From a virus (Duplodnaviria > Caudoviricetes), in the IMG/VR virus record IMGVR_UViG_3300038393_002374, positions 7,874 to 71,873 of that record: a stretch of 64,000 bases of DNA; one strand, 5' to 3'. The notes under the pieces were generated by a model, which was not told the origin of the DNA, did not search any database, and saw nothing but the letters and a program-made list of their open reading frames with translations. Below are positions 1-64,000 of this stretch, piece by piece. The position numbers and the translations under genes are program-made. Each line of letters opens with the position of its first letter. Position 1 is the first letter of the stretch.

Positions 1-73
1 GCAGGATCAGGCGTCGCGAGCTCTTGGGCGAGCCCCACAGGTTGACCGGGAGAGGTCCCGGGAGGAACCTTGC

Positions 74-808
74 TCATCCTTCTTTCTCCTGTTTGGAGAG
101 GAGGGAATGGGCGAGCAAAAGCCTCGCGTAGTCGTGGACATCCAGACGATCAGGAACCTTTAAGCCGAGAGCCAGGTTCCAATCGCCGTCGCGAATGTGC
201 CCTAGCCCCTCCCTCAACTCCTCCACCTGCGCCTCCACCTGCGCCTCCACCTGCGCCTGAAGGCGTTCGGCGCGGGCTTCGAGTTCGGTCCTGATGCACG
301 AGGGCAGTTCACCGTCATGCTCGCCGAAATGCTCACGCCCCTCGGCGTCGTTCGTCGCGACAAATCCGCAATGCCAGCACTGCCAGAAGCGCGACGCCGA
401 CGCCCATTGCCGCGCGAGTAGGAGCGGGTTGTGGTGGCATTCGCCGGCGCCGTGGCCGCTGTCCTCGCAGACCCGGCATCCCATGCTGTCGCCTTCGACT
501 AGGGCCATCTTGGCGTTCTGGAGCGCCTCGATGGCTTCGTCGTAGTCTTCGGCGGTCAGCTCCCCCGTGCGGTAGACGACGCTGAACATGTCCTCGAACT
601 TGGAGGGAACAGGCTTCAGTCGCGCGTTCTCCCCCTCAAGCGCCCTGATCCTGTCGGCGGCGGCGCGGCTGGCGTTCGCAAGCGCGGTGATTATGGAATC
701 GGCGGCTCCGGGGTCGATTTCGCGACCATTGCCGATACGATCAGCGAGTCCCATCGCCGCCTTGGCGTCAGTCTCCAACCGCTCCACCAGCTTCTGATCT
801 TCAGTCAT
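74..808 (-). CDS. Hypothetical phage protein with Cys/His zinc-finger-like motifs and coiled coils
   Basis: ORF 74..847, likely start MTEDQK at 808; CRVC..ECHH and CWHC..EH motifs; chained overlap with neighbours. Confidence 0.6.
   Translation of the reverse strand: MTEDQKLVERLETDAKAAMGLADRIGNGREIDPGAADSIITALANASRAAADRIRALEGENARLKPVPSKFEDMFSVVYRTGELTAEDYDEAIEALQNAKMALVEGDSMGCRVCEDSGHGAGECHHNPLLLARQWASASRFWQCWHCGFVATNDAEGREHFGEHDGELPSCIRTELEARAERLQAQVEAQVEAQVEELREGLGHIRDGDWNLALGLKVPDRLDVHDYARLLLAHSLLSKQEKEG
221..257. repeat. 12-bp tandem repeat (CTCCACCTGCGC x3) encoding AQVE repeats
   Basis: Seen directly; in frame within CDS 74..808. Confidence 0.8.
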
Positions 809-1109
809 GGTTGGGGTCCTGTCCTGCGGAGCGCCACTCAAAGTCATAGCGCCAAGGTTGCTCGCTCAGCTCCCAGCGCCCGCACTCGGGGTGTTCAAGA
901 GAGAGGGCGCACGTCGGCCAAGGAGGCGTTCCGCGAACATTTCCGCCTTGGTTGCTATAGTGGACGCAGGACCAACAACCGTCCGGCATCTTTGCACCGG
1001 AGGCGTGTTGGCGGTCGGGAATCTGCGCCTTGTCACGAGCCGCGTGCAGCTTGGCGACCAGTGCCGCCACATCGGCGTCGTATCTAGTATTATGACCAGC
1101 CCTCGCCAT
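801..1109 (-). CDS. Hypothetical phage protein
   Basis: MARAGH start with GGAGG RBS, overlapping stop of upstream gene. Confidence 0.5.
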   Translation of the reverse strand: MARAGHNTRYDADVAALVAKLHAARDKAQIPDRQHASGAKMPDGCWSCVHYSNQGGNVRGTPPWPTCALSLEHPECGRWELSEQPWRYDFEWRSAGQDPNHD

Positions 1110-1627
1110 TACTCGGCCTCCTGTTGGGAGATGAGGGTTGGAGGGGCGGGGAGGGCCTGACCCGACCACACCCAGGCGGTCACCGATCCGGGCCGGAGAA
1201 TGAACCCCTCACGCCCGTCCGGTACTGACCAGCCCGGCTCGCCGTGGCGCGGACCATCGTCCCAATTGACGATCCGATAGCGTCGCCAAACCTTGTGGTA
1301 GATCGTGAACAGCCGCCCGTCTCGCGGCGCCGTCTCCATCGTCCGCCACTCGTCCTTAGGGAGAAGGGCGAGACGGCGTGCAGCCTCTTCGATCAGCTCC
1401 AGTTCGCCGCCGTTGAGCAGCAGCCCTTGGTTGGCCCGCGCCACGATCTGCGTCAGCTTGCCGGGCAGGCCTTCAGTGGGGTCCTCGGGGTCGATCAGGG
1501 CGATGATCGCATCGACAGCCTTTTCGATGCCCCCTTCATCGTGACCGAGCCCCATTCCCCTTACCTGGGCAGGGATATGTCGATGGATTTCCCTCGCGAT
1601 CTGCTCGCGGAGTTCCTGTTCAGGCAT
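1109..1627 (-). CDS. Hypothetical phage protein with DUF551-like C-terminal domain
   Basis: 'EWRTMETAPRDG...TAW..LPAPP' signature; GAGGAG RBS. Confidence 0.55.
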   Translation of the reverse strand: MPEQELREQIAREIHRHIPAQVRGMGLGHDEGGIEKAVDAIIALIDPEDPTEGLPGKLTQIVARANQGLLLNGGELELIEEAARRLALLPKDEWRTMETAPRDGRLFTIYHKVWRRYRIVNWDDGPRHGEPGWSVPDGREGFILRPGSVTAWVWSGQALPAPPTLISQQEAE

Positions 1628-1835
1628 GAGGCGGCTCCTCGAATCTGAAGCCGTGCATCTGATGGGCTTCACGGACGCGATCTATGGCGTCGGACAGGCG
1701 GTTGAACTTGTCGACCGGGCGCTCATAGGGGCGCAGGTCGTCGCGCATCCAGTCGAGCACCACCTGGGCGGCGTCGAACAGTTCGCTATAGGCTTCGTGG
1801 CCCACGAGTTGGACGGGCTTCGCCTGTTCAGGCAT
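1620..1835 (-). CDS. Hypothetical phage protein
   Basis: GGAGG RBS, coupled overlaps. Confidence 0.55.
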   Translation of the reverse strand: MPEQAKPVQLVGHEAYSELFDAAQVVLDWMRDDLRPYERPVDKFNRLSDAIDRVREAHQMHGFRFEEPPHA

Positions 1836-2124
1836 TGGGTTCCTCCAACGGCCTGCGGTCGGGGCAAACGAGGGCGAGACAGCTATCGGGCGACGCTTCT
1901 CGGCAGCGGGAGCATTCGAACTCCTCGTCGTACCAGAGGTCGATTTCGGCCTTCGCCGCCTCCAGGCTCGGCGCGGAACCGCAGCGGTTGTCCGCTGGTC
2001 CCTCGTCGCCGTAAGTGGGCGCGCCGTCGTAGTCGTCGTGCCAGAAGTGCCAGTCGCAGTTGCGAGACGGGATCGGCGGGGGATCGTAGTCGATCCACCA
2101 ATTGCGGTAGCGGAGCTTAGGCAT
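1828..2124 (-). CDS. Conserved hypothetical phage protein
   Basis: 'YRNWWIDYDPPPIPSRNCDWHFWHDDYDG' typical phage early protein; AGGAG RBS. Confidence 0.65.
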   Translation of the reverse strand: MPKLRYRNWWIDYDPPPIPSRNCDWHFWHDDYDGAPTYGDEGPADNRCGSAPSLEAAKAEIDLWYDEEFECSRCREASPDSCLALVCPDRRPLEEPNA

Positions 2125-2623
2125 GGGATTGCTCCTGGGAGATGAGGGCCTTTAGGAGGGCGGCGAGGAGGGCGATGGCGGGGGTTGCGCCCGAGCCCTG
2201 ATACTTGCCTCCCGGCTCGTACAGGCCGATGGCCGCCCAGAACTTGTGATGTGGTTCTAGTCGCTGGCCGCGGTCGTTATTTTGAAGGCCCCAGCTTTCG
2301 CCGGGTAGCACCCGCTCACACAACGCCAACGCGGCGTCGAGAGAGGCGGTGTAGAGTGGGAGCTTGTCGAAGACGCTTTCCGGCACGCCTTCCAAGTCTG
2401 GGCGGCCAGTTGCCTCCATAGACCAAACGCCCCAGAGCGAGCCGCTGCGATCCACCTTGACGCCAAACAGAACTTCGCAGAGCGCGGCGTCCAATTCCCT
2501 ATCCGGCCCCGTCGCCCCTTCGACCCTGGCGAGTAGGGATTTGAGAGTGGGGAGGTCAATGTCCGGCACGGCGAAGGTCTTTCCTGCTCCAGGGCCAACG
2601 TCTGTCGGCCTCGCGGTTGTCAT
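2117..2623 (-). CDS. Hypothetical phage protein (ABA-sandwich-like)
   Basis: 'GPDRELDAAL...PLYTASLDAALAL...ATPAIALLAALL' pattern. Confidence 0.6.
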   Translation of the reverse strand: MTTARPTDVGPGAGKTFAVPDIDLPTLKSLLARVEGATGPDRELDAALCEVLFGVKVDRSGSLWGVWSMEATGRPDLEGVPESVFDKLPLYTASLDAALALCERVLPGESWGLQNNDRGQRLEPHHKFWAAIGLYEPGGKYQGSGATPAIALLAALLKALISQEQSHA

Positions 2624-2884
2624 CCATAGTCAGGCCGGGGTGCATGGTGGTGCGCGTGCTCCAGAAGCGGTCCCACTCCTCGGAGAGCACGGTCGGCGGC
2701 CGATAGATCACGGCGCCAAAGACGACGGCCCGGTGGTGGTCGAAGTCGAGCGAACGACGCTGGAAGGCCGGGCCACGGCCCTCCCAGAAGTCCGTCCACT
2801 CATTTCCGGTGATCGACGGCGGACGCATGATCCACACCGCGCAGACGCGCGCGGAGTTGCGGGTCAGCTTCCAGACGATGTCGA

Positions 2885-3316
2885 TCACCGCGTCACCTCA
2901 AGCGTCATCAGATTGGGCAGCATGGCGCGGGCGGCATCGAGGAAGCGGATGTCCTCGGAGAGGATGAAGGCCGGCTCCCCCATGAGCATCTCCTGGGGCC
3001 CGACCTGGATCATCTCGGCCTTGACCTCGTGGGAGGGCCGGAAGTCGTTCGGCTTGCGCATCATCAGCACGTCGCCGGGGACGTCGTGGCGCGCCAGCCA
3101 CTCCTGGCAGCGGATCATCCAGCCCGAGGGCTGGTCGGTCACCAGAACGATCTCGACGGCGCTGCGGCGCAGGCCCTGCACCAGGAGGCAGAGGCGCAGG
3201 TCCGGCGGGTCGTTGATGGCGGCGGCGTGGTAGACGTGCCAGTCGCCCTGGGCGCGCAGGTCCTCGCGCCAGCCGGAGAGGCGCAGGGCATCGAGGTCGA
3301 CGACTGCGACGGTCAT
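2885..3316 (-). CDS. HAD-fold protein resembling the 3'-phosphatase domain of T4 polynucleotide kinase (degenerate)
   Basis: VVDLD motif I, 'LMMRKPNDFRPSHEVK', 'SEDIR'. Confidence 0.55.
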   Translation of the reverse strand: MTVAVVDLDALRLSGWREDLRAQGDWHVYHAAAINDPPDLRLCLLVQGLRRSAVEIVLVTDQPSGWMIRCQEWLARHDVPGDVLMMRKPNDFRPSHEVKAEMIQVGPQEMLMGEPAFILSEDIRFLDAARAMLPNLMTLEVTR

Positions 3317-3669
3317 CCGGTCTTAGTCCGGGACGCGGCGCGGTCCAGGCGCTCGATCTCGGCGATGATCAGGGCCCCGGCCCGCACGAGGTCGCGACGG
3401 CGGTCCTTGGGCTTCCACCAGCTCTTGCCCCACGGCCAGCGCGGAGAAAATTGATCCTTACACGTCTCTCGAACTGAATCCGAATAGGTTGACCACTCGG
3501 CATAGCAGCTTGCCGCCGCTGCGATCTCACCCAAGTAATAGGAATCATCACGCAGGATCGTATTCCCTTCTTCCGCGATCTGACGCACGCGCTCACTGAT
3601 CAGCTCGTGGGCGACGGCGTCGATGTGGGAGAGGGTATTGTGCGAGGGGTAGGTGGTCACGGGCGGCAT
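3313..3669 (-). CDS. Conserved phage protein
   Basis: 'ERVRQI..EG...WPW...WWKPKDRRRDLVRAGALIIAEIERLDR' widespread phage domain. Confidence 0.7.
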   Translation of the reverse strand: MPPVTTYPSHNTLSHIDAVAHELISERVRQIAEEGNTILRDDSYYLGEIAAAASCYAEWSTYSDSVRETCKDQFSPRWPWGKSWWKPKDRRRDLVRAGALIIAEIERLDRAASRTKTG

Positions 3670-3938
3670 CCCTCGAACCAGTCGACCTCAAGATCGGGCA
3701 GCGAACGCACCCGGCCGGCCAAGCGGTAGGAGTTGCGCTCGAAGTAGTGCGCCGGGTAGGTCTGGCAGCCGGTGATGTCGCCGGACATGTCCACCGCCAG
3801 GAGGTGGGCATTCTGGCCGCGCACGGCGACGCAGACCCAGAAACCGGATGGGCCGCCGTACTTTCGGAATACGTCGCCGGGCTCGGGCATGGGACCGCGG
3901 CGCATTTCCTCCGGCATTCCCTCGACATTGATACGCAT
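3657..3938 (-). CDS. Hypothetical phage protein
   Basis: Start MRINVEG after GAGGAG RBS. Confidence 0.55.
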   Translation of the reverse strand: MRINVEGMPEEMRRGPMPEPGDVFRKYGGPSGFWVCVAVRGQNAHLLAVDMSGDITGCQTYPAHYFERNSYRLAGRVRSLPDLEVDWFEGCRP

Positions 3939-3954
3939 CGGACGCCGCACTCCT

Positions 3955-4164
3955 CTAAGTGATGTTTCCGTGGTGGACGGCCAGAAAGTGGACGTCGGCC
4001 CTCTCATTGCCCGGCGTCCAGGGGCGCTCGTGCAGGACCCATACCTGTTTGAAATCCCTGCCGGGCAAGCGGAACACATCGCCGTTGGCCGGGGCCTGAG
4101 GCATTTCGCCCTCCCACAGGACGGAGCCGCGGGTGTCCTCCCTGAGGACCATCACGCGGACCAT
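3955..4164 (-). CDS. Hypothetical phage protein
   Basis: AAGGAG RBS, abuts upstream stop. Confidence 0.5.
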   Translation of the reverse strand: MVRVMVLREDTRGSVLWEGEMPQAPANGDVFRLPGRDFKQVWVLHERPWTPGNERADVHFLAVHHGNIT

Positions 4165-4827
4165 TCAGGCGTGCTCCTTGTCCTTGAGGGTCTTGGCGGT
4201 GACCGCGGCGGCGTCCTCGACGGGGAGGTCCAGGATGGCGTTGAGCTTGGCGCGCGGGACCGCCGGCAGCGGGATGGGCTTGGCGATCAGCCAGTCGCGG
4301 ACGAAGGGCTCGGCCTCGGGCCAGTCCTTGATCATGGCATGGATCGTGGTGAACTTGGCGACGGAGCTGGTCAGGAGGACCTCGGTGTCCTTGACCTGCT
4401 TCTTCAGCGCGGACCAGTCGGCGGCGATCTGCTCATAGGTCAGGCTGAACTCGTGTTCCAACGGATAGACCTTGAGGCACTTGTCCTTGTCCTTCTGCGG
4501 GAAGAGCCGATAGTCGATCTGGTTGCTGCGGTTGACGATATGGAGGAACGGGGACCAGAGGTCGGTGCGTCCGTCGAAAGTCAGACGGGCATAACCGCGC
4601 GGGCTTTCGCCGAACTGGACCCTGATGCCGTTATCCTCGGGCAGCCAGCCCTCGGGAATGGTGTTCATCTTCAGGCGCGTGGCCTTGGAGTAGACGTCGT
4701 CGTAGACATCGGCGGCCAGCTTGGCGCGACGGTCGATGATCGCCTGGATGGCGTCCTTGTAGCGGTGCGTCAGGAGACGCCGCACGAGGATTTCGCGCAT
4801 GTCGTTGGTGAGGCGCACGGAACTCAT
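4165..4827 (-). CDS. Nmad5-like (nucleotide modification associated domain 5) protein
   Basis: 'MSSVRLTNDMREIL...TTIHAMIKDWPEA...LPAV...LNAILDLP' matches the family pattern. Confidence 0.6.
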   Translation of the reverse strand: MSSVRLTNDMREILVRRLLTHRYKDAIQAIIDRRAKLAADVYDDVYSKATRLKMNTIPEGWLPEDNGIRVQFGESPRGYARLTFDGRTDLWSPFLHIVNRSNQIDYRLFPQKDKDKCLKVYPLEHEFSLTYEQIAADWSALKKQVKDTEVLLTSSVAKFTTIHAMIKDWPEAEPFVRDWLIAKPIPLPAVPRAKLNAILDLPVEDAAAVTAKTLKDKEHA

Positions 4828-5246
4828 TTGCAGACGTCCTCCAGCTTGGCGCCGGGCGCGACGCGCTCCAGCGGGGTTGTGTCGTAGTCGGCCACCCACC
4901 AGCGACCGGCGGCGTCGGCGTAGACGTTGTGACCGTGGCGGCAGGCCGCGATGAGGCTCATGCGGTCGAGCGCCTTGGCGCAACCCGCGAGCGTGAGCAG
5001 CACGAGGGCCATGGTGACCGCCTTGGCGGAGCCGGGGAGCGGACCGCAGCGGCGGCACAGGCGCTGGCCCTGGCGATCCTTCTTGATCCTGGCGTGGCCG
5101 CAGCTCGGGCAACTGGCCATGACGTTGGTGTTCCTTTCGAAGATGATCTTGGCAGGAGGGACTTCGCCCTTGCGGGTGGAAGTTCGACGCGTGTCCCACG
5201 CCCCTCCTGCGTCCGACCTCTCGGACATACTATGTCCGTCGCGCAT
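4824..5246 (-). CDS. Hypothetical protein, zinc ribbon plus lipobox-like segment
   Basis: CPSC...CRRC; LAGC; start uncertain. Confidence 0.4.
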   Translation of the reverse strand: MRDGHSMSERSDAGGAWDTRRTSTRKGEVPPAKIIFERNTNVMASCPSCGHARIKKDRQGQRLCRRCGPLPGSAKAVTMALVLLTLAGCAKALDRMSLIAACRHGHNVYADAAGRWWVADYDTTPLERVAPGAKLEDVCK

Positions 5247-5315
5247 ATGCGCGACCCTCGACCACTCCTCTGGGACTCAGGGGCAAGAGGTCATCGTCGA
5301 GGCCATTCTTGTGTG

Positions 5316-5822
5316 TCAGATCGGATCGGCCGGGGTCGGCGGCTCCGGGGCCTGGGGCTGCGCGTCGCCGAAAGTCTGACCGGCGGCGCCGGGAGCTGCG
5401 GCCGGGAGGGCGCGGGCGCCGTGGACGATGTCGAGGTCCGTCAGGCCGATCTGGTCCAGGCCCAGCGACTTGGACAGCTCGGCGCGCTTGCGGTTCTCCT
5501 CGGCGTCGCCGATGCGGTCGATGACGATCTTCTCCTGGCGCACCATCTCGTCGAATTGCGCGGTGTCCACCCGGCCCACGATCCAGTCGTAGTCCTGGGG
5601 CGAATCGAAGTTCACCCGGAAGTCGATCTCGGTGACCTTGCAGACCGTGAAGCCGTGGCGGGTGCTGGTCCGCACCACCACGAAGTCGTCCTTCTTGAGG
5701 GTGGGGTCGAGGGTCTTGAACAGCCGGTTGGGGTCGTTGTGCTTGGGCACGTCGGGGTCGTAGGAGACCCGCACCGGGCGGACCTCCTTGTTGACCAGCA
5801 TGATGGCGGAGGTGAGGTTCAT
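5316..5822 (-). CDS. Conserved hypothetical phage protein
   Basis: Start MNLTSAI with AGGGA RBS; strong GC3 bias. Confidence 0.7.
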   Translation of the reverse strand: MNLTSAIMLVNKEVRPVRVSYDPDVPKHNDPNRLFKTLDPTLKKDDFVVVRTSTRHGFTVCKVTEIDFRVNFDSPQDYDWIVGRVDTAQFDEMVRQEKIVIDRIGDAEENRKRAELSKSLGLDQIGLTDLDIVHGARALPAAAPGAAGQTFGDAQPQAPEPPTPADPI

Positions 5823-5848
5823 GGTTCTGTCCCTTCCGATGGGGTTGA

Positions 5849-6682
5849 TCACATGGCGCCGTCGTTGCCGGCGGGGGCCGGATCGGCCGGGGCGGCGTCG
5901 TCGGTGTCGATGGCCTTCTCGCCCGCGGCCATCTGGGCGTTGAGCTTCTGGCCGCGGTCGTACTCGGCCTGGGTCTGCACCCAGCCGGCGTCCTGCACCT
6001 CGATCACGTTCCACGTGCCGGCGGCGTTGGTGCGCTGCTTGGTGGTCAGCCGGTAGAGGCAGGCCCAGGACGGCGCCGAGCCGCCGGGAACCTGCTTGGA
6101 GTTCATCAGCACCATCCACTGCTTGGAGACGGTGTGGCCGGTGGACTTGAAGGGGATCACGTAGGGCATGGCCGAGCCGTCCGGCAGGATGACGTAGCCC
6201 ACGTGGTAGCGGGTCTCGATCATCTCGTTGCCGTTCGGACGGACCATCTTCTTCTGCATGGTCCCCGGCTTGTCGTCGCTCTCGACTTCGGTCTCCACCG
6301 CGTCGTCCGGGCAGGTCGGGTAGCGGCCGACGAGGCCGCCGCCCTTGGAGCGCGGAATCCATTCCACCCAGTCCTTGTCGAAGTAGCAGGGCTGGAACAG
6401 GAAGCCCTCGTCGCCGTCGAAGACCGTCTTGGTCCCCTTCAGCCAGAAGTCGCCGTCCTTGGCGCCGTCGATGTAGTCCGGGCCGCGCCGATTGACCTGC
6501 GGGCTGTTCGACTGCAGCACGTAGACCAGCGGGATCAGGTTGTCCTCGGCGGCCTGCGACGTGCCCCTGCCGGCGTCGGCGACGATCTGGGCCTGCAGGA
6601 AGGCCGGCGGCGCGGCGCCGGCGGCGCCGGCGGTGACGGTCGGGAGCTGGGGGTCGTTCAGGGGGGCGGGGGCCTTGGCCAT
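5849..6682 (-). CDS. Putative ssDNA-binding/replication protein
   Basis: 'IPLVYVLQSNSPQV..YIDGAKDG' pattern, acidic C-terminal tail, near primase. Confidence 0.55.
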   Translation of the reverse strand: MAKAPAPLNDPQLPTVTAGAAGAAPPAFLQAQIVADAGRGTSQAAEDNLIPLVYVLQSNSPQVNRRGPDYIDGAKDGDFWLKGTKTVFDGDEGFLFQPCYFDKDWVEWIPRSKGGGLVGRYPTCPDDAVETEVESDDKPGTMQKKMVRPNGNEMIETRYHVGYVILPDGSAMPYVIPFKSTGHTVSKQWMVLMNSKQVPGGSAPSWACLYRLTTKQRTNAAGTWNVIEVQDAGWVQTQAEYDRGQKLNAQMAAGEKAIDTDDAAPADPAPAGNDGAM

Positions 6683-6683
6683 G

Positions 6684-6863
6684 TCAGTCGTCCTTCGCTT
6701 GGCCGTCCGCTTGCGGGACGGTTCCGTTGATGATGAATTCGGCCATCTCGGCGGCAGACGCGATGATGTCCTTCGGGTTCGGGAAGTCCTCCGAATGGAG
6801 ATAGATCGAAACCATCAGCTTGGTGGTCTCCAGGCGCAGATGCGCCAGTTGGTCGTCGTCCAT
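6684..6863 (-). CDS. Hypothetical protein
   Basis: MDDDQL start coupled to upstream stop. Confidence 0.5.
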   Translation of the reverse strand: MDDDQLAHLRLETTKLMVSIYLHSEDFPNPKDIIASAAEMAEFIINGTVPQADGQAKDD

Positions 6864-7504
6864 CAGTTCTTGGCCTTTCGTGGCTTGCGGGTGTTGTCGG
6901 TGGCGGCGAGCGGCTTGATGCGGACCACGCGGCCCACCGTGCCGCCGATCAGGTCCAGCTTGGGCATCTTCGAGAACTTCTCGACCTGCTCCTTCACCCA
7001 GGCCGTCAGGGTGGCGTGGGGGACGTCCAGTTTGACCTCCGGGGAGAAGCCGGCCTTGCGCAGGCCGCCGATGACGCGGTCGGCCTGCTCGCGGTCGCTG
7101 CGACCGAAGGCCAAGGTGACGGTGACCTTGACGAGGTCGCCCGCGCCCTCGCCGTCCAGGTAGTCGAAGGCCCTCTGGCGCTTCTCCGGGTCCCAGGAGG
7201 CGGCGATGGAGGCGCGATAGAACGGACCGCACTGGAAGGTCATGCCGGGGGCGTTGCCGTCCGGCTCCAGGTCCAGGCGGCTGAGGCCGAGCTGGTCCAT
7301 CATGTCGGGGAGGGTCTTGGACTCGGCCTCGACGATGCGCCTGTTGACGGCGTCGAGGTGCTCCTGGAGGTCGGCGGCCTCCTGCTTGTCGGCGCGCACC
7401 TCGGCGGCCTTGGCCCTGAGCGCCTCCAGGGCCCCCTGTGGCGGCGCGGCGGGGGCGTCCTTGATGGCCTGGGCGAGGAAGGCGGGGGGATCAGTGGACA
7501 TCAA
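6863..7504 (-). CDS. Conserved phage replication-module protein
   Basis: 'LPDMMDQLGL...AFDYL...GDLVK...VPHATLTAWVKE' pattern usually found beside SSB-like genes. Confidence 0.65.
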   Translation of the reverse strand: MMSTDPPAFLAQAIKDAPAAPPQGALEALRAKAAEVRADKQEAADLQEHLDAVNRRIVEAESKTLPDMMDQLGLSRLDLEPDGNAPGMTFQCGPFYRASIAASWDPEKRQRAFDYLDGEGAGDLVKVTVTLAFGRSDREQADRVIGGLRKAGFSPEVKLDVPHATLTAWVKEQVEKFSKMPKLDLIGGTVGRVVRIKPLAATDNTRKPRKAKN

Positions 7505-7745
7505 GGGGCTCCGGCGGCATCGCGCGGACGTGGTCGTATTTGGAACGGCAGAGTTCCGCGAGCTTCTGGTAGCAGAGTTCGTGATGCGCCTCCGACGTCG
7601 CCGGATTGTTGTTGGCCAGGAGAGCCAGGGCGATGCCGGCGCAACTGAACAGGTCCGCGACGGTGACGTGGATGTCGCCGCGGTTCATCGCCAGGGCCGC
7701 GGCGAAGATGTCGGTCTGGCGGTCGCCGTCCATTTGGGTGGTCAT
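7491..7745 (-). CDS. Hypothetical protein
   Basis: Coupled overlaps. Confidence 0.5.
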   Translation of the reverse strand: MTTQMDGDRQTDIFAAALAMNRGDIHVTVADLFSCAGIALALLANNNPATSEAHHELCYQKLAELCRSKYDHVRAMPPEPLDVH

Positions 7746-7996
7746 TTCGGATTGCCCAGGTAGTCGAGGTCGAGCGCCTCCAGCAGCGGGGGATAGGCGC
7801 GGACCACGTCACGGATCGTCACCGTGAACTCCTTGACGATCTCGCCGCCGCCCCAGGGCTTGCCGCCCGCGATCCGGTGATCGTTCAGATAGACGCACTC
7901 GATCCGGTGATGCCACTTCACGACGGCGAGCCGCAGGGGCGCGTCGAGGTCGTCTCGGGACATGCGAGCGGTCTTGGGTTCTTGGGTGTTGGTCAC
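7742..7996 (-). CDS. Hypothetical protein
   Basis: GTG start with AAGGGG RBS, first gene of leftward operon. Confidence 0.55.
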   Translation of the reverse strand: MTNTQEPKTARMSRDDLDAPLRLAVVKWHHRIECVYLNDHRIAGGKPWGGGEIVKEFTVTIRDVVRAYPPLLEALDLDYLGNPK

Positions 7997-8020
7997 GTTG
8001 GCCCCTTCCGATGGAGCGGG

Positions 8021-8048
8021 AGTATGGGGCCCGGTTAAAAGAAAGCAA
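8021..8048 (-). promoter_or_regulatory. Candidate leftward sigma70 promoter TTGCTT-16-CATACT
   Basis: Divergent intergenic position; resembles other early motifs (see findings). Confidence 0.4.
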
Positions 8049-8198
8049 GCGGGAAATTTTGCGGCCTGGGGTCGCGCCGCGCGGCTGTCCTATGGACAAT
8101 TGTCGAGCTTGGATTTTTAGTCGCATTTCCCGGATGTCGGGTCGGGATTTAATTCGCGGTTTTAGTGAAACCGCGAATTCCAGGAAAAGGGGCGATAA

Positions 8199-10493
8199 AT
8201 GCCAAGAGGCTCGGGCTCTGGTCGGGACGTGGCGTCCGGCGGCGCGCCAAGGCATCCCAGGTCGGTCTCCGAATATCTGGCGAGGGTCGGCGCGGAGGTG
8301 CTCAACTTCCGTCGCGCGATGATCAAGGTCCACAAGGGGGCCTACTACGTCGAGCGCGCGATCATCCGAATCCAGTCTGATGGCGTCGTTTCATGCTCCT
8401 TGAAGGAATATGAACCGACGCCAGAAGAGGCCGCAACGATGAAGCGGGACCTGGAAGGGGTGACATTCCCGCGTGCGATCCTGGCGCGCGACGCCGAGGG
8501 ACTGCGCGGGCAGGTCTCCGGCGACGTCTTTGAGTTCTGGGACGTGAAGCGCGAGGGGATCGTCATGTGCCAGGAGCGCAGGCGCATGAGGAACGGGGCG
8601 AAGCGCTACGTGCCGTGGACCATGATGGACGACGGCAAGTGGGTGATGATGGAGCCGGAGGGGGACCTGCCGTTTTGGAAGCCGTATGGTCCCGACTGGC
8701 TGCAGGCCAGTGGGGGCCATGGGAGCGCTGGCCGGAGGATCATGCTGCACGAGGGGGCCAAGGCGGCGGCGGCGGCCCAAGCCGTCGCCATGGGACTCTG
8801 GGAGCCGGACAAAGGGAGCGCTCTGCGAGCGCACCCTTGGGCGGATGAGCTGGCGGGGTATGAGCACTGGGGGATGATCGGTGGTGCGCTGGCTCCCCAT
8901 CGCACGGCCTATGAGGAGCTGATGTCGGTCTCGCCCCTGGAGGTCGTGTACGTCTGCGACAACGACTTCCCCGGCGAGGCGGCGCTGCAGATGGTGTCGA
9001 AGGCCTGGGGGCGGTCGCTGAAGGGCGTCGCGTTCGGGAAGTCGTTTCCGGGGTCCTGGGACATGGCCGATCCGCCGCCCGCCTCACTGGTGGTCGGGGG
9101 GCGCTGGATCGGGCCCCGGCTGGAGGACCTGAAGAAGCCGGCCACCTGGGCGACCGAGCTGGTCCCGCCGGCCGGGGGCGGCAAGGGTCGGCCGGCGGCG
9201 CGCATCCGGGCGGAATTCGCCGAGGAGTGGCTGCACTGCGTCACCCCGGAGGTGTTCATCCACAAGGACTGGCCCAACCGGGTGCTGTCGGCCGCGGAGT
9301 TCAACTCCCGCACGGCGCCCTTCTCCCACGTGGGCGGGACCTCCGAGCTGCTGAAGAAGGTGGAGGCGTCGAAGGCCGCGGTGCTGGCCTACACGCCGGG
9401 CCAGGAGCCGGGGGTGTACGGGGGATCGGCCCTGGGCCACTACATCAACACCTATTGCCCCTCCTCCATCGCGGCCGAAGCCGGGGACGTGGGGCCGTGG
9501 CTCGACTTCATGGAGGGTCTGATCCCCGGCGAGAAGGATCGCTACGAGGTGATGCGCTGGGTGGCCACCCTGGTGGCCCGGCCGGACATCCGGATGCTCT
9601 ACGGCCTCTTGCTGATCAGCGAGATGCAGGGGGTGGGGAAGGGCACGCTGGGCGAGCGCATCCTGACGCCCCTGGTCGGCGAGGTGAACGTCAGCTTTCC
9701 CAGTGAGCAGGAGATCGTCGACAGCAACTTCAACTACTGGCTGGCCCACAAACGGCTGGCCGTGGTCCACGAGATTTACTCCGGGCACTCGTCGAAGGCC
9801 TACAACAAGCTGAAGTCGGTGATCACCGACAAGTACATGACGGTGCAGAAGAAGTACCAGCCCAACTACGAGATCGAGAACTGGATACACATCATCGCCT
9901 GCTCCAACTCCATGCGGGCCATGAAGCTCTCCATGGACGACCGGCGGTGGCTGATCCCGCGGCTGTCGGAGAAGAAGCGCTCGGACGGCTACTGGGAGAG
10001 GCTAAACCGCTGGCTGGCCTACGAGGGGGGTCTGGGGATCATCCGCCGCTGGGCGGAGGAGTTCGTGGCCGCCGAGGGGCCCGTGCAGCGCGGCGAACCG
10101 GCGCCGTGGTCGGAGTCGAAGCGGATCATTGTCGAGGAGAGCTACTCGCCGGGGCAGGCCTTCGCCGCCGGGCTCCTGGATCGGTTGCGGGACGACGTGG
10201 CAAGCGGTCGCCTTCCAGGCGACAGCTTTGTCTTCGATGCCGACATCGTGGCCGCCATCCGGCAGGAGATTTACGGCGGCCACTACAACGACCGCCTGGA
10301 GAAGCCGATCACCATTCGGGCGCTGGCCAAGGGCTCCGGGTGGTGCGTCGGCGACGCCCAGAACATGGTCTCCAAGTGGCCGCCCAAGGCCCGCGTGCTG
10401 TCGCTGGACGCCGAGACCGCGGCGACCTCGCCGAGCGAGCTGGCGGTGAAGGGCAGGGTTCCAGTGATGGTCGAGAAGAAGGTGACGATGTGA
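8199..10493 (+). CDS. Primase-helicase (TOPRIM-like plus DUF5906/NrS-1-type SF3 helicase)
   Basis: HEGAKAA and 'CDNDFPG' TOPRIM motifs; Walker A QGVGKGT; 'VVHE', 'KLKSVIT', 'CSN', 'DDRRW'. Confidence 0.85.
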   Translation: MPRGSGSGRDVASGGAPRHPRSVSEYLARVGAEVLNFRRAMIKVHKGAYYVERAIIRIQSDGVVSCSLKEYEPTPEEAATMKRDLEGVTFPRAILARDAEGLRGQVSGDVFEFWDVKREGIVMCQERRRMRNGAKRYVPWTMMDDGKWVMMEPEGDLPFWKPYGPDWLQASGGHGSAGRRIMLHEGAKAAAAAQAVAMGLWEPDKGSALRAHPWADELAGYEHWGMIGGALAPHRTAYEELMSVSPLEVVYVCDNDFPGEAALQMVSKAWGRSLKGVAFGKSFPGSWDMADPPPASLVVGGRWIGPRLEDLKKPATWATELVPPAGGGKGRPAARIRAEFAEEWLHCVTPEVFIHKDWPNRVLSAAEFNSRTAPFSHVGGTSELLKKVEASKAAVLAYTPGQEPGVYGGSALGHYINTYCPSSIAAEAGDVGPWLDFMEGLIPGEKDRYEVMRWVATLVARPDIRMLYGLLLISEMQGVGKGTLGERILTPLVGEVNVSFPSEQEIVDSNFNYWLAHKRLAVVHEIYSGHSSKAYNKLKSVITDKYMTVQKKYQPNYEIENWIHIIACSNSMRAMKLSMDDRRWLIPRLSEKKRSDGYWERLNRWLAYEGGLGIIRRWAEEFVAAEGPVQRGEPAPWSESKRIIVEESYSPGQAFAAGLLDRLRDDVASGRLPGDSFVFDADIVAAIRQEIYGGHYNDRLEKPITIRALAKGSGWCVGDAQNMVSKWPPKARVLSLDAETAATSPSELAVKGRVPVMVEKKVTM

Positions 10494-11177
10494 TGGTGAT
10501 GCAGGGCGCGGCGTCCCGGCGCCCTGGCTCTCACTCACGTGGTGGCTGCGGCTTGGGCCGCAGCGGCGTTGCGGAGGTAACGGAGCTTGGCCGTGGGGTC
10601 AAGGGTCAGGGTGTCGCAGACTGGTCAGCCACTCGCTTCCCATCCCGGTTGGCTACGGGCCAGAGCCTTGTCCGCTGCGTCTGCGACACCCGTCCGTTCC
10701 TCCCCAGGCACGGAGACCGCCGGCCCCTGAGGGCCGGTTCACGGGGAGAGGATGGCGCGGGTGGGGTCTGGGGTCAAGATGGGGAGGGCGACCGCGGCGT
10801 ATGCGTGGTCTGCAACCCTCCCCGAAGCCGTATGCATACGGGCTTCCTTGGTGTCGCGCACCCCTGCGGTCCGAGGGCCCAGGCGGAATGGCGACGAGGG
10901 GAGAGTGAGGGGGATCGGGCCTGGGGTCAAGGATCATGTCCGACCGACCACCACTTCGTCGAAGGGATCGTGGTACAGAGCCGTCGCAACGTACTCCCCG
11001 ATCCTTCCGGCCCGCGGACTAGCGGGACTGAACTCAGCGGCGGGTGGGCAAAGGTCGTCTCTCATGGCCTCGGGATGGAGGCTCGCCCACGTTGCCCCAG
11101 CCACCACCAGCTTGTCCTTCGCTGTCTGCGCCGGGTATGCTTTCTTTCTTATTCGTTCGGGGGGGCTGGGGTCAACG

Positions 11178-11211
11178 AAAACCCCGCCAGTCCGGTGAAG
11201 GACTGGCGGGG
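11178..11211 (-). terminator. Rho-independent terminator (leftward)
   Basis: 12-bp stem CCCCGCCAGTCC/GGACTGGCGGGG followed by TTTT on minus strand. Confidence 0.6.
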
Positions 11212-11286
11212 CTCGGAAGGAGAAGGTCCGCGGGCTTGATGGGCCGGGCCCGCGGGCTTCAGCGCGGGAAGGATGGAGGAGATCGG

Positions 11287-11787
11287 ATGGAAACGCAAGG
11301 GCCCGTGTGGCGCAACGGCAGGCCGATGGCGCGGCGAACGGGGGAATTGACCCGGAAACTGGCGTCCATCGAGGTCGGGGAGACCCGGCTGGTGGTGGGC
11401 TCTAAGGACCACGTGCGCGCCCTCGTCAGGGGCGAACGCGGCTGGATGCGGGTGGAGCATCCGGAACGGCGCTTCGAGCTGGGATACCTGGACCCCTTCC
11501 GGACGCTGGTGACCCGACTGGAGGACCTGCGGCCGGAGGACTGGCCGGCGATCTGGACTCAGGCCAGGGCCGCGGAGAGCGCCGCGATGTCGATGTACCG
11601 GGATGAGCGCACGCTGGTTCCCGGATGGCATGGATTCGCCCGATGGGCGGTGTCGGAGGGTCACGGGCGGCTGATCAGGGGAGGCCGGTGGTGGGTCTGG
11701 GGGCACGCCAGAGGGCTCAAGGCGCAACGGGCGTTCATGATATGCCTGAGAAACGCGGGCGTCCCTGCAAGGCTGCAGGCGAACTAG
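11287..11787 (+). CDS. Hypothetical protein
   Basis: GGAGGAG RBS before METQG. Confidence 0.55.
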   Translation: METQGPVWRNGRPMARRTGELTRKLASIEVGETRLVVGSKDHVRALVRGERGWMRVEHPERRFELGYLDPFRTLVTRLEDLRPEDWPAIWTQARAAESAAMSMYRDERTLVPGWHGFARWAVSEGHGRLIRGGRWWVWGHARGLKAQRAFMICLRNAGVPARLQAN

Positions 11788-11856
11788 TCTTAGACTGATT
11801 GAAAACCAACCTGTGATTGTTGAATAATCTCACAAATCGATCACAAAAACCACCAG

Positions 11857-12038
11857 GGGTTTAATCCCAGAACCCACTTTCCACTTCCATAAACATCTCT
11901 TTTCTATCTTGCGTAAGGGATAATTAGAAAAAGAAATAAAGAAAAGAAGAGAAGGGGAAGAGAGAAGATAAAGTGGGGGGAGTAGTACGATTTGAGATGT
12001 TTATGGAAGTCGGAGGAGGGTTCTCGGGATTTAATCCC
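11857..12038. repeat. Long inverted repeat with perfect 17-bp core around an AT/purine-rich spacer (origin-like)
   Basis: ACTTCCATAAACATCTC 11883-11899 / reverse complement 11994-12010; outer imperfect arms. Confidence 0.75.
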
Positions 12039-12092
12039 GGATGCGACATCCGGGCGCTTGCCAAGGCGCAGCTTTGCCGTGATCTTTCGGGC

Positions 12093-12713
12093 ATGGCGTG
12101 GCGGGCGATCTATGCGGAACCGAGGCGTGAGTTCGCGGCTCTCGCCGAACTGAGGCGATTGAGGGTGGGGTGCTTCTGCCCCTACGAACTGGTCACCGAG
12201 CGCAAGCGCTGGCGGGGTGGCTGGCGGATGGTGAGTGAACCGCGACCCTACTTCCGAGGCTACCTGTTCGCCGACCTGGACCGGATGGTCTACACCGACC
12301 CCTGCAATGGCTCGCCGAGACACGTCGAGAAACTGCCGGGTGTGCTGGGAGTCGTTGGCAACGGGCGCGGGGAGCCGCTGGAGGTCCCGAAGCGCGACAT
12401 CGATCTGCTCCTGGACGTCGCCGACGAGAACGGAATGATCTCGGCCATCGACGCCACCCGGTTGAGCTATCGTTTCCGGGGCCGGGTGGGAGACGTGTTC
12501 GAGGTCATCGGGTGCGGCCTTGAGGGGGCCTGCGGCAAAATAGTCTCCCTGGATCGGCTTGACAGTAGGGGACAGGTTCGTGCAATCGTGAAGTTCTTCG
12601 GGGCGGAACGTGAGATCGACGTCCCTTATCAGAATGTGAGTAACATAAGGGCCGCAGTGGGCGGCGGATCGAATAGGGCCGGACGGTGCGACAAGCCGGT
12701 GGTTTTCCGGTAA
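12093..12713 (+). CDS. NusG/RfaH-family late antiterminator
   Basis: NGN domain 'WRAIYAEPRRE..CFCPY...PYFRGYLFA', KOW-like 'VGDVFEVIG.GLEG..G.I'; immediately upstream of late genes. Confidence 0.8.
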   Translation: MAWRAIYAEPRREFAALAELRRLRVGCFCPYELVTERKRWRGGWRMVSEPRPYFRGYLFADLDRMVYTDPCNGSPRHVEKLPGVLGVVGNGRGEPLEVPKRDIDLLLDVADENGMISAIDATRLSYRFRGRVGDVFEVIGCGLEGACGKIVSLDRLDSRGQVRAIVKFFGAEREIDVPYQNVSNIRAAVGGGSNRAGRCDKPVVFR

Positions 12714-12829
12714 TTGTCCTCCTACCCGGTAACCGAGTAGATCACACCAGCGCCGAAGCTGGTGGGCGTCGGGGCGCTACCTCGTAGAGTGCGAAGCGTT
12801 GTCTAAGGTCGTCGCAGGGAGCGAGATAC

Positions 12830-13285
12830 TTGGAGTGGTGTAAGGATTGCCCAAGGCACGAAGTTCTTGGCGGTTTGATCGATGCTCTTCGTAGAGACCT
12901 CAAGAAGCGTGATCTACGAATAGAGCATCTGAATTCGCAAATTGCTGCTATGAAGCAAGGCCGCCTCATGAATGAGGCCGTCGATTATCCAGATAAAATT
13001 TATGTAATCGGCGCGATCAATCATGATTTCGTTAAGATCGGCATCTCAGCGGATGTCGAGAAGCGTCTAAAGAGTCTCAAAAACCCTACCTCACATCCTG
13101 ACGCAGATATTCAAAACTTAAGAATTTTCTTTCAAGAAACGATTGGTTTCGAGGCGCGAAAATTTGAGCGTTTCGCTCATCGTCAACTTCGTCAATTTCG
13201 AGCTAAAGGTGAGTGGTTCCGATTAGCCCCGGAAGAATCGGTCCAGGCTATCAAAAGCCTGTTGCGAGAATGGAAGTCGGTTTGA
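12830..13285 (+). CDS. GIY-YIG nuclease (T5orf172/Mug113-like)
   Basis: 'IYVI...VKIGIS..VEKRL...E..AH......GEWF'; lower GC; start uncertain. Confidence 0.75.
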   Translation: MEWCKDCPRHEVLGGLIDALRRDLKKRDLRIEHLNSQIAAMKQGRLMNEAVDYPDKIYVIGAINHDFVKIGISADVEKRLKSLKNPTSHPDADIQNLRIFFQETIGFEARKFERFAHRQLRQFRAKGEWFRLAPEESVQAIKSLLREWKSV

Positions 13286-13509
13286 TGGCTCTTGACCCGA
13301 TCACCGCCGACATGCTGGGGCCCGAGCTGGCCGAGGCGATCAACGCCGCGCACGCCAAGACCAAGGATGACACCATCACGGCTCGGATCGAACAGCATCC
13401 GGACACCAAGCTGCCGGGGGCGCACGTCGTTGCGCGCGGTGGCAACGACCTGCAGCACGGCATGAACGCCGAACACGCGATCAAGTTCCTGAAGGGATTG
13501 AAGAAGTGA
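13285..13509 (+). CDS. Hypothetical protein
   Basis: TGATG coupling. Confidence 0.55.
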   Translation: MALDPITADMLGPELAEAINAAHAKTKDDTITARIEQHPDTKLPGAHVVARGGNDLQHGMNAEHAIKFLKGLKK

Positions 13510-14057
13510 ACGCGCTGGTCCCTCTCCGGATCGGTACGGGGCTGCCTGGACCTGGACGGCCTTCGATTTATGATCCCGCCATCGCCGACGAGATCATCGA
13601 GCGACTGAGCAACGGCGAGTTCATGCGTCGCATCTGCCAGATCGATGGAATGCCCTCGGTCACGACCGTGAATAGTTGGGAGCTGAAGCGCCCAGAGTTT
13701 GCCGAAAGGGTCGCACGCGCCCGCGAACTCGGCGCTAGATGCTGGATCGAACAGGCGGTTGAGATCACCTTGAACCCCGAGGAGGGGCGAAAGATCGTCC
13801 ACAAGTCGGACGGTGGCGTGGAGCTGACGCGCGAGGACGCGGTGGCAGCGCGCAAGCTGGCTGCCTGGGGGTTGATGGAGGGGGCGAAGAAGATCGCGCC
13901 CAAGGTCTACGGCGACAAGGTCGCATTGACCGGCGGCTCCAAGGATGACACGCCTGCCATGGTCAAGGTGGAGCATGAGCACACCCATCGGATCGTGAAG
14001 CTTGAACGCGCCGTCGTCACCCGCATCCTTCCGACCGAGAGCGATTCCACCGCCTGA
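13506..14057 (+). CDS. terS: Terminase small subunit
   Basis: 'GRPSIYDPAIADEIIERLSNGE..R.IC..DGMPS..TV..W', 'APKVYGDK'. Confidence 0.85.
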   Translation: MNALVPLRIGTGLPGPGRPSIYDPAIADEIIERLSNGEFMRRICQIDGMPSVTTVNSWELKRPEFAERVARARELGARCWIEQAVEITLNPEEGRKIVHKSDGGVELTREDAVAARKLAAWGLMEGAKKIAPKVYGDKVALTGGSKDDTPAMVKVEHEHTHRIVKLERAVVTRILPTESDSTA

Positions 14058-16386
14058 GTGGCCCGACGTCGGTTTGGGACTCGATGGCGTATTCAGGCTC
14101 CAGACGCCTGAGGTCTTCCTGCCGCTCCTTGAGAAGGGGCCGAAGTACAAGGGAGCCAGGGGCGGCCGGGGCTCCGGCAAGAGCCACTTCTTCGGCGAGA
14201 GCCTGATCGAGGAGGCGCTGGACGATCCGTACCTGCGGGCCGTCTGCATCCGCGAAGTCCAGCGCACCCTGGCCCAGTCGTCCAAGCGCCTGATCGAGGA
14301 CAAGATCAGGAAGCTGAAGGTCGGTCACCGCTTCGACATCACCGACAAGGTGATCCACATCCTCGACGATGGCGGTGAGCGCTGCGGCGTCATCATCTTC
14401 GAGGGGATGCAGAACCACACCGCGGACTCGATCAAGTCCCTGGAGGGCTTCCGCATCTGTTGGGTGGAGGAGGCCCAATCGCTCAGCCAGCGCTCGCTGG
14501 ACCTGCTCTACCCGACGATCCGCGAGAAGGGCGGCGAAATCTGGTTCTCGTGGAACCCCAAGAAGGCCACGGACCCGGTCGAGAAGTTCATGACCGGCGA
14601 GGACGCGGCGTCCGATCCGGCCATTGTCGTGGTCGAGGCCAACTACCACGACAACCCGTGGTTCTGGGCCACCGAGCTGGTCGACGACATGGAGCGTGAC
14701 CGCAGGCGCGATCCCGACAAGTACGCGCACATCTGGCTCGGCGCCTATCTGAAGCGCTCCGAGGCCACGGTGTTCAAGAACTGGCGCATCGCGGTCTTCG
14801 AGACCCCGGACGTGGTCGAGCGCTTCTTGTTCGGCGCCGACTGGGGTTTCAGTGTGGACCCCTCGGTCCTGGTGCGGGGCTTCCTGGGGCGGTTGATCGA
14901 GCGCGGCAAGGACGCCCACGGCAACGACGTGGTCACCGCGATTCCCGACCAGCGCGGCAACACCCTCTTCATCGACGCCGAGGCCTACAAGGTCGGCTGC
15001 GAGATCGATTACCTGCCGGCCCTGTTCGCCGGCAATGCGCCGCCCAAGCACGGGCGCGAATGGGAGAACCCCTACGGCTGGCGCGGGATACCGGGCGCTC
15101 TGAGGTGGCCGATCACGGCCGACAGCGCTCGGCCCGAGACCATCAGCTACATGAAGCGCGCCGGCTTCAACATCCGGCCGGCTCTAAAGGGTCCGGGTAG
15201 CCTTGAGGACGGCATCGAGTTCCTGCGGAACTACGACATCGTCGTGCTTCCGACCTGCGTCCATGTCATCGACGAGCTGAGCCTTTACTCTTACAAGGTC
15301 GACAAGATCACCGACGAGGTCTTGCCGGAGCTGGCGGACAAGGAGAACCACTGCCTCGTGGCGGGCACGAGGGTCCGGACGCAACGAGGCGAAGTCGCCA
15401 TTGAGGATGTCATGGCCGGTGACTTGGTGGAAGGCAGCCTGGGCTATCGACGCGTACTGTTCAGCGGCGTCACGGGAACACGGCGAACCACTCTAACGAT
15501 TGAGACGACCTTGGGCTCTTTCGTCTGTACACCGGATCATGAGGTTTATACCCAGAGAGGATTCGTCCGGGCTGATTGTCTCCGATACACGGATGAGGTG
15601 TTCGGGGGTGACAGATGGTCGAGACCACGAAATTCCTGGGACGGACTTACCGGCGCTATCCGGAGAGTGATCGCCAGTCGGATCGCCTCTATTTCCGCTG
15701 CACGATCCGCGGGGAACCGCATCTCCTGCATCGGGACGTCTGGGTCCATCATCACGGGCCCATTCCAGATGGATGGGAAGTCCATCACAAGGACGAGAAC
15801 CCCGGTCGCAATGAGATCGAGAATCTGGAGTGCCTGCCTCCCGAGGAGCACAAGCGACGCCACCCTTACACTGAGGAACGGCGTGCTCGGCAGGTCGAGC
15901 ATCTGGACCGGATACGGCATCTCACCAAGGCGTGGCACGCGAGTCCTGAGGGGCATGAGGCGCATCGCCGAATTGGTGGCATGGCCTACGTCAACTTTGT
16001 TCCTGAACCCAAGCCTTGTGACCAGTGCGGGAGGACCTTCCTTCCAAAGAGAATCGGGAACAAGGACAGGTTCTGTTCGAATGCCTGCAAGTCAGCGTTT
16101 CGGCGTGACCGGGGGCTCGATGACGTCGAACGGAAGTGCGCTCAGTGCGGAACGCCGTTCGTCATCAATCGATACTGCAAGACGGCAACTTGTTCGCGGA
16201 CGTGTTCTCAGCGTTTCGCCTGGGCCAATGGCCGACGAGGTCTATGACCTGACGGTCGAAGACACGCATGACTTCTTCGCGAACGGGGTGCTGGTGTCCA
16301 ATTGCATAGACGCCCTCCGCTATGCCGTGGAGGGCCTGCGGCGCGGCGGCCTGCGGATCAGCGACGCGGTCCTGGCGAAGGTCTGA
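14002..16386 (+). CDS. terL: Terminase large subunit (PBSX type) containing an intein
   Basis: GGRGSGKS Walker A, WVEEA Walker B, 'GADWGF', C-terminal 'DKENH|CIDALRYA'; TTG start uncertain. Confidence 0.92.
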   Translation: MNAPSSPASFRPRAIPPPEWPDVGLGLDGVFRLQTPEVFLPLLEKGPKYKGARGGRGSGKSHFFGESLIEEALDDPYLRAVCIREVQRTLAQSSKRLIEDKIRKLKVGHRFDITDKVIHILDDGGERCGVIIFEGMQNHTADSIKSLEGFRICWVEEAQSLSQRSLDLLYPTIREKGGEIWFSWNPKKATDPVEKFMTGEDAASDPAIVVVEANYHDNPWFWATELVDDMERDRRRDPDKYAHIWLGAYLKRSEATVFKNWRIAVFETPDVVERFLFGADWGFSVDPSVLVRGFLGRLIERGKDAHGNDVVTAIPDQRGNTLFIDAEAYKVGCEIDYLPALFAGNAPPKHGREWENPYGWRGIPGALRWPITADSARPETISYMKRAGFNIRPALKGPGSLEDGIEFLRNYDIVVLPTCVHVIDELSLYSYKVDKITDEVLPELADKENHCLVAGTRVRTQRGEVAIEDVMAGDLVEGSLGYRRVLFSGVTGTRRTTLTIETTLGSFVCTPDHEVYTQRGFVRADCLRYTDEVFGGDRWSRPRNSWDGLTGAIRRVIASRIASISAARSAGNRISCIGTSGSIITGPFQMDGKSITRTRTPVAMRSRIWSACLPRSTSDATLTLRNGVLGRSSIWTGYGISPRRGTRVLRGMRRIAELVAWPTSTLFLNPSLVTSAGGPSFQRESGTRTGSVRMPASQRFGVTGGSMTSNGSALSAERRSSSIDTARRQLVRGRVLSVSPGPMADEVYDLTVEDTHDFFANGVLVSNCIDALRYAVEGLRRGGLRISDAVLAKV
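15352..16302 (+). mobile_element. Intein (317 aa) in the TerL nuclease motif
   Basis: Block A CLVAGTRV, block B CTPDHEV, block F VYDLTV, block G GVLVSN|C. Confidence 0.92.
15615..16247 (+). CDS. HNH homing endonuclease with C-terminal Cys4 zinc motifs, nested out of frame in the intein
   Basis: 'LHRDVW...GPIPDGWEVHHKDENPGRNEIENLECL...H'; CDQC..FCSNAC, CAQC..CSRTC; own GGGGGTG RBS and ATG. Confidence 0.85.
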   Translation: MVETTKFLGRTYRRYPESDRQSDRLYFRCTIRGEPHLLHRDVWVHHHGPIPDGWEVHHKDENPGRNEIENLECLPPEEHKRRHPYTEERRARQVEHLDRIRHLTKAWHASPEGHEAHRRIGGMAYVNFVPEPKPCDQCGRTFLPKRIGNKDRFCSNACKSAFRRDRGLDDVERKCAQCGTPFVINRYCKTATCSRTCSQRFAWANGRRGL

Positions 16387-16399
16387 GGGAGAGCCAACC

Positions 16400-16564
16400 A
16401 TGCCGAGCAAGTCTCCCGAGCAGCGGCGCCTGATGGCCGCCGCCGCGCATGATCCGAAGTTCGCGGCCAAGGTCGGCGTCCCGCAGAAGGTGGCGAGGGA
16501 GTTCAACCGCGCCGACCAGCACGAGGGCCAGGATCGGAGCTTCCAGAGGATCAAGGCCCTCTGA
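16400..16564 (+). CDS. Small head-associated protein
   Basis: 'MPSKSPEQRRLMAAAAH..G.PQKVAREF' phage motif; GAGGGAG RBS; TGATG coupling to portal. Confidence 0.65.
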   Translation: MPSKSPEQRRLMAAAAHDPKFAAKVGVPQKVAREFNRADQHEGQDRSFQRIKAL

Positions 16565-19278
16565 TGTGGCCCTTCCGGCGGGGGCCGGCGAAGCCGGCCG
16601 AATCCGCGAAGCCGGCCGAATCCGCGAAGGCCGCCGAGCCGGCGCGCCCGGCCAAGCGGCGCATCAGCGACACCGCCATCGCCCGCGTCATGGAGCGGCG
16701 GCCGGGCGGCTTCATGCTGACGCCGCTGAGCGAGACCCCGCGCGTCGAGCGTCCTTTCGAGCCCGCCAAGCCGCTGACCAAGGACGCCCCGGAGATGGCC
16801 TTCGACTCCGGCGTCGAGGACGTCTTCGCGCAGCTCAACTCGGCGACCTACAACTTCGGCGAGGGCATCGGCTTCATGGGCTACGGCTACTTGGCCGAGC
16901 TTGCCCAGCGCCCCGAGTACCGCCGCGGATGCGAGGTCCTGGCGCGGGAGATGACCCGCCGTTGGATCAAGCTGACCTACAACGGCGAGGAAGACGACGT
17001 CGAGCCAGAGGCCGAGGGCGACGAGGAGGACGCCACGCCCGGCGAGGCCGACAAGGACGCCGAGCAGCCCGAACCCGAGGTCCGGAAGCCCGATGTCGAT
17101 CCCGAGCGGGGCGACCCGCCGGGAATCGGACACAACAAGCCGCCGCGTCCGGCCCGCAGGGTCAAGCCCAGCGACGAGAAGCTGAAGCGGATCGAGGCGG
17201 AGCTGAAGCGCCTGAAGGTTCGCGAGGCGTTTCGCCGCGTGGCCGAGTTGGACGGCGTCTTCGGCCGTGGCCACATCTATCTGGACACCGGCGACACCGA
17301 GAAGTCGGAGGAGCTGCGCACGCCGCTGACGGTGTCGAAGGTCAAGATCGGCCGGCGCAAGAAGCTGAAGCGCCTCGTCGTCGTCGAGCCGACTTGGACC
17401 TATCCGCAGAACTACGACAGTCGCGATCCGCTGAAGCCGGAGTTCTTCGAGCCGCAGAACTGGCTCGTGATGCAGAAGTCGGTCCACGCGAGCCGACTGC
17501 TGACCTTCGTGGGCCGCGAGGTCCCGGACATGTTGAAGCCGGCCTACTCGTTCGGCGGCCTCAGCCTGATCCAGATGGCCAAGCCGTACGTCGACAACTG
17601 GCTGCGCACCCGCCAGTCGGTCAGCGACATCCTGCACGCCTTCACCGTCTGGGTGGTGAAGACAGACCTCAATGACATCCTGAACGGCAGCGACGACGGC
17701 GATCAGGTCGTCCGGCGGGCCGAGCTGTTCAACCGGGTCCGCGACAACCGCGGCCTGATGATGGTCGACAAGGAGAGCGAAGACTTCGCCAACGTTTCGG
17801 CGCCGCTCGCCGGGCTCGATCACCTCCAGGCCCAGGCCCAGGAGCAGATGGCCAGCGTCTTCGCCATCCCCCTGGTGGTCCTGCTCGGCATCACGCCCTC
17901 CGGCCTGAACGCCTCCAGCGACGGCGAAATCAGGGTCTTCTACGACTTCATCCACGCCTTCCAGGAACACCTGTTCGGCCACGCGCTGCACGTCATCCTG
18001 AAGATCGTGCAGCTCTCGCTGTTCGGGGAGATCGACGAGGACATCGGCTTCGAGTTCCTGCCCCTTTGGCAGCCGACCGAGACCGATCAGGCGACGATCC
18101 GCAAGACCAACGCCGACATCGACAAGGTCTACATCGACGCGGGCGTGCTCGATCCCTCCGAGGTCCGCGAGAAGATCGCCAACGACAAGGACAGCCCCTA
18201 CCAGAACATCGACCCCGACGCCGTGCCGGAGCCGCCGCAACCACCGGGCGGCAATCCCTTCGGCGCCGATCCGGATGGCGAGGGCGGCTCAGAGGACGAT
18301 CCGGACAGTGGCTTCCCGCCCTCGTCCGGCGGCGGCGAGCGCCGGCCCGCGGTCCCCAAGGCCGGCGGCAACCCCAAGCCGCCCGAGCGCCGTCCGGCCG
18401 GCGGCGATCCCAAGCCCCCGCGGGCCCAGGACGCCGCCTTCAGGGAACAGGACCATCCCCGTGGCCAGCCGGGCAACGCCGGCCAGTTCGGCCCCGGTGG
18501 TGGAAAGTCTAAGACCGAGGCTCCGAAGCCGAAGTCCAAGGAGAAGGAAGCGGCCAAGGCGGCGCAGGAGCCCGCCAGCCCCAGGGAGCGTCCGCCGTTC
18601 TCCGAGGAGGAGCTGTCCGGGCTGCCGCACGTCGATGAGATCGATCAGCCGACCACGTCCTGGGAGGAGCTGAAGACCAAGGGCGAGGAGGGCCGCGCCG
18701 CCTTCGTCGAGGCGCTCTCCGTCGTGGCTGACAAGCTGAGGCTGCGGACCGACGTGACGCTGCCCGAGCAGTTGACGCCCGAGGACCTGGAGAGCGGCGA
18801 CAACTTCCTGTTCGTGGCGCCGAACAAGTCCGAGGCCCGAGCGCGGGCCAAGATCGAGAGCGACTATGGCGGCAACTGGTCGAAGCTGCGCGACATGGTC
18901 CGCGCCTCGATCACGGTTTCGTCGATGGATGAGCTGCGGGCGGCCGTGATCGCCGCCGAGGACGCGGGCCTAGCCCTGGCGGCCAAGCCCAAGGACCGGT
19001 TCACCAAGCCGACGCCCGAGGGCTACCGCGATCTCAATACCCTGGTGCGGCTGCCCAACGGCATGGTGGCCGAGCTGCAGTTCCACCTGACGCCGATCAT
19101 CGCGGCCAAGAACGAGGGCCACGTCCACTACGAGGCGCAGCAGCGCCTGACCCGCAAGAACGGCATGGATGAGCCAGACGACACGTGGTCGCCTGAGGAT
19201 GTCGAACGGTTCACCCAGGCGCGCGAGCGGCAGCGCGAGCTGTACGGCGCGGCCTGGGAGAAGGCGACGAAGGCCTAG
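16564..19278 (+). CDS. Portal protein (DUF1073 type) fused to a C-terminal RelA/SpoT-like nucleotidyltransferase domain
   Basis: Portal motifs 'LAELAQRPEYR', 'VHASRL', 'IPLVVLLGITPSGLNASSDGE'; C-terminal 'K..R...K..DY', 'LRDMVR', 'GYRD.N', 'AELQFH', 'HVHYE'. Confidence 0.85.
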   Translation: MWPFRRGPAKPAESAKPAESAKAAEPARPAKRRISDTAIARVMERRPGGFMLTPLSETPRVERPFEPAKPLTKDAPEMAFDSGVEDVFAQLNSATYNFGEGIGFMGYGYLAELAQRPEYRRGCEVLAREMTRRWIKLTYNGEEDDVEPEAEGDEEDATPGEADKDAEQPEPEVRKPDVDPERGDPPGIGHNKPPRPARRVKPSDEKLKRIEAELKRLKVREAFRRVAELDGVFGRGHIYLDTGDTEKSEELRTPLTVSKVKIGRRKKLKRLVVVEPTWTYPQNYDSRDPLKPEFFEPQNWLVMQKSVHASRLLTFVGREVPDMLKPAYSFGGLSLIQMAKPYVDNWLRTRQSVSDILHAFTVWVVKTDLNDILNGSDDGDQVVRRAELFNRVRDNRGLMMVDKESEDFANVSAPLAGLDHLQAQAQEQMASVFAIPLVVLLGITPSGLNASSDGEIRVFYDFIHAFQEHLFGHALHVILKIVQLSLFGEIDEDIGFEFLPLWQPTETDQATIRKTNADIDKVYIDAGVLDPSEVREKIANDKDSPYQNIDPDAVPEPPQPPGGNPFGADPDGEGGSEDDPDSGFPPSSGGGERRPAVPKAGGNPKPPERRPAGGDPKPPRAQDAAFREQDHPRGQPGNAGQFGPGGGKSKTEAPKPKSKEKEAAKAAQEPASPRERPPFSEEELSGLPHVDEIDQPTTSWEELKTKGEEGRAAFVEALSVVADKLRLRTDVTLPEQLTPEDLESGDNFLFVAPNKSEARARAKIESDYGGNWSKLRDMVRASITVSSMDELRAAVIAAEDAGLALAAKPKDRFTKPTPEGYRDLNTLVRLPNGMVAELQFHLTPIIAAKNEGHVHYEAQQRLTRKNGMDEPDDTWSPEDVERFTQARERQRELYGAAWEKATKA

Positions 19279-19463
19279 TCGCCGCCCATCATCCTCTGGG
19301 CCTCGGCCTCGTCGATGATGTCGCCCCACTCGACGCCCTTGGGGACGTCGCCGGTGTAGGTCACGAACTTCTTCTCCGTGGGGGACCAGACCTCGCTGGG
19401 CCACGCGCGGGACCTCCCGCGGAACAGGGCCCCCTCGTTCTCGATGTAGATGAATTTGGCCAT
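19275..19463 (-). CDS. Small antisense protein, candidate immunity/antitoxin
   Basis: 62 aa MAKFIYIENEG...; GGAGAAG RBS; 4-nt overlap with portal stop; only clear minus-strand gene in the late operon. Confidence 0.7.
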   Translation of the reverse strand: MAKFIYIENEGALFRGRSRAWPSEVWSPTEKKFVTYTGDVPKGVEWGDIIDEAEAQRMMGGD

Positions 19464-19577
19464 TCGTCTTCTCCGGTTTGAGACCTCCCTTGTGATGTGC
19501 GTGTGAGCGCGGCGCAACGCGCATTCGCGGGCCCACGCTCCTCATATAGGCGACTTTGAAACAAAAAGGAAGTGGAA

Positions 19578-19664
19578 ATGTTCCACACCCTCTGGATCAT
19601 GGTCGCCGGCTGCATCGTCGGCCTTCAGGCCTTCGGATACCTGACCCTGTTCCGGGCGGCCTGA
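19578..19664 (+). CDS. 28-aa hydrophobic peptide
   Basis: AAGGAAG RBS; MFHTLWIMVAGCIVGLQAFGYLTLFRAA. Confidence 0.4.
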   Translation: MFHTLWIMVAGCIVGLQAFGYLTLFRAA

Positions 19665-19668
19665 CCGG

Positions 19669-20469
19669 GTGTCCATCCACCATCGCCAGCGACAGGTGAT
19701 CCTGCCGCGGGTGGTCCCGAACGCGGGACTGCAGGCCTACTACCGCAAGCGCCTCGACCGGCTGATCGAGGCCATGCACGACTCGGTCGCCTACTGGGTG
19801 GCGCAGGCCTATCGCGCCAATCCGCCGGAGATCGCCCAGGACGAGAGCCCGGCCGTGGCCATGCGGCGGCTGATGCGCAAGCTGGCCAGTCGCTGGAACC
19901 GCGAATTCGACAAGCTGGCCAGGAAGCTCTCACCCGAATTCGTGCGTCGCAACGGCCGTATGAGCGACACCCAGTTCATAGAGCACCTCAAGGCGGCCGG
20001 CTTCACCGTGGAGTTCTCCGTCAGCCGGCAGGTCAACGACGTGATGCAGGCGGCCATCGGCGAGAACGTGGCGCTGATCAAGTCGATCCCGCAGCAGTAC
20101 CTGACCCAGGTTGAGGGCATGGTCCTGCGCTCGGTGCAGGCCGGACGCGATCTCTCCACCCTGTCGAAGGACCTGCAGCACCAGTACGGCGTCACGCGCC
20201 GTCGCGCGGCCCTTATCGCCAGGGACCAGAACAACAAGGCCACCTCCGCGATCTATCGCGCTCGACAGGTCGAGCTGGGGATCGAGGAGGCCATTTGGCA
20301 CCACAGCCATGCAGGCAAGACGCCGCGTCCTGCGCACGTCGCCATGAATGGCAAGACCTACAAGGTCTCCGAGGGCATGTGGGACGAGGACGAGCAACGC
20401 TACGTCTTCCCTGGTCAGCTCATTTCCTGCCGATGCACAGCCAAGTCGATCATTCGGGGGTTCATGTGA
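19669..20469 (+). CDS. MuF/SPP1 gp7-like head morphogenesis protein
   Basis: 'RAALIARDQNNK...W.H......R..H...NG...PGQLISCRC'. Confidence 0.85.
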   Translation: MSIHHRQRQVILPRVVPNAGLQAYYRKRLDRLIEAMHDSVAYWVAQAYRANPPEIAQDESPAVAMRRLMRKLASRWNREFDKLARKLSPEFVRRNGRMSDTQFIEHLKAAGFTVEFSVSRQVNDVMQAAIGENVALIKSIPQQYLTQVEGMVLRSVQAGRDLSTLSKDLQHQYGVTRRRAALIARDQNNKATSAIYRARQVELGIEEAIWHHSHAGKTPRPAHVAMNGKTYKVSEGMWDEDEQRYVFPGQLISCRCTAKSIIRGFM

Positions 20470-20612
20470 TGGCTCACCACCGCGCCACGCGAGACGACGA
20501 CTGGACACCGCCGACCTTCGGCATGGGCGTGGTCATCGGGGTGCTCGGCGGCCTCGTCGTCGCCGCCCTGATCAGCGCCGTCGTCACGCTGCCCTGGACC
20601 TACCTTGGCTGA
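20469..20612 (+). CDS. Small single-TM protein
   Basis: TGATG coupling; [20 protein letters not shown]. Confidence 0.5.
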
Positions 20613-22818
20613 CGGCGCCGGCGTCATGCTGCAGGCGCCGGGAAACCGGTTCCTCGTCCTGCGGCGTAGTCAGGAGAGCGACCATCCGGGGACCTACTGC
20701 TTCCCCGGCGGCGGCGTGGAGGAGGGCGAGACCTACGAGGACGCCGCGCGTCGCGAGCTGCACGAGGAGACCGGCTTCGACTACCAGGGGCCACTCGCGC
20801 AGGTCGACGACCGCGATGGCTTCGTCACCTTCCGCGCCGAGCTGCCCGAGGAATTTGATCCCGAGCTGAACGACGAGCACACCGAGGCCCGCTGGATCGA
20901 GCCCGGCGAGCACGACGCGGAGCCGCTGCATCCCGGCGTCAGGGCCACCCTCAGTGAGATGGGCTTCGCCATGGATCAATCCATCCGCAAGCGCGCGCTC
21001 GCCTTCGACCGTGCCACGGTTCGCTCCTTCACCGTGGACGGCCGGCTGCAGGTCGAACTGAACCCGATCTCCAAGGCCAACGTCTGCCCCTACTATGGCG
21101 AGGAGATTCCGGACCACGAGAAGCTCGGCCTGGACCCCAAGCGGGTCTACATGCTGCTTCGCGATCCGGAGGAGCTGGCCAAGGCGGCGGAGACCTTCAA
21201 CGGCGTCCCGCTGCTGCTGATCCACAAGCCTTCCACCGCGGACGAGCACCCGCGCGAGCTGACCATCGGGACCACCGGCACGGACGCCGCCTGGGAGGAC
21301 CCGTACCTCAAGAACACCCTCGTCGTCTGGGACGCCGAAGGGATCGAGGCCATCGAATCCGACGAGCAGAAAGAGCTGTCGTCCGGCTACCGCTACCGCG
21401 CCGACATGACCCCCGGCGTGTTCAACGGCGAGAACTACGACGGGGTCATGCGGGATATCGTCGGAAACCACGTCGCCCTCGTCGAGGAGGGCCGCGCAGG
21501 GCCCGACGTCGTCGTTGGCGATTCTGCCTTGGGTCGAGACGCAGCCTTCGAGGAGAGCAAGCATCCGCGCGCTGAGAATGGCCAGTTCGGTTCGGGTGGT
21601 GGCGGATCGCCATCCAAGAAGAACGCAGGACACTACCTCCAAAGCTACTTCAATCATGAACGGCCTGAAGGTCAGAGTGCCGCCTCCGTCCATGTGGTTT
21701 TGGATAAGGATGGTGAGGTCGTCGACTGGAGCACGGGCCGTGTGAACAGGCTCGGAAATTCAGGAAAATACCGTCCCGAGGACGGACATCGGATCGTCAA
21801 GCTGTCGGCCCAGCAGGTCGCTAGCGCGAAGGGCGATGTCGGGAAGGCTCTCGAAAAAGCCAAAACCGTTGCCACCGCAAATGACGCGCAACTTGAGGAA
21901 CGAATTATGAAGATCAAGACTGCCGCGCTGCCGTCTCGGAAGGCCCTGCTTGTCCAGGGCGCCGTGGCGGCGGTCCTCGCGCCGATGATCGCCCAGGACG
22001 CCAAGCCCATCGACCTGGGCGGGGTGTTCAAGGGCGTCAACCGGAAGAACTACGCCGCTCAGCGAGACAACATCGTCTCGCGCCTGAAGCTGGCCACCGA
22101 CAAGCGTCTGGCCAAGGACGCCGACCTGGAGGACGTGGTCGCCGTGATCGACGCCCTGAAGGGCGTCAACGGCGGCGACGCCGGCGAGGACGACGTCACC
22201 ATCGACGCCGATCTCGTGCCCGGCGCCGCCGACCCGGCCGATCCGGAGAAGACCAATCCGGGCGTCTCCGGCGAGGACGAGGAGGAGGGCGGCCACGAGG
22301 CCTTCATGGCCAAGCTGAAGGCCAAGCTGGACGACGCCACCTACGCCAAGGTGGTCTCGGCCATGTCCCCGTCCGCCGCCCCCGCGCAGGGCGCGACCGA
22401 CGAGGAGAAAGACAAGAACGAGGAGCCCGGCGCCGAGGACGAGGAGGGACCCGAGAAGAAGCCCGAATTCGTCTCCAAGGGCGCGATGGACAAGGCCATC
22501 AACGCGGCCTCCGCCAAGGCGGTCAAGGACACCATCACGCGCCTCGCCGCCGTCCGCGAGGCGGAGAACATCTGTCGCCCGCACATCGGCGAGCTGGCCA
22601 TCGCCATGGACTCCGCGGAGGCCGTCTACAAGCACACGCTGCAGACGGTCTGCCCCGACCGCGACCTCACCGGCATCCACCCCAGCGCCTTCCGGGCCAT
22701 GGTGGAGATGCTCCCCACGGGCTCCGAGCCCAAGACCCCGCGGCTCGCCCAGGACGCCAAGAAGGCCAAGGCCTTCGAAGAGCGCTACCCCGGCGCCGAC
22801 CGCATCAAGAGCCTCTAA
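20605..22818 (+). CDS. Nudix hydrolase-DUF2213 prohead protease-scaffold fusion
   Basis: Nudix box [23 protein letters not shown]; DUF2213 '[11 protein letters not shown]', 'ELSSGY', '[12 protein letters not shown]'; acidic scaffold tail. Confidence 0.85.
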
Positions 22819-22830
22819 GGAGAGCCCCCG

Positions 22831-23754
22831 ATGGCTGACTTCCAAACTCAGGTGAACGTCCAGCCGGCCCCGGCCGTGGCGGGCGACTTCGCCTCCGCCA
22901 ATCCGCGCTGGTCGGTCGACGCCGGCCCCGGCGGCCTCGTGGCCGGCGTCGGCGGCGTGACCGTGGGTCGCTTCGCGTGGTGGGACAATGCGAACCACCG
23001 CACCGTGCTGAACAGCGGCGCGGGCGCGCCGACCGGCTTCGTCCACCGCGAACAGCAGGCGCTCATCACCACTTACCTCGCGGCGGCCTCCAATGTCGTG
23101 CCCGTGGGCTTCGGGATCACTCTGATGTCCGGCGGCGACTTCTGGGTGCTGAACGACGGTTCGACCGAAGCCCTGGTGGGCCAGAAGGCCTACGCCGACC
23201 TCGCCACCGGCAAGGTCTCGTTCGCCGCCACCGGCTCGGCCTCCACCGCCTCGGTGACCGGCTCCATCGCCGCCTCCACCGCCTCGGTGACCGGCTCCAT
23301 CGCCGACAACGTGCTGACGGTGACCGCGGTCGCCTCCGGCACGCTGGTGGTGGGCGGCACGCTGAGCGGAACCGGCGTGGCCACCGGCACGCAGATCGTG
23401 GCCCAGCTCTCCGGCACGCCGGGGGGCATCGGGACCTACTCGGTCAACATCGGCGAGCAGACCGTCACCTCCACCGCGATCTCCGAGACCTATGGCACGC
23501 TGACCGTGACCGCCGTGGGCTCGGGCGCGCTGGTGCTGGGCGCCGTGCTCTCGGGCACGGGTGTCACCGCGGGCACGATCATCACCGCCTTCCTGACCGG
23601 CGCCGGCGGCACGGGGACCTACGTGGTCTCTCCGACGCAGACGGCCGGTTCGACCACCATCACCGCGACGACCAACGTCGAGACCAAGTGGGTCTGCATG
23701 TCCCAGGGTCTGCCCGGCGAACTCGTCAAGATCAGCTCCCACGTGCTGGGCTAA
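22831..23754 (+). CDS. Head decoration/minor capsid protein
   Basis: '[20 protein letters not shown]', position between scaffold and capsid. Confidence 0.75.
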
Positions 23755-23768
23755 GGAGTGTCCCTGAG

Positions 23769-24857
23769 ATGAACTACCACGACGCACAGACCCAGTGGAC
23801 GGACGACGCTCCGCTGCTGGCCGCCAAGGGCGTGGTGCTCCCCGACGCCAAGGCGTACAAGCCCGACGAGTTCGGCGCCGACTACGGCTTCGCGATGGAC
23901 GCCCAGCCGGCCCTGGTCACCCAGTCCAACGCCGGCATCCCGGCGTTCCTCACCACCATGGTCGATCCGGCGGTCATCCGGATTCTGCTGGCCCCGAACA
24001 AGGCCGCGACCATCTTCGGCGAGGTCAAGAAGGGCTCCTGGCTGGACGAGACGGCGATGTTCCCCATCGTCGAGCGCACCGGCGAGGTGAGCACCTACGG
24101 CGACTTCAACGAGAACGGCCACGCCGGGGTCAACACCAACTGGCCGCAGCGCCAGAGCTACCTGTTCCAGGTGGTGAAGGAGTGGGGCGAGCGCGAGCTT
24201 GAGCGCGCCGGCCTCGCCCGCATCAACTGGGCCTCGGAGATCGACGAGGCGGCGGCGATCCAGCTCATGAAGTACTCCAACCTGACGTACTTCTTCGGGG
24301 TCGCCGGCCTGCAGAACTACGGCCTGCTGAACGACCCCAACCTGTCGGCGTCGCTGACCCCCGCCACGAAGACCTACGGCGGCGTGAAGTGGATCAACAA
24401 CGGCGTCGTCGTGGCCACGGCCAACGAGGTCTACAACGACATCCAGTCGATCTTCCTGCAGCTCGTCAACCAGTCGGGAGGCCTGATCGACCAGGAGTCG
24501 CAGATGACCCTGGCCATGTCGCCCAGCTCGGCCGTGGCCCTGACCGCGACCAACAGCTTCAACGTCAGCGTCGCCGACCTGCTGAAGAAGAACTTCCCCA
24601 ACCTGAAGCTGGAGACCGCGGTCCAGTACGGGGCGCTCTCGGCCACCAACACGCAGGGTGTGGCCGCCGGCAACCTCGTGCAGCTCATCGCCTCCAACGT
24701 CGAGGGGCAGGACACCGGCTACTGCGCCTTCAACGAGAAGATGCGCGCCCACCCGGTCATCCGCGCGATGTCCTCCTTCAAGCAGAAGGTCACGTCCGGC
24801 ACCTGGGGCGCGATCATCCGTCAACCGTTCGCCATCGCGTCGATGGTGGGAGTCTGA
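23769..24857 (+). CDS. Major capsid protein (DUF2184-like)
   Basis: 'AMDAQP.L.T..NAGIPAFLT', 'YGLLNDPNL', 'GTWGAIIRQP'. Confidence 0.85.
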   Translation: MNYHDAQTQWTDDAPLLAAKGVVLPDAKAYKPDEFGADYGFAMDAQPALVTQSNAGIPAFLTTMVDPAVIRILLAPNKAATIFGEVKKGSWLDETAMFPIVERTGEVSTYGDFNENGHAGVNTNWPQRQSYLFQVVKEWGERELERAGLARINWASEIDEAAAIQLMKYSNLTYFFGVAGLQNYGLLNDPNLSASLTPATKTYGGVKWINNGVVVATANEVYNDIQSIFLQLVNQSGGLIDQESQMTLAMSPSSAVALTATNSFNVSVADLLKKNFPNLKLETAVQYGALSATNTQGVAAGNLVQLIASNVEGQDTGYCAFNEKMRAHPVIRAMSSFKQKVTSGTWGAIIRQPFAIASMVGV

Positions 24858-24860
24858 TCC

Positions 24861-25325
24861 ATGGCCGATGCCTCCAACGACACTGCCAAGACGGTCACCG
24901 TCGCCTGCAAGATGCCCAACGGCGTCCTGCTGCGGCTGTTCAAGGCCGAGACCGTGCAGGAGCCCGTCCCCGGTGGCGGCTTCCGCGACGTCCAGGTGAT
25001 GCGGCACACCGGCGATGTGGTGAGGATCAACGGCTACGCGGCCGAGGCCGGCAAGTCGCCGGCCTCGCCGATGACCGACGAGGGCTACGCGCTCACCTAC
25101 GGCGTCTCCAGGGACTTCTGGGACCAGTGGCTGTCCCAGAACCGCGATCTCGCCATGGTCGAGAACAAGCTGATCTTCGCGCACGCCAGCTCGCAGTCGG
25201 CGAAGGCCGAATCGCGCGACCACGCCAAGACCCGCAATGGCCTGGAGCCGATGGCCATCAAGGGCGATCCGCGCAGCCCGAGGAGCCCGCGGGTCGGCGA
25301 GATCGAGAAGGCCGAGGCGGCCTGA
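24861..25325 (+). CDS. Virion structural protein
   Basis: 'VTVACKMPNG', synteny after capsid. Confidence 0.7.
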   Translation: MADASNDTAKTVTVACKMPNGVLLRLFKAETVQEPVPGGGFRDVQVMRHTGDVVRINGYAAEAGKSPASPMTDEGYALTYGVSRDFWDQWLSQNRDLAMVENKLIFAHASSQSAKAESRDHAKTRNGLEPMAIKGDPRSPRSPRVGEIEKAEAA

Positions 25326-25329
25326 TCCG

Positions 25330-25755
25330 ATGGCGGTAGTCGCCTTCGACTACAACACCTGGATCACCCGGTTCCCGGAGTTCACCACGACTCCGAACAT
25401 CGCGACGCTCGCGCCGCTGATGTTCGCCGAGGCCAGCCTGTACGTGAGCAACACCGATGCGAGCCCGGTCACCGATCTCGGTGTCCGGGCGCTCATCCTC
25501 AATCTGGTCACGGCCCACCTCGTCTTCATCAACTACGGCGCCGGGCCCAACGGCCCGTCGTCCCTGGTCGGCCGCATCTCGTCGGCTACCGAGGGCTCCG
25601 TGAGCGTCAACACCGCCTACGCCGAGGCCAAGCCCGGCTCGCGGGCATTCTTTGACCAGACTAAGTACGGTGCTCAGGCATATGCAATGCTGGCGCCCTA
25701 TCGCAGGTTCAGGTATATTCCTCGGCCTGGATGCGGGGCGAGTTCTTGGCGATAA
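25330..25755 (+). CDS. DUF4054 head-tail connector
   Basis: 'RFPEF...LVTAH...GRISSATEGSVSV...QTKYG'. Confidence 0.8.
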   Translation: MAVVAFDYNTWITRFPEFTTTPNIATLAPLMFAEASLYVSNTDASPVTDLGVRALILNLVTAHLVFINYGAGPNGPSSLVGRISSATEGSVSVNTAYAEAKPGSRAFFDQTKYGAQAYAMLAPYRRFRYIPRPGCGASSWR

Positions 25756-26348
25756 TCTATCGGATTGTCATTGAACGACCCGGAAGGCATGATGCTTTTT
25801 ATATTGGTCAGACTGTAGACTTAGAGAGCCGAATTAAGCATCACTTATCAGCGCTTCGTGGTTCTAGACATAAGAACACCCATCTACAGCGAGCCTTCAA
25901 TTTATATGGACCAAACGCTTTCAGATTTGAAGTTATTAAATTCTGTGACGATGTGAAATCGATTATGAGCGCCATGGAACAGGCAGCTCTTGATTTTCAC
26001 AGGTCTGAGTTTGGTGATGACCGAATCTATAATCTTAGATTGGATTGTGTCGATTCTCGCTTGGGAATGAAGACACCAAAGTCAACGCGAGAGAAACAAT
26101 CAAGGGCCCATTTAGGACGTCGTCATTCAGAAGTGACGAAGAATAAAATTTCCAGGATCAAGCGGGAATGGAAACCACCCCTTGATCATGTGGAAAGACT
26201 TCGAACTCTTAGACTTGGAATGAAGAATTCTCCTGAAGCAATTGCTCGAACCGCCGCTGCTAAAATTGGAAAGAAAAAGTCGGCCGAGGAGTTGGCTAGG
26301 AGACATGAAACCCGACGATTAAATGCCGCTTCCAGAGGCTATTATTGA
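25731..26348 (+). CDS. Free-standing GIY-YIG homing endonuclease with NUMOD3-like motifs
   Basis: 'IIYRI...FYIGQT..R...H....N..LQRAF..YG', 'HSEVTKNKIS'; AT-rich. Confidence 0.85.
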   Translation: MRGEFLAIIYRIVIERPGRHDAFYIGQTVDLESRIKHHLSALRGSRHKNTHLQRAFNLYGPNAFRFEVIKFCDDVKSIMSAMEQAALDFHRSEFGDDRIYNLRLDCVDSRLGMKTPKSTREKQSRAHLGRRHSEVTKNKISRIKREWKPPLDHVERLRTLRLGMKNSPEAIARTAAAKIGKKKSAEELARRHETRRLNAASRGYY

Positions 26349-26349
26349 G

Positions 26350-26907
26350 GTGGCCAAGGTTTCTCTGACTGGCGGCGACAAGCTGACCAAGCGGCTGAAG
26401 GAGATCGCCAAGGGTGTTTCGCAGCCGGCGGCGCTGAAGGTCGGCTTCCTGGAGGGCTCGACCTACCCCGACGACAAGGGCACGCCGACCGCGGCGGTCG
26501 CCGCGTGGCAGGAGTTCGGGACGCCGACCATTCCCAAGCGTCCGTTCTTCCGCAACATGATCCAGGAGAACAGCTACCGCTGGGGCCCGAACGTCGGAGC
26601 GGCGCTGAAGTCCACCGACTACGACGCCGTCACGGCGCTGAGCCTGATGGGCATCGAGCTGCGCGACGAATTGCAGGACTCCATCCGCGAGGGCGACTTC
26701 GCCCCGCTCAGCCCGATCACCGTCATGCTCCGCGGCATGAAGTACAACGATCCCAGCCTCGTGGTGACCGGCGCGACCGTGGGCGAGGCCGCCCGCCGCG
26801 TCGGCCTGGGACTGACCAACTACGGGGCCCCCACCAAGCCTCTCATCGACACCTCGCACATGATCAATTCGGTCGACTTCAAGGTCGACCAGGGAGCCAA
26901 CTCATGA
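26350..26907 (+). CDS. Neck/tail completion protein
   Basis: 'VGFLEG..YP...QEFGT..IP.RPF', 'KPLIDT'. Confidence 0.75.
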   Translation: MAKVSLTGGDKLTKRLKEIAKGVSQPAALKVGFLEGSTYPDDKGTPTAAVAAWQEFGTPTIPKRPFFRNMIQENSYRWGPNVGAALKSTDYDAVTALSLMGIELRDELQDSIREGDFAPLSPITVMLRGMKYNDPSLVVTGATVGEAARRVGLGLTNYGAPTKPLIDTSHMINSVDFKVDQGANS

Positions 26908-27338
26908 CGACCCCCATCATCAAGGCCTTCGACGTGATCACCGGTGCGCGCGACGTGAATGCGCCCTACGTCGCCGGTGTCCTGGCCGATACGCCGCAGA
27001 CCCTCACCCAGGCGAACATCCAGCTCGACACCGGGACCAAGACCGCCACGGCCACGGCCGGCGCGGCGACGCTGAACAAGGCTTCCGGCGTGATCACCTC
27101 CGAGGCGCTGACGACCGCGGCCGGCGCCACCTACGCGCTGACGCTGACCAACAGCGACATCGTCCTGGGCGACATGGTCCTGGCCTCCGTGCAGAACGGC
27201 ACGAGCACCACCGGCACGCCCTGCGTGACCACGGTCGCCGTGAGCGCCGGTCAGGTGATCGTCACCATCCAGAACATCCACGCCTCCGCGGCGCTGAACG
27301 GCACGATCAAGATCACCTTCGCGGTGCTCAAGGCCTAG
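26904..27338 (+). CDS. Structural protein (Thr/Ala-rich beta protein)
   Basis: ATGA overlap, GC3 bias. Confidence 0.65.
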   Translation: MTTPIIKAFDVITGARDVNAPYVAGVLADTPQTLTQANIQLDTGTKTATATAGAATLNKASGVITSEALTTAAGATYALTLTNSDIVLGDMVLASVQNGTSTTGTPCVTTVAVSAGQVIVTIQNIHASAALNGTIKITFAVLKA

Positions 27339-27342
27339 GAGG

Positions 27343-27738
27343 GTGAACCTCCACAACATCGTTGCGGGGGCGATCTCGGCGGTCAATCCGCTGATCCATG
27401 CCCAAATCTACCCCAGTCAGGGCTACACCAAGGACTCCAGCTACCATCAGGTCCCCGCCTACGGCGCGCCGCAGGACGTCATGATCCAGGTCCAGGCGCT
27501 GCAGTACAACGACCTCGTCAAGACCGACAACATGAACATCCAGGGCGAGCGTCGGGCGATCTACCTGAACGGTGACTGGAACGGCGTGGTGCGCGCCGAC
27601 AAGGCCGGCGGCGACAAGTTGGTGTTCCCGGACCATCCGGGCGGCCCGGACCGCACGTGGCTGGTGGTGCTGATCTCCGAGAACTGGCCGGACTGGACCA
27701 AGGTGATCGTGACCCTGCAGATGGACGAACATGCCTGA
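27343..27738 (+). CDS. Head-tail adaptor
   Basis: 'MNLH.I...I..VNP...QVQAL...GGD...W.V....E.WPDW'. Confidence 0.75.
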   Translation: MNLHNIVAGAISAVNPLIHAQIYPSQGYTKDSSYHQVPAYGAPQDVMIQVQALQYNDLVKTDNMNIQGERRAIYLNGDWNGVVRADKAGGDKLVFPDHPGGPDRTWLVVLISENWPDWTKVIVTLQMDEHA

Positions 27739-27994
27739 CGACGGCGTCGACAAGTCCCTGGCGCTGCCGGCGGCGATCTTCGTGAACAACGCCACGGCGT
27801 TCATGACGATGGACAGCAACACCGTGCGTCTGGTGTTCACCGAGAACCTCAACACGGGCGATGCGGCGATCTTCCGCTGCAGCGTGATCATGCCGCTGGA
27901 GACCTTCCGCCAGCTCGGCGAGATGGTGGACAGCGTGGTGGAGCGCTACGAGACCCTGATCCACGGCGCGGCGCCCGGATCGGCGCTGAACTAG
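27731..27994 (+). CDS. Hypothetical protein
   Basis: Fills the gap in the operon, GC3 bias. Confidence 0.55.
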   Translation: MPDDGVDKSLALPAAIFVNNATAFMTMDSNTVRLVFTENLNTGDAAIFRCSVIMPLETFRQLGEMVDSVVERYETLIHGAAPGSALN

Positions 27995-27997
27995 GTC

Positions 27998-28543
27998 ATG
28001 CCGGTCACTCTCAGTCTGACCGAGGACCAGATTTTCACGGTTCTCGGGGACTTCCTGACGTCCATCCTGCCCAGCGACGTGGAGATCGTGCGTGGCCTCG
28101 TGAACCGCGTGCCGCCGCCGACCGGTCCCGACTACGTCGTCATGACCTCCGAGTTCCGCACCCGGCTGGCCACCAACGTCACCACCTACGACACCAGCGA
28201 CCCCGCGCCGACCACCCAGGCCGTCCTGGAGCCGGCGACCTTCGTCGCGCAGATCGACGTGTTCGGACCGGCCAGCGCCGACAACTCGCAGATCATCTGC
28301 ACCCTCTTCCGCAGCGAGATGGCCACCACCTTCTTCGCCCAGAGCGGCTTCGACGTGCAGCCGCTCTACGTCGAGGACCCCAAGCAGATTCCCTTCTCGG
28401 ACGGCGAGCAGCAGTACGAGGAGCGATGGACCATCGACGCGGTGATGCAGATCAATCCCGTCGTCACGGTCTCCCAGGACTTCGCGAACCAAGCCGTCGT
28501 CGGCCTGATCGAGGTCGACGCCTACTATCCCCCTGGAGGTTAA
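27998..28543 (+). CDS. Tail terminator/neck protein
   Basis: 'NRVP.P', 'QID..G', 'QYEERW'; upstream of sheath. Confidence 0.75.
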   Translation: MPVTLSLTEDQIFTVLGDFLTSILPSDVEIVRGLVNRVPPPTGPDYVVMTSEFRTRLATNVTTYDTSDPAPTTQAVLEPATFVAQIDVFGPASADNSQIICTLFRSEMATTFFAQSGFDVQPLYVEDPKQIPFSDGEQQYEERWTIDAVMQINPVVTVSQDFANQAVVGLIEVDAYYPPGG

Positions 28544-28546
28544 TCC

Positions 28547-30253
28547 ATGCCCGCCAGCATTCCGGCCTCCGCCATTGTCAACGTCAATCCTGGCGTCGTC
28601 ACGGCGGGCGGTTCGGCCCTCAGTCTCAACGGCGTCGTGCTGACCGCCAGCACGCGCGTGCCCATCGGCTCCGTGCTCTCCTTTCCGAGCCAGACGGCGG
28701 TGGCGGCCTACTTCGGCGCCACCAGCCAGGAGGCGGGGATCGCCACCGTCTACTTCACCGGCTTCGAGAACAAGAACGCCACGCCGGGCGCAATCCTGTT
28801 CAGCCAGTACCCCACCTCCAACGTCTCCGCCTACCTGCGGGGCGGGGCGGTGTCCGGCCTGACGCTGACACAGCTCCAGGCGCTCTCCGGCGTCCTGGCG
28901 GTGACCATCGACGGCACGCTGAAGACGTCGAGCGCCATCAACCTGTCCGGCGCGACGAGCTTCACCAACGCCGCTCAGCTCATCAACCGCGCCCTGGGCG
29001 CGACGGGTCCGCAGACCGCCTCCGTGACCGGCGCCATCGCGGCCACCACGCTCACCGTCTCGGCCGTCAGCAGCGGCGCGCTGCACGTGGGCGACGTGCT
29101 CTCCGGAACGGGCATCACGGCGGGGACCTACATCACCGCCTTCGTGTCCGGCACGGGCGGCACGGGGACCTACACGGTCAGCGACAGCCAGACGGCCGGT
29201 TCGACCACGGTCACGGCCACGGCTCCGGTTGTCACCTTCGACAGCGTCTCCGGCGCCTTCGTGGTGACCTCGGCCACCACCGGCACGGCGTCCACCATCA
29301 CCTACGGCTCCAACACCATCGCCGATGGCCTGAAGCTGACCCAGGCGCAGGGCGCGGTGCTGAGCCAGGGGGCGAACGCCGCCACCCCGGCGGCGGCCAT
29401 GAACGCGATCATCACCCAGACCCAGAACTGGGCGACGTTCATGACCACGTTCGAGCCGGTCACGGCCGACAAGATCGCCTTCGCGGCCTGGACCAGCGGC
29501 CAGAACAAGCGGTTCGCTTACGTCATGTGGGACACCGACGTCACGGTGACCCAGCCCAATCCGACGTCCAGCGCCGGCTACCAGATCATCCAGCTCGCCT
29601 ATGACGGGACTATCCTGATCTACGAGCCCTCGGACCTCAACCACGCCGCCTTCGTCTGCGGTTGCGTCGCGTCGCTGGACTTCACCGAGACCAACGGGCG
29701 CGCCACCATGGCCTTCCGCACCCAGGGCGGCCTCGCGCCGGGCGTGACCGACCAGACCATCGCCGCCCAGCTCCTGCTGAACGGCTACAACTTCTACGGC
29801 GCCTACGCCACGGCGTCGCAGGGCTTCGACTTCTTCTACAACGGCTCGATCACCGGCGTGTTCGACTGGGCCGACAGCTACGTCAACCAGATTCAGTTCA
29901 ACGCCGCCCTGCAGCAGGCGCTGGTGAGCCTGTTGACCTCGGTCAAGTCCGTGCCCTACAGCCAACTCGGCTATGGGCTGCTGCAACAGGCCTGCATGGA
30001 CCCGATCAACGCCGCCCTGAACTTCGGCACGATCCGGGCCGGCGTGGCGCTCTCGGCGTCGCAGGCGGCGCAGGTCAACGCCGCTGCGGGCCAGAAGATC
30101 GACACCATCCTTAGCACGCGGGGTTGGTATCTGCAGATCAAGGCCGCATCGGCCCAGACCCGTGCGGCGCGCCAGTCGCCGCCGATGACGCTCTGGTACA
30201 CGGACGGCCAGAGCGTACAGCAGATCAACCTCGCCTCCATCGAAGTCCAGTAA
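28547..30253 (+). CDS. Tail sheath (DUF3383)
   Basis: '[13 protein letters not shown]', 'NGYNFYGAY', 'WYTDGQSVQ'. Confidence 0.85.
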
Positions 30254-30266
30254 GGGACAGCCGCCA

Positions 30267-30701
30267 ATGGCAAAGACCATCACGTCCGCCAACGCGATCT
30301 TCATGTTGGCGGTCACGGGCGTCTTCGACACGCCCGTGCAGCTCCAGGGCTTCTCCGCGGACGACGTCTTCGACACCGAGGCCGTGGAGCCGGCGGAAAT
30401 CATGCAGGGGGTCGACGGCGTCATGTCCGCCGGCTTCATCTACGTGCCCATCAAGCAGGGCATCACCCTGCAGGCCGACAGCGATTCCAACGACATCTTC
30501 GAGGAGTGGTATCGTCAGCAGCAGGCGGCGGTGGATATCTTCTTCGCCCAGGGCACGGTGCGTCAGCCGGCCATCGGCAAGGCCTACACCATGACCAAGG
30601 GCGTGCTCTCCACCTATCCCTCCATGGCCGACGCCAAGAAGGTCCTGCAGCCGCGGAAGTTCGGGATCACCTGGGAACGGATCGAGCCGGCGCCGATCTG
30701 A
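30267..30701 (+). CDS. Tail tube (DUF3277-like)
   Basis: 'ITSANA...LQGFSADD...GVDG..SAG..LQADS.S'. Confidence 0.8.
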   Translation: MAKTITSANAIFMLAVTGVFDTPVQLQGFSADDVFDTEAVEPAEIMQGVDGVMSAGFIYVPIKQGITLQADSDSNDIFEEWYRQQQAAVDIFFAQGTVRQPAIGKAYTMTKGVLSTYPSMADAKKVLQPRKFGITWERIEPAPI

Positions 30702-31102
30702 TGTCCAGGAAGGTCAAGGAGATCACCATCACGGCCGAGGGCCGTGACCAGGGGAAGAAGTACCTCATCACCGAACTGCCCGCGTCCGAGGGCGAGAAGT
30801 GGGCCATGCGGGCGCTCGCGCTCCTGGCCAAGTCCGGCGTCGAGTTGCCGGATGGCTCCGCCAACCTCGGCATGGCCGGCGTCGCCCGACTGGGCTTCGA
30901 GGCGCTGATGGGGATCAATTTCCTGGACCTGGAGCCGCTTCTGGACCAGATGATGACCTGCGTGCAGGCCGTCCCGTCCTCCGGGGTGGCGCGGAAGCTG
31001 GTGGAGGAGGACATCGAGGAGATCGCCACGCGGCTCGCCCTGCGGCGCGACATCTTCGAGCTGCACACCGGTTTTTTCGGGAGCGCCGGCCCCTCGACCT
31101 AG
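30701..31102 (+). CDS. Tail assembly chaperone
   Basis: 'GRD.GK...ITE.PA...E.WA', upstream of tape measure. Confidence 0.8.
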   Translation: MSRKVKEITITAEGRDQGKKYLITELPASEGEKWAMRALALLAKSGVELPDGSANLGMAGVARLGFEALMGINFLDLEPLLDQMMTCVQAVPSSGVARKLVEEDIEEIATRLALRRDIFELHTGFFGSAGPST

Positions 31103-31296
31103 ACCTGGGCGACGTGGCCGCCGGCAAGCTGCACGAGTACCTCAACGTGCCCCCCACCATCGGCGCCGTGATCTCCTCCCGGCTGGGGACCCTCCACGAG
31201 ATGGACACGGTCTACGGCGTCGAGGATGTCTATGACCTCCTGGAGGTCATCTCCGTGGACGCCCACAACCGCCGCGCCCTGCAGCCGGAGGAGTAG
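31072..31296 (+). CDS. -1 frameshift extension of the tail chaperone (slippery T TTT TTC at 31072-31078)
   Basis: -1 frame is open to 31296 with 'TLHEMDTVYGVEDVYDLLE'. Confidence 0.7.
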   Translation, partial: FFRERRPLDLDLGDVAAGKLHEYLNVPPTIGAVISSRLGTLHEMDTVYGVEDVYDLLEVISVDAHNRRALQPEE

Positions 31297-31299
31297 CCG

Positions 31300-33342
31300 A
31301 TGGCCACGATCATCGACGAGCTGGTGGTGCTCCTGCGGCTGGACGGCGGCAAGGAGTTCGAGAAGGGGCAGAAGGACATCGACGAGGGTCTGAAGAAGAC
31401 CAAGCAGGGGGCCACGGCCACCGGCAAGGAGCTGGAGTTCCGCGCCAAGCGCTCCGTCGAGTCCTTCTCCAAGTTCCGCGACGAAGTCATCGCCTTGTTC
31501 GCCGCCTTCACGGCCGGCGTGGGCCTGAAGAACTTCGTCGCCGACACCGTGCGCTCCGAGGCCAACCTGGGGCGCATGTCCCACGCCCTGGACGTCTCCA
31601 CCGAGACCCTTTCCCAGTGGCAGGGCGTTCTGAAGCGCAACGGTGGAACGGCGGAGGACGCCACCTCCGCGTTCCGTACCCTGGCCGACATCATCGCCGA
31701 GGTGCAGACCACCGGGACCACCGGCAAGGGCGGCGTGCTGATGCGGATGGGCATCAGCGGCGGGATCAATCAGCTTCAGGACAAGGTCGGTTCGCTGTTG
31801 GAGATGGCGGACAAGGCCAGCCACATGGACCCGCAGACGGCGTCCTTCATGCTGCGCCAGATCGGCTTCTCCGAGGCCATGGTGAACGTCATGCTGAAGG
31901 GTCGTGGGGCCCTTGAGCAACTCCTGGAGCAGCAGAAGAAACTCGGCGTCACCACCGACGCGGACGTTCGCGCCGCCCAGCGGCTGCAGGACAGCCTGGA
32001 GGGCCTGAAGACCGCCTCGTCGCGGGTCGGCGCCGCGATCCTGACGGCGCTTGAGCCGGCGATGGACTTCGTCGCCAAGCTGTTCACCGCCCTGGCCGAG
32101 TTCGCCCAGAACAACCAGCCCATCGTCATCGGCGCATTGACCGCGCTGAGTGCCGCCTTCGTCGCCCTGGGCGTCTCCGCGGCCGGCGCGGTCATCGCCG
32201 CCAGCCCGATCCTCGGCCCCCTCATCGTCGTCTCCGGGATCGCGCTCGCGGCCGGCGCCGCCATCGGCGTGCTCTATGAGGCCCTGACCCGCGGCGCGCA
32301 CGCCTTCATGGAGTTCGTGCGCCACAACAAGACCGCGCACGACGCCCTGAACGAGGTCATCGCGTCCGCCCGCGACCTCTGGGCGGCAATCACCGAACTG
32401 CTCGCGCCGATGAAGCCGGTGGCGGACGCCATCGGCAGCGCCTTCAAGTCGGTCGGCGACGCCATCCGCGACGCCTTCGGGTCCGCCACCGTCGCCATCG
32501 GCCGCAACTTCCTGAACTTCGTCGTCAACTCCTTCCACGCTATCGCCGATGTCATCCGGGCGATCACGGCCCTGGTGCATGGCGACCTGAAGGGAGCCAT
32601 GGCCGCATCGCGCGACTTCCTGCGAGATTCCGTGGCCGAGACGCCTCGCGCCAGTCGCGACGTGCCCACGTCGCAGGCCGCGCCCGGTGCGGCTGCGGGC
32701 GGCGCTCCCGCCTCACAGTCTAAGACCGGTCGAGCGAACGCCGCCGAGATCGAGGCGCGGCTTCGGGCGGGTGGTCTCACCGCCGAGCAGGCTCGCGGCG
32801 TCGTGGCGGGCATCCACGCGGAGAGCGGCTTCAGGCTCAACGCCTTCAACGGCGCCGGCGGAGGCAAGGGGGCTTTTGGGATCGGACAGTGGCGTGGTTC
32901 GCGGCTCGCGGAGCTGCGCCGCCGATACGGCCCTAATCCCACCCTGGCTCAGCAGGTCGACTTCCTGCTCTGGGAGCTGATGGGCGGCGACCGCGGGGGC
33001 CGGAAGGTACTCGGACAGAGCACCGTCACGGGCGCGATGCAGTCGTACATCCGTGACTTCATGCGCCCGGACCTGCCGGGCAGCACGGCGGCGTCGGAGG
33101 GGGACATCCGGCGCGGCAACGCCTTCCTGGCGGCCAACTCCAATCTGCCGTCGCCCGGCGTGATGACCGGCGCGCGCGCTGCGCAGAGCGCCACGGCGGC
33201 GTCGGCCGTGTCGCACACGGAGGTCAGCGTCGGCGACGTCACCATCGTCACCCAGGCCCGCGACGCGGACGGCATCGCCCGCGACTTCGTGCCGGCCGTC
33301 AAGCGCCGCTTCGTGCAGCAGGTCAATCAGGGCCTCAGCTAG
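31300..33342 (+). CDS. Tape measure protein with C-terminal phage tail lysozyme domain
   Basis: Ala-rich helical; 'GVVAGIHAESG...AFGIGQW..R...QVDFL..EL'. Confidence 0.85.
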   Translation: MATIIDELVVLLRLDGGKEFEKGQKDIDEGLKKTKQGATATGKELEFRAKRSVESFSKFRDEVIALFAAFTAGVGLKNFVADTVRSEANLGRMSHALDVSTETLSQWQGVLKRNGGTAEDATSAFRTLADIIAEVQTTGTTGKGGVLMRMGISGGINQLQDKVGSLLEMADKASHMDPQTASFMLRQIGFSEAMVNVMLKGRGALEQLLEQQKKLGVTTDADVRAAQRLQDSLEGLKTASSRVGAAILTALEPAMDFVAKLFTALAEFAQNNQPIVIGALTALSAAFVALGVSAAGAVIAASPILGPLIVVSGIALAAGAAIGVLYEALTRGAHAFMEFVRHNKTAHDALNEVIASARDLWAAITELLAPMKPVADAIGSAFKSVGDAIRDAFGSATVAIGRNFLNFVVNSFHAIADVIRAITALVHGDLKGAMAASRDFLRDSVAETPRASRDVPTSQAAPGAAAGGAPASQSKTGRANAAEIEARLRAGGLTAEQARGVVAGIHAESGFRLNAFNGAGGGKGAFGIGQWRGSRLAELRRRYGPNPTLAQQVDFLLWELMGGDRGGRKVLGQSTVTGAMQSYIRDFMRPDLPGSTAASEGDIRRGNAFLAANSNLPSPGVMTGARAAQSATAASAVSHTEVSVGDVTIVTQARDADGIARDFVPAVKRRFVQQVNQGLS

Positions 33343-34169
33343 TGTCGCTGATCCCCTTCCCGAACGTGCCGCAGGTCCCCGGTGTCCCGCAGCTCACGCG
33401 TTACGCGGGCGGCCCGTCAGTGGCGCAGATGACGTCGCTGTTCCCCGGCGCGTCCGGCCTCCTGCACGAGATCGATGGCGTCTCCGCCTACCTCACGACG
33501 TCGCCGCAGGCGACCGTCAAGGACCTGTTCGCTTCGGTCCCCGGCGTCAGCTCGATCATGACGAGCAATCCGGCCTTCTCGCAGATCATGAGCCTGTCGA
33601 ACTTCGACGCCCTGGGCAACGGCCTCAGCCTGCTGACCGGCGATGACCCCGGCGTGGGCTCGCTCACGGCCAGTCCGGAGTGGGGCGTCTTCGATGACGG
33701 CGGCCAGCCGGTGGCCATTGCCGATTCCTTCGTCTCCATCGAGCACATGAAGGACTGGCGGGTGGCCAATTTCCCCGTCGCGCCGAACGGCTTCGCCGCC
33801 TACAACAAGGTCGAGACCCCCTACGAGGAGCGGATCACCTTCGCCAAGGGCGGGACCCTGCAGCAGAAGGAGACCTTCCTGCAGGACATCGACGACGCGG
33901 TGGCGTCGCTCGATCTCTTCACCGTGGTCACCCCGGAGGTGACCTACGCCAACGCCAATCTCGTCCACTACGACTACCGCCGCCAGTCGCGGCAGGGCGT
34001 GACGCTGTTGCTGGTGGAGATCGGCGTCATGCAGGTCCGCGTCTCGGCGTCGCAGACCTTCTCCAACACCAAGAGTCCGGCGGCCAATGCCGCGCAGAAC
34101 GGTGGCACGGTGCAGCCGCAGTCCCCGACGACGGCCCAGACCAATGCGGCGGCGGCCGGCGCGACCTGA
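33342..34169 (+). CDS. Baseplate/tail tube initiator
   Basis: 'FPV..GFAAYNKV..P', 'VVTPE'. Confidence 0.7.
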   Translation: MSLIPFPNVPQVPGVPQLTRYAGGPSVAQMTSLFPGASGLLHEIDGVSAYLTTSPQATVKDLFASVPGVSSIMTSNPAFSQIMSLSNFDALGNGLSLLTGDDPGVGSLTASPEWGVFDDGGQPVAIADSFVSIEHMKDWRVANFPVAPNGFAAYNKVETPYEERITFAKGGTLQQKETFLQDIDDAVASLDLFTVVTPEVTYANANLVHYDYRRQSRQGVTLLLVEIGVMQVRVSASQTFSNTKSPAANAAQNGGTVQPQSPTTAQTNAAAAGAT

Positions 34170-34468
34170 TGCTGATCGTCCCCCTGCAGCCCGTGGCGGC
34201 TCAGACGGTGCTGGTGACGCTGGCCAATCAGGCCTGCCGCATCAACGTCTACCAGAAGCGCACCGGCCTCTACGTCGATCTCTACGTCTCCAACGCCGAG
34301 ATCGTGACCGGCGTGATCGCCGAGAACGCCAACCGCATCGTGCGTTCGGCCTACCTGGGCTTCATCGGCGACCTCGCATTCTTCGACACCCTGGGGGTCT
34401 CGGACCCCTACTACACCGGTCTCGGCGCGCAGTACGCCCTGGCCTATCTTGAGGCGTCGGACCTGTGA
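34169..34468 (+). CDS. Baseplate plug protein
   Basis: 'VPLQ...Q.....L..Q...YLGF.G.L.F.D..G..DP.Y.GLG'. Confidence 0.75.
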   Translation: MLIVPLQPVAAQTVLVTLANQACRINVYQKRTGLYVDLYVSNAEIVTGVIAENANRIVRSAYLGFIGDLAFFDTLGVSDPYYTGLGAQYALAYLEASDL

Positions 34469-35343
34469 GCTTCACCAAGCGCCACATCGACGTCCAGTTC
34501 CAGCTCGGCCAGGGCTCCTTCGGGGGCACGTCGCAGAACACCGTGGACGTCACCGGCCTGCGCTGCTCGGCGAATGTCTCCAAGGCGGGCGGCTGGACCA
34601 ACTCCACGCTTGAGCTACGCATCTGGGGGCTCTCGCTCTCGGTGATGAACGATCTCTCCACGCTGGGCAAGCCGCTGCCGGCGATCCGCAACAACGTGGT
34701 CACCCTGAAGCCCCGCTCCGACGACGTCGGCCCGACCGTGGCCTTCATCGGCGTCATCCAACAGGCCTGGGCGGATATGCAGGCCATGCCCGAGAGCGTC
34801 TTCGTGGTGCAGGCCACCTCCGGAATGCTGGCGCAGCTCCGGCCCCTGCCGCCGACGAGCATCAACGGCGTCGCCGACGTGGCGCAGGTCGCCGCCGGCC
34901 TCGCCAAACAGATGTCGATGAACTTCACCAACGGTGGCGTCGACATCAAAATCCCCAACCTCTACCTCTCCGGGACCGGCGTGCAGCAGGTCCGCCAGCT
35001 CATGGACGTCGGCCCGATCAACTGGATCATCGAGGACAACACCCTGGCCATCTGGCCGAAGGACGGTTCGCGGGACCCCAACGCCAACCCAGTTCTGGTT
35101 TCGGCGGACACCGGCCTTGTCGGTTATCCAAACTGGACGGCGCAGGGCCTCATGGTGAAGACCCTCTACAATCCCGGCATCGCCTACGGCGCCGCGATCC
35201 AGATCACCAGCGACATCACGCCGGCCAATGGGGTGTGGTCGCCGTTCAAGATCGACCACGTCCTGGAGAGCGAGGTCCCCGATGGACAGTGGTTCTCCAT
35301 GATCGAGGCCGCCGCCTTCGGCCGTCCCGCCGTCGCCACCTGA
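34465..35343 (+). CDS. Baseplate hub protein
   Basis: Synteny; 'GLVGYP', 'GQWF'. Confidence 0.75.
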   Translation: MSFTKRHIDVQFQLGQGSFGGTSQNTVDVTGLRCSANVSKAGGWTNSTLELRIWGLSLSVMNDLSTLGKPLPAIRNNVVTLKPRSDDVGPTVAFIGVIQQAWADMQAMPESVFVVQATSGMLAQLRPLPPTSINGVADVAQVAAGLAKQMSMNFTNGGVDIKIPNLYLSGTGVQQVRQLMDVGPINWIIEDNTLAIWPKDGSRDPNANPVLVSADTGLVGYPNWTAQGLMVKTLYNPGIAYGAAIQITSDITPANGVWSPFKIDHVLESEVPDGQWFSMIEAAAFGRPAVAT

Positions 35344-36014
35344 TGAGCGACACCTATGTGGGCTTCGAGGCCCTCAACTCCGGGGCCTCCGACACCAACG
35401 CCCTGCGCTTCCTGTTCCAGCAACTCATGGCGGGGGTGTGGACCTCCGGGCTGGTGCTGGTGAAGGCGGTGACCAACGTCGACATCCTGGACCCGGTGGG
35501 TTTCGTGGACGTCCAACCCATGGTCCATCAGATCGATGGACAGGGACAGATCACCCCGCACGGGACGATCCACAACCTGCCCTACTTCCGGATGCAGGGC
35601 GGGACCAACGCGGTGATCCTCGATCCCAAGGTCGGCGACATCGGCGTCGCCATCTTCGCCAGTCGGGACATCTCCGCGATCAAGACCTCCAAGCAGCTCG
35701 GCGCGCCCGGCTCCTGGCGCCGAAACGATCCCGCGGACGGCCTCTACATCGGCGGCTTCCTGAACGGCGTTCCGACCCAGTACGTGCTGTTCAGCGACAC
35801 CGATGGGATCAAGGTGGTGAGCCCGACCAGGGTGACGATCCAGGCCCCGGACATCCAGTTCATCGGACCGACGCACACCACCGGCGCGGTCACCGGCGAC
35901 ACCACCGCGACCTACGGCGGAGAGGTCACCGCCAATGGCGGCCACACGGTGAGCGCCCACACGCACGGCGGTGTGCAGACGGGCAGCGGAAGTACAGGGA
36001 CGCCCACGGGATGA
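35343..36014 (+). CDS. Baseplate spike (gpV/gp138-like)
   Basis: 'LPYFRMQGG.NAVILDP.VGD.G', C-terminal HTHGGVQTG. Confidence 0.85.
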   Translation: MSDTYVGFEALNSGASDTNALRFLFQQLMAGVWTSGLVLVKAVTNVDILDPVGFVDVQPMVHQIDGQGQITPHGTIHNLPYFRMQGGTNAVILDPKVGDIGVAIFASRDISAIKTSKQLGAPGSWRRNDPADGLYIGGFLNGVPTQYVLFSDTDGIKVVSPTRVTIQAPDIQFIGPTHTTGAVTGDTTATYGGEVTANGGHTVSAHTHGGVQTGSGSTGTPTG

Positions 36015-36370
36015 AGACGCTCCTTCTGGACACCGCCGCCTGGGACCTCGTCCTCGACGCCAGCGGCAACATCGCCCTGGCCGCCGAGCCCTACGCCCAG
36101 GCCCAGGACGCCGCCTCAGCCATCCGCACCTTCCAGGGCGAATGCTACTACGACACCACCCTGGGCATCCCCTACTTCTCCCGCGTGCTCGGCAAGCTGC
36201 CCTCGGCCCAGTACCTCAAGGGCCAGTTCACCGCGGCGGCACGCACGGTCCCCGGCGTGGTCACGGCGCAGTGCTTCCTCCGGGCGCTGCAGAAGCGCCA
36301 GCTCGGCGGGCAGGTCCAGATCACCAACGACCAGGGCCAGTCCGCCGTGGTCAACGTCCCGGTGGGGTAG
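36011..36370 (+). CDS. Baseplate wedge (gp25-like)
   Basis: 'WDL.LD..GNIA...GECYYDTT.GIPY'. Confidence 0.75.
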   Translation: MKTLLLDTAAWDLVLDASGNIALAAEPYAQAQDAASAIRTFQGECYYDTTLGIPYFSRVLGKLPSAQYLKGQFTAAARTVPGVVTAQCFLRALQKRQLGGQVQITNDQGQSAVVNVPVG

Positions 36371-36373
36371 CGC

Positions 36374-37579
36374 ATGGCCCAGACCAACGTCCCCGCCCTC
36401 CAGTTCACCGCGGGCGGCATCATCGCGCCGACCGAGGCGGACATCCTCGCCGGCCGTCAGACCGACATCGATCAGGCCTTCGGCGGCGACGTCAATCCGG
36501 CGTTGACGACTCCGCAGGGCCAGATCGCCCAGAGCGACACCGCGATCATCGGCGACAAGAACGACCAGTTCCTGTTCCTGGCCAACAACTTCGATCCCGC
36601 CTACGCCTCCGGTCGCTTTCAGGACGCCATAGGCCGCATCTACTTCCTGGAGCGCCTGCCGCCCACGCCGACGACCGTTCCTCTCCTCTGCGTCGGTGCG
36701 CCCTCAACGGTGATTCCGGTCGGTGCGTTGGCCACGGACGGCGTCAACAAGTGGAGCTGCGTCCAGGCCGGGACGATCCCCTCCGGCGGCTCCATCACCC
36801 TGCAGTTCGCCTGCACCACCAATGGGCCGATCCCGTGTCCGGCGAACTCGGTCAACCAGATTTTCCAGACCATTCCCGGCTGGGACACAGTCAACAACCC
36901 CACGGCCGGGACCGAGGGGACCAACGTCGAGAGCCGCGCCGACTTCGAGCATCGTCGCCAGCTCTCCGTCGCCGGCAATTCCAGGAGCATGATCCAATCG
37001 GTGCAGGCCGCCGTCCTGGCGGTCCCCGGCGTGATCGACGCATACGGCTACTCCAACGAGACCGCCGCGCCGATCACCATCGGCTCGGTGACGATTCCGG
37101 CCAACTCGATCTTCGTCTGCGTCTCCGGTGGCGATCCCCTCGCCGTGGCCACGGCCATCTGGACCAAGAAGATGCCCGGCTGCCCGATGAGCGGCGGGAC
37201 GACCGAGACGGTCTACGACACGAACGGCTACAGTCCGCCGTACCCGGCCTACACGATCACCTTCCAGACCGCTGCCAGCCTGCCGATCAAGTTCGCGGTC
37301 TCGATCACCAATTCGGCGCAGGTCCCGGCGAATGCCACGGCGCTCGTGCAGGCCGCCGTCCAGGCGGCGTTCAGTGGTTCTGACGGCGGCTCGCGGGCCC
37401 GCATCGGGGCCACCCTCTACGCCTCCCGCTTCTATGCCGGCGTGGCGCTCCTGGGTTCCTGGGCGCAGCTCATCTCGATCAAGGTGGGCACGGTCACGGC
37501 CACGCTCGATGACGTGACGGTGGCCATCGATCACGTGCCCACCTTGCAGAACTCCGACATCACGGTGACCTTGGTATGA
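36374..37579 (+). CDS. Baseplate J-like protein
   Basis: 'TPQGQ', 'A.GRFQDAIGRIYF', 'ESRADFE.RR'. Confidence 0.85.
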   Translation: MAQTNVPALQFTAGGIIAPTEADILAGRQTDIDQAFGGDVNPALTTPQGQIAQSDTAIIGDKNDQFLFLANNFDPAYASGRFQDAIGRIYFLERLPPTPTTVPLLCVGAPSTVIPVGALATDGVNKWSCVQAGTIPSGGSITLQFACTTNGPIPCPANSVNQIFQTIPGWDTVNNPTAGTEGTNVESRADFEHRRQLSVAGNSRSMIQSVQAAVLAVPGVIDAYGYSNETAAPITIGSVTIPANSIFVCVSGGDPLAVATAIWTKKMPGCPMSGGTTETVYDTNGYSPPYPAYTITFQTAASLPIKFAVSITNSAQVPANATALVQAAVQAAFSGSDGGSRARIGATLYASRFYAGVALLGSWAQLISIKVGTVTATLDDVTVAIDHVPTLQNSDITVTLV

Positions 37580-38088
37580 GACCCCACCTGATCTTCGCCA
37601 CGGCGATCCTGCTCGGCGTGGTGTTCTGCGCCACGGAGGGAGACGCCCAGTCGAGTCCCGGCTTCTACAATGGGCAGGTCCCGACCGCGGGGCAGTGGAA
37701 CGCCGCCTTCGCCGGCAAGCAGGACTACAATCCGAATTTCTTCGCGACGGCCTACACCTGGACGGCGCCGCAGACCTGGAGCGCACAGGCGATCTTCAAT
37801 GGCCACGTGTCATTCGGGGCGGTGAATTCTCCGGCGGTGTCCGCCTGCGGGACATCGCCGAGCATCGTCGGCTCCGACAATGCGGGCGAGGTGACCACTG
37901 GGACGGGCTCGCCGACGAGCTGCACGATCACCTTCGCCACCGCCTACGCCGTGCAGCCCGTCTGCATCGTGCGCGACCGCACCGCGACGACCACCATCAA
38001 CAGCTACACGATCAGCACCACGGCGCTGGTGGTGACCACGAGCGCCGCCAGCAGCCAGAAGCTGGACTACATCTGCGTCGGGGCCTGA
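37576..38088 (+). CDS. Tail-associated protein with signal-peptide-like N-terminus
   Basis: MRPHLIFATAILLGVVFCATEGDA. Confidence 0.65.
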   Translation: MRPHLIFATAILLGVVFCATEGDAQSSPGFYNGQVPTAGQWNAAFAGKQDYNPNFFATAYTWTAPQTWSAQAIFNGHVSFGAVNSPAVSACGTSPSIVGSDNAGEVTTGTGSPTSCTITFATAYAVQPVCIVRDRTATTTINSYTISTTALVVTTSAASSQKLDYICVGA

Positions 38089-38092
38089 ATCG

Positions 38093-38701
38093 ATGCCCGG
38101 CATCGGCTCCTTCGTCGTCGGCCAGAGCGCGCTGGGGTCCGACCCCTTCGACTGGCGACAGACGATCCTCAGCCAGTACGCCAACAGCCCGACGATCCTG
38201 GCGCTGATCGAGACCTTCGACGAGTGCATCGATCCGACCACCGACATCGACAACTTCTTCGACACGGTCTTCAACGTCGACACCGCGGTGGGCTTCGGCT
38301 TGGACATCTGGGGGCGCATCGTCGGCGTCGGCCGCGTGTTCCCGATCTCCAACACCATCTACTTCGGCTTCGAGGGCACGGACAACGTCGGCTGGAACCA
38401 GGGCGTCTGGTGGGATGGCGTTGCCGGAACCACCAATTTCGCCCTGGCCGATGCCCCCTATCGCCGCCTGATCCTGGCCAAGGCCATGAGCAACATCACG
38501 GACGGTTCGATCCCATCGATCAACGCCATCCTGAGACAGCTCTTCTCCGGACGCGGCAACGCCTACGTCCAGGACAACGCCAACATGACCATGACCTACA
38601 CGTTCGATTTCGTCCTCGATCCGGTGGACCGCACCATCGTGGTGAACTCGGGCGTGCTCCCGCACCCCACGGGTGTGACCGTCAACGTGGTGTCCGCCTG
38701 A
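38093..38701 (+). CDS. DUF2612 baseplate protein
   Basis: 'SQYANSP', 'GFGLDIWGRIVGV.R', 'KAMSNI'. Confidence 0.85.
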   Translation: MPGIGSFVVGQSALGSDPFDWRQTILSQYANSPTILALIETFDECIDPTTDIDNFFDTVFNVDTAVGFGLDIWGRIVGVGRVFPISNTIYFGFEGTDNVGWNQGVWWDGVAGTTNFALADAPYRRLILAKAMSNITDGSIPSINAILRQLFSGRGNAYVQDNANMTMTYTFDFVLDPVDRTIVVNSGVLPHPTGVTVNVVSA

Positions 38702-40257
38702 TGCAAGACACGGATGTCCCCGCCAAGTTCAACATCCCCTGGGGGAATTCGGCCGGACCCTCCTATATCCGGGTCGTCCCGCAGGCCTCGCAGATCGGCG
38801 TGCAGGCCGGCGCCGCCAGCCTCACGGACGGCTACCCGCCGCTGACCTTCACGCCGGAGGCCTCCGGCGGTGTCCCTCCCTTCGGCCAGGACACCAACGG
38901 CATCCTCAACCAGATCACAGCGTGGTTGCGGTGGCTGGCCGGCGGCGGCGATCCGCCGGTCTACGATTCCACCTTCCAGTCGGCCATCGGCGGCTACCGC
39001 AAGGGGGCCGTGGTCAGTTCGGCCACCACCTTCGGCCACTACTGGATGTCGCTGGTCGACAACAACACCTCCAATCCGGATACCGGCGGCGCCAACTGGG
39101 CCGCCTGGGGGCCGGGCGCGACGGAATACGTGGTCGACACCGGCGCCGCCAACGCGCTCGTGGTGACGCCGCAGACGGCGCTGACGGCCTACGTCAACGG
39201 CGTGGAGTTCCTGGTTGATCCCGCCCACGCCAACACCGGTGCTGCGACCATCAACGTCTCCGGTCTCGGAGCCGTTCCCATCGTCCATGTGGACGGCACG
39301 GCGCTGATCGCGGGCGAAATCCAGGTCAACCAGCTCGTTCGGGTGGCCTACTTCGGCAGCTCCTTCCAATACCTGAACGCGCCCTACGCGCTGACGCAGT
39401 CGCCGCTGAACAATTCCACGAAGCCGGCCTCGACGGCCTACGTGGACGCCGCGGTCACGTCGCAGGACAACTTCGCCGGTAACCTCGTCGGCCTGATCAC
39501 GTCCAATACGCCGAGCTTCACGACGACGCGGATCACGGTCGCGACGGGCATGTGCCGCGACAGCACCAACGCGATCAACTTGTCGCTGGCCGCGCCGATC
39601 AGCAAGAGCATCACGGCGGCGTGGTCGGCCGGGACCGGCAATGGTGGCCGCGACAGCGCCTGGGCGTCGCTCTCGAATGGCCAGACGGGCTACACCTTCC
39701 TGATCTTCAATCCGACCACGGTCGCCTACGACGTCCTCTTCAGCCAGTCGCCGACGTCGCCGAGCCTGCCCGCCGGATACACCTACTTCCGACGCGTGAA
39801 CTCCTTCCTCCTGGAGTCCGCATCGACCAACCTCAAGCAGTTCATCCAGGTCGGGGACTGGTTCGAATTCGTGGTCCGCAGCACGGACTACGCCAACACC
39901 AGCAATGGCGGCCTCGTCAGCTACCTGCGCTCGATCAGCGTCCCCATCGGGGTGAAGTGCAAGGCCAAGATTTACTTCCAGTCGAACGGGACCATCGACA
40001 ACAACCCCTACCTCTCGGGCGTCTACGATCCGGACCTCGGCACGCCGCCGGCCTTCGGGGTGGGCACGCAGTGGGCGCAGGTTCGGCGCACCGCGGCCAG
40101 CACGCCGGGCGGCACGCAGTACGCCTACGGCACGGTTGTGCTGGAGCAGTGGACCGACAACAGCGGACACATCTACACCGCCAGTAGCGACACCGCCGAC
40201 GTCATCGCGCTCGGCGTCCTGGCCTACCAGGACATCACCCTCAACCGGTACTTCTGA
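38701..40257 (+). CDS. Tail fibre protein
   Basis: 'GVPPFGQDTNGILN', 'IGGY.KGA', 'ANTGAATIN'. Confidence 0.8.
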   Translation: MQDTDVPAKFNIPWGNSAGPSYIRVVPQASQIGVQAGAASLTDGYPPLTFTPEASGGVPPFGQDTNGILNQITAWLRWLAGGGDPPVYDSTFQSAIGGYRKGAVVSSATTFGHYWMSLVDNNTSNPDTGGANWAAWGPGATEYVVDTGAANALVVTPQTALTAYVNGVEFLVDPAHANTGAATINVSGLGAVPIVHVDGTALIAGEIQVNQLVRVAYFGSSFQYLNAPYALTQSPLNNSTKPASTAYVDAAVTSQDNFAGNLVGLITSNTPSFTTTRITVATGMCRDSTNAINLSLAAPISKSITAAWSAGTGNGGRDSAWASLSNGQTGYTFLIFNPTTVAYDVLFSQSPTSPSLPAGYTYFRRVNSFLLESASTNLKQFIQVGDWFEFVVRSTDYANTSNGGLVSYLRSISVPIGVKCKAKIYFQSNGTIDNNPYLSGVYDPDLGTPPAFGVGTQWAQVRRTAASTPGGTQYAYGTVVLEQWTDNSGHIYTASSDTADVIALGVLAYQDITLNRYF

Positions 40258-41441
40258 TGGCGCTCGTTCGGCCGCCCATGGCGTGGGCCATGACCGGATC
40301 GTCGCTGACGACCGGCAGGCTCTCCACGGACTGGGTCCCGACCCTCACCTATCAGGCGCAGACCTTCCCGGAGTGCAAGGGGCCGGTCTTCGTCTACAAC
40401 ATGGGCCACGGGAGCTGGACCAGCCTGGACATCCTGGCCAACATCCCGGAGCTGACCGCGGCCAATCCCACCCACGTTTTCCTGGAGACCGGAAGCATCA
40501 ACGATTGCGTGGACTTCGGGAGCGGCCCGGCCGTCAGCCTCTCGACGCACAACGTCAATGTCACGTCGATGGTCTCGCAGCTCCGTGCGCGGAATTCCGG
40601 CGTCGTGATCGTCATCGTGACGATGAGCAGTGTGTCGAGCTACCAGACGGCGCGCACGACGCTGCCCAACTACTACTCCGCCGACGTCTCCCTGGCCGGC
40701 AGCCTGGGTTGCCTGCTGCTCGACAACTACACCGGCACGGTCACCGTGCCCGGCGGTTGGCCAAAGCCCCTGAACGGCATGTTGACCAACGGCAGCCTGC
40801 CGCAGCAGTACCCCACCCCCACCGGGTTCACGCTGTGGTCGCCGACGCCGCAGTTCGACCCGGCCGCCCTGGGTCCGGGTCTGGTGCTGGGCAACGCCAA
40901 TCAGGTCCTGACCAGCACGGCTCCGCTTTTCTCGTCTTCCACCGGTCGGGGCGTGCTGGCGCAGAGCACCGGCAAGCTCTACCAGGAGTTCATGACCACG
41001 GCCACGGTCAATAAGGGCTACTTCTTTGGCGTCTGCACGGCGGCGGCGACCCTGAGTGACTACCTGGGCAGCGACAACTTCGGCTACGGCTACGACGGCT
41101 TCGACGGCAGCGTGCAGCACGGTGGTACAGCCGTCGCCAGTTACAGCGCGTATCTGCCCGGCGACCTGATCGGGGCCGCGGTGGACTTCGGCCTGGGCAA
41201 GCTCTGGTTCGCCAAGAACGGTGTGTGGCAGGGCTTCGGCAATCCGGCCACGGGCAGCGGCGGCGTCACCCTCTCACCGGGGACCTACTATCTCGCCGCG
41301 ACGCTCATGGTTGGCGACAACGTGGAGATGTTTCCGCTCCTTGGTGACGGGCTGCACCCGGTGGCCAGCGCCGTGAACACCTACTTCTATCCGAACATCG
41401 TCGTCCTGATGCGTCAGCTCATGGCCACGTTCTGGCCCTAA
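40257..41441 (+). CDS. SGNH/GDSL esterase with inserted SPRY domain
   Basis: GSSLT, GHGS, GSIND, DGLHP blocks; SPRY 'GKLYQEF...GDLIGAAVD..GKLWFAKNG'. Confidence 0.7.
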   Translation: MALVRPPMAWAMTGSSLTTGRLSTDWVPTLTYQAQTFPECKGPVFVYNMGHGSWTSLDILANIPELTAANPTHVFLETGSINDCVDFGSGPAVSLSTHNVNVTSMVSQLRARNSGVVIVIVTMSSVSSYQTARTTLPNYYSADVSLAGSLGCLLLDNYTGTVTVPGGWPKPLNGMLTNGSLPQQYPTPTGFTLWSPTPQFDPAALGPGLVLGNANQVLTSTAPLFSSSTGRGVLAQSTGKLYQEFMTTATVNKGYFFGVCTAAATLSDYLGSDNFGYGYDGFDGSVQHGGTAVASYSAYLPGDLIGAAVDFGLGKLWFAKNGVWQGFGNPATGSGGVTLSPGTYYLAATLMVGDNVEMFPLLGDGLHPVASAVNTYFYPNIVVLMRQLMATFWP

Positions 41442-41458
41442 GCCCCAGAGGAATTCCC

Positions 41459-42307
41459 ATGCTCCTGAAGTCCTGGGGCGCCGCCCTGGCGCTCTCCCTC
41501 GCGTTCATGTCCGGAGTCGTGCAGGCCCAGGTCGTGCTGCCCGGCGGCGTGACGACTCCCGGCGGCCAGCCGGTGGGCGTCGTGCCCATGGCCATCATCA
41601 ATCCCAACGACGGCGCGACCTGCATCGTCGGCAACACCGGATGTCCGAGCATCGGGGGCGGGACCGGCGGCACGGTGACCGTGACCAACGCCTTCAACCT
41701 TGAAGCAACGCAATCGGCGGTTAAGAGTGATCTGGACTTGATCGTGGGCGGCCTGGGCAATCCGTTGCCGGTGGCCGGCGCCAATGGCTCCACGGTTTCG
41801 TCGGCATCGAACCCCTTCAACGTGCAAGGCGGCGCGGCGTCAGGAACTGCTGATAATGATGCGCCACTGAACGGTGGCGGCCGGGCGGCGACCACGCTGC
41901 CCACGGCAGTGACGGACGGGCAGAAGGTGGCTCTGATGCTGTCCAAGGATGGCAAGTTGGTCAACACACCCTACGCGCCCGAGGAACTTGCCGTGCGCGG
42001 CACGGCGACGACGACTGGCAGTAGCCCCGTCACGCTCATTGCCGCGCAAGGAGCGGGCGTGAGCATAAAGGTGGCCGCGGTGCAGTGCTTCCGCACCGAC
42101 AATGCGACGACCGAGGTCCATGTGACCCTTAACGACACTGAGACCACCGGCAGTGGCACGCAGGTTCCTGTGGTCCCCACCACTTCAGGCGCGGCATTCG
42201 TCCTGCCTGTGCCGCTCATCGTGGCTGCCAACACGGCATTGACCTTCACGCCCAGTGCATCGATCACTTCGATAACCTGCAACGCCCAGGGCTTCCAGGC
42301 TCATTAG
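41459..42307 (+). CDS. Signal-peptide-bearing beta-rich protein
   Basis: MLLKSWGAALALSLAFMSGVVQA|Q. Confidence 0.7.
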   Translation: MLLKSWGAALALSLAFMSGVVQAQVVLPGGVTTPGGQPVGVVPMAIINPNDGATCIVGNTGCPSIGGGTGGTVTVTNAFNLEATQSAVKSDLDLIVGGLGNPLPVAGANGSTVSSASNPFNVQGGAASGTADNDAPLNGGGRAATTLPTAVTDGQKVALMLSKDGKLVNTPYAPEELAVRGTATTTGSSPVTLIAAQGAGVSIKVAAVQCFRTDNATTEVHVTLNDTETTGSGTQVPVVPTTSGAAFVLPVPLIVAANTALTFTPSASITSITCNAQGFQAH

Positions 42308-42310
42308 GTC

Positions 42311-43147
42311 ATGCGTAAAATTCTCTTTTGTGGCGCGCTGGGACTGGGACTTGTGGTCGCCTCGGGAGCCGAGGCGATCATCGGGACGCCGTCGAACCTC
42401 GTCACCCCGACGACGCTGCCAAACGGCTACGACAACGGAGTCGCCACCAACATCATCACGCTTGGGCCCGACGTGCCCGTGGGGTCGTTGGTCGTCGTGG
42501 CCACCGCCATCGCGGGCACCACCACGATTACAAGCGTTAATGACCAGCGGTCGACTGTCAACACCAATAACTGCGGCGGGGCATACGCTGTTGGTGACAG
42601 TGCCCAGCTTACGAATCATCGGGCCGCGATCTATTATTGCAATGGCACGACGACTGATCTGCTGAATGATAACAACAGCACGATAAAGACGACCTTCAAC
42701 AGCGGCACCGGCAAGGGCGCCATGATGGCTGTCTCCATCACGGGGGTCACAGGTGGCGACCCCAGGGACGTTACCGGTCATGGGGCAATTGCTAGCGGCA
42801 CAGGCTACACGGTCACAATCACACCGACCGCGGCATCAGTGGCCAGTCCCGAAATGCTGTTCATCTGTTCCTGGATGGTCAATGGCAGCACTAGTGACAA
42901 CTGGCAGGAGGACACGACTCATCTCTGGAGCCCGTCGTCGCAGACCAATTGGCAGACCGGTTCTAGCACCAACATCCTCCTGCATTGCGCCTATCAGACA
43001 GTGACGTCAAACTCCGCCGTGATTTACAGTCCAACCTGGACGAACGCACGGGCAGGCAGCTACGTATTCATAAGCCTCAAGGCGGCGGGCGCCGCAGCAC
43101 CCCAGGTATCGCATGGGCTGCTTACCGGACTGGGAGTTGGCAAGTGA
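42311..43147 (+). CDS. Signal-peptide-bearing beta-rich protein
   Basis: MRKILFCGALGLGLVVASGAEA|I. Confidence 0.7.
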   Translation: MRKILFCGALGLGLVVASGAEAIIGTPSNLVTPTTLPNGYDNGVATNIITLGPDVPVGSLVVVATAIAGTTTITSVNDQRSTVNTNNCGGAYAVGDSAQLTNHRAAIYYCNGTTTDLLNDNNSTIKTTFNSGTGKGAMMAVSITGVTGGDPRDVTGHGAIASGTGYTVTITPTAASVASPEMLFICSWMVNGSTSDNWQEDTTHLWSPSSQTNWQTGSSTNILLHCAYQTVTSNSAVIYSPTWTNARAGSYVFISLKAAGAAAPQVSHGLLTGLGVGK

Positions 43148-45417
43148 GCAGGTGCTTTCTTTTGATATCTGCCGCCACCGTGGCGTTCCTGGCGCCGCCC
43201 TCGTTGGCGTGCGCCGCGGTCCACCGCATTCCGATCTACATACCACCGGCTGGGAATTTCCCGCTGACGCAGACCGTGCCGTTTGGGGCTAAGACTCTGA
43301 CGGAAGCCGGCGCGAGCCCGTTGGGCTACAAGCAGCCCGACCTCCTGGGTTCCTTGCGTTACATCGCCATAACGACCATCACCGACAAGAACGGTAGCGT
43401 CATCTGCGGGTCGGTCTCAGCTTGCACAACGTCTCCCAACTCCAGCGTCCACTGGAAGATCGACGATCGAAACATGCTCGCCCCGCGCAACGGGGCAAAC
43501 ACCTATGGACAGGCGTGGGTGGCCGCCGCCACCATGCTGAACGAATGCGGCGCACCAGGAGACCCGGACAATTGTCATATCTTCGTGGCCGATTACACGG
43601 ACAGCGGTCACACGATTCCAGCCGGCGGCACGTCCAATGTCAAAGTGCCCATTCTCGCCAATACCTACACCGTGCGCGAGATGACGCTGCTAAATCGTGG
43701 CTGCGCCATCAATTGTGAGATCAACACATCCAAGGCGGATGCTGGCGCAACAGGCACGACGACTGAGCAATGGCAGGTCGGACAGATACTGCGCAATAGT
43801 CCGGCTCCAGCGACGCCGCCGTGTCTAGGCGATACGATCATCTGGCGCGACGCGGGTAACAATGTTGTCAATCCGACATTGTTCAACCCGACGAACCTGC
43901 GTTTCGATATCAAACCTCCCGCGGCTGGATGGTCTGCGTGTGGGGGCAGCGGTACATCGATCACGATGATCGCGGAGAATCCGTCTAACCATGTGACACT
44001 CGACAGCTACGGCAACCCTGAACTGAAGAGCGGATTCCGCTTTGGCGGCGGCATCACTACCAATAATGGCAACATCGGTTCTGGCGCCATTCCGCTCGAC
44101 ATCTGGGACGTCTACTGCATCATCGATCAAACGGTCACATCCACTAAATACTGCGTAGCTCCCAGCACAACTACAGCGACGGGCGGTGGAGTGAATCTGC
44201 ATTACGCGCGCGGCGAGGTGATAAACAAGAATCTTTCCGGACCCGAAATCTTCTTCATGTACGCCTACGGGCCGGGCACTGTGGACCACAACTACGCCAT
44301 CGGTACTGGCATCACCTTCCGCTGGTCCAATGGCGGTCTGACGGCTTTCCGAAATGTGGCGCGGAACCTGGAAGACGACTTCTTCTCGCTTACGAACGGC
44401 AACTACGACATCGAGCAGAACTTCTTCTTCAACCCGTCACCACGCGCTGGAAACCACATCGATTTCATGCAGAGCCTGGGCGCGGACAGCACCCACGCAG
44501 GGGTGAATTTCGGGACCATGAAGGAAAACTTCATGGTCATGAATGACACTTCCAGCCTGGGCGGTGTCCCTGACACCGTGCAGTGCTACTTCGAGGCCAA
44601 TCCGACATCGGGATTCACATTCCCTATGACCGGAGCGGACATCGAGCGTAACGGCTGCTTCTCATTCAATCAGCAGGGCGTGGCATTCTCCTACTGGGAC
44701 AACGCCACTATCCACTTCAACGCCACGTTGACGTCCCCCAATACGACGATCCCCGGCTATACGATCAACGCCGAGAAGATGTACCTACAGCTCGGGCAGG
44801 GCACACCAACCGCAACCTTCAATGGGACCACGACGGTAACCTTCACGGGCGTCAACCCTGGTACATTGGGCGTTGGCAACACCATCACCGGCAGCGGAAT
44901 AGCGGCCGGGACGCAGATCACCGGGGGCATCGTCCAGTGGAACGGTACGAGCGCCAGCGCCACTGTGAACATCGCCCAGACCGTCACTTCGACGGCCACC
45001 ATTGGTCAGTCTTCGCCTACGGGCAACCTAGCGGCGGATCACAACCTCGCCAACGGCTTCGACTTCACCAAGAATTCAGGCACGTTGACGACCAGCAACA
45101 ACGTGACGCTGGCTTACACCGGTAACGGCGCGACCGACGCCGCAGCCTACAGCGCGGTGTACCCGAACGTGATCAATGGTTGGGGTGCGAACCTGGGCAT
45201 CACAAACTACGCCGCAGCCATCGTGGCGTTCACGCCCTCGCAGGTGCTGAATCCATCCACGAACAAGGCCTACAATGCCGATGGAAGTTGGAATGGTCCG
45301 ATCATGCCGGGTACCAGCGGCGGCGGAGTGCAGCCCTGCAAGAATGACGGACGCACCAACTTCGATGTGACCAAGAGCTGCGCCGCGCAATCACCACCGG
45401 CCGCTGTCTTCCAGTGA
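43144..45417 (+). CDS. Large beta-helix-like (possible depolymerase/adhesin) protein with signal-like N-terminus
   Basis: GTGA overlap; Asn/Thr/Gly-rich, 'NHIDFMQ', many Cys; lower GC. Confidence 0.6.
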   Translation: MSRCFLLISAATVAFLAPPSLACAAVHRIPIYIPPAGNFPLTQTVPFGAKTLTEAGASPLGYKQPDLLGSLRYIAITTITDKNGSVICGSVSACTTSPNSSVHWKIDDRNMLAPRNGANTYGQAWVAAATMLNECGAPGDPDNCHIFVADYTDSGHTIPAGGTSNVKVPILANTYTVREMTLLNRGCAINCEINTSKADAGATGTTTEQWQVGQILRNSPAPATPPCLGDTIIWRDAGNNVVNPTLFNPTNLRFDIKPPAAGWSACGGSGTSITMIAENPSNHVTLDSYGNPELKSGFRFGGGITTNNGNIGSGAIPLDIWDVYCIIDQTVTSTKYCVAPSTTTATGGGVNLHYARGEVINKNLSGPEIFFMYAYGPGTVDHNYAIGTGITFRWSNGGLTAFRNVARNLEDDFFSLTNGNYDIEQNFFFNPSPRAGNHIDFMQSLGADSTHAGVNFGTMKENFMVMNDTSSLGGVPDTVQCYFEANPTSGFTFPMTGADIERNGCFSFNQQGVAFSYWDNATIHFNATLTSPNTTIPGYTINAEKMYLQLGQGTPTATFNGTTTVTFTGVNPGTLGVGNTITGSGIAAGTQITGGIVQWNGTSASATVNIAQTVTSTATIGQSSPTGNLAADHNLANGFDFTKNSGTLTTSNNVTLAYTGNGATDAAAYSAVYPNVINGWGANLGITNYAAAIVAFTPSQVLNPSTNKAYNADGSWNGPIMPGTSGGGVQPCKNDGRTNFDVTKSCAAQSPPAAVFQ

Positions 45418-45488
45418 AACGATCCGCAAAATCGTTCGGCGCGCTCTGATCCAGCATCTGTAATCGGGGGACGCCGTTGAACACCAAC

Positions 45489-45860
45489 ATGCCGAGCTTG
45501 GAGACGGTTGGCGGCTGGGTGGCCGTCATCCTCGGGTCCAGTGGCCTGGGGGCGGTGGTCAACCACTGGTCCCAGCGGCACAAGACCAAGGCCATGGAGC
45601 CGGCCGAGCTGATCCGCGCCATCGGCGAGGCCAGCGAGACCATGACCGGCGCCGGCTCCACGCTGATGAAGGCCTTCGTGGAGGAGTTCAAGTTCCTCCG
45701 CAAGCGCATCGACGAGCTGGAGGAGGACCTTCGGACCTCCAAGACCGGTCATCAGGAGTGCGAGGCGCAGCTACGCGTGGTGCGCCTTGAGATCGAGGAA
45801 CTGATGCGGGGCCGCGTCGCCGGCTATGGCGAGGCCGCCCCGAAGGGAGATGGAATATGA
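45489..45860 (+). CDS. Membrane protein with coiled coil (lysis module, holin/antiholin-like)
   Basis: N-terminal TM plus coiled coil, upstream of endolysin. Confidence 0.55.
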   Translation: MPSLETVGGWVAVILGSSGLGAVVNHWSQRHKTKAMEPAELIRAIGEASETMTGAGSTLMKAFVEEFKFLRKRIDELEEDLRTSKTGHQECEAQLRVVRLEIEELMRGRVAGYGEAAPKGDGI

Positions 45861-46171
45861 GCGAGGCCCCCACGCCGCCGGTCACGGCGGCCGACCCCCC
45901 CAAGCCCGACGCCTGGGGTCAACTGGTCACCGCCGTGGCCATCGTCCTGGCCCTCTGGACCATCGCCCTTGGGCTCGTGATCGTGATCGGCATCCTGCTT
46001 GTCAACAGCATCATGTCCAAGGACGCCGACATCACCAAGACCATGGCCGTGGTCGGACTGGTCACGGGGACCATCGGCACGGTGGTGGGCACGCTGGGTT
46101 CCGCCCTGCAGGCCCCCAGCGGCATCGGCAATGTGGTACGCGCCGTGACCGGCGGCGCGCCCAGGCCATAA
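45857..46171 (+). CDS. Putative holin (2 TM)
   Basis: Two hydrophobic helices, beside endolysin. Confidence 0.55.
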   Translation: MSEAPTPPVTAADPPKPDAWGQLVTAVAIVLALWTIALGLVIVIGILLVNSIMSKDADITKTMAVVGLVTGTIGTVVGTLGSALQAPSGIGNVVRAVTGGAPRP

Positions 46172-46266
46172 CCCGGCGGACGCGGCCAGGAGTGTCGCCG
46201 CGAAAACGGTTCCTGCGGGCCTCAGGCCGCCTCCGGGCCCGCAATCCCCTGTCCGTGCGAGGTCAC

Positions 46267-46761
46267 ATGACGGACGACGATCTGCTTGCGACCTGCATCG
46301 CCGACGAGGCCGGCGGGGAGCCCTACGAGGGCAAGGCGGCGGTAGCCATCGTGCTCCGCAACCGCATGGTGCTCCGCTACCAGAGTGACGGCACGGTTCC
46401 CGGCACGGTGCTGAGGAAGGACCAGTTCTCGGGCTTCTGGTTCGAAATGATCAACGGCGTCTACACCCGCGTCTGCCACACGCCCGAGGACGCCCAGGCG
46501 CGCGCCGAGGAGAAGTTCGCCCGGTACTCGGCGCAGTCGATCTGGGCCGACTGCAAGCGCGCCATCGTCGATGCCCGGATTTGGGGTGCGCAACAGAGCG
46601 GCCAGCACGATGCCGTTCTCAGTTTCACCCCTGGGCCGGCCTTCGCGGGCCTGACCCCATCGACTGTCCTCTACTTGAATCCCAGGATCAGTCGCGCCCC
46701 ATGGGCCACGCCTGACAAGCAGGACGCGGTGATCTTCAACCACGTCTTCTTCCATGCCTGA
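46267..46761 (+). CDS. Endolysin, SleB/Hydrolase_2 cell wall hydrolase
   Basis: 'LATCI..EA.GE..EGK.AVA.V..NR', 'QFS', 'I.NH.F'. Confidence 0.8.
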   Translation: MTDDDLLATCIADEAGGEPYEGKAAVAIVLRNRMVLRYQSDGTVPGTVLRKDQFSGFWFEMINGVYTRVCHTPEDAQARAEEKFARYSAQSIWADCKRAIVDARIWGAQQSGQHDAVLSFTPGPAFAGLTPSTVLYLNPRISRAPWATPDKQDAVIFNHVFFHA

Positions 46762-46838
46762 GACAATCTGCTTTATTTCTTTCATTTGAACCTTGGCCGA
46801 TCTTGGGGCACAGTGGCCGCTCAACTCGGGAACCCCAC

Positions 46839-47318
46839 ATGTCCACCTTCTCCAAGACGATCCACAACGTCGAATCCCTGCTTGCCGGTCAGAGCACCTT
46901 CAGCGAGGTGATGGCCGACGAGGGCGCGATGATCCAGGCGAACATCGCCGATCTCCCGCCGGCCCTCCAGGGCGCGACCAATCTCATGTACGAGGCCTTC
47001 AAGGCCGGCGTCTCGTCGCTGGTGGGCTTCGGCCAGACGGCGCTGGGTCCGATCCTGTCGGAATCGTCCGACGATCAGGCGACCCAGATCGCCAACCTGC
47101 TCTCCCTGATGGGGGTCAAGACCGTGGGTCCCTTCACCGCCGCGGAGCACGCGGCCCTGGTGGCGGCGATCAACTACCTGAAGACCGGCCTGGACCGCAT
47201 CGGCCTGAAGATCACCACTTCCGGCGTCCACACCGCCAGTGCGCAGAACTCGGTCACGACCGGGAAGGTCGGGACGGTGACCGGGGTGGCTACGACCGTC
47301 GTGAACGCCCCCCAGTAG
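46839..47318 (+). CDS. Hypothetical protein
   Basis: GC3 bias. Confidence 0.6.
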   Translation: MSTFSKTIHNVESLLAGQSTFSEVMADEGAMIQANIADLPPALQGATNLMYEAFKAGVSSLVGFGQTALGPILSESSDDQATQIANLLSLMGVKTVGPFTAAEHAALVAAINYLKTGLDRIGLKITTSGVHTASAQNSVTTGKVGTVTGVATTVVNAPQ

Positions 47319-47373
47319 CGGCTCCTCGATCAAGGACGGTTCTGGTGAAAATCCTGAGCTGGCTGAGGAGCCG

Positions 47374-47856
47374 ATGACGCACGAGTTGCACGTCCATCAT
47401 CACTTCCACCGTGAGGGGCAACCGCCGCCCTCCTTCGATGCGGACATCCTGGCGGCGATCAAAGGACTGAGAGAACAGATGAGCAAGCTGCAGGACGCCC
47501 TGGCCGCCAACGGTCAGGCCGAGGGTCAACTGGCCGATGCGGTCAACACCCTGATCGCCGACTTCCTGGCCGAGCTGGCCGCCGAGCCGCAGAAGATCGC
47601 CGACGCGGTCTCCAAGACCCTCGCCGATGCGGGCGCGAGCGACGAGCAGGCCGCCGCTGCGGTGGACGCCGCCACGGCCCAGACCCAGGCCCTCCTGGCC
47701 AAGGTCCAGGCCGCGCTGGACCCGAGCCACAACGTCGGAGCCGGGACTGACACCACCACGGCCACGGTCGCCGAGACGACCCAGGACGCCGGCGCCGACG
47801 AACCCGCCGCTCCGGCCACCACGGCCGAGGACGGGTCCCAGACCCAGGTCTCGTGA
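47374..47856 (+). CDS. Hypothetical Ala-rich helical protein
   Basis: GAGGAG RBS. Confidence 0.6.
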   Translation: MTHELHVHHHFHREGQPPPSFDADILAAIKGLREQMSKLQDALAANGQAEGQLADAVNTLIADFLAELAAEPQKIADAVSKTLADAGASDEQAAAAVDAATAQTQALLAKVQAALDPSHNVGAGTDTTTATVAETTQDAGADEPAAPATTAEDGSQTQVS

Positions 47857-47985
47857 TCATTCCCCTTCGAGGGACGGAGGGGCCGGGGGTCGCGCGCGAG
47901 CGCGGCCCCTTCTTCATGGAGGAGCCCATGAGTTTCATCGCCCGCAAGGCGGCGTTCGTCGCCGGCTTCGTCTGGGGCCTGATCC

Positions 47986-48399
47986 ATGGATAGGATCATC
48001 ACCCTGCTGTGCGCCCTGGTCCTGGCGGCCGGTGCCATGGCCGCCTGGGACCGGCATCCGCCGCTCTCGCTGCCCGTGCTGCCGTTCTGGCATGTCGCCC
48101 TGCCGCCCAGCCTCGCTCAGCAGCGCGACGACGCCCTGGCCGCAATGGGGCGCGCCCGCAACGAACAGGTGACCTGTCTGGCCTCCCTGGGCCAACAGAA
48201 CGCGGAGATCGAGTCGCTCAGCCGATACGGCGACGAGATCACAGCCAAGAGCGCAGAGGCCCTCGCCAGGGCCGCGGATGAGAACGAGCGCCTGCGCGCC
48301 GCCAGTGTTCACGTCGCCCAGTGGCGTCCCCAGGACGGCCAGGATCGATGCGCGGCCTGGGACAGCGCGGACGCCGCCATCACGGAGGCCCTGAAGTGA
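47986..48399 (+). CDS. Inner-membrane spanin (Rz-like)
   Basis: N-terminal TM, coiled coil. Confidence 0.65.
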   Translation: MDRIITLLCALVLAAGAMAAWDRHPPLSLPVLPFWHVALPPSLAQQRDDALAAMGRARNEQVTCLASLGQQNAEIESLSRYGDEITAKSAEALARAADENERLRAASVHVAQWRPQDGQDRCAAWDSADAAITEALK

Positions 48400-48683
48400 A
48401 GCTCATCGTCCTGTTCCTCGCCGCCGGCCTCCTGACGGCCTGCGCGGGACCCCAGAAGCCCGAGACCCACGTGGTCTACCAGACGGTCGACAGACCCGTC
48501 CCGGTGTCCTGCGTGCCGTCCGGTCTTAAACCGAAGCCGGAAGGCCTACTCACCAGGGAGCAGGCCGAGCAGATGGATGGACCCCAGCGCTACGTGGCCA
48601 TCGTGGCCGACTGGGCTCTCCGCGTCGCCCGCATGAACGACACCGAGCCGGTCATCGAGGCCTGCCGCTCTGTCCTGAGATAG
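48396..48683 (+). CDS. Outer-membrane spanin (Rz1-like lipoprotein)
   Basis: Lipobox LTAC, Pro-rich, C-terminal Cys. Confidence 0.7.
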   Translation: MKLIVLFLAAGLLTACAGPQKPETHVVYQTVDRPVPVSCVPSGLKPKPEGLLTREQAEQMDGPQRYVAIVADWALRVARMNDTEPVIEACRSVLR

Positions 48684-48710
48684 CGCGTCCCAGTCCTTCG
48701 CGCTCCACCT

Positions 48711-48740
48711 GGGCCCCGGTTCACGCCGGGGCCCTTTTTC
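48711..48740 (+). terminator. Rho-independent terminator ending the late operon
   Basis: GGGCCCCGG/CCGGGGCCC stem plus TTTTT at the convergence point. Confidence 0.85.
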
Positions 48741-48743
48741 GTT

Positions 48744-48962
48744 TCAGGGGCGCTTGGCCCTGATCTCCTCCGGTGTCAGCACACGCGGGTCGTCGTGGTC
48801 CAGGCTCTCGATGATGGGGTGATCCATGCGGTGTCGAGCCCTGGCGGCCGAGTAGCGGACGTTCAGGGTCGCGGCCTGCTCGGCGTCGCAGAAAGGGACG
48901 TCTGGCAGCGGCTTCAGCCCCAGGCGCTTCTCCTCCTCGGGATCGTAGATGCGCGCACCCAT
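48744..48962 (-). CDS. Hypothetical protein
   Basis: TGATG coupling to thyX. Confidence 0.55.
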   Translation of the reverse strand: MGARIYDPEEEKRLGLKPLPDVPFCDAEQAATLNVRYSAARARHRMDHPIIESLDHDDPRVLTPEEIRAKRP

Positions 48963-49852
48963 CAGGCGTACTCCGGCGGAAGTGGGGCCATGGCCTCGCC
49001 CGGCAGCATCTTGCGGTACTGCCGCCAGCCGGTGAGGTTGCCATGCTGATCCCAATTCCGCCATTGTTCATAGGGAATGGTGCTGGGTTCGTCAGGTGTC
49101 GCCTGATGCTCGGCCGGACTGGCATGGACCGGGCTGGCCGCCAGGAGCTTGTCATACAGCTCCAGGTCCTCCTCGACCGTGGAGGCCCTCCCGGTCTTGA
49201 ACGACAGCCGCGAGACGCGGGCGCAGCGGGCGACCGAGACCTTGATCGGGTTGGCGTAATTGTGGCCATCTGCCTGCATGTCGAGGCGGTTGATGTACGG
49301 TCCATCGACGAATGGCAGATGCCATTCGCCCGGCCGCAGAAGGTTCGGATGGCTGGCGCGATAGACCTGCCACATGACCTCGGCCAGGACCCTGATTTCC
49401 GGTTGGGCCTCCTCGTCGAGGCGCAGGCCGAAGAAGTTCATGAACTCGGTCGCGGTCACCACCACGTTGATGTGCTGGTAGGGCATCAGCACCCGATTCA
49501 CGAACTGCTTGTGGGCCTCGACTGCGGCCATGGCCCTGGCGGCGCCGAGGGCCGCCTGCATCCCGTTGTTCCAGGCCCGCTTGGCCACGGCCAGGGCGCT
49601 CCCGGTCAGTTCCTCCCTGGCGCTCATGCCGGGGATGTTGCGGCCCCAGTGGGTCGGGTAGACCGGATCGCGCTCCACGTCCTCGATCATGGCCTTCACC
49701 GGGATGGCCCGCGCCGAGGAGGCGTTGCGGCTGAAGACCCTGTGGGTCAGCAGCTCGTCGTGGATGAAGCGCGGGTAGCGGAGCTGGAAGGTGGTCAGGC
49801 GGTCGCACCGCGGACTGATGCTGTCCAGGACGACGCTGGCGGTGATGGTCAT
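48962..49852 (-). CDS. thyX: FAD-dependent thymidylate synthase
   Basis: 'RFIHDELLTHRVFSRNASSARAIP', 'AQPEI', 'ARCARVS', 'HASPAEHQA'. Confidence 0.85.
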   Translation of the reverse strand: MTITASVVLDSISPRCDRLTTFQLRYPRFIHDELLTHRVFSRNASSARAIPVKAMIEDVERDPVYPTHWGRNIPGMSAREELTGSALAVAKRAWNNGMQAALGAARAMAAVEAHKQFVNRVLMPYQHINVVVTATEFMNFFGLRLDEEAQPEIRVLAEVMWQVYRASHPNLLRPGEWHLPFVDGPYINRLDMQADGHNYANPIKVSVARCARVSRLSFKTGRASTVEEDLELYDKLLAASPVHASPAEHQATPDEPSTIPYEQWRNWDQHGNLTGWRQYRKMLPGEAMAPLPPEYA

Positions 49853-50122
49853 TCAGTCATGCTCCGCGGTCAGGAGATCGATGTCGTTGGCGAGCGCCAC
49901 CAGCTTCGGGAAGAGCCTCTCGTAGAGCCTGAGGCGCTCGCGGTCGGAGGCCTTCTCAAGCCGGCCGGAGACTTCCTCGTAGGTGGTGAACCGGTGGCTG
50001 CACTGTGAGCACTCCCGGCGCCGCCGGACGCTGCCGTCCACGTCCTGCCGGGAATCCTTGACATTGGTCCGGGCGTCGCACTTCGGGCAGGCGAAGCCAT
50101 TGGCCGAGGCGGGACCGGCCAC
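49853..50122 (-). CDS. NrdR-like zinc-ribbon protein
   Basis: 'CPKC...VKDSR.....VRRRREC..C.HRFTTYE'; no ATP cone. Confidence 0.7.
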
Positions 50123-50409
50123 TAGGACGACCGGGCCACGATGGCATCCAAGGTCCGCGTCCTGACCTTCAGGTCCTCGGCCCACTGCCGGCAGAGGTCG
50201 CGCACGCCGGCCGGATAAGCGTCGCCGCCCTCGGCGATCTCGGCGCAGACGTCCATCAGCGCCGCCGCGGCGTCGGATACGTCAGTCCGGATGTGATCCC
50301 TGGCCAGGGCCCTGGCCTCGGCCTGCAGGCGGCGGATGCGTTCGCCCACCGTCTCCGGCTTCTTAATAGGGATGCCGAGGTGATCGATGCGGATGGGATC
50401 GGCGCTCAT
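50122..50409 (-). CDS. Hypothetical protein
   Basis: Coupled overlaps. Confidence 0.55.
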
Positions 50410-50819
50410 GCGGCGGCCACGTACTTGTTGGCCTCGGGCGTGGCGTCCAGGAAGGCCTGGGCGGTGATCGCGCCCCCGTCGAAGAGGTCGTAGATCGTCC
50501 AGACCGAGGGCCCCAGGACGCGGCCGGAGACGGCTGGTCGATTCTCCAGCCAGTAGACGGTCTTACCATGCATCCGGGCCCACTCGATCTCGCGGGTGGT
50601 GCTCTCGCCGTAGTAGCCGTCCACGTTGAGGACCACGATGGCGTCGGAGTGGTTGATCTTGTCCTGGTGGACCAGATCGAAGCGGCGCTTCTCCTCCTCG
50701 GAGGCGTCTCCCTCCATGCGGCAGATCGTGTAGACCGTGTGCCCGGCCTTGGTCAGGATGACGTCCCAGTCCCGGAACGCCTGCCCAAACCGCGTCGAGC
50801 CGCAGAGCGTGATCTTCAT
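50406..50819 (-). CDS. Nucleoside 2-deoxyribosyltransferase-like (DUF4406-like) protein
   Basis: 'ITLCGS.RF...H..KI..SDAI.V.N.DGY.GEST..EI..A'. Confidence 0.65.
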   Translation of the reverse strand: MKITLCGSTRFGQAFRDWDVILTKAGHTVYTICRMEGDASEEEKRRFDLVHQDKINHSDAIVVLNVDGYYGESTTREIEWARMHGKTVYWLENRPAVSGRVLGPSVWTIYDLFDGGAITAQAFLDATPEANKYVAAA

Positions 50820-50999
50820 ATCTTTCCCTTTTCCTGATCGATGCGGTCCCAGACGTCCCACCAGTCTCCGACAGCTCGTGCCGGACGGCGCCCATCGGCG
50901 TCGAACACCGAGATGAATCGTGAGGCCTTCCGCCTGATCTGCGACGTATGGACCAGATGGCCCATTCCATCGTCGCCTTTGATGATGATCAGCGCCACG

Positions 51000-51764
51000 T
51001 CACGGTCCCTGCAACGCGTCCCAGAAGCGCCGGCCCAGGGCCACGTGGCCCGCGGCGGTGTAGTGCAGGCTGTCGGGCTGCAGCGGCAGGTCCTTGGTTG
51101 TGAAGCCCGGCGAATTGGCCGGGTCATCGGTGGAAACGTCCCATTGCGCCAGCCGCACGGTCTGCACGTAGGTGGTCAGCGGCGCATTGATGCGGCCGAC
51201 GCCCACCCTGTTCACCGACCAGCCCACGGTGGGGTCCCGGACGTGGGCCAGGAAGTCCCGCAGGTTGGTGTTGTAGTTGTCGGCCGCGGTCTGGTCGGTT
51301 GCGTCCTGCTCGCCCTGCATCCACATGCAGAAGTCGTAGGCCGTGAAGGCGTACTGGCCGCCGGCCAGCGCCGCCATGGCCGCCTGGGTGGTGTCGTGGG
51401 CGGTCTTGAACAATTCCGCCGTGCTCTCCGGCGACCAGTCCAGGACGCCCACGCCGTCATTCCTGGCGAGGCCCGTGGAGCCCTTCACACAGCCGGCCTT
51501 GACGATCCAGAGCGAGTCGCTCGACGACACGTTCTTGGACTTCCATTGGTTGGCGAACTCCACCTCCGGACCCCAGACGCCGGGGTTGGCCAGCGTGCCG
51601 GTGTTGGAGCCGGGCAGCATGTAGTTCCAGGCGTCCGGGACGCCGTCGCCGTTGGTGTCGCACCAAATCTGGACGCGGGCGTCGGGCGTGTAGGGCGCCG
51701 GGCCGGTGTTCAGGAAGCCGAGGGCGTTGGACTGTCCCGCGACGATCACGCGCATCATGGCCAT
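51000..51764 (-). CDS. SASA/sialate O-acetylesterase-like (SGNH) protein
   Basis: 'AGQSNA', 'GPE', 'WMQGEQDA', 'DSLHY'. Confidence 0.75.
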   Translation of the reverse strand: MAMMRVIVAGQSNALGFLNTGPAPYTPDARVQIWCDTNGDGVPDAWNYMLPGSNTGTLANPGVWGPEVEFANQWKSKNVSSSDSLWIVKAGCVKGSTGLARNDGVGVLDWSPESTAELFKTAHDTTQAAMAALAGGQYAFTAYDFCMWMQGEQDATDQTAADNYNTNLRDFLAHVRDPTVGWSVNRVGVGRINAPLTTYVQTVRLAQWDVSTDDPANSPGFTTKDLPLQPDSLHYTAAGHVALGRRFWDALQGP

Positions 51765-54642
51765 CAGGCGATCTCCCTGGCGTCCTGGTCGATCTCATCC
51801 TCGACCAGCGAGGTGTCGCCGTCGTCCAGGGGCGCGAACAGCGAGATACAGTAGCCGACGCGGTGACCGCTGGACATGACGGCGGGACGCTCGCGCAGCG
51901 CCACGGCCCGGTCACAGGCGTCGATGGGGCAGACGCCATGGCTCCAGACGTCGACCCTCTCCACGAAGTAGATCGCGCCCTGGGTGACGTCATGGCGCGT
52001 CACATGACCCATGGACTTCCAGGTCCGGACGCAGCGCACGCACATGCCGGGACCGATGGGCTTGGCCATCAGTGACCTCCGCCGAGGATCAGCGCGGCGC
52101 CCAGGGTGAACAGGGCCACGGCCCAGGTGAAGTCCATCAATGCCCGCATGTCAGCCTCCTCCGATTGCGCAGCCATGCTGCACCATAGCGAGACAAAAAG
52201 AAAGTGCTTTCCTACGTGACCGGTCGCCGCGCCTCTTCGGAGACGCACACCCAGGCCCCGCACCGGAAGTCCAGGTGGCCGTTCATCACAGCCGCGCAAG
52301 TGTCCCCGTGCATCGGTTCGCCGGGACACTCGGTCGGCAACTCCGCCTCGACGCCCTTGCAGACGACGCAGAAGGCCAAGCCGCCGTTGCAGTAGCAGCA
52401 GGGCAACCCGCCATCCTCATGATCGCCGGGACAGCGGTAGAGCCTGTGTCCTGGGAACCTGACGATCTCAGCAGTCATTGACCTGCAGCTCCGCGCCATG
52501 ACGCGCCACCTCGGCGGCGAATCGTTCCTCGTAGTGCTCGGCGATGAGCCCTGCGCCGTGACTGACCACGATCTCATGGCCACAGTCCGGGCACTCCCAG
52601 AGGTCCGAATTCCAGAGCTTGTAGGGCGTCCAGGCGTCCGGGCAGCGCAGGCCGCGCACGTTCTCGTCGCGCTCGACGCGGACGGCGCCGCCGTGGGGCT
52701 TGCCCTCGATCCAGGCGAAGCCGTTCTGCTTGGGCCGATAGAAGCACCGGCACTTCACGCACACGGGTTTCGGCATCATCTCCCTCCCTTCAGCTCCACG
52801 GCCCTTCCGCCGCCGTTGTGGATCAGCCAGCGCCGGCCGCCCTTCCTGGCCTTCAGGATGACGTCGCGCATGGCCTCGACCGTCAGCGACTTGCCCTGAT
52901 TCCGGCCACCACCGGTCACGATGACAACCTCGTCGTCGGGCTGCTCGATCCGGACGCCGCGCGACACGCGCCGGGGTTCAGGCTTGCGCTTCGGCACGTT
53001 GCGCCTCTCTCCTGGCGAGGTAGTCACAACGAGCCTTGGCCAGGGACAGGCCGTCCGGGGTCCTAGGGTAAGCGCTGTCGCCGGTCGAGTGCGTCCCGCT
53101 GGGCGCAGGACGGTAGACCGCGTAGCAGGGCTCGCCGGTCATGGTCTTGTCGCGCGCCACCCAGTAGGCGCCGTTCTCGTGCATGATGTCGGCTTCCCTC
53201 ATGCCGCCTCCTTCCGTTCCTCGACCTTCGCCGCCTTCGCCTTGGGCTCGACCTTGAGCAGCGCGCCCAGGCCCTGCCGCCGCATCCGCTTCTTCAGCAG
53301 CTCCGCGGGGTCGGGCCGTCCGGCCGCCCGGTCCTCGGCGATGATCCGGTCCAGTTCCAGGCACAGCTCCGTCAGCGCGATCTTGCCGATGGGGTCGCCC
53401 TTCAGGTGCCGGCTCCGCCGCCACGCGAGGAGCTGGAGCATCAGGGGCGCGCCCCGCTTCAGCATCCGGTTGTTCCAGGCCCGCTTGTGCTCGGCGCAGC
53501 AGAACACCGCCAGGACATGGGCGGGCTCGTGCTGGACGCCGCACTCGGGGCAGATTTCCTTGGCCATTGACTTCTCCTTCCGTGAATCAGTCTTAGACCG
53601 ATGCGCGGAGGGCGTCAATCACTTTCTTTCTTTTGTTCGGCGAGGTGCAGGTCCACGAGGGCCTCCAGCTCGGCCAGCATGATCCTGAGGTCCTGGACGC
53701 TCTCCCGCGCCCGATAGGCCGCCAAGCCCTCGCCCCTCCCGAGGGAGAGCGCCTGGGCGACCAAGTCCAGCCGCGCCTTGATCACGTCGGCCTGATGCAT
53801 GGCGCGCGAGATCGTGGTGCGCGCCTTGCCCAGGTTCGACGACAGGTAGTCCTCCCGGCTCACGACGTCGCCGCCTCCCGCAGATGCACCTTGCCGTCAT
53901 CGGCGAGGTAGGGGTTTTGGGGCGGAATGAGTGCGCTGGTCCAGCGACCCGCTTGGCGGTCCTTCCAGAAGGCGACGCCTGAGTAGGTGAGTTGGATCAC
54001 GCTGCCTTCTCCTGGTACGGAATGATCAGGTAGCTGACCTCCGGCTCGCGCCAGCCCATCCGGACGATCTCGATCTCGACGCCCTGGGCCATGATCCGGC
54101 CGTTGGCCTGATGGCCGGCGGCGCGGATCGCATCGATCTCGGCGTTGGCGCGCTCGATCATGTGGTTGTGGGCGGCGAAGCTCATGCCAATGCCCCTCTC
54201 TGATTGATCCGGTCATTGAGTCCCCGGCGGAATTCCTTCAGGATGAAATGTCCAGGTGTCGGGAACCAATTCCAACCGGGATATTCAGTGTCTGGATTCG
54301 ATCTGATCACCCTCAAGGCGTTGGCCATTGCACGGAGGCCAACCGGCCTTCCCTCTGGGGTTTTGAAGTAGCGCGGATATGGACTGCGATCATTAATCAT
54401 CAGAACAGCTCCCGTTGTGGGTTTTCCTGGGGCTCTATGAGGAACTCCTCGGGCCGATCCTGCTCAGCGGCGAAAGCCGCATCAAAGGCGGCATCTGCGG
54501 CCTTCTTGGCTTCAAGAGCGCGACCAAATTCCACCTGGGACAACTGTCCCGAGCGCCAAAGCGCGGCCCTTTCTTGATAGGCCTCATAGGCGGTATTATG
54601 AGCTTCTCTCGCTCCTTCGTACTCCTGCGAGGGCATTCCCAA
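51764..54642 (-). CDS. Cluster of about 11 small early genes, several Cys-rich (e.g. 51764-52069, 52212-52478, 52468-52779, 52776-53027, 52978-53202, 53199-53567, 53615-53863, 53997-54185, 54182-54400, 54400-54642)
   Basis: Chained overlaps and RBSs; no function recognised. Confidence 0.55.
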
Positions 54643-54736
54643 AAGTCTCCTTCCGAGTCACAAGATAGCGTCTCTGGAAGAAAAAGAAAGTGATTTCTCG
54701 TCCAGGCCGGACGATTATTTTTGGGACTTATATAGT

Positions 54737-54880
54737 TCACTCCCCCAAGTCCTTTTTGGCCTTGCGTTGAGCGCGCTCGATCTGCTTCCGCATCTTCTCC
54801 GCAGCGAGGCCCTTGTCCTTCGGGCGGTAGGCGAGAACACGGTCAACGATCCCGTCGAGGGCTTTCAAAATCTCGGTCAT
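54737..54880 (-). CDS. Small basic ORF downstream of the transposase
   Basis: MTEILKALDGIVDRVLAYRPK..., ATGA overlap, stop inside TIR. Confidence 0.5.
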   Translation of the reverse strand: MTEILKALDGIVDRVLAYRPKDKGLAAEKMRKQIERAQRKAKKDLGE

Positions 54881-55794
54881 GCGATCAAGTCCTTGTAGGT
54901 GAGGCGCGGGCCAGTGGCGGCGAACAGGAGGCTGGCGAGACGGTCCAGCGTGTGACGCTCAACCCGTCCATCGTTCAGGCGGAACGTGAACTCGCTCACA
55001 TAGCGGTCCAGATGCTTCGGGCTGGCGTGGTGGTAGACACCATGGATGCCGCGCTTCATGACCGCCCAGACGCTCTCGATCCCGTTCGTGTGAACGTCGT
55101 CGCGGACATACTCGCCCTTGCCGTGGTTGATGCTCTCGTGGGTGTAGAACAGCCCGTCGAGCCCGAGGTATCCGCCGTGTTCGTCGGTATGGAGCGTCGA
55201 GCCGACTTCCACATGCCCGTGGACGGCCTTGTGAAGGGTGTTGGCGGAAGTGTTAGGGATGACCCCAGCCTTGGTCCTGCCGCCCTTCTCGCGCATCCCG
55301 AGGACCGCCGTCTTGCCGACCGCGCCGCGACCGGCGTTGAGTTTCTTGCCCTTGTGCTTGTTGGCTTCCTTGCCGCCGACATACATCTCGTCGATCTCGA
55401 CGAAGCCGCTCAACACGGTCGGATCGTTGCCGCAGGCTTCGCGGAGCCGTTGGAGCATGAACCACGCCGATTTCTGGGTCACGCCGATCTGCTTGGCGAG
55501 TTGAAGGCTGCTGATCCCCTTGCGGGCCGTGACCAGCAGATACATGGCGTAGACCCACTTATGGAGCGGGATGTGGGACCGCTCGAAGATCGTGCCGGTG
55601 CGAACGGTGAAGTCCGTCTTACAGGCGTTACAGCGATAGAAGCCGTCCTTGCGGGTCGTGATCCGCTTGGCCTCGGCACAGGCGGGGCAGACGGCCCCGT
55701 CCGGCCAACGCTTGCCCTCCATATAGACCCGCGCGGCCTCCGCGTCGGGGAACAGCTTGAACAGTTCAAAGGTGGAGATGGTGGACCTGCTCAT
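54877..55794 (-). CDS. IS1595-family (ISXO2-like) transposase
   Basis: CPAC..CNAC zinc ribbon, HTH, 'VEIDE', 'HTDE', 'HTNGIESVW', 'YVSEF.FR.N'. Confidence 0.92.
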   Translation of the reverse strand: MSRSTISTFELFKLFPDAEAARVYMEGKRWPDGAVCPACAEAKRITTRKDGFYRCNACKTDFTVRTGTIFERSHIPLHKWVYAMYLLVTARKGISSLQLAKQIGVTQKSAWFMLQRLREACGNDPTVLSGFVEIDEMYVGGKEANKHKGKKLNAGRGAVGKTAVLGMREKGGRTKAGVIPNTSANTLHKAVHGHVEVGSTLHTDEHGGYLGLDGLFYTHESINHGKGEYVRDDVHTNGIESVWAVMKRGIHGVYHHASPKHLDRYVSEFTFRLNDGRVERHTLDRLASLLFAATGPRLTYKDLIA

Positions 55795-56006
55795 AGGCTC
55801 AACGACAGAAAGCCGTCAGCCCTCACCCCACAAATCGCCAGACCACGACCACGCCGCTCGCCGTCGTTGACCGTGCGTTGAATCCAGCCCTCGGCATCCT
55901 TGGCAGTGAGAAAGTCGGCACGGAGTGTCTTTTGCTCCGTGTGGCCATAGTCCTCAACTACCGCGAACCGCGCGTATTGAGGGAACTCGGGATCATAGCC
56001 GCTCAT
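55791..56006 (-). CDS. IS passenger protein
   Basis: GGAGG RBS, ATGA overlaps. Confidence 0.6.
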   Translation of the reverse strand: MSGYDPEFPQYARFAVVEDYGHTEQKTLRADFLTAKDAEGWIQRTVNDGERRGRGLAICGVRADGFLSLSL

Positions 56007-56197
56007 TGGGCGGCCTCCACGTAGGCGTAATCCTCGTAGACCCCGTTCCACTTCATGGCCGCCCGAGCCGCTCCCATTTCGGTCTTGTAGACCTTCGCCT
56101 TGAGGGTATTGAGCCGATGCGGCGTGCCGAACTGGCCGTGGACGCAGAGGTAGGACGGCTGGGCCATATTTTCGGTTTTATGCGCGACCTTGAACAT
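56003..56197 (-). CDS. IS passenger protein
   Basis: AAGGAG RBS downstream of promoter TTGACT-17-TATATA that overlaps the right TIR. Confidence 0.6.
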   Translation of the reverse strand: MFKVAHKTENMAQPSYLCVHGQFGTPHRLNTLKAKVYKTEMGAARAAMKWNGVYEDYAYVEAAQ

Positions 56198-56284
56198 CTC
56201 TATCTCCTTGTTTGCGTGGCCGTTTCCGACCTGACAAGTAGATATATACCCTCATTTTCCGAGGGAGTCAAATATATAAATCCC

Positions 56285-56470
56285 TTATTTTTCGTCGAGC
56301 ACCGCGTCCACGAGGTCGTCCATCAGGACGCGGGCGACGATGGCCGCCAGGAGCTGCTCGCGGCGCGCCCCGTAGCGCTCGGCATGCCGCTGGAGGGTCT
56401 CGGACAGGCGACCCTCCAGGTGTTCGTTGAGATCGATGTGTCCGCCCGTGATGAAGTGGTGGCGACTCAC
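56285..56470 (-). CDS. Hypothetical protein (ribbon-helix-helix-like)
   Basis: Stop codon lies in the TSD; GTGA overlap upstream. Confidence 0.5.
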   Translation of the reverse strand: MSRHHFITGGHIDLNEHLEGRLSETLQRHAERYGARREQLLAAIVARVLMDDLVDAVLDEK

Positions 56471-57009
56471 GGATCACGCCTGCGCCCATAGAACCTGAAG
56501 GGCATCGTCCCATCATGAATGATCGGGCGGTCGAATCGATACCAAGCGCAGTTGTCCTTCCCGCTCATGGTGGTTCCCCTGATCCAGAGCAGACGACCCA
56601 CCGAAACCATGTCCGTCAGCCTGTCCAGGAAGGGGGCCGACTGGCGGGTGTGAATCCAGTCCGCGTCGAACAGCAGCCACGTCGGCGCGATGTCGGAGAG
56701 ATGGACGATCAGATCGTGGAGGAGCGGCCTTGACCATGGTGGATTGGTAATGAAGGCGTCCATCCCCTTCGGCCTGTACTTCAGGGCGTCGTGCCGGACG
56801 ATGTCCTCCCTTCCTGGATCGATGTCGTAGGCCTCCAGGCAGAAGTGTCCCAACGCCATGAGCTGATCCACGAGATCGCCGGACCCGGCGCACGGCTCCA
56901 CGAACTTGGTGTTGGGGTCCAGGTGGGGTGCGAGCGTCTCAACCGCCCTTCGGTCCCAGGTCTCGTATAAGTCGTTGGGCCGCCGCTTGAAGTCGCTGCG
57001 CTTGCCCAT
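56467..57009 (-). CDS. Amino DNA methyltransferase (N6-adenine/N4-cytosine type)
   Basis: 'EPCAGSG' SAM motif, 'ITNPPW'. Confidence 0.8.
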   Translation of the reverse strand: MGKRSDFKRRPNDLYETWDRRAVETLAPHLDPNTKFVEPCAGSGDLVDQLMALGHFCLEAYDIDPGREDIVRHDALKYRPKGMDAFITNPPWSRPLLHDLIVHLSDIAPTWLLFDADWIHTRQSAPFLDRLTDMVSVGRLLWIRGTTMSGKDNCAWYRFDRPIIHDGTMPFRFYGRRRDP

Positions 57010-57392
57010 CAGGACGCCCGTACCTCCGTGACCGGCACGCCCGCGGCGTCCAGGTTGTCGCGCATGTTGGCCGTGCCCCGGCCGCCGGGGAACTGCAGGC
57101 CATGGTCGGGGTGCATGTCCAGCATCCGCGCATTGCGCGCCGGCCCGGCCCTAAGGCCCAGCCTGTGCCACGGCGCCGGGAAGGTCGCCACCGGCACGCG
57201 GCGCGCCCTGGCCCACTCGTAGGCGAGCTGGTCCACGCCCTGGTGGTGCGGCTCCCAGGGGTCGTGGCCGCAGATGATGATCAGGTTGGCAATGGAGGAG
57301 ACCAGGGAATCGTTGAGCACGAACTGGTCCAGTTCGTCCCAGACCAGCTCGCGATCCCTGCAGTCCCGACATCCAAACACGACCAGTCGCAT
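57009..57392 (-). CDS. YspA/DUF2493 SLOG-family protein
   Basis: 'VFGCRD...GVD.LA..WA...AGP.RN..M....FPGGRGT..M'. Confidence 0.8.
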   Translation of the reverse strand: MRLVVFGCRDCRDRELVWDELDQFVLNDSLVSSIANLIIICGHDPWEPHHQGVDQLAYEWARARRVPVATFPAPWHRLGLRAGPARNARMLDMHPDHGLQFPGGRGTANMRDNLDAAGVPVTEVRAS

Positions 57393-57455
57393 CGGCCCCT
57401 CCCTCCACCATGAAAACCCCGCTGCGCCCACGGCGCAGCTAGACGTGTTGTCGCA

Positions 57456-57659
57456 CTACGGCTCGCCGTACCGCGGCTGGCGCTCCTCGCGGCATTCGCG
57501 CCGACCGAGCCTGTAGGCCTCGCGCTGATCCACGGTCCACTCGAACCGGTCCATGTCGGCGATGCTGATGTGGACCTTCCCGCCCAGTTCGTCGTCCCAG
57601 CCCTTCCGGTACTGGGGGAGCGCCTGCAGGTCCATCCACCACGCCTTGACCGCGCCCAT
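57456..57659 (-). CDS. Hypothetical protein
   Basis: TGATG coupling. Confidence 0.5.
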   Translation of the reverse strand: MGAVKAWWMDLQALPQYRKGWDDELGGKVHISIADMDRFEWTVDQREAYRLGRRECREERQPRYGEP

Positions 57660-59170
57660 CAGAGCACCCACTCGCGCCATTTGTCGCCAGTCACGGCGTC
57701 GCTCAGCGACATGTCCTCCCGCAAGGACTTGAGGATTTTGCCGTCCACCGTGTCGCTGCCGTCGTCGTGGTAGGCGACGAGGTCGATGTAGCCCACGCTG
57801 CGGGTCTTGCCCACGGCCTGGGCGCGATCCTCGGATTGTTGGCGGTCGTCGTTGCTCCTGCTGTTCGAGCAATACACGACAAGGTCGGCGCAGGACCATT
57901 CGCGTCCCCGGCCGCCCGCAGCTTCCGTGGCCAGCATCCAGCGACAATTCGGATCGGTCTTGAACCTGGCCTCCTCGGCGTCCCGCGTGGACCGGTTGCC
58001 ACCCCACCAGCGGGCTACACTGCCGACGCCGTATTCGGCCTCCAGCGCCGCCTGTACGGCCCTGATCTCGTGGTCATAGGCGCACCAGATGATGGCCTTG
58101 CCGTCGTACTCCTCCAGTACGTCGAGCAGGACCTTGGTCCGGTTCGTCGGTATGTGGTGGACGACGCCTGCGTCATCGACCACATGCCCGCACAGGAGCT
58201 GGTGCAGCCGCATGACCTGGACGATGACGATGGTGGCCGTGACGTGCTCCTCCGCCGAGAGGGACATGGTCGCGAACGCCTTCATCTCGGCGTAGAGCTT
58301 CTTCTGCTCGTCGGTGAGGCTGACCTTGCGCACCGAATAGGTCTTCGGAGGCATGTCGTAGACGTCCTCCAGGAGGACGCGGTCCATGTAGGGGGCGATG
58401 CGCTCCTGCAGCTCCTCCAGGTTCCGGAAGCCGACGACGACGGGCACGCGCCGACCGCCGAACCACTCGTCGCGGATCACCGCGTAGCGGGCGCGGAAGG
58501 CGTAGAAGGAGCGCTGACCGATGATCCGCCAGTCCAGGAACCACATCTGGCCGAACAGTTGCAGCGGGTCGCGGGGCGTGGGCAACCCGCAGAGGATGCG
58601 GCGGTAGTCGCAGAGGGGGGCGACCTTGTCGTTGATGAACTTGGTCCGCGCCGAGGAGGGGTTGCCGATGATAAGGCTCTCGTCGATGACCCCATAGCGC
58701 TTGCCGGGCCGCTGGGAGAGGTACTCCAGGACCATGGCCCTGGCCCTCTGCACCGACGACAGCGCCTCGACGTTGATCATCAGGGCGCGCGGGCGCTCGG
58801 TCTCCTCCAGGAAGCGTCTCAGCGCCTTCTCGTGGGTCCTGCCGCCATCGGAGCGCCAGACATGGACCATGATCCGCTTGGCGAGGTCCGCGGAGAGGTG
58901 GCCGGGCGTGTTGTTCGCCGGATTGCCGAACATGGCGTCGCGCCAGTCGGCGTAGACGCTGCACTTGCTGATCTCCAGGAAATCCGACACCTTGCCGGCC
59001 AGCTCCAGGCGGCCGAAGTCACTAAGTATGGTCGCCGTTTTGCCCGTTCTCTGTGCGTGAAAGAGTGCGAAGGCCTCCTTGCCCTCCATCCTGGCCAGCG
59101 CCCGCGCCTGATGCGCCCGCGGCTGGTAGGGCGGCGTGTAGACCTTGGTCACCGCAGGACCTTGCACCAC
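57659..59170 (-). CDS. SNF2-like SF2 helicase
   Basis: 'RTGKT', 'IDES', 'LCGLP', 'QSEDRA..VG'. Confidence 0.85.
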   Translation of the reverse strand: MVQGPAVTKVYTPPYQPRAHQARALARMEGKEAFALFHAQRTGKTATILSDFGRLELAGKVSDFLEISKCSVYADWRDAMFGNPANNTPGHLSADLAKRIMVHVWRSDGGRTHEKALRRFLEETERPRALMINVEALSSVQRARAMVLEYLSQRPGKRYGVIDESLIIGNPSSARTKFINDKVAPLCDYRRILCGLPTPRDPLQLFGQMWFLDWRIIGQRSFYAFRARYAVIRDEWFGGRRVPVVVGFRNLEELQERIAPYMDRVLLEDVYDMPPKTYSVRKVSLTDEQKKLYAEMKAFATMSLSAEEHVTATIVIVQVMRLHQLLCGHVVDDAGVVHHIPTNRTKVLLDVLEEYDGKAIIWCAYDHEIRAVQAALEAEYGVGSVARWWGGNRSTRDAEEARFKTDPNCRWMLATEAAGGRGREWSCADLVVYCSNSRSNDDRQQSEDRAQAVGKTRSVGYIDLVAYHDDGSDTVDGKILKSLREDMSLSDAVTGDKWREWVL

Positions 59171-60753
59171 AGTGGAACGCTATTCGTTCCCGGCTCGAAG
59201 ACGGGGTTGTGGTGCGTGTTGACGCAGACCCACTCCTCACCCTTGTAGCTGACGAGCTCACCGGCCCGATAGCCACGCTGACGCTGGGCACGCGGCTTCC
59301 ACGGCTTAGCATGACCACGGTCAGGCCAGACAATGATTCTCATGCCAGCTCCGCCGGCCTAACGACCTCGGGGCCCCAGACGAAGTCCTGTGGCCACTGC
59401 AGCGGACTGACGCCGTTCACGGAGACGCCCCACTTCTCTTCGCTGTCGTCGTCCAGGCTGTTCTCGATCACCTGGACAATCTCCCAATCCACGGAGGCCC
59501 AGTCCTCGCCGGGCGGCATACGGGTGGGATGGACCAGCTTGGCCCAGAACCATCCCTCGCGCTTGGGTGTTGGATAGGTGATCGTCATGCCGCCTTCTCG
59601 ATCCAGAACTCGACGGGGTGGGGGCCGGCGCGGTTGGATTTCCGAATGATGCGTGGATCACCATTGTGACGCAGCTTCCTGGCGATCATGTCCAGTCGGC
59701 CGCGGACGATGGTGTTGGCGTTGATCGGCGGCTCCGGCTCGCCCCTGAAGTAGAGCCTCACGAGGTCGGCCGTGGAGACGCGCCGGCCGTCCTCGGGCAG
59801 CAGCGCCAGAAGGCGCTCCTCCAGATCGGTCAGGTGGACGATCTTGCCGGCCTTCATTCGGTCTCTCCAGTCGTGGTTCCGGGCAGCTTAGCCTGATCGG
59901 AAGAAGAAAGGAAGTCATGTGAAGAGCGCAGGATGTCACCCCCGCGGAATTCCCAGGTCTGGTGACACAGCGCGCACGAGGTCTCGCCGTCCTTCCGGCC
60001 GCGCCAACCGCCCGTGAACCTGTGCCGGCCGTCCTGGGTCATAGGGCACGGACCGATCATCGGTGGATGGTCTCCCCGCGGTCTTCCAGGTCCTCGGTCA
60101 TGCCGTTGACGTGGGAGTCGAAGGCGTCGGCATTGGCGCGCCACCAGTCCGCGATCCAGCGGACATGGGCGACCGTCGTCTGTTCATGGGGATTGGCGGT
60201 CGGGCAGTCCCAGCCCTGAGAAAAGGCGATGTCGCCCTCCAGCGGGACGCCGTTGTCACGGTTGCGCTGCCACTTGGGTTTCATCCCAGCTTCCCCATGA
60301 TCTGGTCGTTGGCCCTCCCCAACTTTTCGTAAAGCAGGATGGCCCAGGCCGGCTGTGGTTTCCCCGGATAGCCGCAGTCCATCAGCATCCGCATGAGGGC
60401 GTGGCAGAGCGTGCCGCTCTCCTGGAGGTTCAGCTCGATGGTCACGGTCTCGGACTGCGGCAGCGATGTGAATTTGAGGGTCACGGCTCCAACCGATTGC
60501 AGAACGGCGACAGCTTCTCGTCGGGAACCCAGAACCATATCTTCGGCCGATCGTCTCCCGGCTGCATGAAGGCTTCAAGCTCCTGGGGTGAGAAGACGAT
60601 GCCCGCCGCCGTCATCCAGCCATTGTCGACCAGACAGACCAGATGCGATCCCGGAACATCGCCCCACCTGGGCGTCCCCGGCGCCGTCTTGCCCTCATCC
60701 ATGAGCCAACGCTCCTTGGAACGGCCATCGGTCGGATTGATGTAGTAGCCCAT
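59149..60753 (-). CDS. Cluster of small early genes (59149-59343, 59340-59588, 59585-59857 wHTH-like, 60057-60284, 60281-60538, 60481-60753)
   Basis: Chained overlaps, RBSs. Confidence 0.5.
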
Positions 60754-60764
60754 GTTCTTCTCCC

Positions 60765-61331
60765 TCAGGTGTTGATGCGGTGATGCGGCTGGTCGAAGGG
60801 GTGCTGCTTGCTGGCGCCGACGTCCGCGTGCTCGGAGACGACGCGTTCGCCGAAGTCGAAGCCGAGCGGGAAGCGCACGGCGGGGTCCTTGACCACGTAG
60901 AGGTGGTACTGGTTGGCCGTGTCGTACTCGCGGCTCCTGGCGGGGTACAGCTCCACGGCCTCGTGCTCGGGGCCGATCAGGCGGTCCTTGATGGCCATGA
61001 AGTCGCGGTACTTCTCGGGCCCAACGCGCTCCTTGTCGCGACGCTTGATGGAGAGGTAGATCATGTCCGGCCAGCCGGGCGCAATGGCGGGGGCGTCGCG
61101 CATGTTCACCTGATAGCGGCTGTTGATGAACACCCGGTCGTTCTGGAGGTCGGCGAACTGGCGCACGATGTCCTCCCGCGAGACGCCGGGGAACTCGGCC
61201 ATGGTCCTGTCGATCAGCTCGTCGTCGACCGGCGTGATGACGCCGGGCTGGAAGAGATCGAAGGGGACGTCGGACTTGCTCGTCGCGACGCCCCTGCGGG
61301 CGTTGCGGCGCGTGGGGCTGGCCTTGGTCAT
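60765..61331 (-). CDS. Conserved phage protein
   Basis: 'LSIKR.D....DFMAIKD.LIGPE.EAVELYP.....D.AN.YHL'. Confidence 0.7.
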
Positions 61332-61963
61332 GCGATCTCCTTAGTCACGATGCCCAGGTCCGCCATACGTCCCTCGATCAAGTCGAGGATGCGCCCGGTC
61401 TCCACACCTTTGTCGGTGGCGGGGTACTCGGTGCGAATGTGGATGCGATATTCCTTGGGCGTGAACCAGCGGCATCCAGCCATGATCTTCACGCCGCCGG
61501 CCATCATCTCGAAGGCATAGAAGACATACCCATCCGAGCGCGATGCTGAGGCAATCAGGCGCTTGATCTCCTCGCCATGGACCTTGGCCCCGGTCAGGTC
61601 GGCCCTGGTCAGGTCGGCCCTGGTCAGGTCGGCCCTGGTCAGGTTGGCCCCGGTCAGGTCGGCCCCGGTCAGGTCGGCCCAGGTCAGGTCGGCCCCGGTC
61701 AGGTCGGCCCCGGTCAGGTTGGCCCCGGTCAGGTCGGCCCCGGTCAGGTCGGCCCTGGTCAGGTCGGCCCTGGTCAGGTCGGCCCTGGTCAGGTCGGCCC
61801 TGGTCAGGTTGGCCCCGGTCAGGTCGGCCCCGGTCTTGATCGCCCACTTCACGGCAAGACCAATACGGACGCCAAGGGGCATTGTTGGATTAGCTTCGAT
61901 CTCGGCCGTGAACTTGATCTCGCCGGACCAGCGGTCGCGGATTTCCTGTTTCATCGTTGTCAT
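61328..61963 (-). CDS. Pentapeptide repeat protein
   Basis: 16 x (G/R/W)A(D/N)LT; C-terminal 'AGCRWFT'. Confidence 0.9.
61585..61835. repeat. 15-bp tandem coding repeat
   Basis: GGTCAGGTCGGCCC(C/T) about 16 copies. Confidence 0.9.
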
Positions 61964-62199
61964 GCATGGGTCTCCGGGTCGATAGTGAGGCCGTCGAGGA
62001 TGGCCGAAGGGGTAATGTGGAGAACGGCGCAAATCTGCAGCAGCCGGGGCACGGTCAGCGCGTTGGCCGCGCTCTCGTACTTCTGGACCTGCTGAAAGCG
62101 CACGCCCATGACGCTGGCGACCTGGGCCTGGGTCATGCCCAGGAGGCGCCGGCGATGGCGCAGGCGGCGACCAACGATGAGGTTGGGGTCCTGGATCAT
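61960..62199 (-). CDS. XRE-family HTH regulator
   Basis: 'VGRRLR.RR...GMTQ..VA...[10 protein letters not shown]...N'. Confidence 0.85.
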
Positions 62200-63018
62200 C
62201 AGTCCTCCAACTTGTGGCAGCGCCGGGCGTAACCGATCAGGGCGCCGATGACGCTGGGCTCCAGGGCGATGAGCTGCTGGCCGGCGTCGAGGCCCAGCCA
62301 GGCGTGGTAGCCGTCGAAGCTGGCGTAGACGCCGTCGCCGAGGTAATCGGGCCCTGGGAGGGATGGCGTAGGTTTGGGGTCGGGGGTCAATCGTCGTCCT
62401 CCTTGAACAGCCGGTCCCAGGTCTCGGCGTCGATGCCGGTCATCAGCCACTCGCGGTCGGCGGCGGTGAGGTTGGCGAGCGCGTCCTGGACGTACTCGCC
62501 GCCCTGCCAGCGGTTGTACTGGTCCGGCATCACCGGCAGCTCGCGCGTGGTCGGCGGCCCTCCGGTGACCGGCCAGACGGTGAAGACCATGCCGCCGTTC
62601 GGACCCAGGGCCCGGGCGACGGTGTGCTTGGCCTGGAATGGGCGGTTGAGCATCAGGCTTTCTCCATCCGCTTGATGATCTTCAGTCCCGCGCGCCGCGC
62701 CGCCTCCATGGTGTCGTAAGGCGCGAGGTCAGAGCGGATCGGTTCCTTGCCCAGCATTGGTTGAACCCTATGGAAGACGACGCCCTTGATCTTCAGCGCA
62801 TAGCGGCGGTCCTTCAGGGGCAGCATGATCCCCAGGGTGCGGATGTGGCCCAGCACCGTCTTGCCGTCCGCCGCCATCAACACCGCCGTTCCGTGGATGG
62901 GCTTGCGCCACTCGCCCGCGCCGCCTACGGCGCGGACGCGCTCGGCGGTGCGCCCGTGGATTTCCAGCTTGCTGTAGCCGCAGCGCTGCGTAGAGCCCTT
63001 GGCGCTGAGCATTTCCAT
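62199..63018 (-). CDS. Three small early genes (62199-about 62390, 62387-62653, 62653-63018)
   Basis: Coupled overlaps; '[12 protein letters not shown]', 'IQ/VQDA...L...REWL.TG'. Confidence 0.55.
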
Positions 63019-63851
63019 CAGGCATTCGCCTTCTCGACGATCCGCTGTGCGGCGTATCGGGCGGCGTTGTTGAGCTGGCGCTGCCACACACCGACCGAGG
63101 GAGCCCATTTGAAGCCATGGCTCTTCAGTTCCCGGATCATCTCCGGGGCTGGTTTGCCCCGGAACATGATCTGCAGCCGATTGGCCTCGACGTTCTCGTA
63201 GACCTCCTCGATCCCTGGCGCCGGGCTCTCGATGATCTTGGGCTGCGCCTGGGCCTGCTTCTGCAGCAGTTCGATCCGTTGCTTGATGCGCCGGATGTTG
63301 GCGCCGTTGTTCGTGATCGCGTAGTCGGGGAAGCCGATCCGACCGGCGAAATCCGGCTCCAGGAGCTTCTTGACGGCGCCGGCGCTGATGGCCGGTTCAT
63401 GAGCTTTCAGGGCACAGAGGTAGCGATCCCAGGCCTCTCCGGACTGGATGTCCCGGACGCCGTGCTTGTAGAAGGCCTTGACCACCTTGTTCATGGCGAC
63501 CATGGCCGTCTGCCGGGCCTCCAGCCTGATCAGCTCCGTCTTGAGCTTGGCGACCGCCTCCGGGTCATCCGAGCTGATCCCGCCCGACCCGACCGCGGCA
63601 GCCTTGGCCTCGATCTCCTTGGCAGCCTTCAGGTCGGCGAAGCCGCTCCGGAAGCCGCCCTCGATCCTGCCCCGATAGTTCCGGTCGCGTTTCTCCGAGT
63701 GGTGGCCGATCAGGATCGGCTGGCCGAAGGGAATGGCCTCGGCCATCTTGTGCGCCCGGTCGACCTTGGCCTGCCCGACCTGCCGGAGCTGCTCGGCCCG
63801 CGCCTCCAGGCGCTGGCGCCGGGCTTCCTGCTTTTGCTCGTAGTGGTTCAC
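63018..63851 (-). CDS. DUF3560 domain protein
   Basis: 'IPFGQPILIGHHSEKRDR', 'ISSDDPEA..KL', 'NNGANIRR'. Confidence 0.85.
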   Translation of the reverse strand: MNHYEQKQEARRQRLEARAEQLRQVGQAKVDRAHKMAEAIPFGQPILIGHHSEKRDRNYRGRIEGGFRSGFADLKAAKEIEAKAAAVGSGGISSDDPEAVAKLKTELIRLEARQTAMVAMNKVVKAFYKHGVRDIQSGEAWDRYLCALKAHEPAISAGAVKKLLEPDFAGRIGFPDYAITNNGANIRRIKQRIELLQKQAQAQPKIIESPAPGIEEVYENVEANRLQIMFRGKPAPEMIRELKSHGFKWAPSVGVWQRQLNNAARYAAQRIVEKANA

Positions 63852-64000
63852 GCCCTCACCTCCTTGATCACGCCATGCCTATCCGGTTTTCACCCATGAC
63901 CACCACATTTAGGATGCTGCCAATCGCCCGAATACAGGCTGGCATAGGTGGGGGCCTCGTTGCCGCCCGCGAGCCCGAGAAGGCTGCGGAAACTGTTGAA

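Follow-up and report, generated by a model that had tools for sequence, protein, structure and literature searches.

A phage portal protein fused to a predicted Tas1/Apk-like RelA-SpoT domain, with a convergent candidate immunity gene

The uncultured soil phage analyzed here, a phage of the terminase-portal type, makes its portal protein and a predicted effector domain as a single polypeptide, encoded inside the head-gene module. Its record spans 71.9 kb, of which a stretch of 64,000 nucleotides (the window) was studied. The only portal gene of the record continues, beyond a conserved junction termed here the HPR tag, into a predicted RelA-SpoT (RSH) domain, and a 62-aa gene on the opposite strand overlaps its stop codon. 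We consider it probable that this protein is a portal bearing a catalytically intact, HPR-tagged RSH effector of the Tas1/Apk type as cargo, and that the small gene encodes the cognate inhibitor. The novelty lies in the carrier and in the gene layout, for a kind of phage-head cargo that is already known.

16564..19278, plus strand: portal-RSH fusion gene, 904 aa, sole portal gene of the record
17170..18126, plus strand: portal domain core, aa 203-521 (Phage_portal_3, E 4.9e-88)
18424..18504, plus strand: conserved junction or HPR tag, AQDAAFREQDHPRGQPGNAGQFGPGGG, then a Lys/Pro/Ala-rich linker to about 18600
18601..19275, plus strand: predicted Tas1/Apk-like RSH pyrophosphokinase domain, aa 680-904 (225 aa), from profile, AF2 model, Foldseek and conserved residues
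19275..19463, minus strand: 62-aa cognate partner, candidate plug-type immunity protein, motif IENEGALFRG...W...Y...K..WG, ATG start
19464..19490, minus strand: 5' leader of the partner gene, with candidate ribosome-binding sites GGAG (19474-19471) and AGGGAGG (19490-19484) read from the sequence
19669..20469, plus strand: short MuF gene, 266 aa, no C-terminal cargo (Phage_Mu_F, E 5.8e-15, aa 147-258)
20605..22818, plus strand: Nudix domain (aa 4-111), head-maturation protease (DUF2213, aa 140-307), second HPR tag and scaffold-like tail

The portal fusion and its C-terminal domain

The fusion ORF matches the phrog_146 portal family at E 2.4e-111, and the closest solved portals are those of E217 (gp19) and Pam3 (9b41_L, E 1.4e-32; 8fvh_O, E 2.4e-31; 8hds_A, E 4.6e-12). 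Phage_portal_3 is the only Pfam family found N-terminal to the RSH domain in the 904-aa protein, and the surrounding module runs in the order TerS, TerL, portal-RSH, MuF, protease-scaffold and cement protein. The fusion is seen in independent assemblies: an intact homologue with 97-99% identity lies in locus L002, and a single contig from an independent run (X4) contains the stretch 16500-19700 whole. That contig shows indels at two points only, an in-frame deletion of 18 nt at 16588 and a single nucleotide in a TT pair at 19463 that leaves the ATG intact. An X3 contig joining 18551 to 19272 (side 35, 'between not known') was considered as a cargo-less variant and is too weak to claim. The preliminary description had placed an RSH-like domain at the C-terminus of the portal, with the cargo on this protein rather than on MuF, and the Tas1 profile match and the AF2 fold support the first of these points. 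The second is supported as well: no MuF domain is found on the 904-aa protein, the MuF gene is short and lacks an extension, as had been noted, and Phage_Mu_F occurs in none of 82 representatives of the RSH domain, 10 of which contain Phage_portal_3.

Each of the motifs originally read from the C-terminal domain is present at its place, namely K755..R759...K763 (from nt 18826), LRDMVR (aa 775-780) and GYRDLN (from nt 19021), followed by AELQFH and HVHYE. The conserved residues are those that we take to form Syn1 (K755/K763), Syn2 (D777/R780), Syn3 (Y821-R822-D823), Syn4 (E837/Q839) and Syn5 (H853/Y856), the alignment to Tas1 itself being computed. Among the 82 aligned representatives the K, K, D, R, D, E, Q and Y of these motifs are invariant, and K755, K763, D777, R780, Y821, E837, Q839, H853 and Y856 are all present and invariant or nearly so. 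A phmmer search of the PDB with aa 613-904 returned Tas1, a (p)ppApp synthetase of the T6SS, as its sole match (6ox6_A, E 4e-5), and a profile of 37 sequences again placed Tas1 first (E 1.8e-17), followed by SaSAS, RelA, RelSeq and YwaC at 2e-4 to 1e-2. The identity between Tas1 and the RSH domain is about 21%.

Prediction from the single sequence folded poorly (pLDDT 51.5), and the alignment-based AF2 model (pLDDT 96.1) was used instead. With this model as query, Foldseek ranked the Tas1-Tis1 entry 6ox6_A first (E 2.4e-8), ahead of RelQ, RelP and Rel, and placed CapRel far lower; 57 of the 500 counted matches reach E<=1e-3, and all those listed to rank 50 are RSH enzymes. The fold comparison proposed in the preliminary description thus points to an RSH synthetase of the Pol-beta-like nucleotidyltransferase fold. 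The Pfam family RelA_SpoT (PF04607) scores 15 bits on the window copy, below its cut-off of 27, and this cut-off is passed by two homologues (30.6 bits in L083 and 27.3 bits in L094), with E<=1e-3 in 39 of the 82 representatives. Homologues of the domain amount to 1927 cluster representatives at E<=1e-3. A search of genome contigs with the single domain as query gave 63 pattern matches with no relative among them, and a second search, with query A2, gave portal-region matches only among the 80 loci listed, where RSH-only matches may rank lower, and hence says nothing on the absence of RSH domains from bacterial genomes.

The 62-residue partner gene

The stop codons of the partner and portal genes share the palindrome CTAG (19275-19278), and the two genes overlap tail to tail by 4 nt, in agreement with the first account of the locus. 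That account also gave the antisense gene its own ribosome-binding site and a promoter-like sequence, of which the former stands as a candidate (GGAG, 7 nt before the ATG) and the latter was not reproduced, a sigma-70 consensus scan of 18900-20000 having returned no promoter-like site. The pyrimidine-rich 'early promoter' motif proposed at the outset was discarded. Its 29-mer is unique in the window; a two-part version of the pattern matches two other sites and not that of the partner gene. The 11-mer ACTTYCTTTYT occurs five times versus 0.02 expected, and its meaning is ambiguous because its reverse at this site reads as a Shine-Dalgarno sequence and ATG for a 28-codon ORF on the plus strand.

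At 65% GC this DNA holds many spurious ORFs that overlap real genes, and the small protein matches no family in Pfam, PHROGs or NCBIfam, both of which would suit a chance frame opposite a partnerless domain. Such a reading is next to impossible given the 402 clusters of homologues found at E<=1e-3, the 13 invariant columns in an alignment of 13 members and the adjacency to RSH domains on either strand, which refute it. Of 24 viral loci, 16 have a partner homologue (tblastn) directly after the RSH domain, the remaining eight being L085, which is cut by the contig end, and seven loci with only 29-40% RSH identity. A homologue takes this position in 6 of 11 loci from metagenomes as well, although these partly duplicate the viral loci. 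In 14 loci of the type found in Bordetella phage PHB04 the gene is co-directional with overlapping start and stop codons, whereas both portal-fusion lineages have it on the opposite strand, the tails of the two genes overlapping by 4 nt. In the only further independent portal fusion for which DNA is available, the partner gene stands at the end of a 2.8-kb minus-strand cassette. The partner is, hence, a real gene linked to the RSH domain across carriers and orientations.

The modeling of the complex that had been suggested gave a score of 0.90 for the RSH domain with its partner versus 0.01 for the best of three controls, which also speaks against a chance ORF and, together with the adjacency in viral loci, upholds the original view of the antisense gene as a cognate partner. 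Such a score was attained for 58 of 80 solved complexes, as against 2 of 110 mismatched pairs, counts that hold only roughly because our own alignments were used. At least 89% of contacts were common to the runs, with a partner pLDDT of at least 89, and the predicted interface includes D777, K810, Y821, D823, E837, K849 and Y856, so that the partner is predicted to sit over the RSH active site. We read it as a cognate immunity protein of the plug type, a role drawn from linkage and from the model since the protein has no similarity to Tis1 or to PDB chains. Homology to Tis1 was in fact looked for and not found: neither Tis1 of 6ox6 nor any other PDB chain matched at E<=10, Tis1_ImmP (PF24154) matched none of the 13 partner members at E<=10 and nothing in the record, and the sole lead is a neighbor cluster in the Atlas, 11% of whose members carry Tis1_ImmP, with a score of 0.84.

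Release, activity and alternative readings

Residues D623, A624, E628, H631, R633, G640 and F642 of the HPR tag are invariant across 19 portal-RSH fusions, and 46 true distinct occurrences were counted at module junctions in the fetched loci. Near-terminal tags also precede free-standing RSH genes (P0042, P0047, P0049, P0124 and P0125), and the second tag of the window (21538-21606) follows the protease domain of a gene that matches the phrog_2229 head-maturation protease at E 4e-128 and that is likely to encode the processing enzyme. In the explanation we favor, the cargo would sit on the capsid-interior C-terminus of the portal and would probably be cut free in the prohead and exit with the DNA, since the tag precedes other portal cargo modules and follows the head-maturation protease domain. 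The enzyme would use ATP as donor to pyrophosphorylate adenine nucleotides at their 3'-OH, and its product, by analogy with the nearest relative, is most probably (p)ppApp, the toxicity of which would stem from alarmone effects and from the depletion of ATP and ADP. The 62-aa inhibitor would bind over the acceptor and catalytic cleft, either silencing the enzyme in the virion-building cell or shutting it off after entry. Toxicity, tag cleavage, inhibitor-free packaging, injection and the timing of the antisense gene are all steps that we infer.

A bolder and rather doubtful generalization would make of portal, HPR tag and head-maturation protease a general cargo-loading device, with the inverted immunity gene as a timer. 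Up to 12 copies of the tagged module might be built into the prohead with the portal; the protease, itself a bearer of the tag, might then release the module by cutting there, with injection to follow. The immunity gene, transcribed alone, early or constitutively, might quench the incoming toxin after a brief host shut-down, and late read-through of the head operon might run antisense over it, so that the cargo would be packaged without its plug.

RSH enzymes of like distance make (p)ppGpp, make both alarmones or pyrophosphorylate tRNA, which counts against a fixed product. With the same fold, fusion and partner, the enzyme might be a tRNA 3'-CCA pyrophosphokinase of the toxSAS kind (CapRel, FaRel2, PhRel2) that stops translation and makes no (p)ppApp. 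CapRel is indeed among the Foldseek matches (9erv_A, E 1.7e-4; 7ztb_B, E 1.9e-4), small adjacent neutralizing genes are typical of toxSAS modules, and HD hydrolases are able to reverse tRNA pyrophosphorylation too; yet Tas1 leads by fold, with CapRel at ranks 48-49, and by profile, with other RSH enzymes at 2e-4 or weaker, and we regard a tRNA-directed activity as improbable. Little credence can likewise be given to a domain that makes (p)ppGpp, or both alarmones, and that would act at entry as a signaling or take-over effector reprogramming host transcription and the stringent response, with no killing toxin and with the small protein as regulator. Such a role is proposed for RelA/SpoT domains of phage polyvalent proteins in the accessible text of Iyer et al. 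2017 (PMC5512222), the second PDB match is the exported SAS 8vx3, a maker of both alarmones according to the part of PMC12691689 available, and the domains co-fused in RSH relatives (Acb1 in 2/82, ART-PolyVal in 1/82 and InPase in 4/82) are of host-modifying or anti-defense types. Set against this, the nearest relative, Tas1, is described as adenine-specific in the accessible text of PMC10083569, and an active-site plug combined with the HD hydrolase of the sister phages is the pattern of toxic Apk enzymes in that of PMC12226406.

It is also conceivable, if unlikely, that the C-terminal domain stays on the portal and acts only in the producing cell or capsid, for example in late host shut-off, without ever being injected, the antisense gene serving to tune it. 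Cleavage, ejection and tail passage of the domain do rest on inference, the fusion is the sole portal, so that 12 copies would be capsid-anchored, and full-length Apk2 is less toxic than the free domain, as far as the accessible text of PMC10083569 goes. The HPR tag nonetheless recurs precisely where modules meet and behind the protease domain, which argues for release, as do the near-terminal tags before free-standing RSH genes, and polyvalent portals with up to four tagged modules (L029, 1978 aa) could hardly be accommodated without processing.

The favored explanation, a tagged effector cargo with a cognate inhibitor, does not call on the Nudix domain as a hydrolase-type immunity, an idea that was rejected: whether or not RSH is present, Nudix stands directly upstream of DUF2213 in 26 of 118 loci, and it is missing from the other portal-RSH lineage (L097). 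An Aph1-type HD hydrolase was not found in the record, nor was an integrase or resolvase. The temperate-phage framing of the preliminary description is thus not sustained, and a role of a prophage against competitors is doubtful here because no integrase was found.

Known systems and the diversity of carriers

[quoted passage not shown] As there, a Tas1-like RSH domain forms the C-terminus of a head-module protein and a small adjacent gene encodes an active-site blocker (a predicted one here), and the window locus shows the Apk2-type trait of an adjacent small gene, here a candidate immunity gene, with aph1 variably present. Unlike the Apk2 module, the window has a portal (PF06381) as carrier, with MuF as a separate short gene, and its partner gene is inverted, overlaps tail to tail and has no detectable similarity to Tis1 or IapK, in a record with neither HD hydrolase nor integrase. 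Tas1/Apk1-Tis1 (6ox6), a T6SS effector pair of Pseudomonas aeruginosa, provides the best sequence and fold match and shares immunity through active-site binding, which is predicted for the window partner; Tas1 has a PAAR N-terminus and T6SS delivery, whereas the window protein has no PAAR by Pfam and the partners are unrelated in sequence. Toxin-antitoxin modules of the toxSAS group (FaRel, PhRel, CapRel) similarly pair an RSH-fold toxin with an adjacent neutralizer, and some are phage-encoded, but they are chromosomal or prophage TA or defense loci without a virion carrier and much more distant by fold rank.

A cultured relative is found in Bordetella phage vB_BbrM_PHB04, where gp35-gp34-gp33-gp32, annotated as hypothetical, include a homologous RSH domain (50.7% identity) and small protein adjoining the portal gene. 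There the RSH domain belongs to a protein of its own, 493 aa long, whose SH3-like N-terminus is unrelated, as opposed to the portal fusion of the window; the small gene runs in the same direction, is coupled in translation and is followed by an HD hydrolase gene. An assignment of this N-terminus to MuF was rejected (hhalign probability 0.3% versus the window-type MuF). Among the 14 PHB04-type loci, 10 have a gene for an HD_4 hydrolase after the small gene, a triad that matches apk2-iapK-aph1 as presented in the accessible text of PMC12226406 and PMC10083569.

Effector-portal fusions have precedents in the accessible text of Iyer et al. 2017 (PMC5512222), which reports an InPase-portal (BcepF1.124) and PBECR- and 2H-portals, enzymes in the head module that are presumed to be packaged and injected as here. 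The RelA/SpoT domains of that text are carried by MuF and by polyvalent proteins rather than by portals, and it describes no HPR tag and no partner gene. We found no portal-RSH fusion in the accessible literature, of which the supplements of PMC5512222, PMC5576092 and PMC10083569 may list portal-RelA architectures. A domain fused to the sole, stoichiometric portal can hardly fail to enter the capsid, and its copy number is set by that of the portal. To our knowledge, MuF (Apk2) is the only carrier on which phages are known to bear (p)ppApp synthetases, and we know of no demonstration of whether or how toxins of this kind enter virions. The tag common to portal and protease offers a concrete candidate for the step of release. 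The small partner represents a candidate immunity family, so far unannotated, of at least 402 clusters, and its presence in the cultivable phage PHB04 renders the system testable at the bench.

Most portal relatives have no C-terminal extension, and the C-termini of homologous portals are variable, as the preliminary description had predicted: other cargo found behind HPR tags includes Zeta_toxin, ADPrib_exo_Tox/ART, Topoisom_I (topoisomerase IB) and PRTase, and InPase stands between portal and RSH in relatives P0018 and P0023. This is the logic of polymorphic toxins, with a conserved carrier and alternative C-terminal modules, and portals of this family, with their kinase, ART and topoisomerase cargo, constitute a second polymorphic carrier beside MuF. 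On a quick tree the portal label needs eight changes within its clade, which indicates either that portal fusions come and go or that many rows are gene fragments.

The portal-RSH gene and its enzymatic domain

The window covers 64 kb of a record that is 71,873 bp long and rated 100% complete (CheckV; IMG/VR), and the head module follows an ordinary order: Sf6-like TerS, TerL, portal, MuF (short, 266 aa), a Nudix-DUF2213 protein and a cement protein. The record contains a single portal gene, and this gene carries the RelA/SpoT-like (RSH) domain. The features under discussion are:

16564-19278, + strand: portal-RSH gene, 904 aa
18424-18504 and 21538-21606, + strand: HPR tag, a conserved junction peptide of ~25 aa, [AQ]-D-[AD]-x-[WF]-x-E-x-[DK]-HPR-x(3-6)-G-x-F-G-x-GGG
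19275-19463, - strand: small partner gene, 62 aa, overlapping the portal stop in a CTAG palindrome

Residues 203-521 of the 904-aa protein match Phage_portal_3 (Pfam, E 4.9e-88); the protein also falls in PHROG 146, 'portal' (E 2.4e-111), and its nearest solved relatives are E217 gp19 and the Pam3 portal. Searched alone against the PDB, residues 613-904 matched one sequence, the T6SS (p)ppApp synthetase Tas1 (6ox6_A, E 4e-5). An exhaustive phmmer search with residues 670-904 returned 1927 cluster representatives at E<=1e-3, and a profile built from 37 of these recovered Tas1 at E 1.8e-17, with SaSAS, RelA, RelSeq and YwaC next at 2e-4 to 7e-3. AlphaFold2 modelled the RSH domain on the same 37-sequence alignment with a pLDDT of 96.1, and Foldseek placed a Tas1 entry first (E 2.4e-8), followed by small alarmone synthetases and by enzymes of the Rel group, while CapRel appeared at ranks 48-49; the best BFVD matches are domains within 1000-aa uncultured-phage proteins named DdrB-like, RelA/SpoT and ART-PolyVal-like. 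The Pfam RelA_SpoT model gives 15 bits on the window's copy, against a cut-off of 27; two homologues score above that cut-off, and 39 of 82 representatives match at E<=1e-3. The fusion of a portal to a RelA/SpoT-like domain, proposed in the preliminary description, is borne out by the Phage_portal_3 match together with the Tas1-like profile and fold, and the alarmone-synthetase motifs listed there are present where it had placed them. The residues aligned with the Syn motifs (K755, K763, D777, R780, Y821, D823, E837, Q839 and Y856) are invariant across the 82 representatives and 19 portal fusions. Given this invariance and the Tas1-like match and fold, the domain looks catalytically intact.

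The TerL gene (14002-16386) contains an intein with Hint_2 and Intein_splicing domains (aa ~451-767), over the middle of which a 210-aa HNH_3 endonuclease ORF (15615-16247) lies in another reading frame; the intein's own frame is open there, but of low-complexity sequence. The Nudix domain (20605-20976) is fused to, or directly upstream of, the DUF2213 head-maturation protease in 26 of 118 related loci. The pairing is common in this phage group and independent of the RSH cargo.

Recurrence of the fusion and exchange of cargo behind a conserved tag

The portal-RSH fusion is real and recurrent. At least 17 such fusions are found in the protein database, with domain identities of 43-69%, and IMG/VR contains one copy that is 97-99% identical (L002) and another at 37-44% (L003/L097). 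Among the 82 best RSH representatives, Phage_portal_3 occurs in 10 and Phage_Mu_F in none, further domains being InPase (4), Acb1 (2), ART-PolyVal (1) and NUDIX (1). The portal-RSH stretch recurs in soil and rhizosphere runs of several studies, and in one independent metagenome run (X4) a single contig covers 16500-19700, differing only in the in-frame loss of 18 nt and in a single-nucleotide change that falls outside the reading frames. In a quick tree, all 11 portal-fused RSH domains share a single 21-row clade (SH-aLRT 95), within which the portal label needs 8 changes; some of the unlabelled rows may be gene fragments. Among cultured phage records (n=50,697), this RSH domain was found at E<=1e-5 in Bordetella phage PHB04 only, there unfused and annotated as hypothetical.

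The junction between portal and cargo reads AQDAAFREQDHPRGQPGNAGQFGPGGG, with D, A, E, H, R, G and F invariant in 19 fusions. The second HPR tag of the window lies directly after the DUF2213 domain, identified as a head-maturation protease by PHROGs (E 4e-128), and before a scaffold-like tail. The fetched loci contain 46 true distinct tags, all at module borders and four of them in one 1978-aa portal (L029); their carriers are extended portals, protease-scaffold proteins and other large head-module proteins (L029, L047, L076, L116, L025, L063 and others), and the tag also begins free-standing RSH genes. No Pfam family covers it, and no description of it was found in the available text of Iyer et al. 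2017 (PMC5512222). Most homologous portals are unextended (450-590 aa); the extended ones (1100-1980 aa; L029, L037, L047, L057, L076, L081 and L116) bear Zeta_toxin, ADP-ribosyltransferase, topoisomerase IB or PRTase-like modules. The C-terminal variability that the preliminary description had proposed to look for is therefore present, and the portal family is a polymorphic carrier that exchanges cargo behind a conserved tag.

Two further arrangements were seen. One contig of run X3 joins 18551 to 19272, omitting exactly the RSH domain (720 nt; shorter side 35 nt, what lies between being not known), which hints that a cargo-less or cargo-swapped strain may exist. Another relative (L025, about 9800-13200) has a plain 552-aa portal, its RSH domain residing in a separate 1115-aa ORF between MuF and a protease gene, with HPR tags at aa 47 and 328.

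The small partner gene and its predicted complex with the enzyme

The 62-aa gene that had been noticed on the opposite strand, overlapping the portal stop and equipped with a ribosome-binding site, stands: the overlap is CTAG, and GGAG lies 7 nt ahead of its ATG. In tblastn searches with the 62-aa query, 16 of the 24 viral loci show a homologue immediately behind the RSH domain. Among the other eight, one contig ends 25 nt past the domain, and the domain identity of the remaining seven is only 29-40%. Metagenome loci carry it in six of 11 cases, some duplicating viral loci. The gene is co-directional in 14 loci of the PHB04 type (phages about 90 kb), and in most of them it starts on top of, or no more than about 10 nt away from, the stop codon for a separate RSH protein of 470-610 aa encoded after the portal gene; the two portal-fusion lineages have it on the opposite strand, the tails of the two genes overlapping by 4 nt. 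Hence, the small protein is genetically tied to the RSH enzyme. Thirteen aligned members share 13 invariant columns and the motif IENEGALFRG...W...Y...K..WG, and the family spans 402 clusters at E<=1e-3; Pfam domains are absent from all of them, and those that bear a name are called 'hypothetical'. No similarity was found between the small protein and PDB chains, Tis1 included, nor did the Tis1_ImmP profile match it.

In the complex model, run with both alignments, enzyme and partner score 0.90, whereas the best of three controls scores 0.01. Of 80 solved complexes, 58 attain the former score, as do two of 110 mismatched pairs, counts that hold only roughly because the analysis's own alignments were used. 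At least 89% of contacts agree between runs, and partner pLDDT is at least 89. The modelled interface on the enzyme includes D777, K810, Y821, D823, E837, K849 and Y856, that is, the catalytic and acceptor cleft, with E8-L13, R17-W21 and G43-E45 of the small protein set against D777, Y821, D823, E837 and Y856. The prediction thus supports binding of the small protein to the RSH enzyme in a manner that would cover its active site, and such a plug agrees with the mode of action reported for the immunity proteins Tis1 and IapK (PMC12226406).

Several minor observations concern this region. In an Atlas neighbour cluster, 11% of members carry Tis1_ImmP (score 0.84), which is only a lead. In L097, a portal-RSH locus, a 2.8-kb block of seven small minus-strand ORFs with repeated 5' regions (7878-10583) lies between the portal-RSH gene and MuF, the partner gene being its last member. 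Between the window's small gene and MuF lies a 28-codon hydrophobic ORF (19580-19666, +) with a strong Shine-Dalgarno, AAGGAAG. The minus-strand motif ACTTYCTTTYT occurs five times in the window, against 0.02 expected; the copy at this ORF is its Shine-Dalgarno read backwards, and the other four are at 52195, 53621, 54681 and 59905.

Relation to known systems and possible role

Related toxins have been described on other carriers. Apk1 is a PAAR-Tas1 protein with Tis1, and Apk2 a MuF-RSH protein with IapK/BcTis1 and Aph1 (PMC10083569; PMC12226406); RelA-like MuF toxins were already known (PMC5576092), and phage polyvalent proteins include RelA/SpoT, with portal fusions known for InPase, PBECR and 2H (PMC5512222). 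The accessible part of a survey of exported alarmone synthetases names XopAD, MuF, DUF4157 and Rhs/PAAR as carriers, with portals absent (PMC12691689), and, according to a 2026 preprint, RelA and SpoT are bound and inhibited by the T7 portal, which connects portals with alarmones in another way. Our literature search, confined to the articles themselves, found no paper describing a portal-RSH fusion. Whereas Apk2 systems combine a MuF carrier with the Aph1 HD hydrolase, the system analyzed here uses the portal, and its record contains no HD hydrolase. It likewise differs from PHB04, in which the RSH protein is unfused and the small gene co-directional, by its portal-borne domain and inverted partner. 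What is new, then, is the portal as carrier, a partner family that lacks annotation, the inversion of the partner gene and the absence of an HD hydrolase.

In PHB04 (gp35-gp27; L083/L106) and in L084-L099, the portal is followed by the RSH protein, the small partner, an HD_4 hydrolase and a Metallophos phosphatase, with InPase proteins and a giant N6-methylase+SNF2 protein further on in loci of this type. A peptide shared by several of these gene products at their N-terminus, MIILF.K.QLALFD.PV.V..HVRKDG, is a possible packaging signal.

The initial observation of a toxin-like domain riding on the portal beside a candidate immunity gene is confirmed, and its reading as a portal-borne effector with a putative cognate immunity protein is supported; delivery by the virion and separate expression of the small gene are inferred. 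As to the product, we lean somewhat towards (p)ppApp, the alternatives being (p)ppGpp or tRNA targets. The head-maturation protease would free the cargo at the HPR tag, and the cargo would travel with the DNA into the next host and cripple it, or its defences, for a short time, while the partner would shield the producing cell and/or end the toxin burst. Since the small gene is inverted, it is crossed in antisense by the late transcription of the head operon, and we speculate that this could lower the partner when cargo is packaged. Neither an integrase nor a resolvase was found in this record, which gives no support for a role in lysogen competition; the phage may be virulent. The record encodes a primase, a helicase, a thymidylate synthase and an antiterminator, and, among the matches listed, the nearest portals in genomes belong to Rhizobiales, Acetobacteraceae and Burkholderiales.
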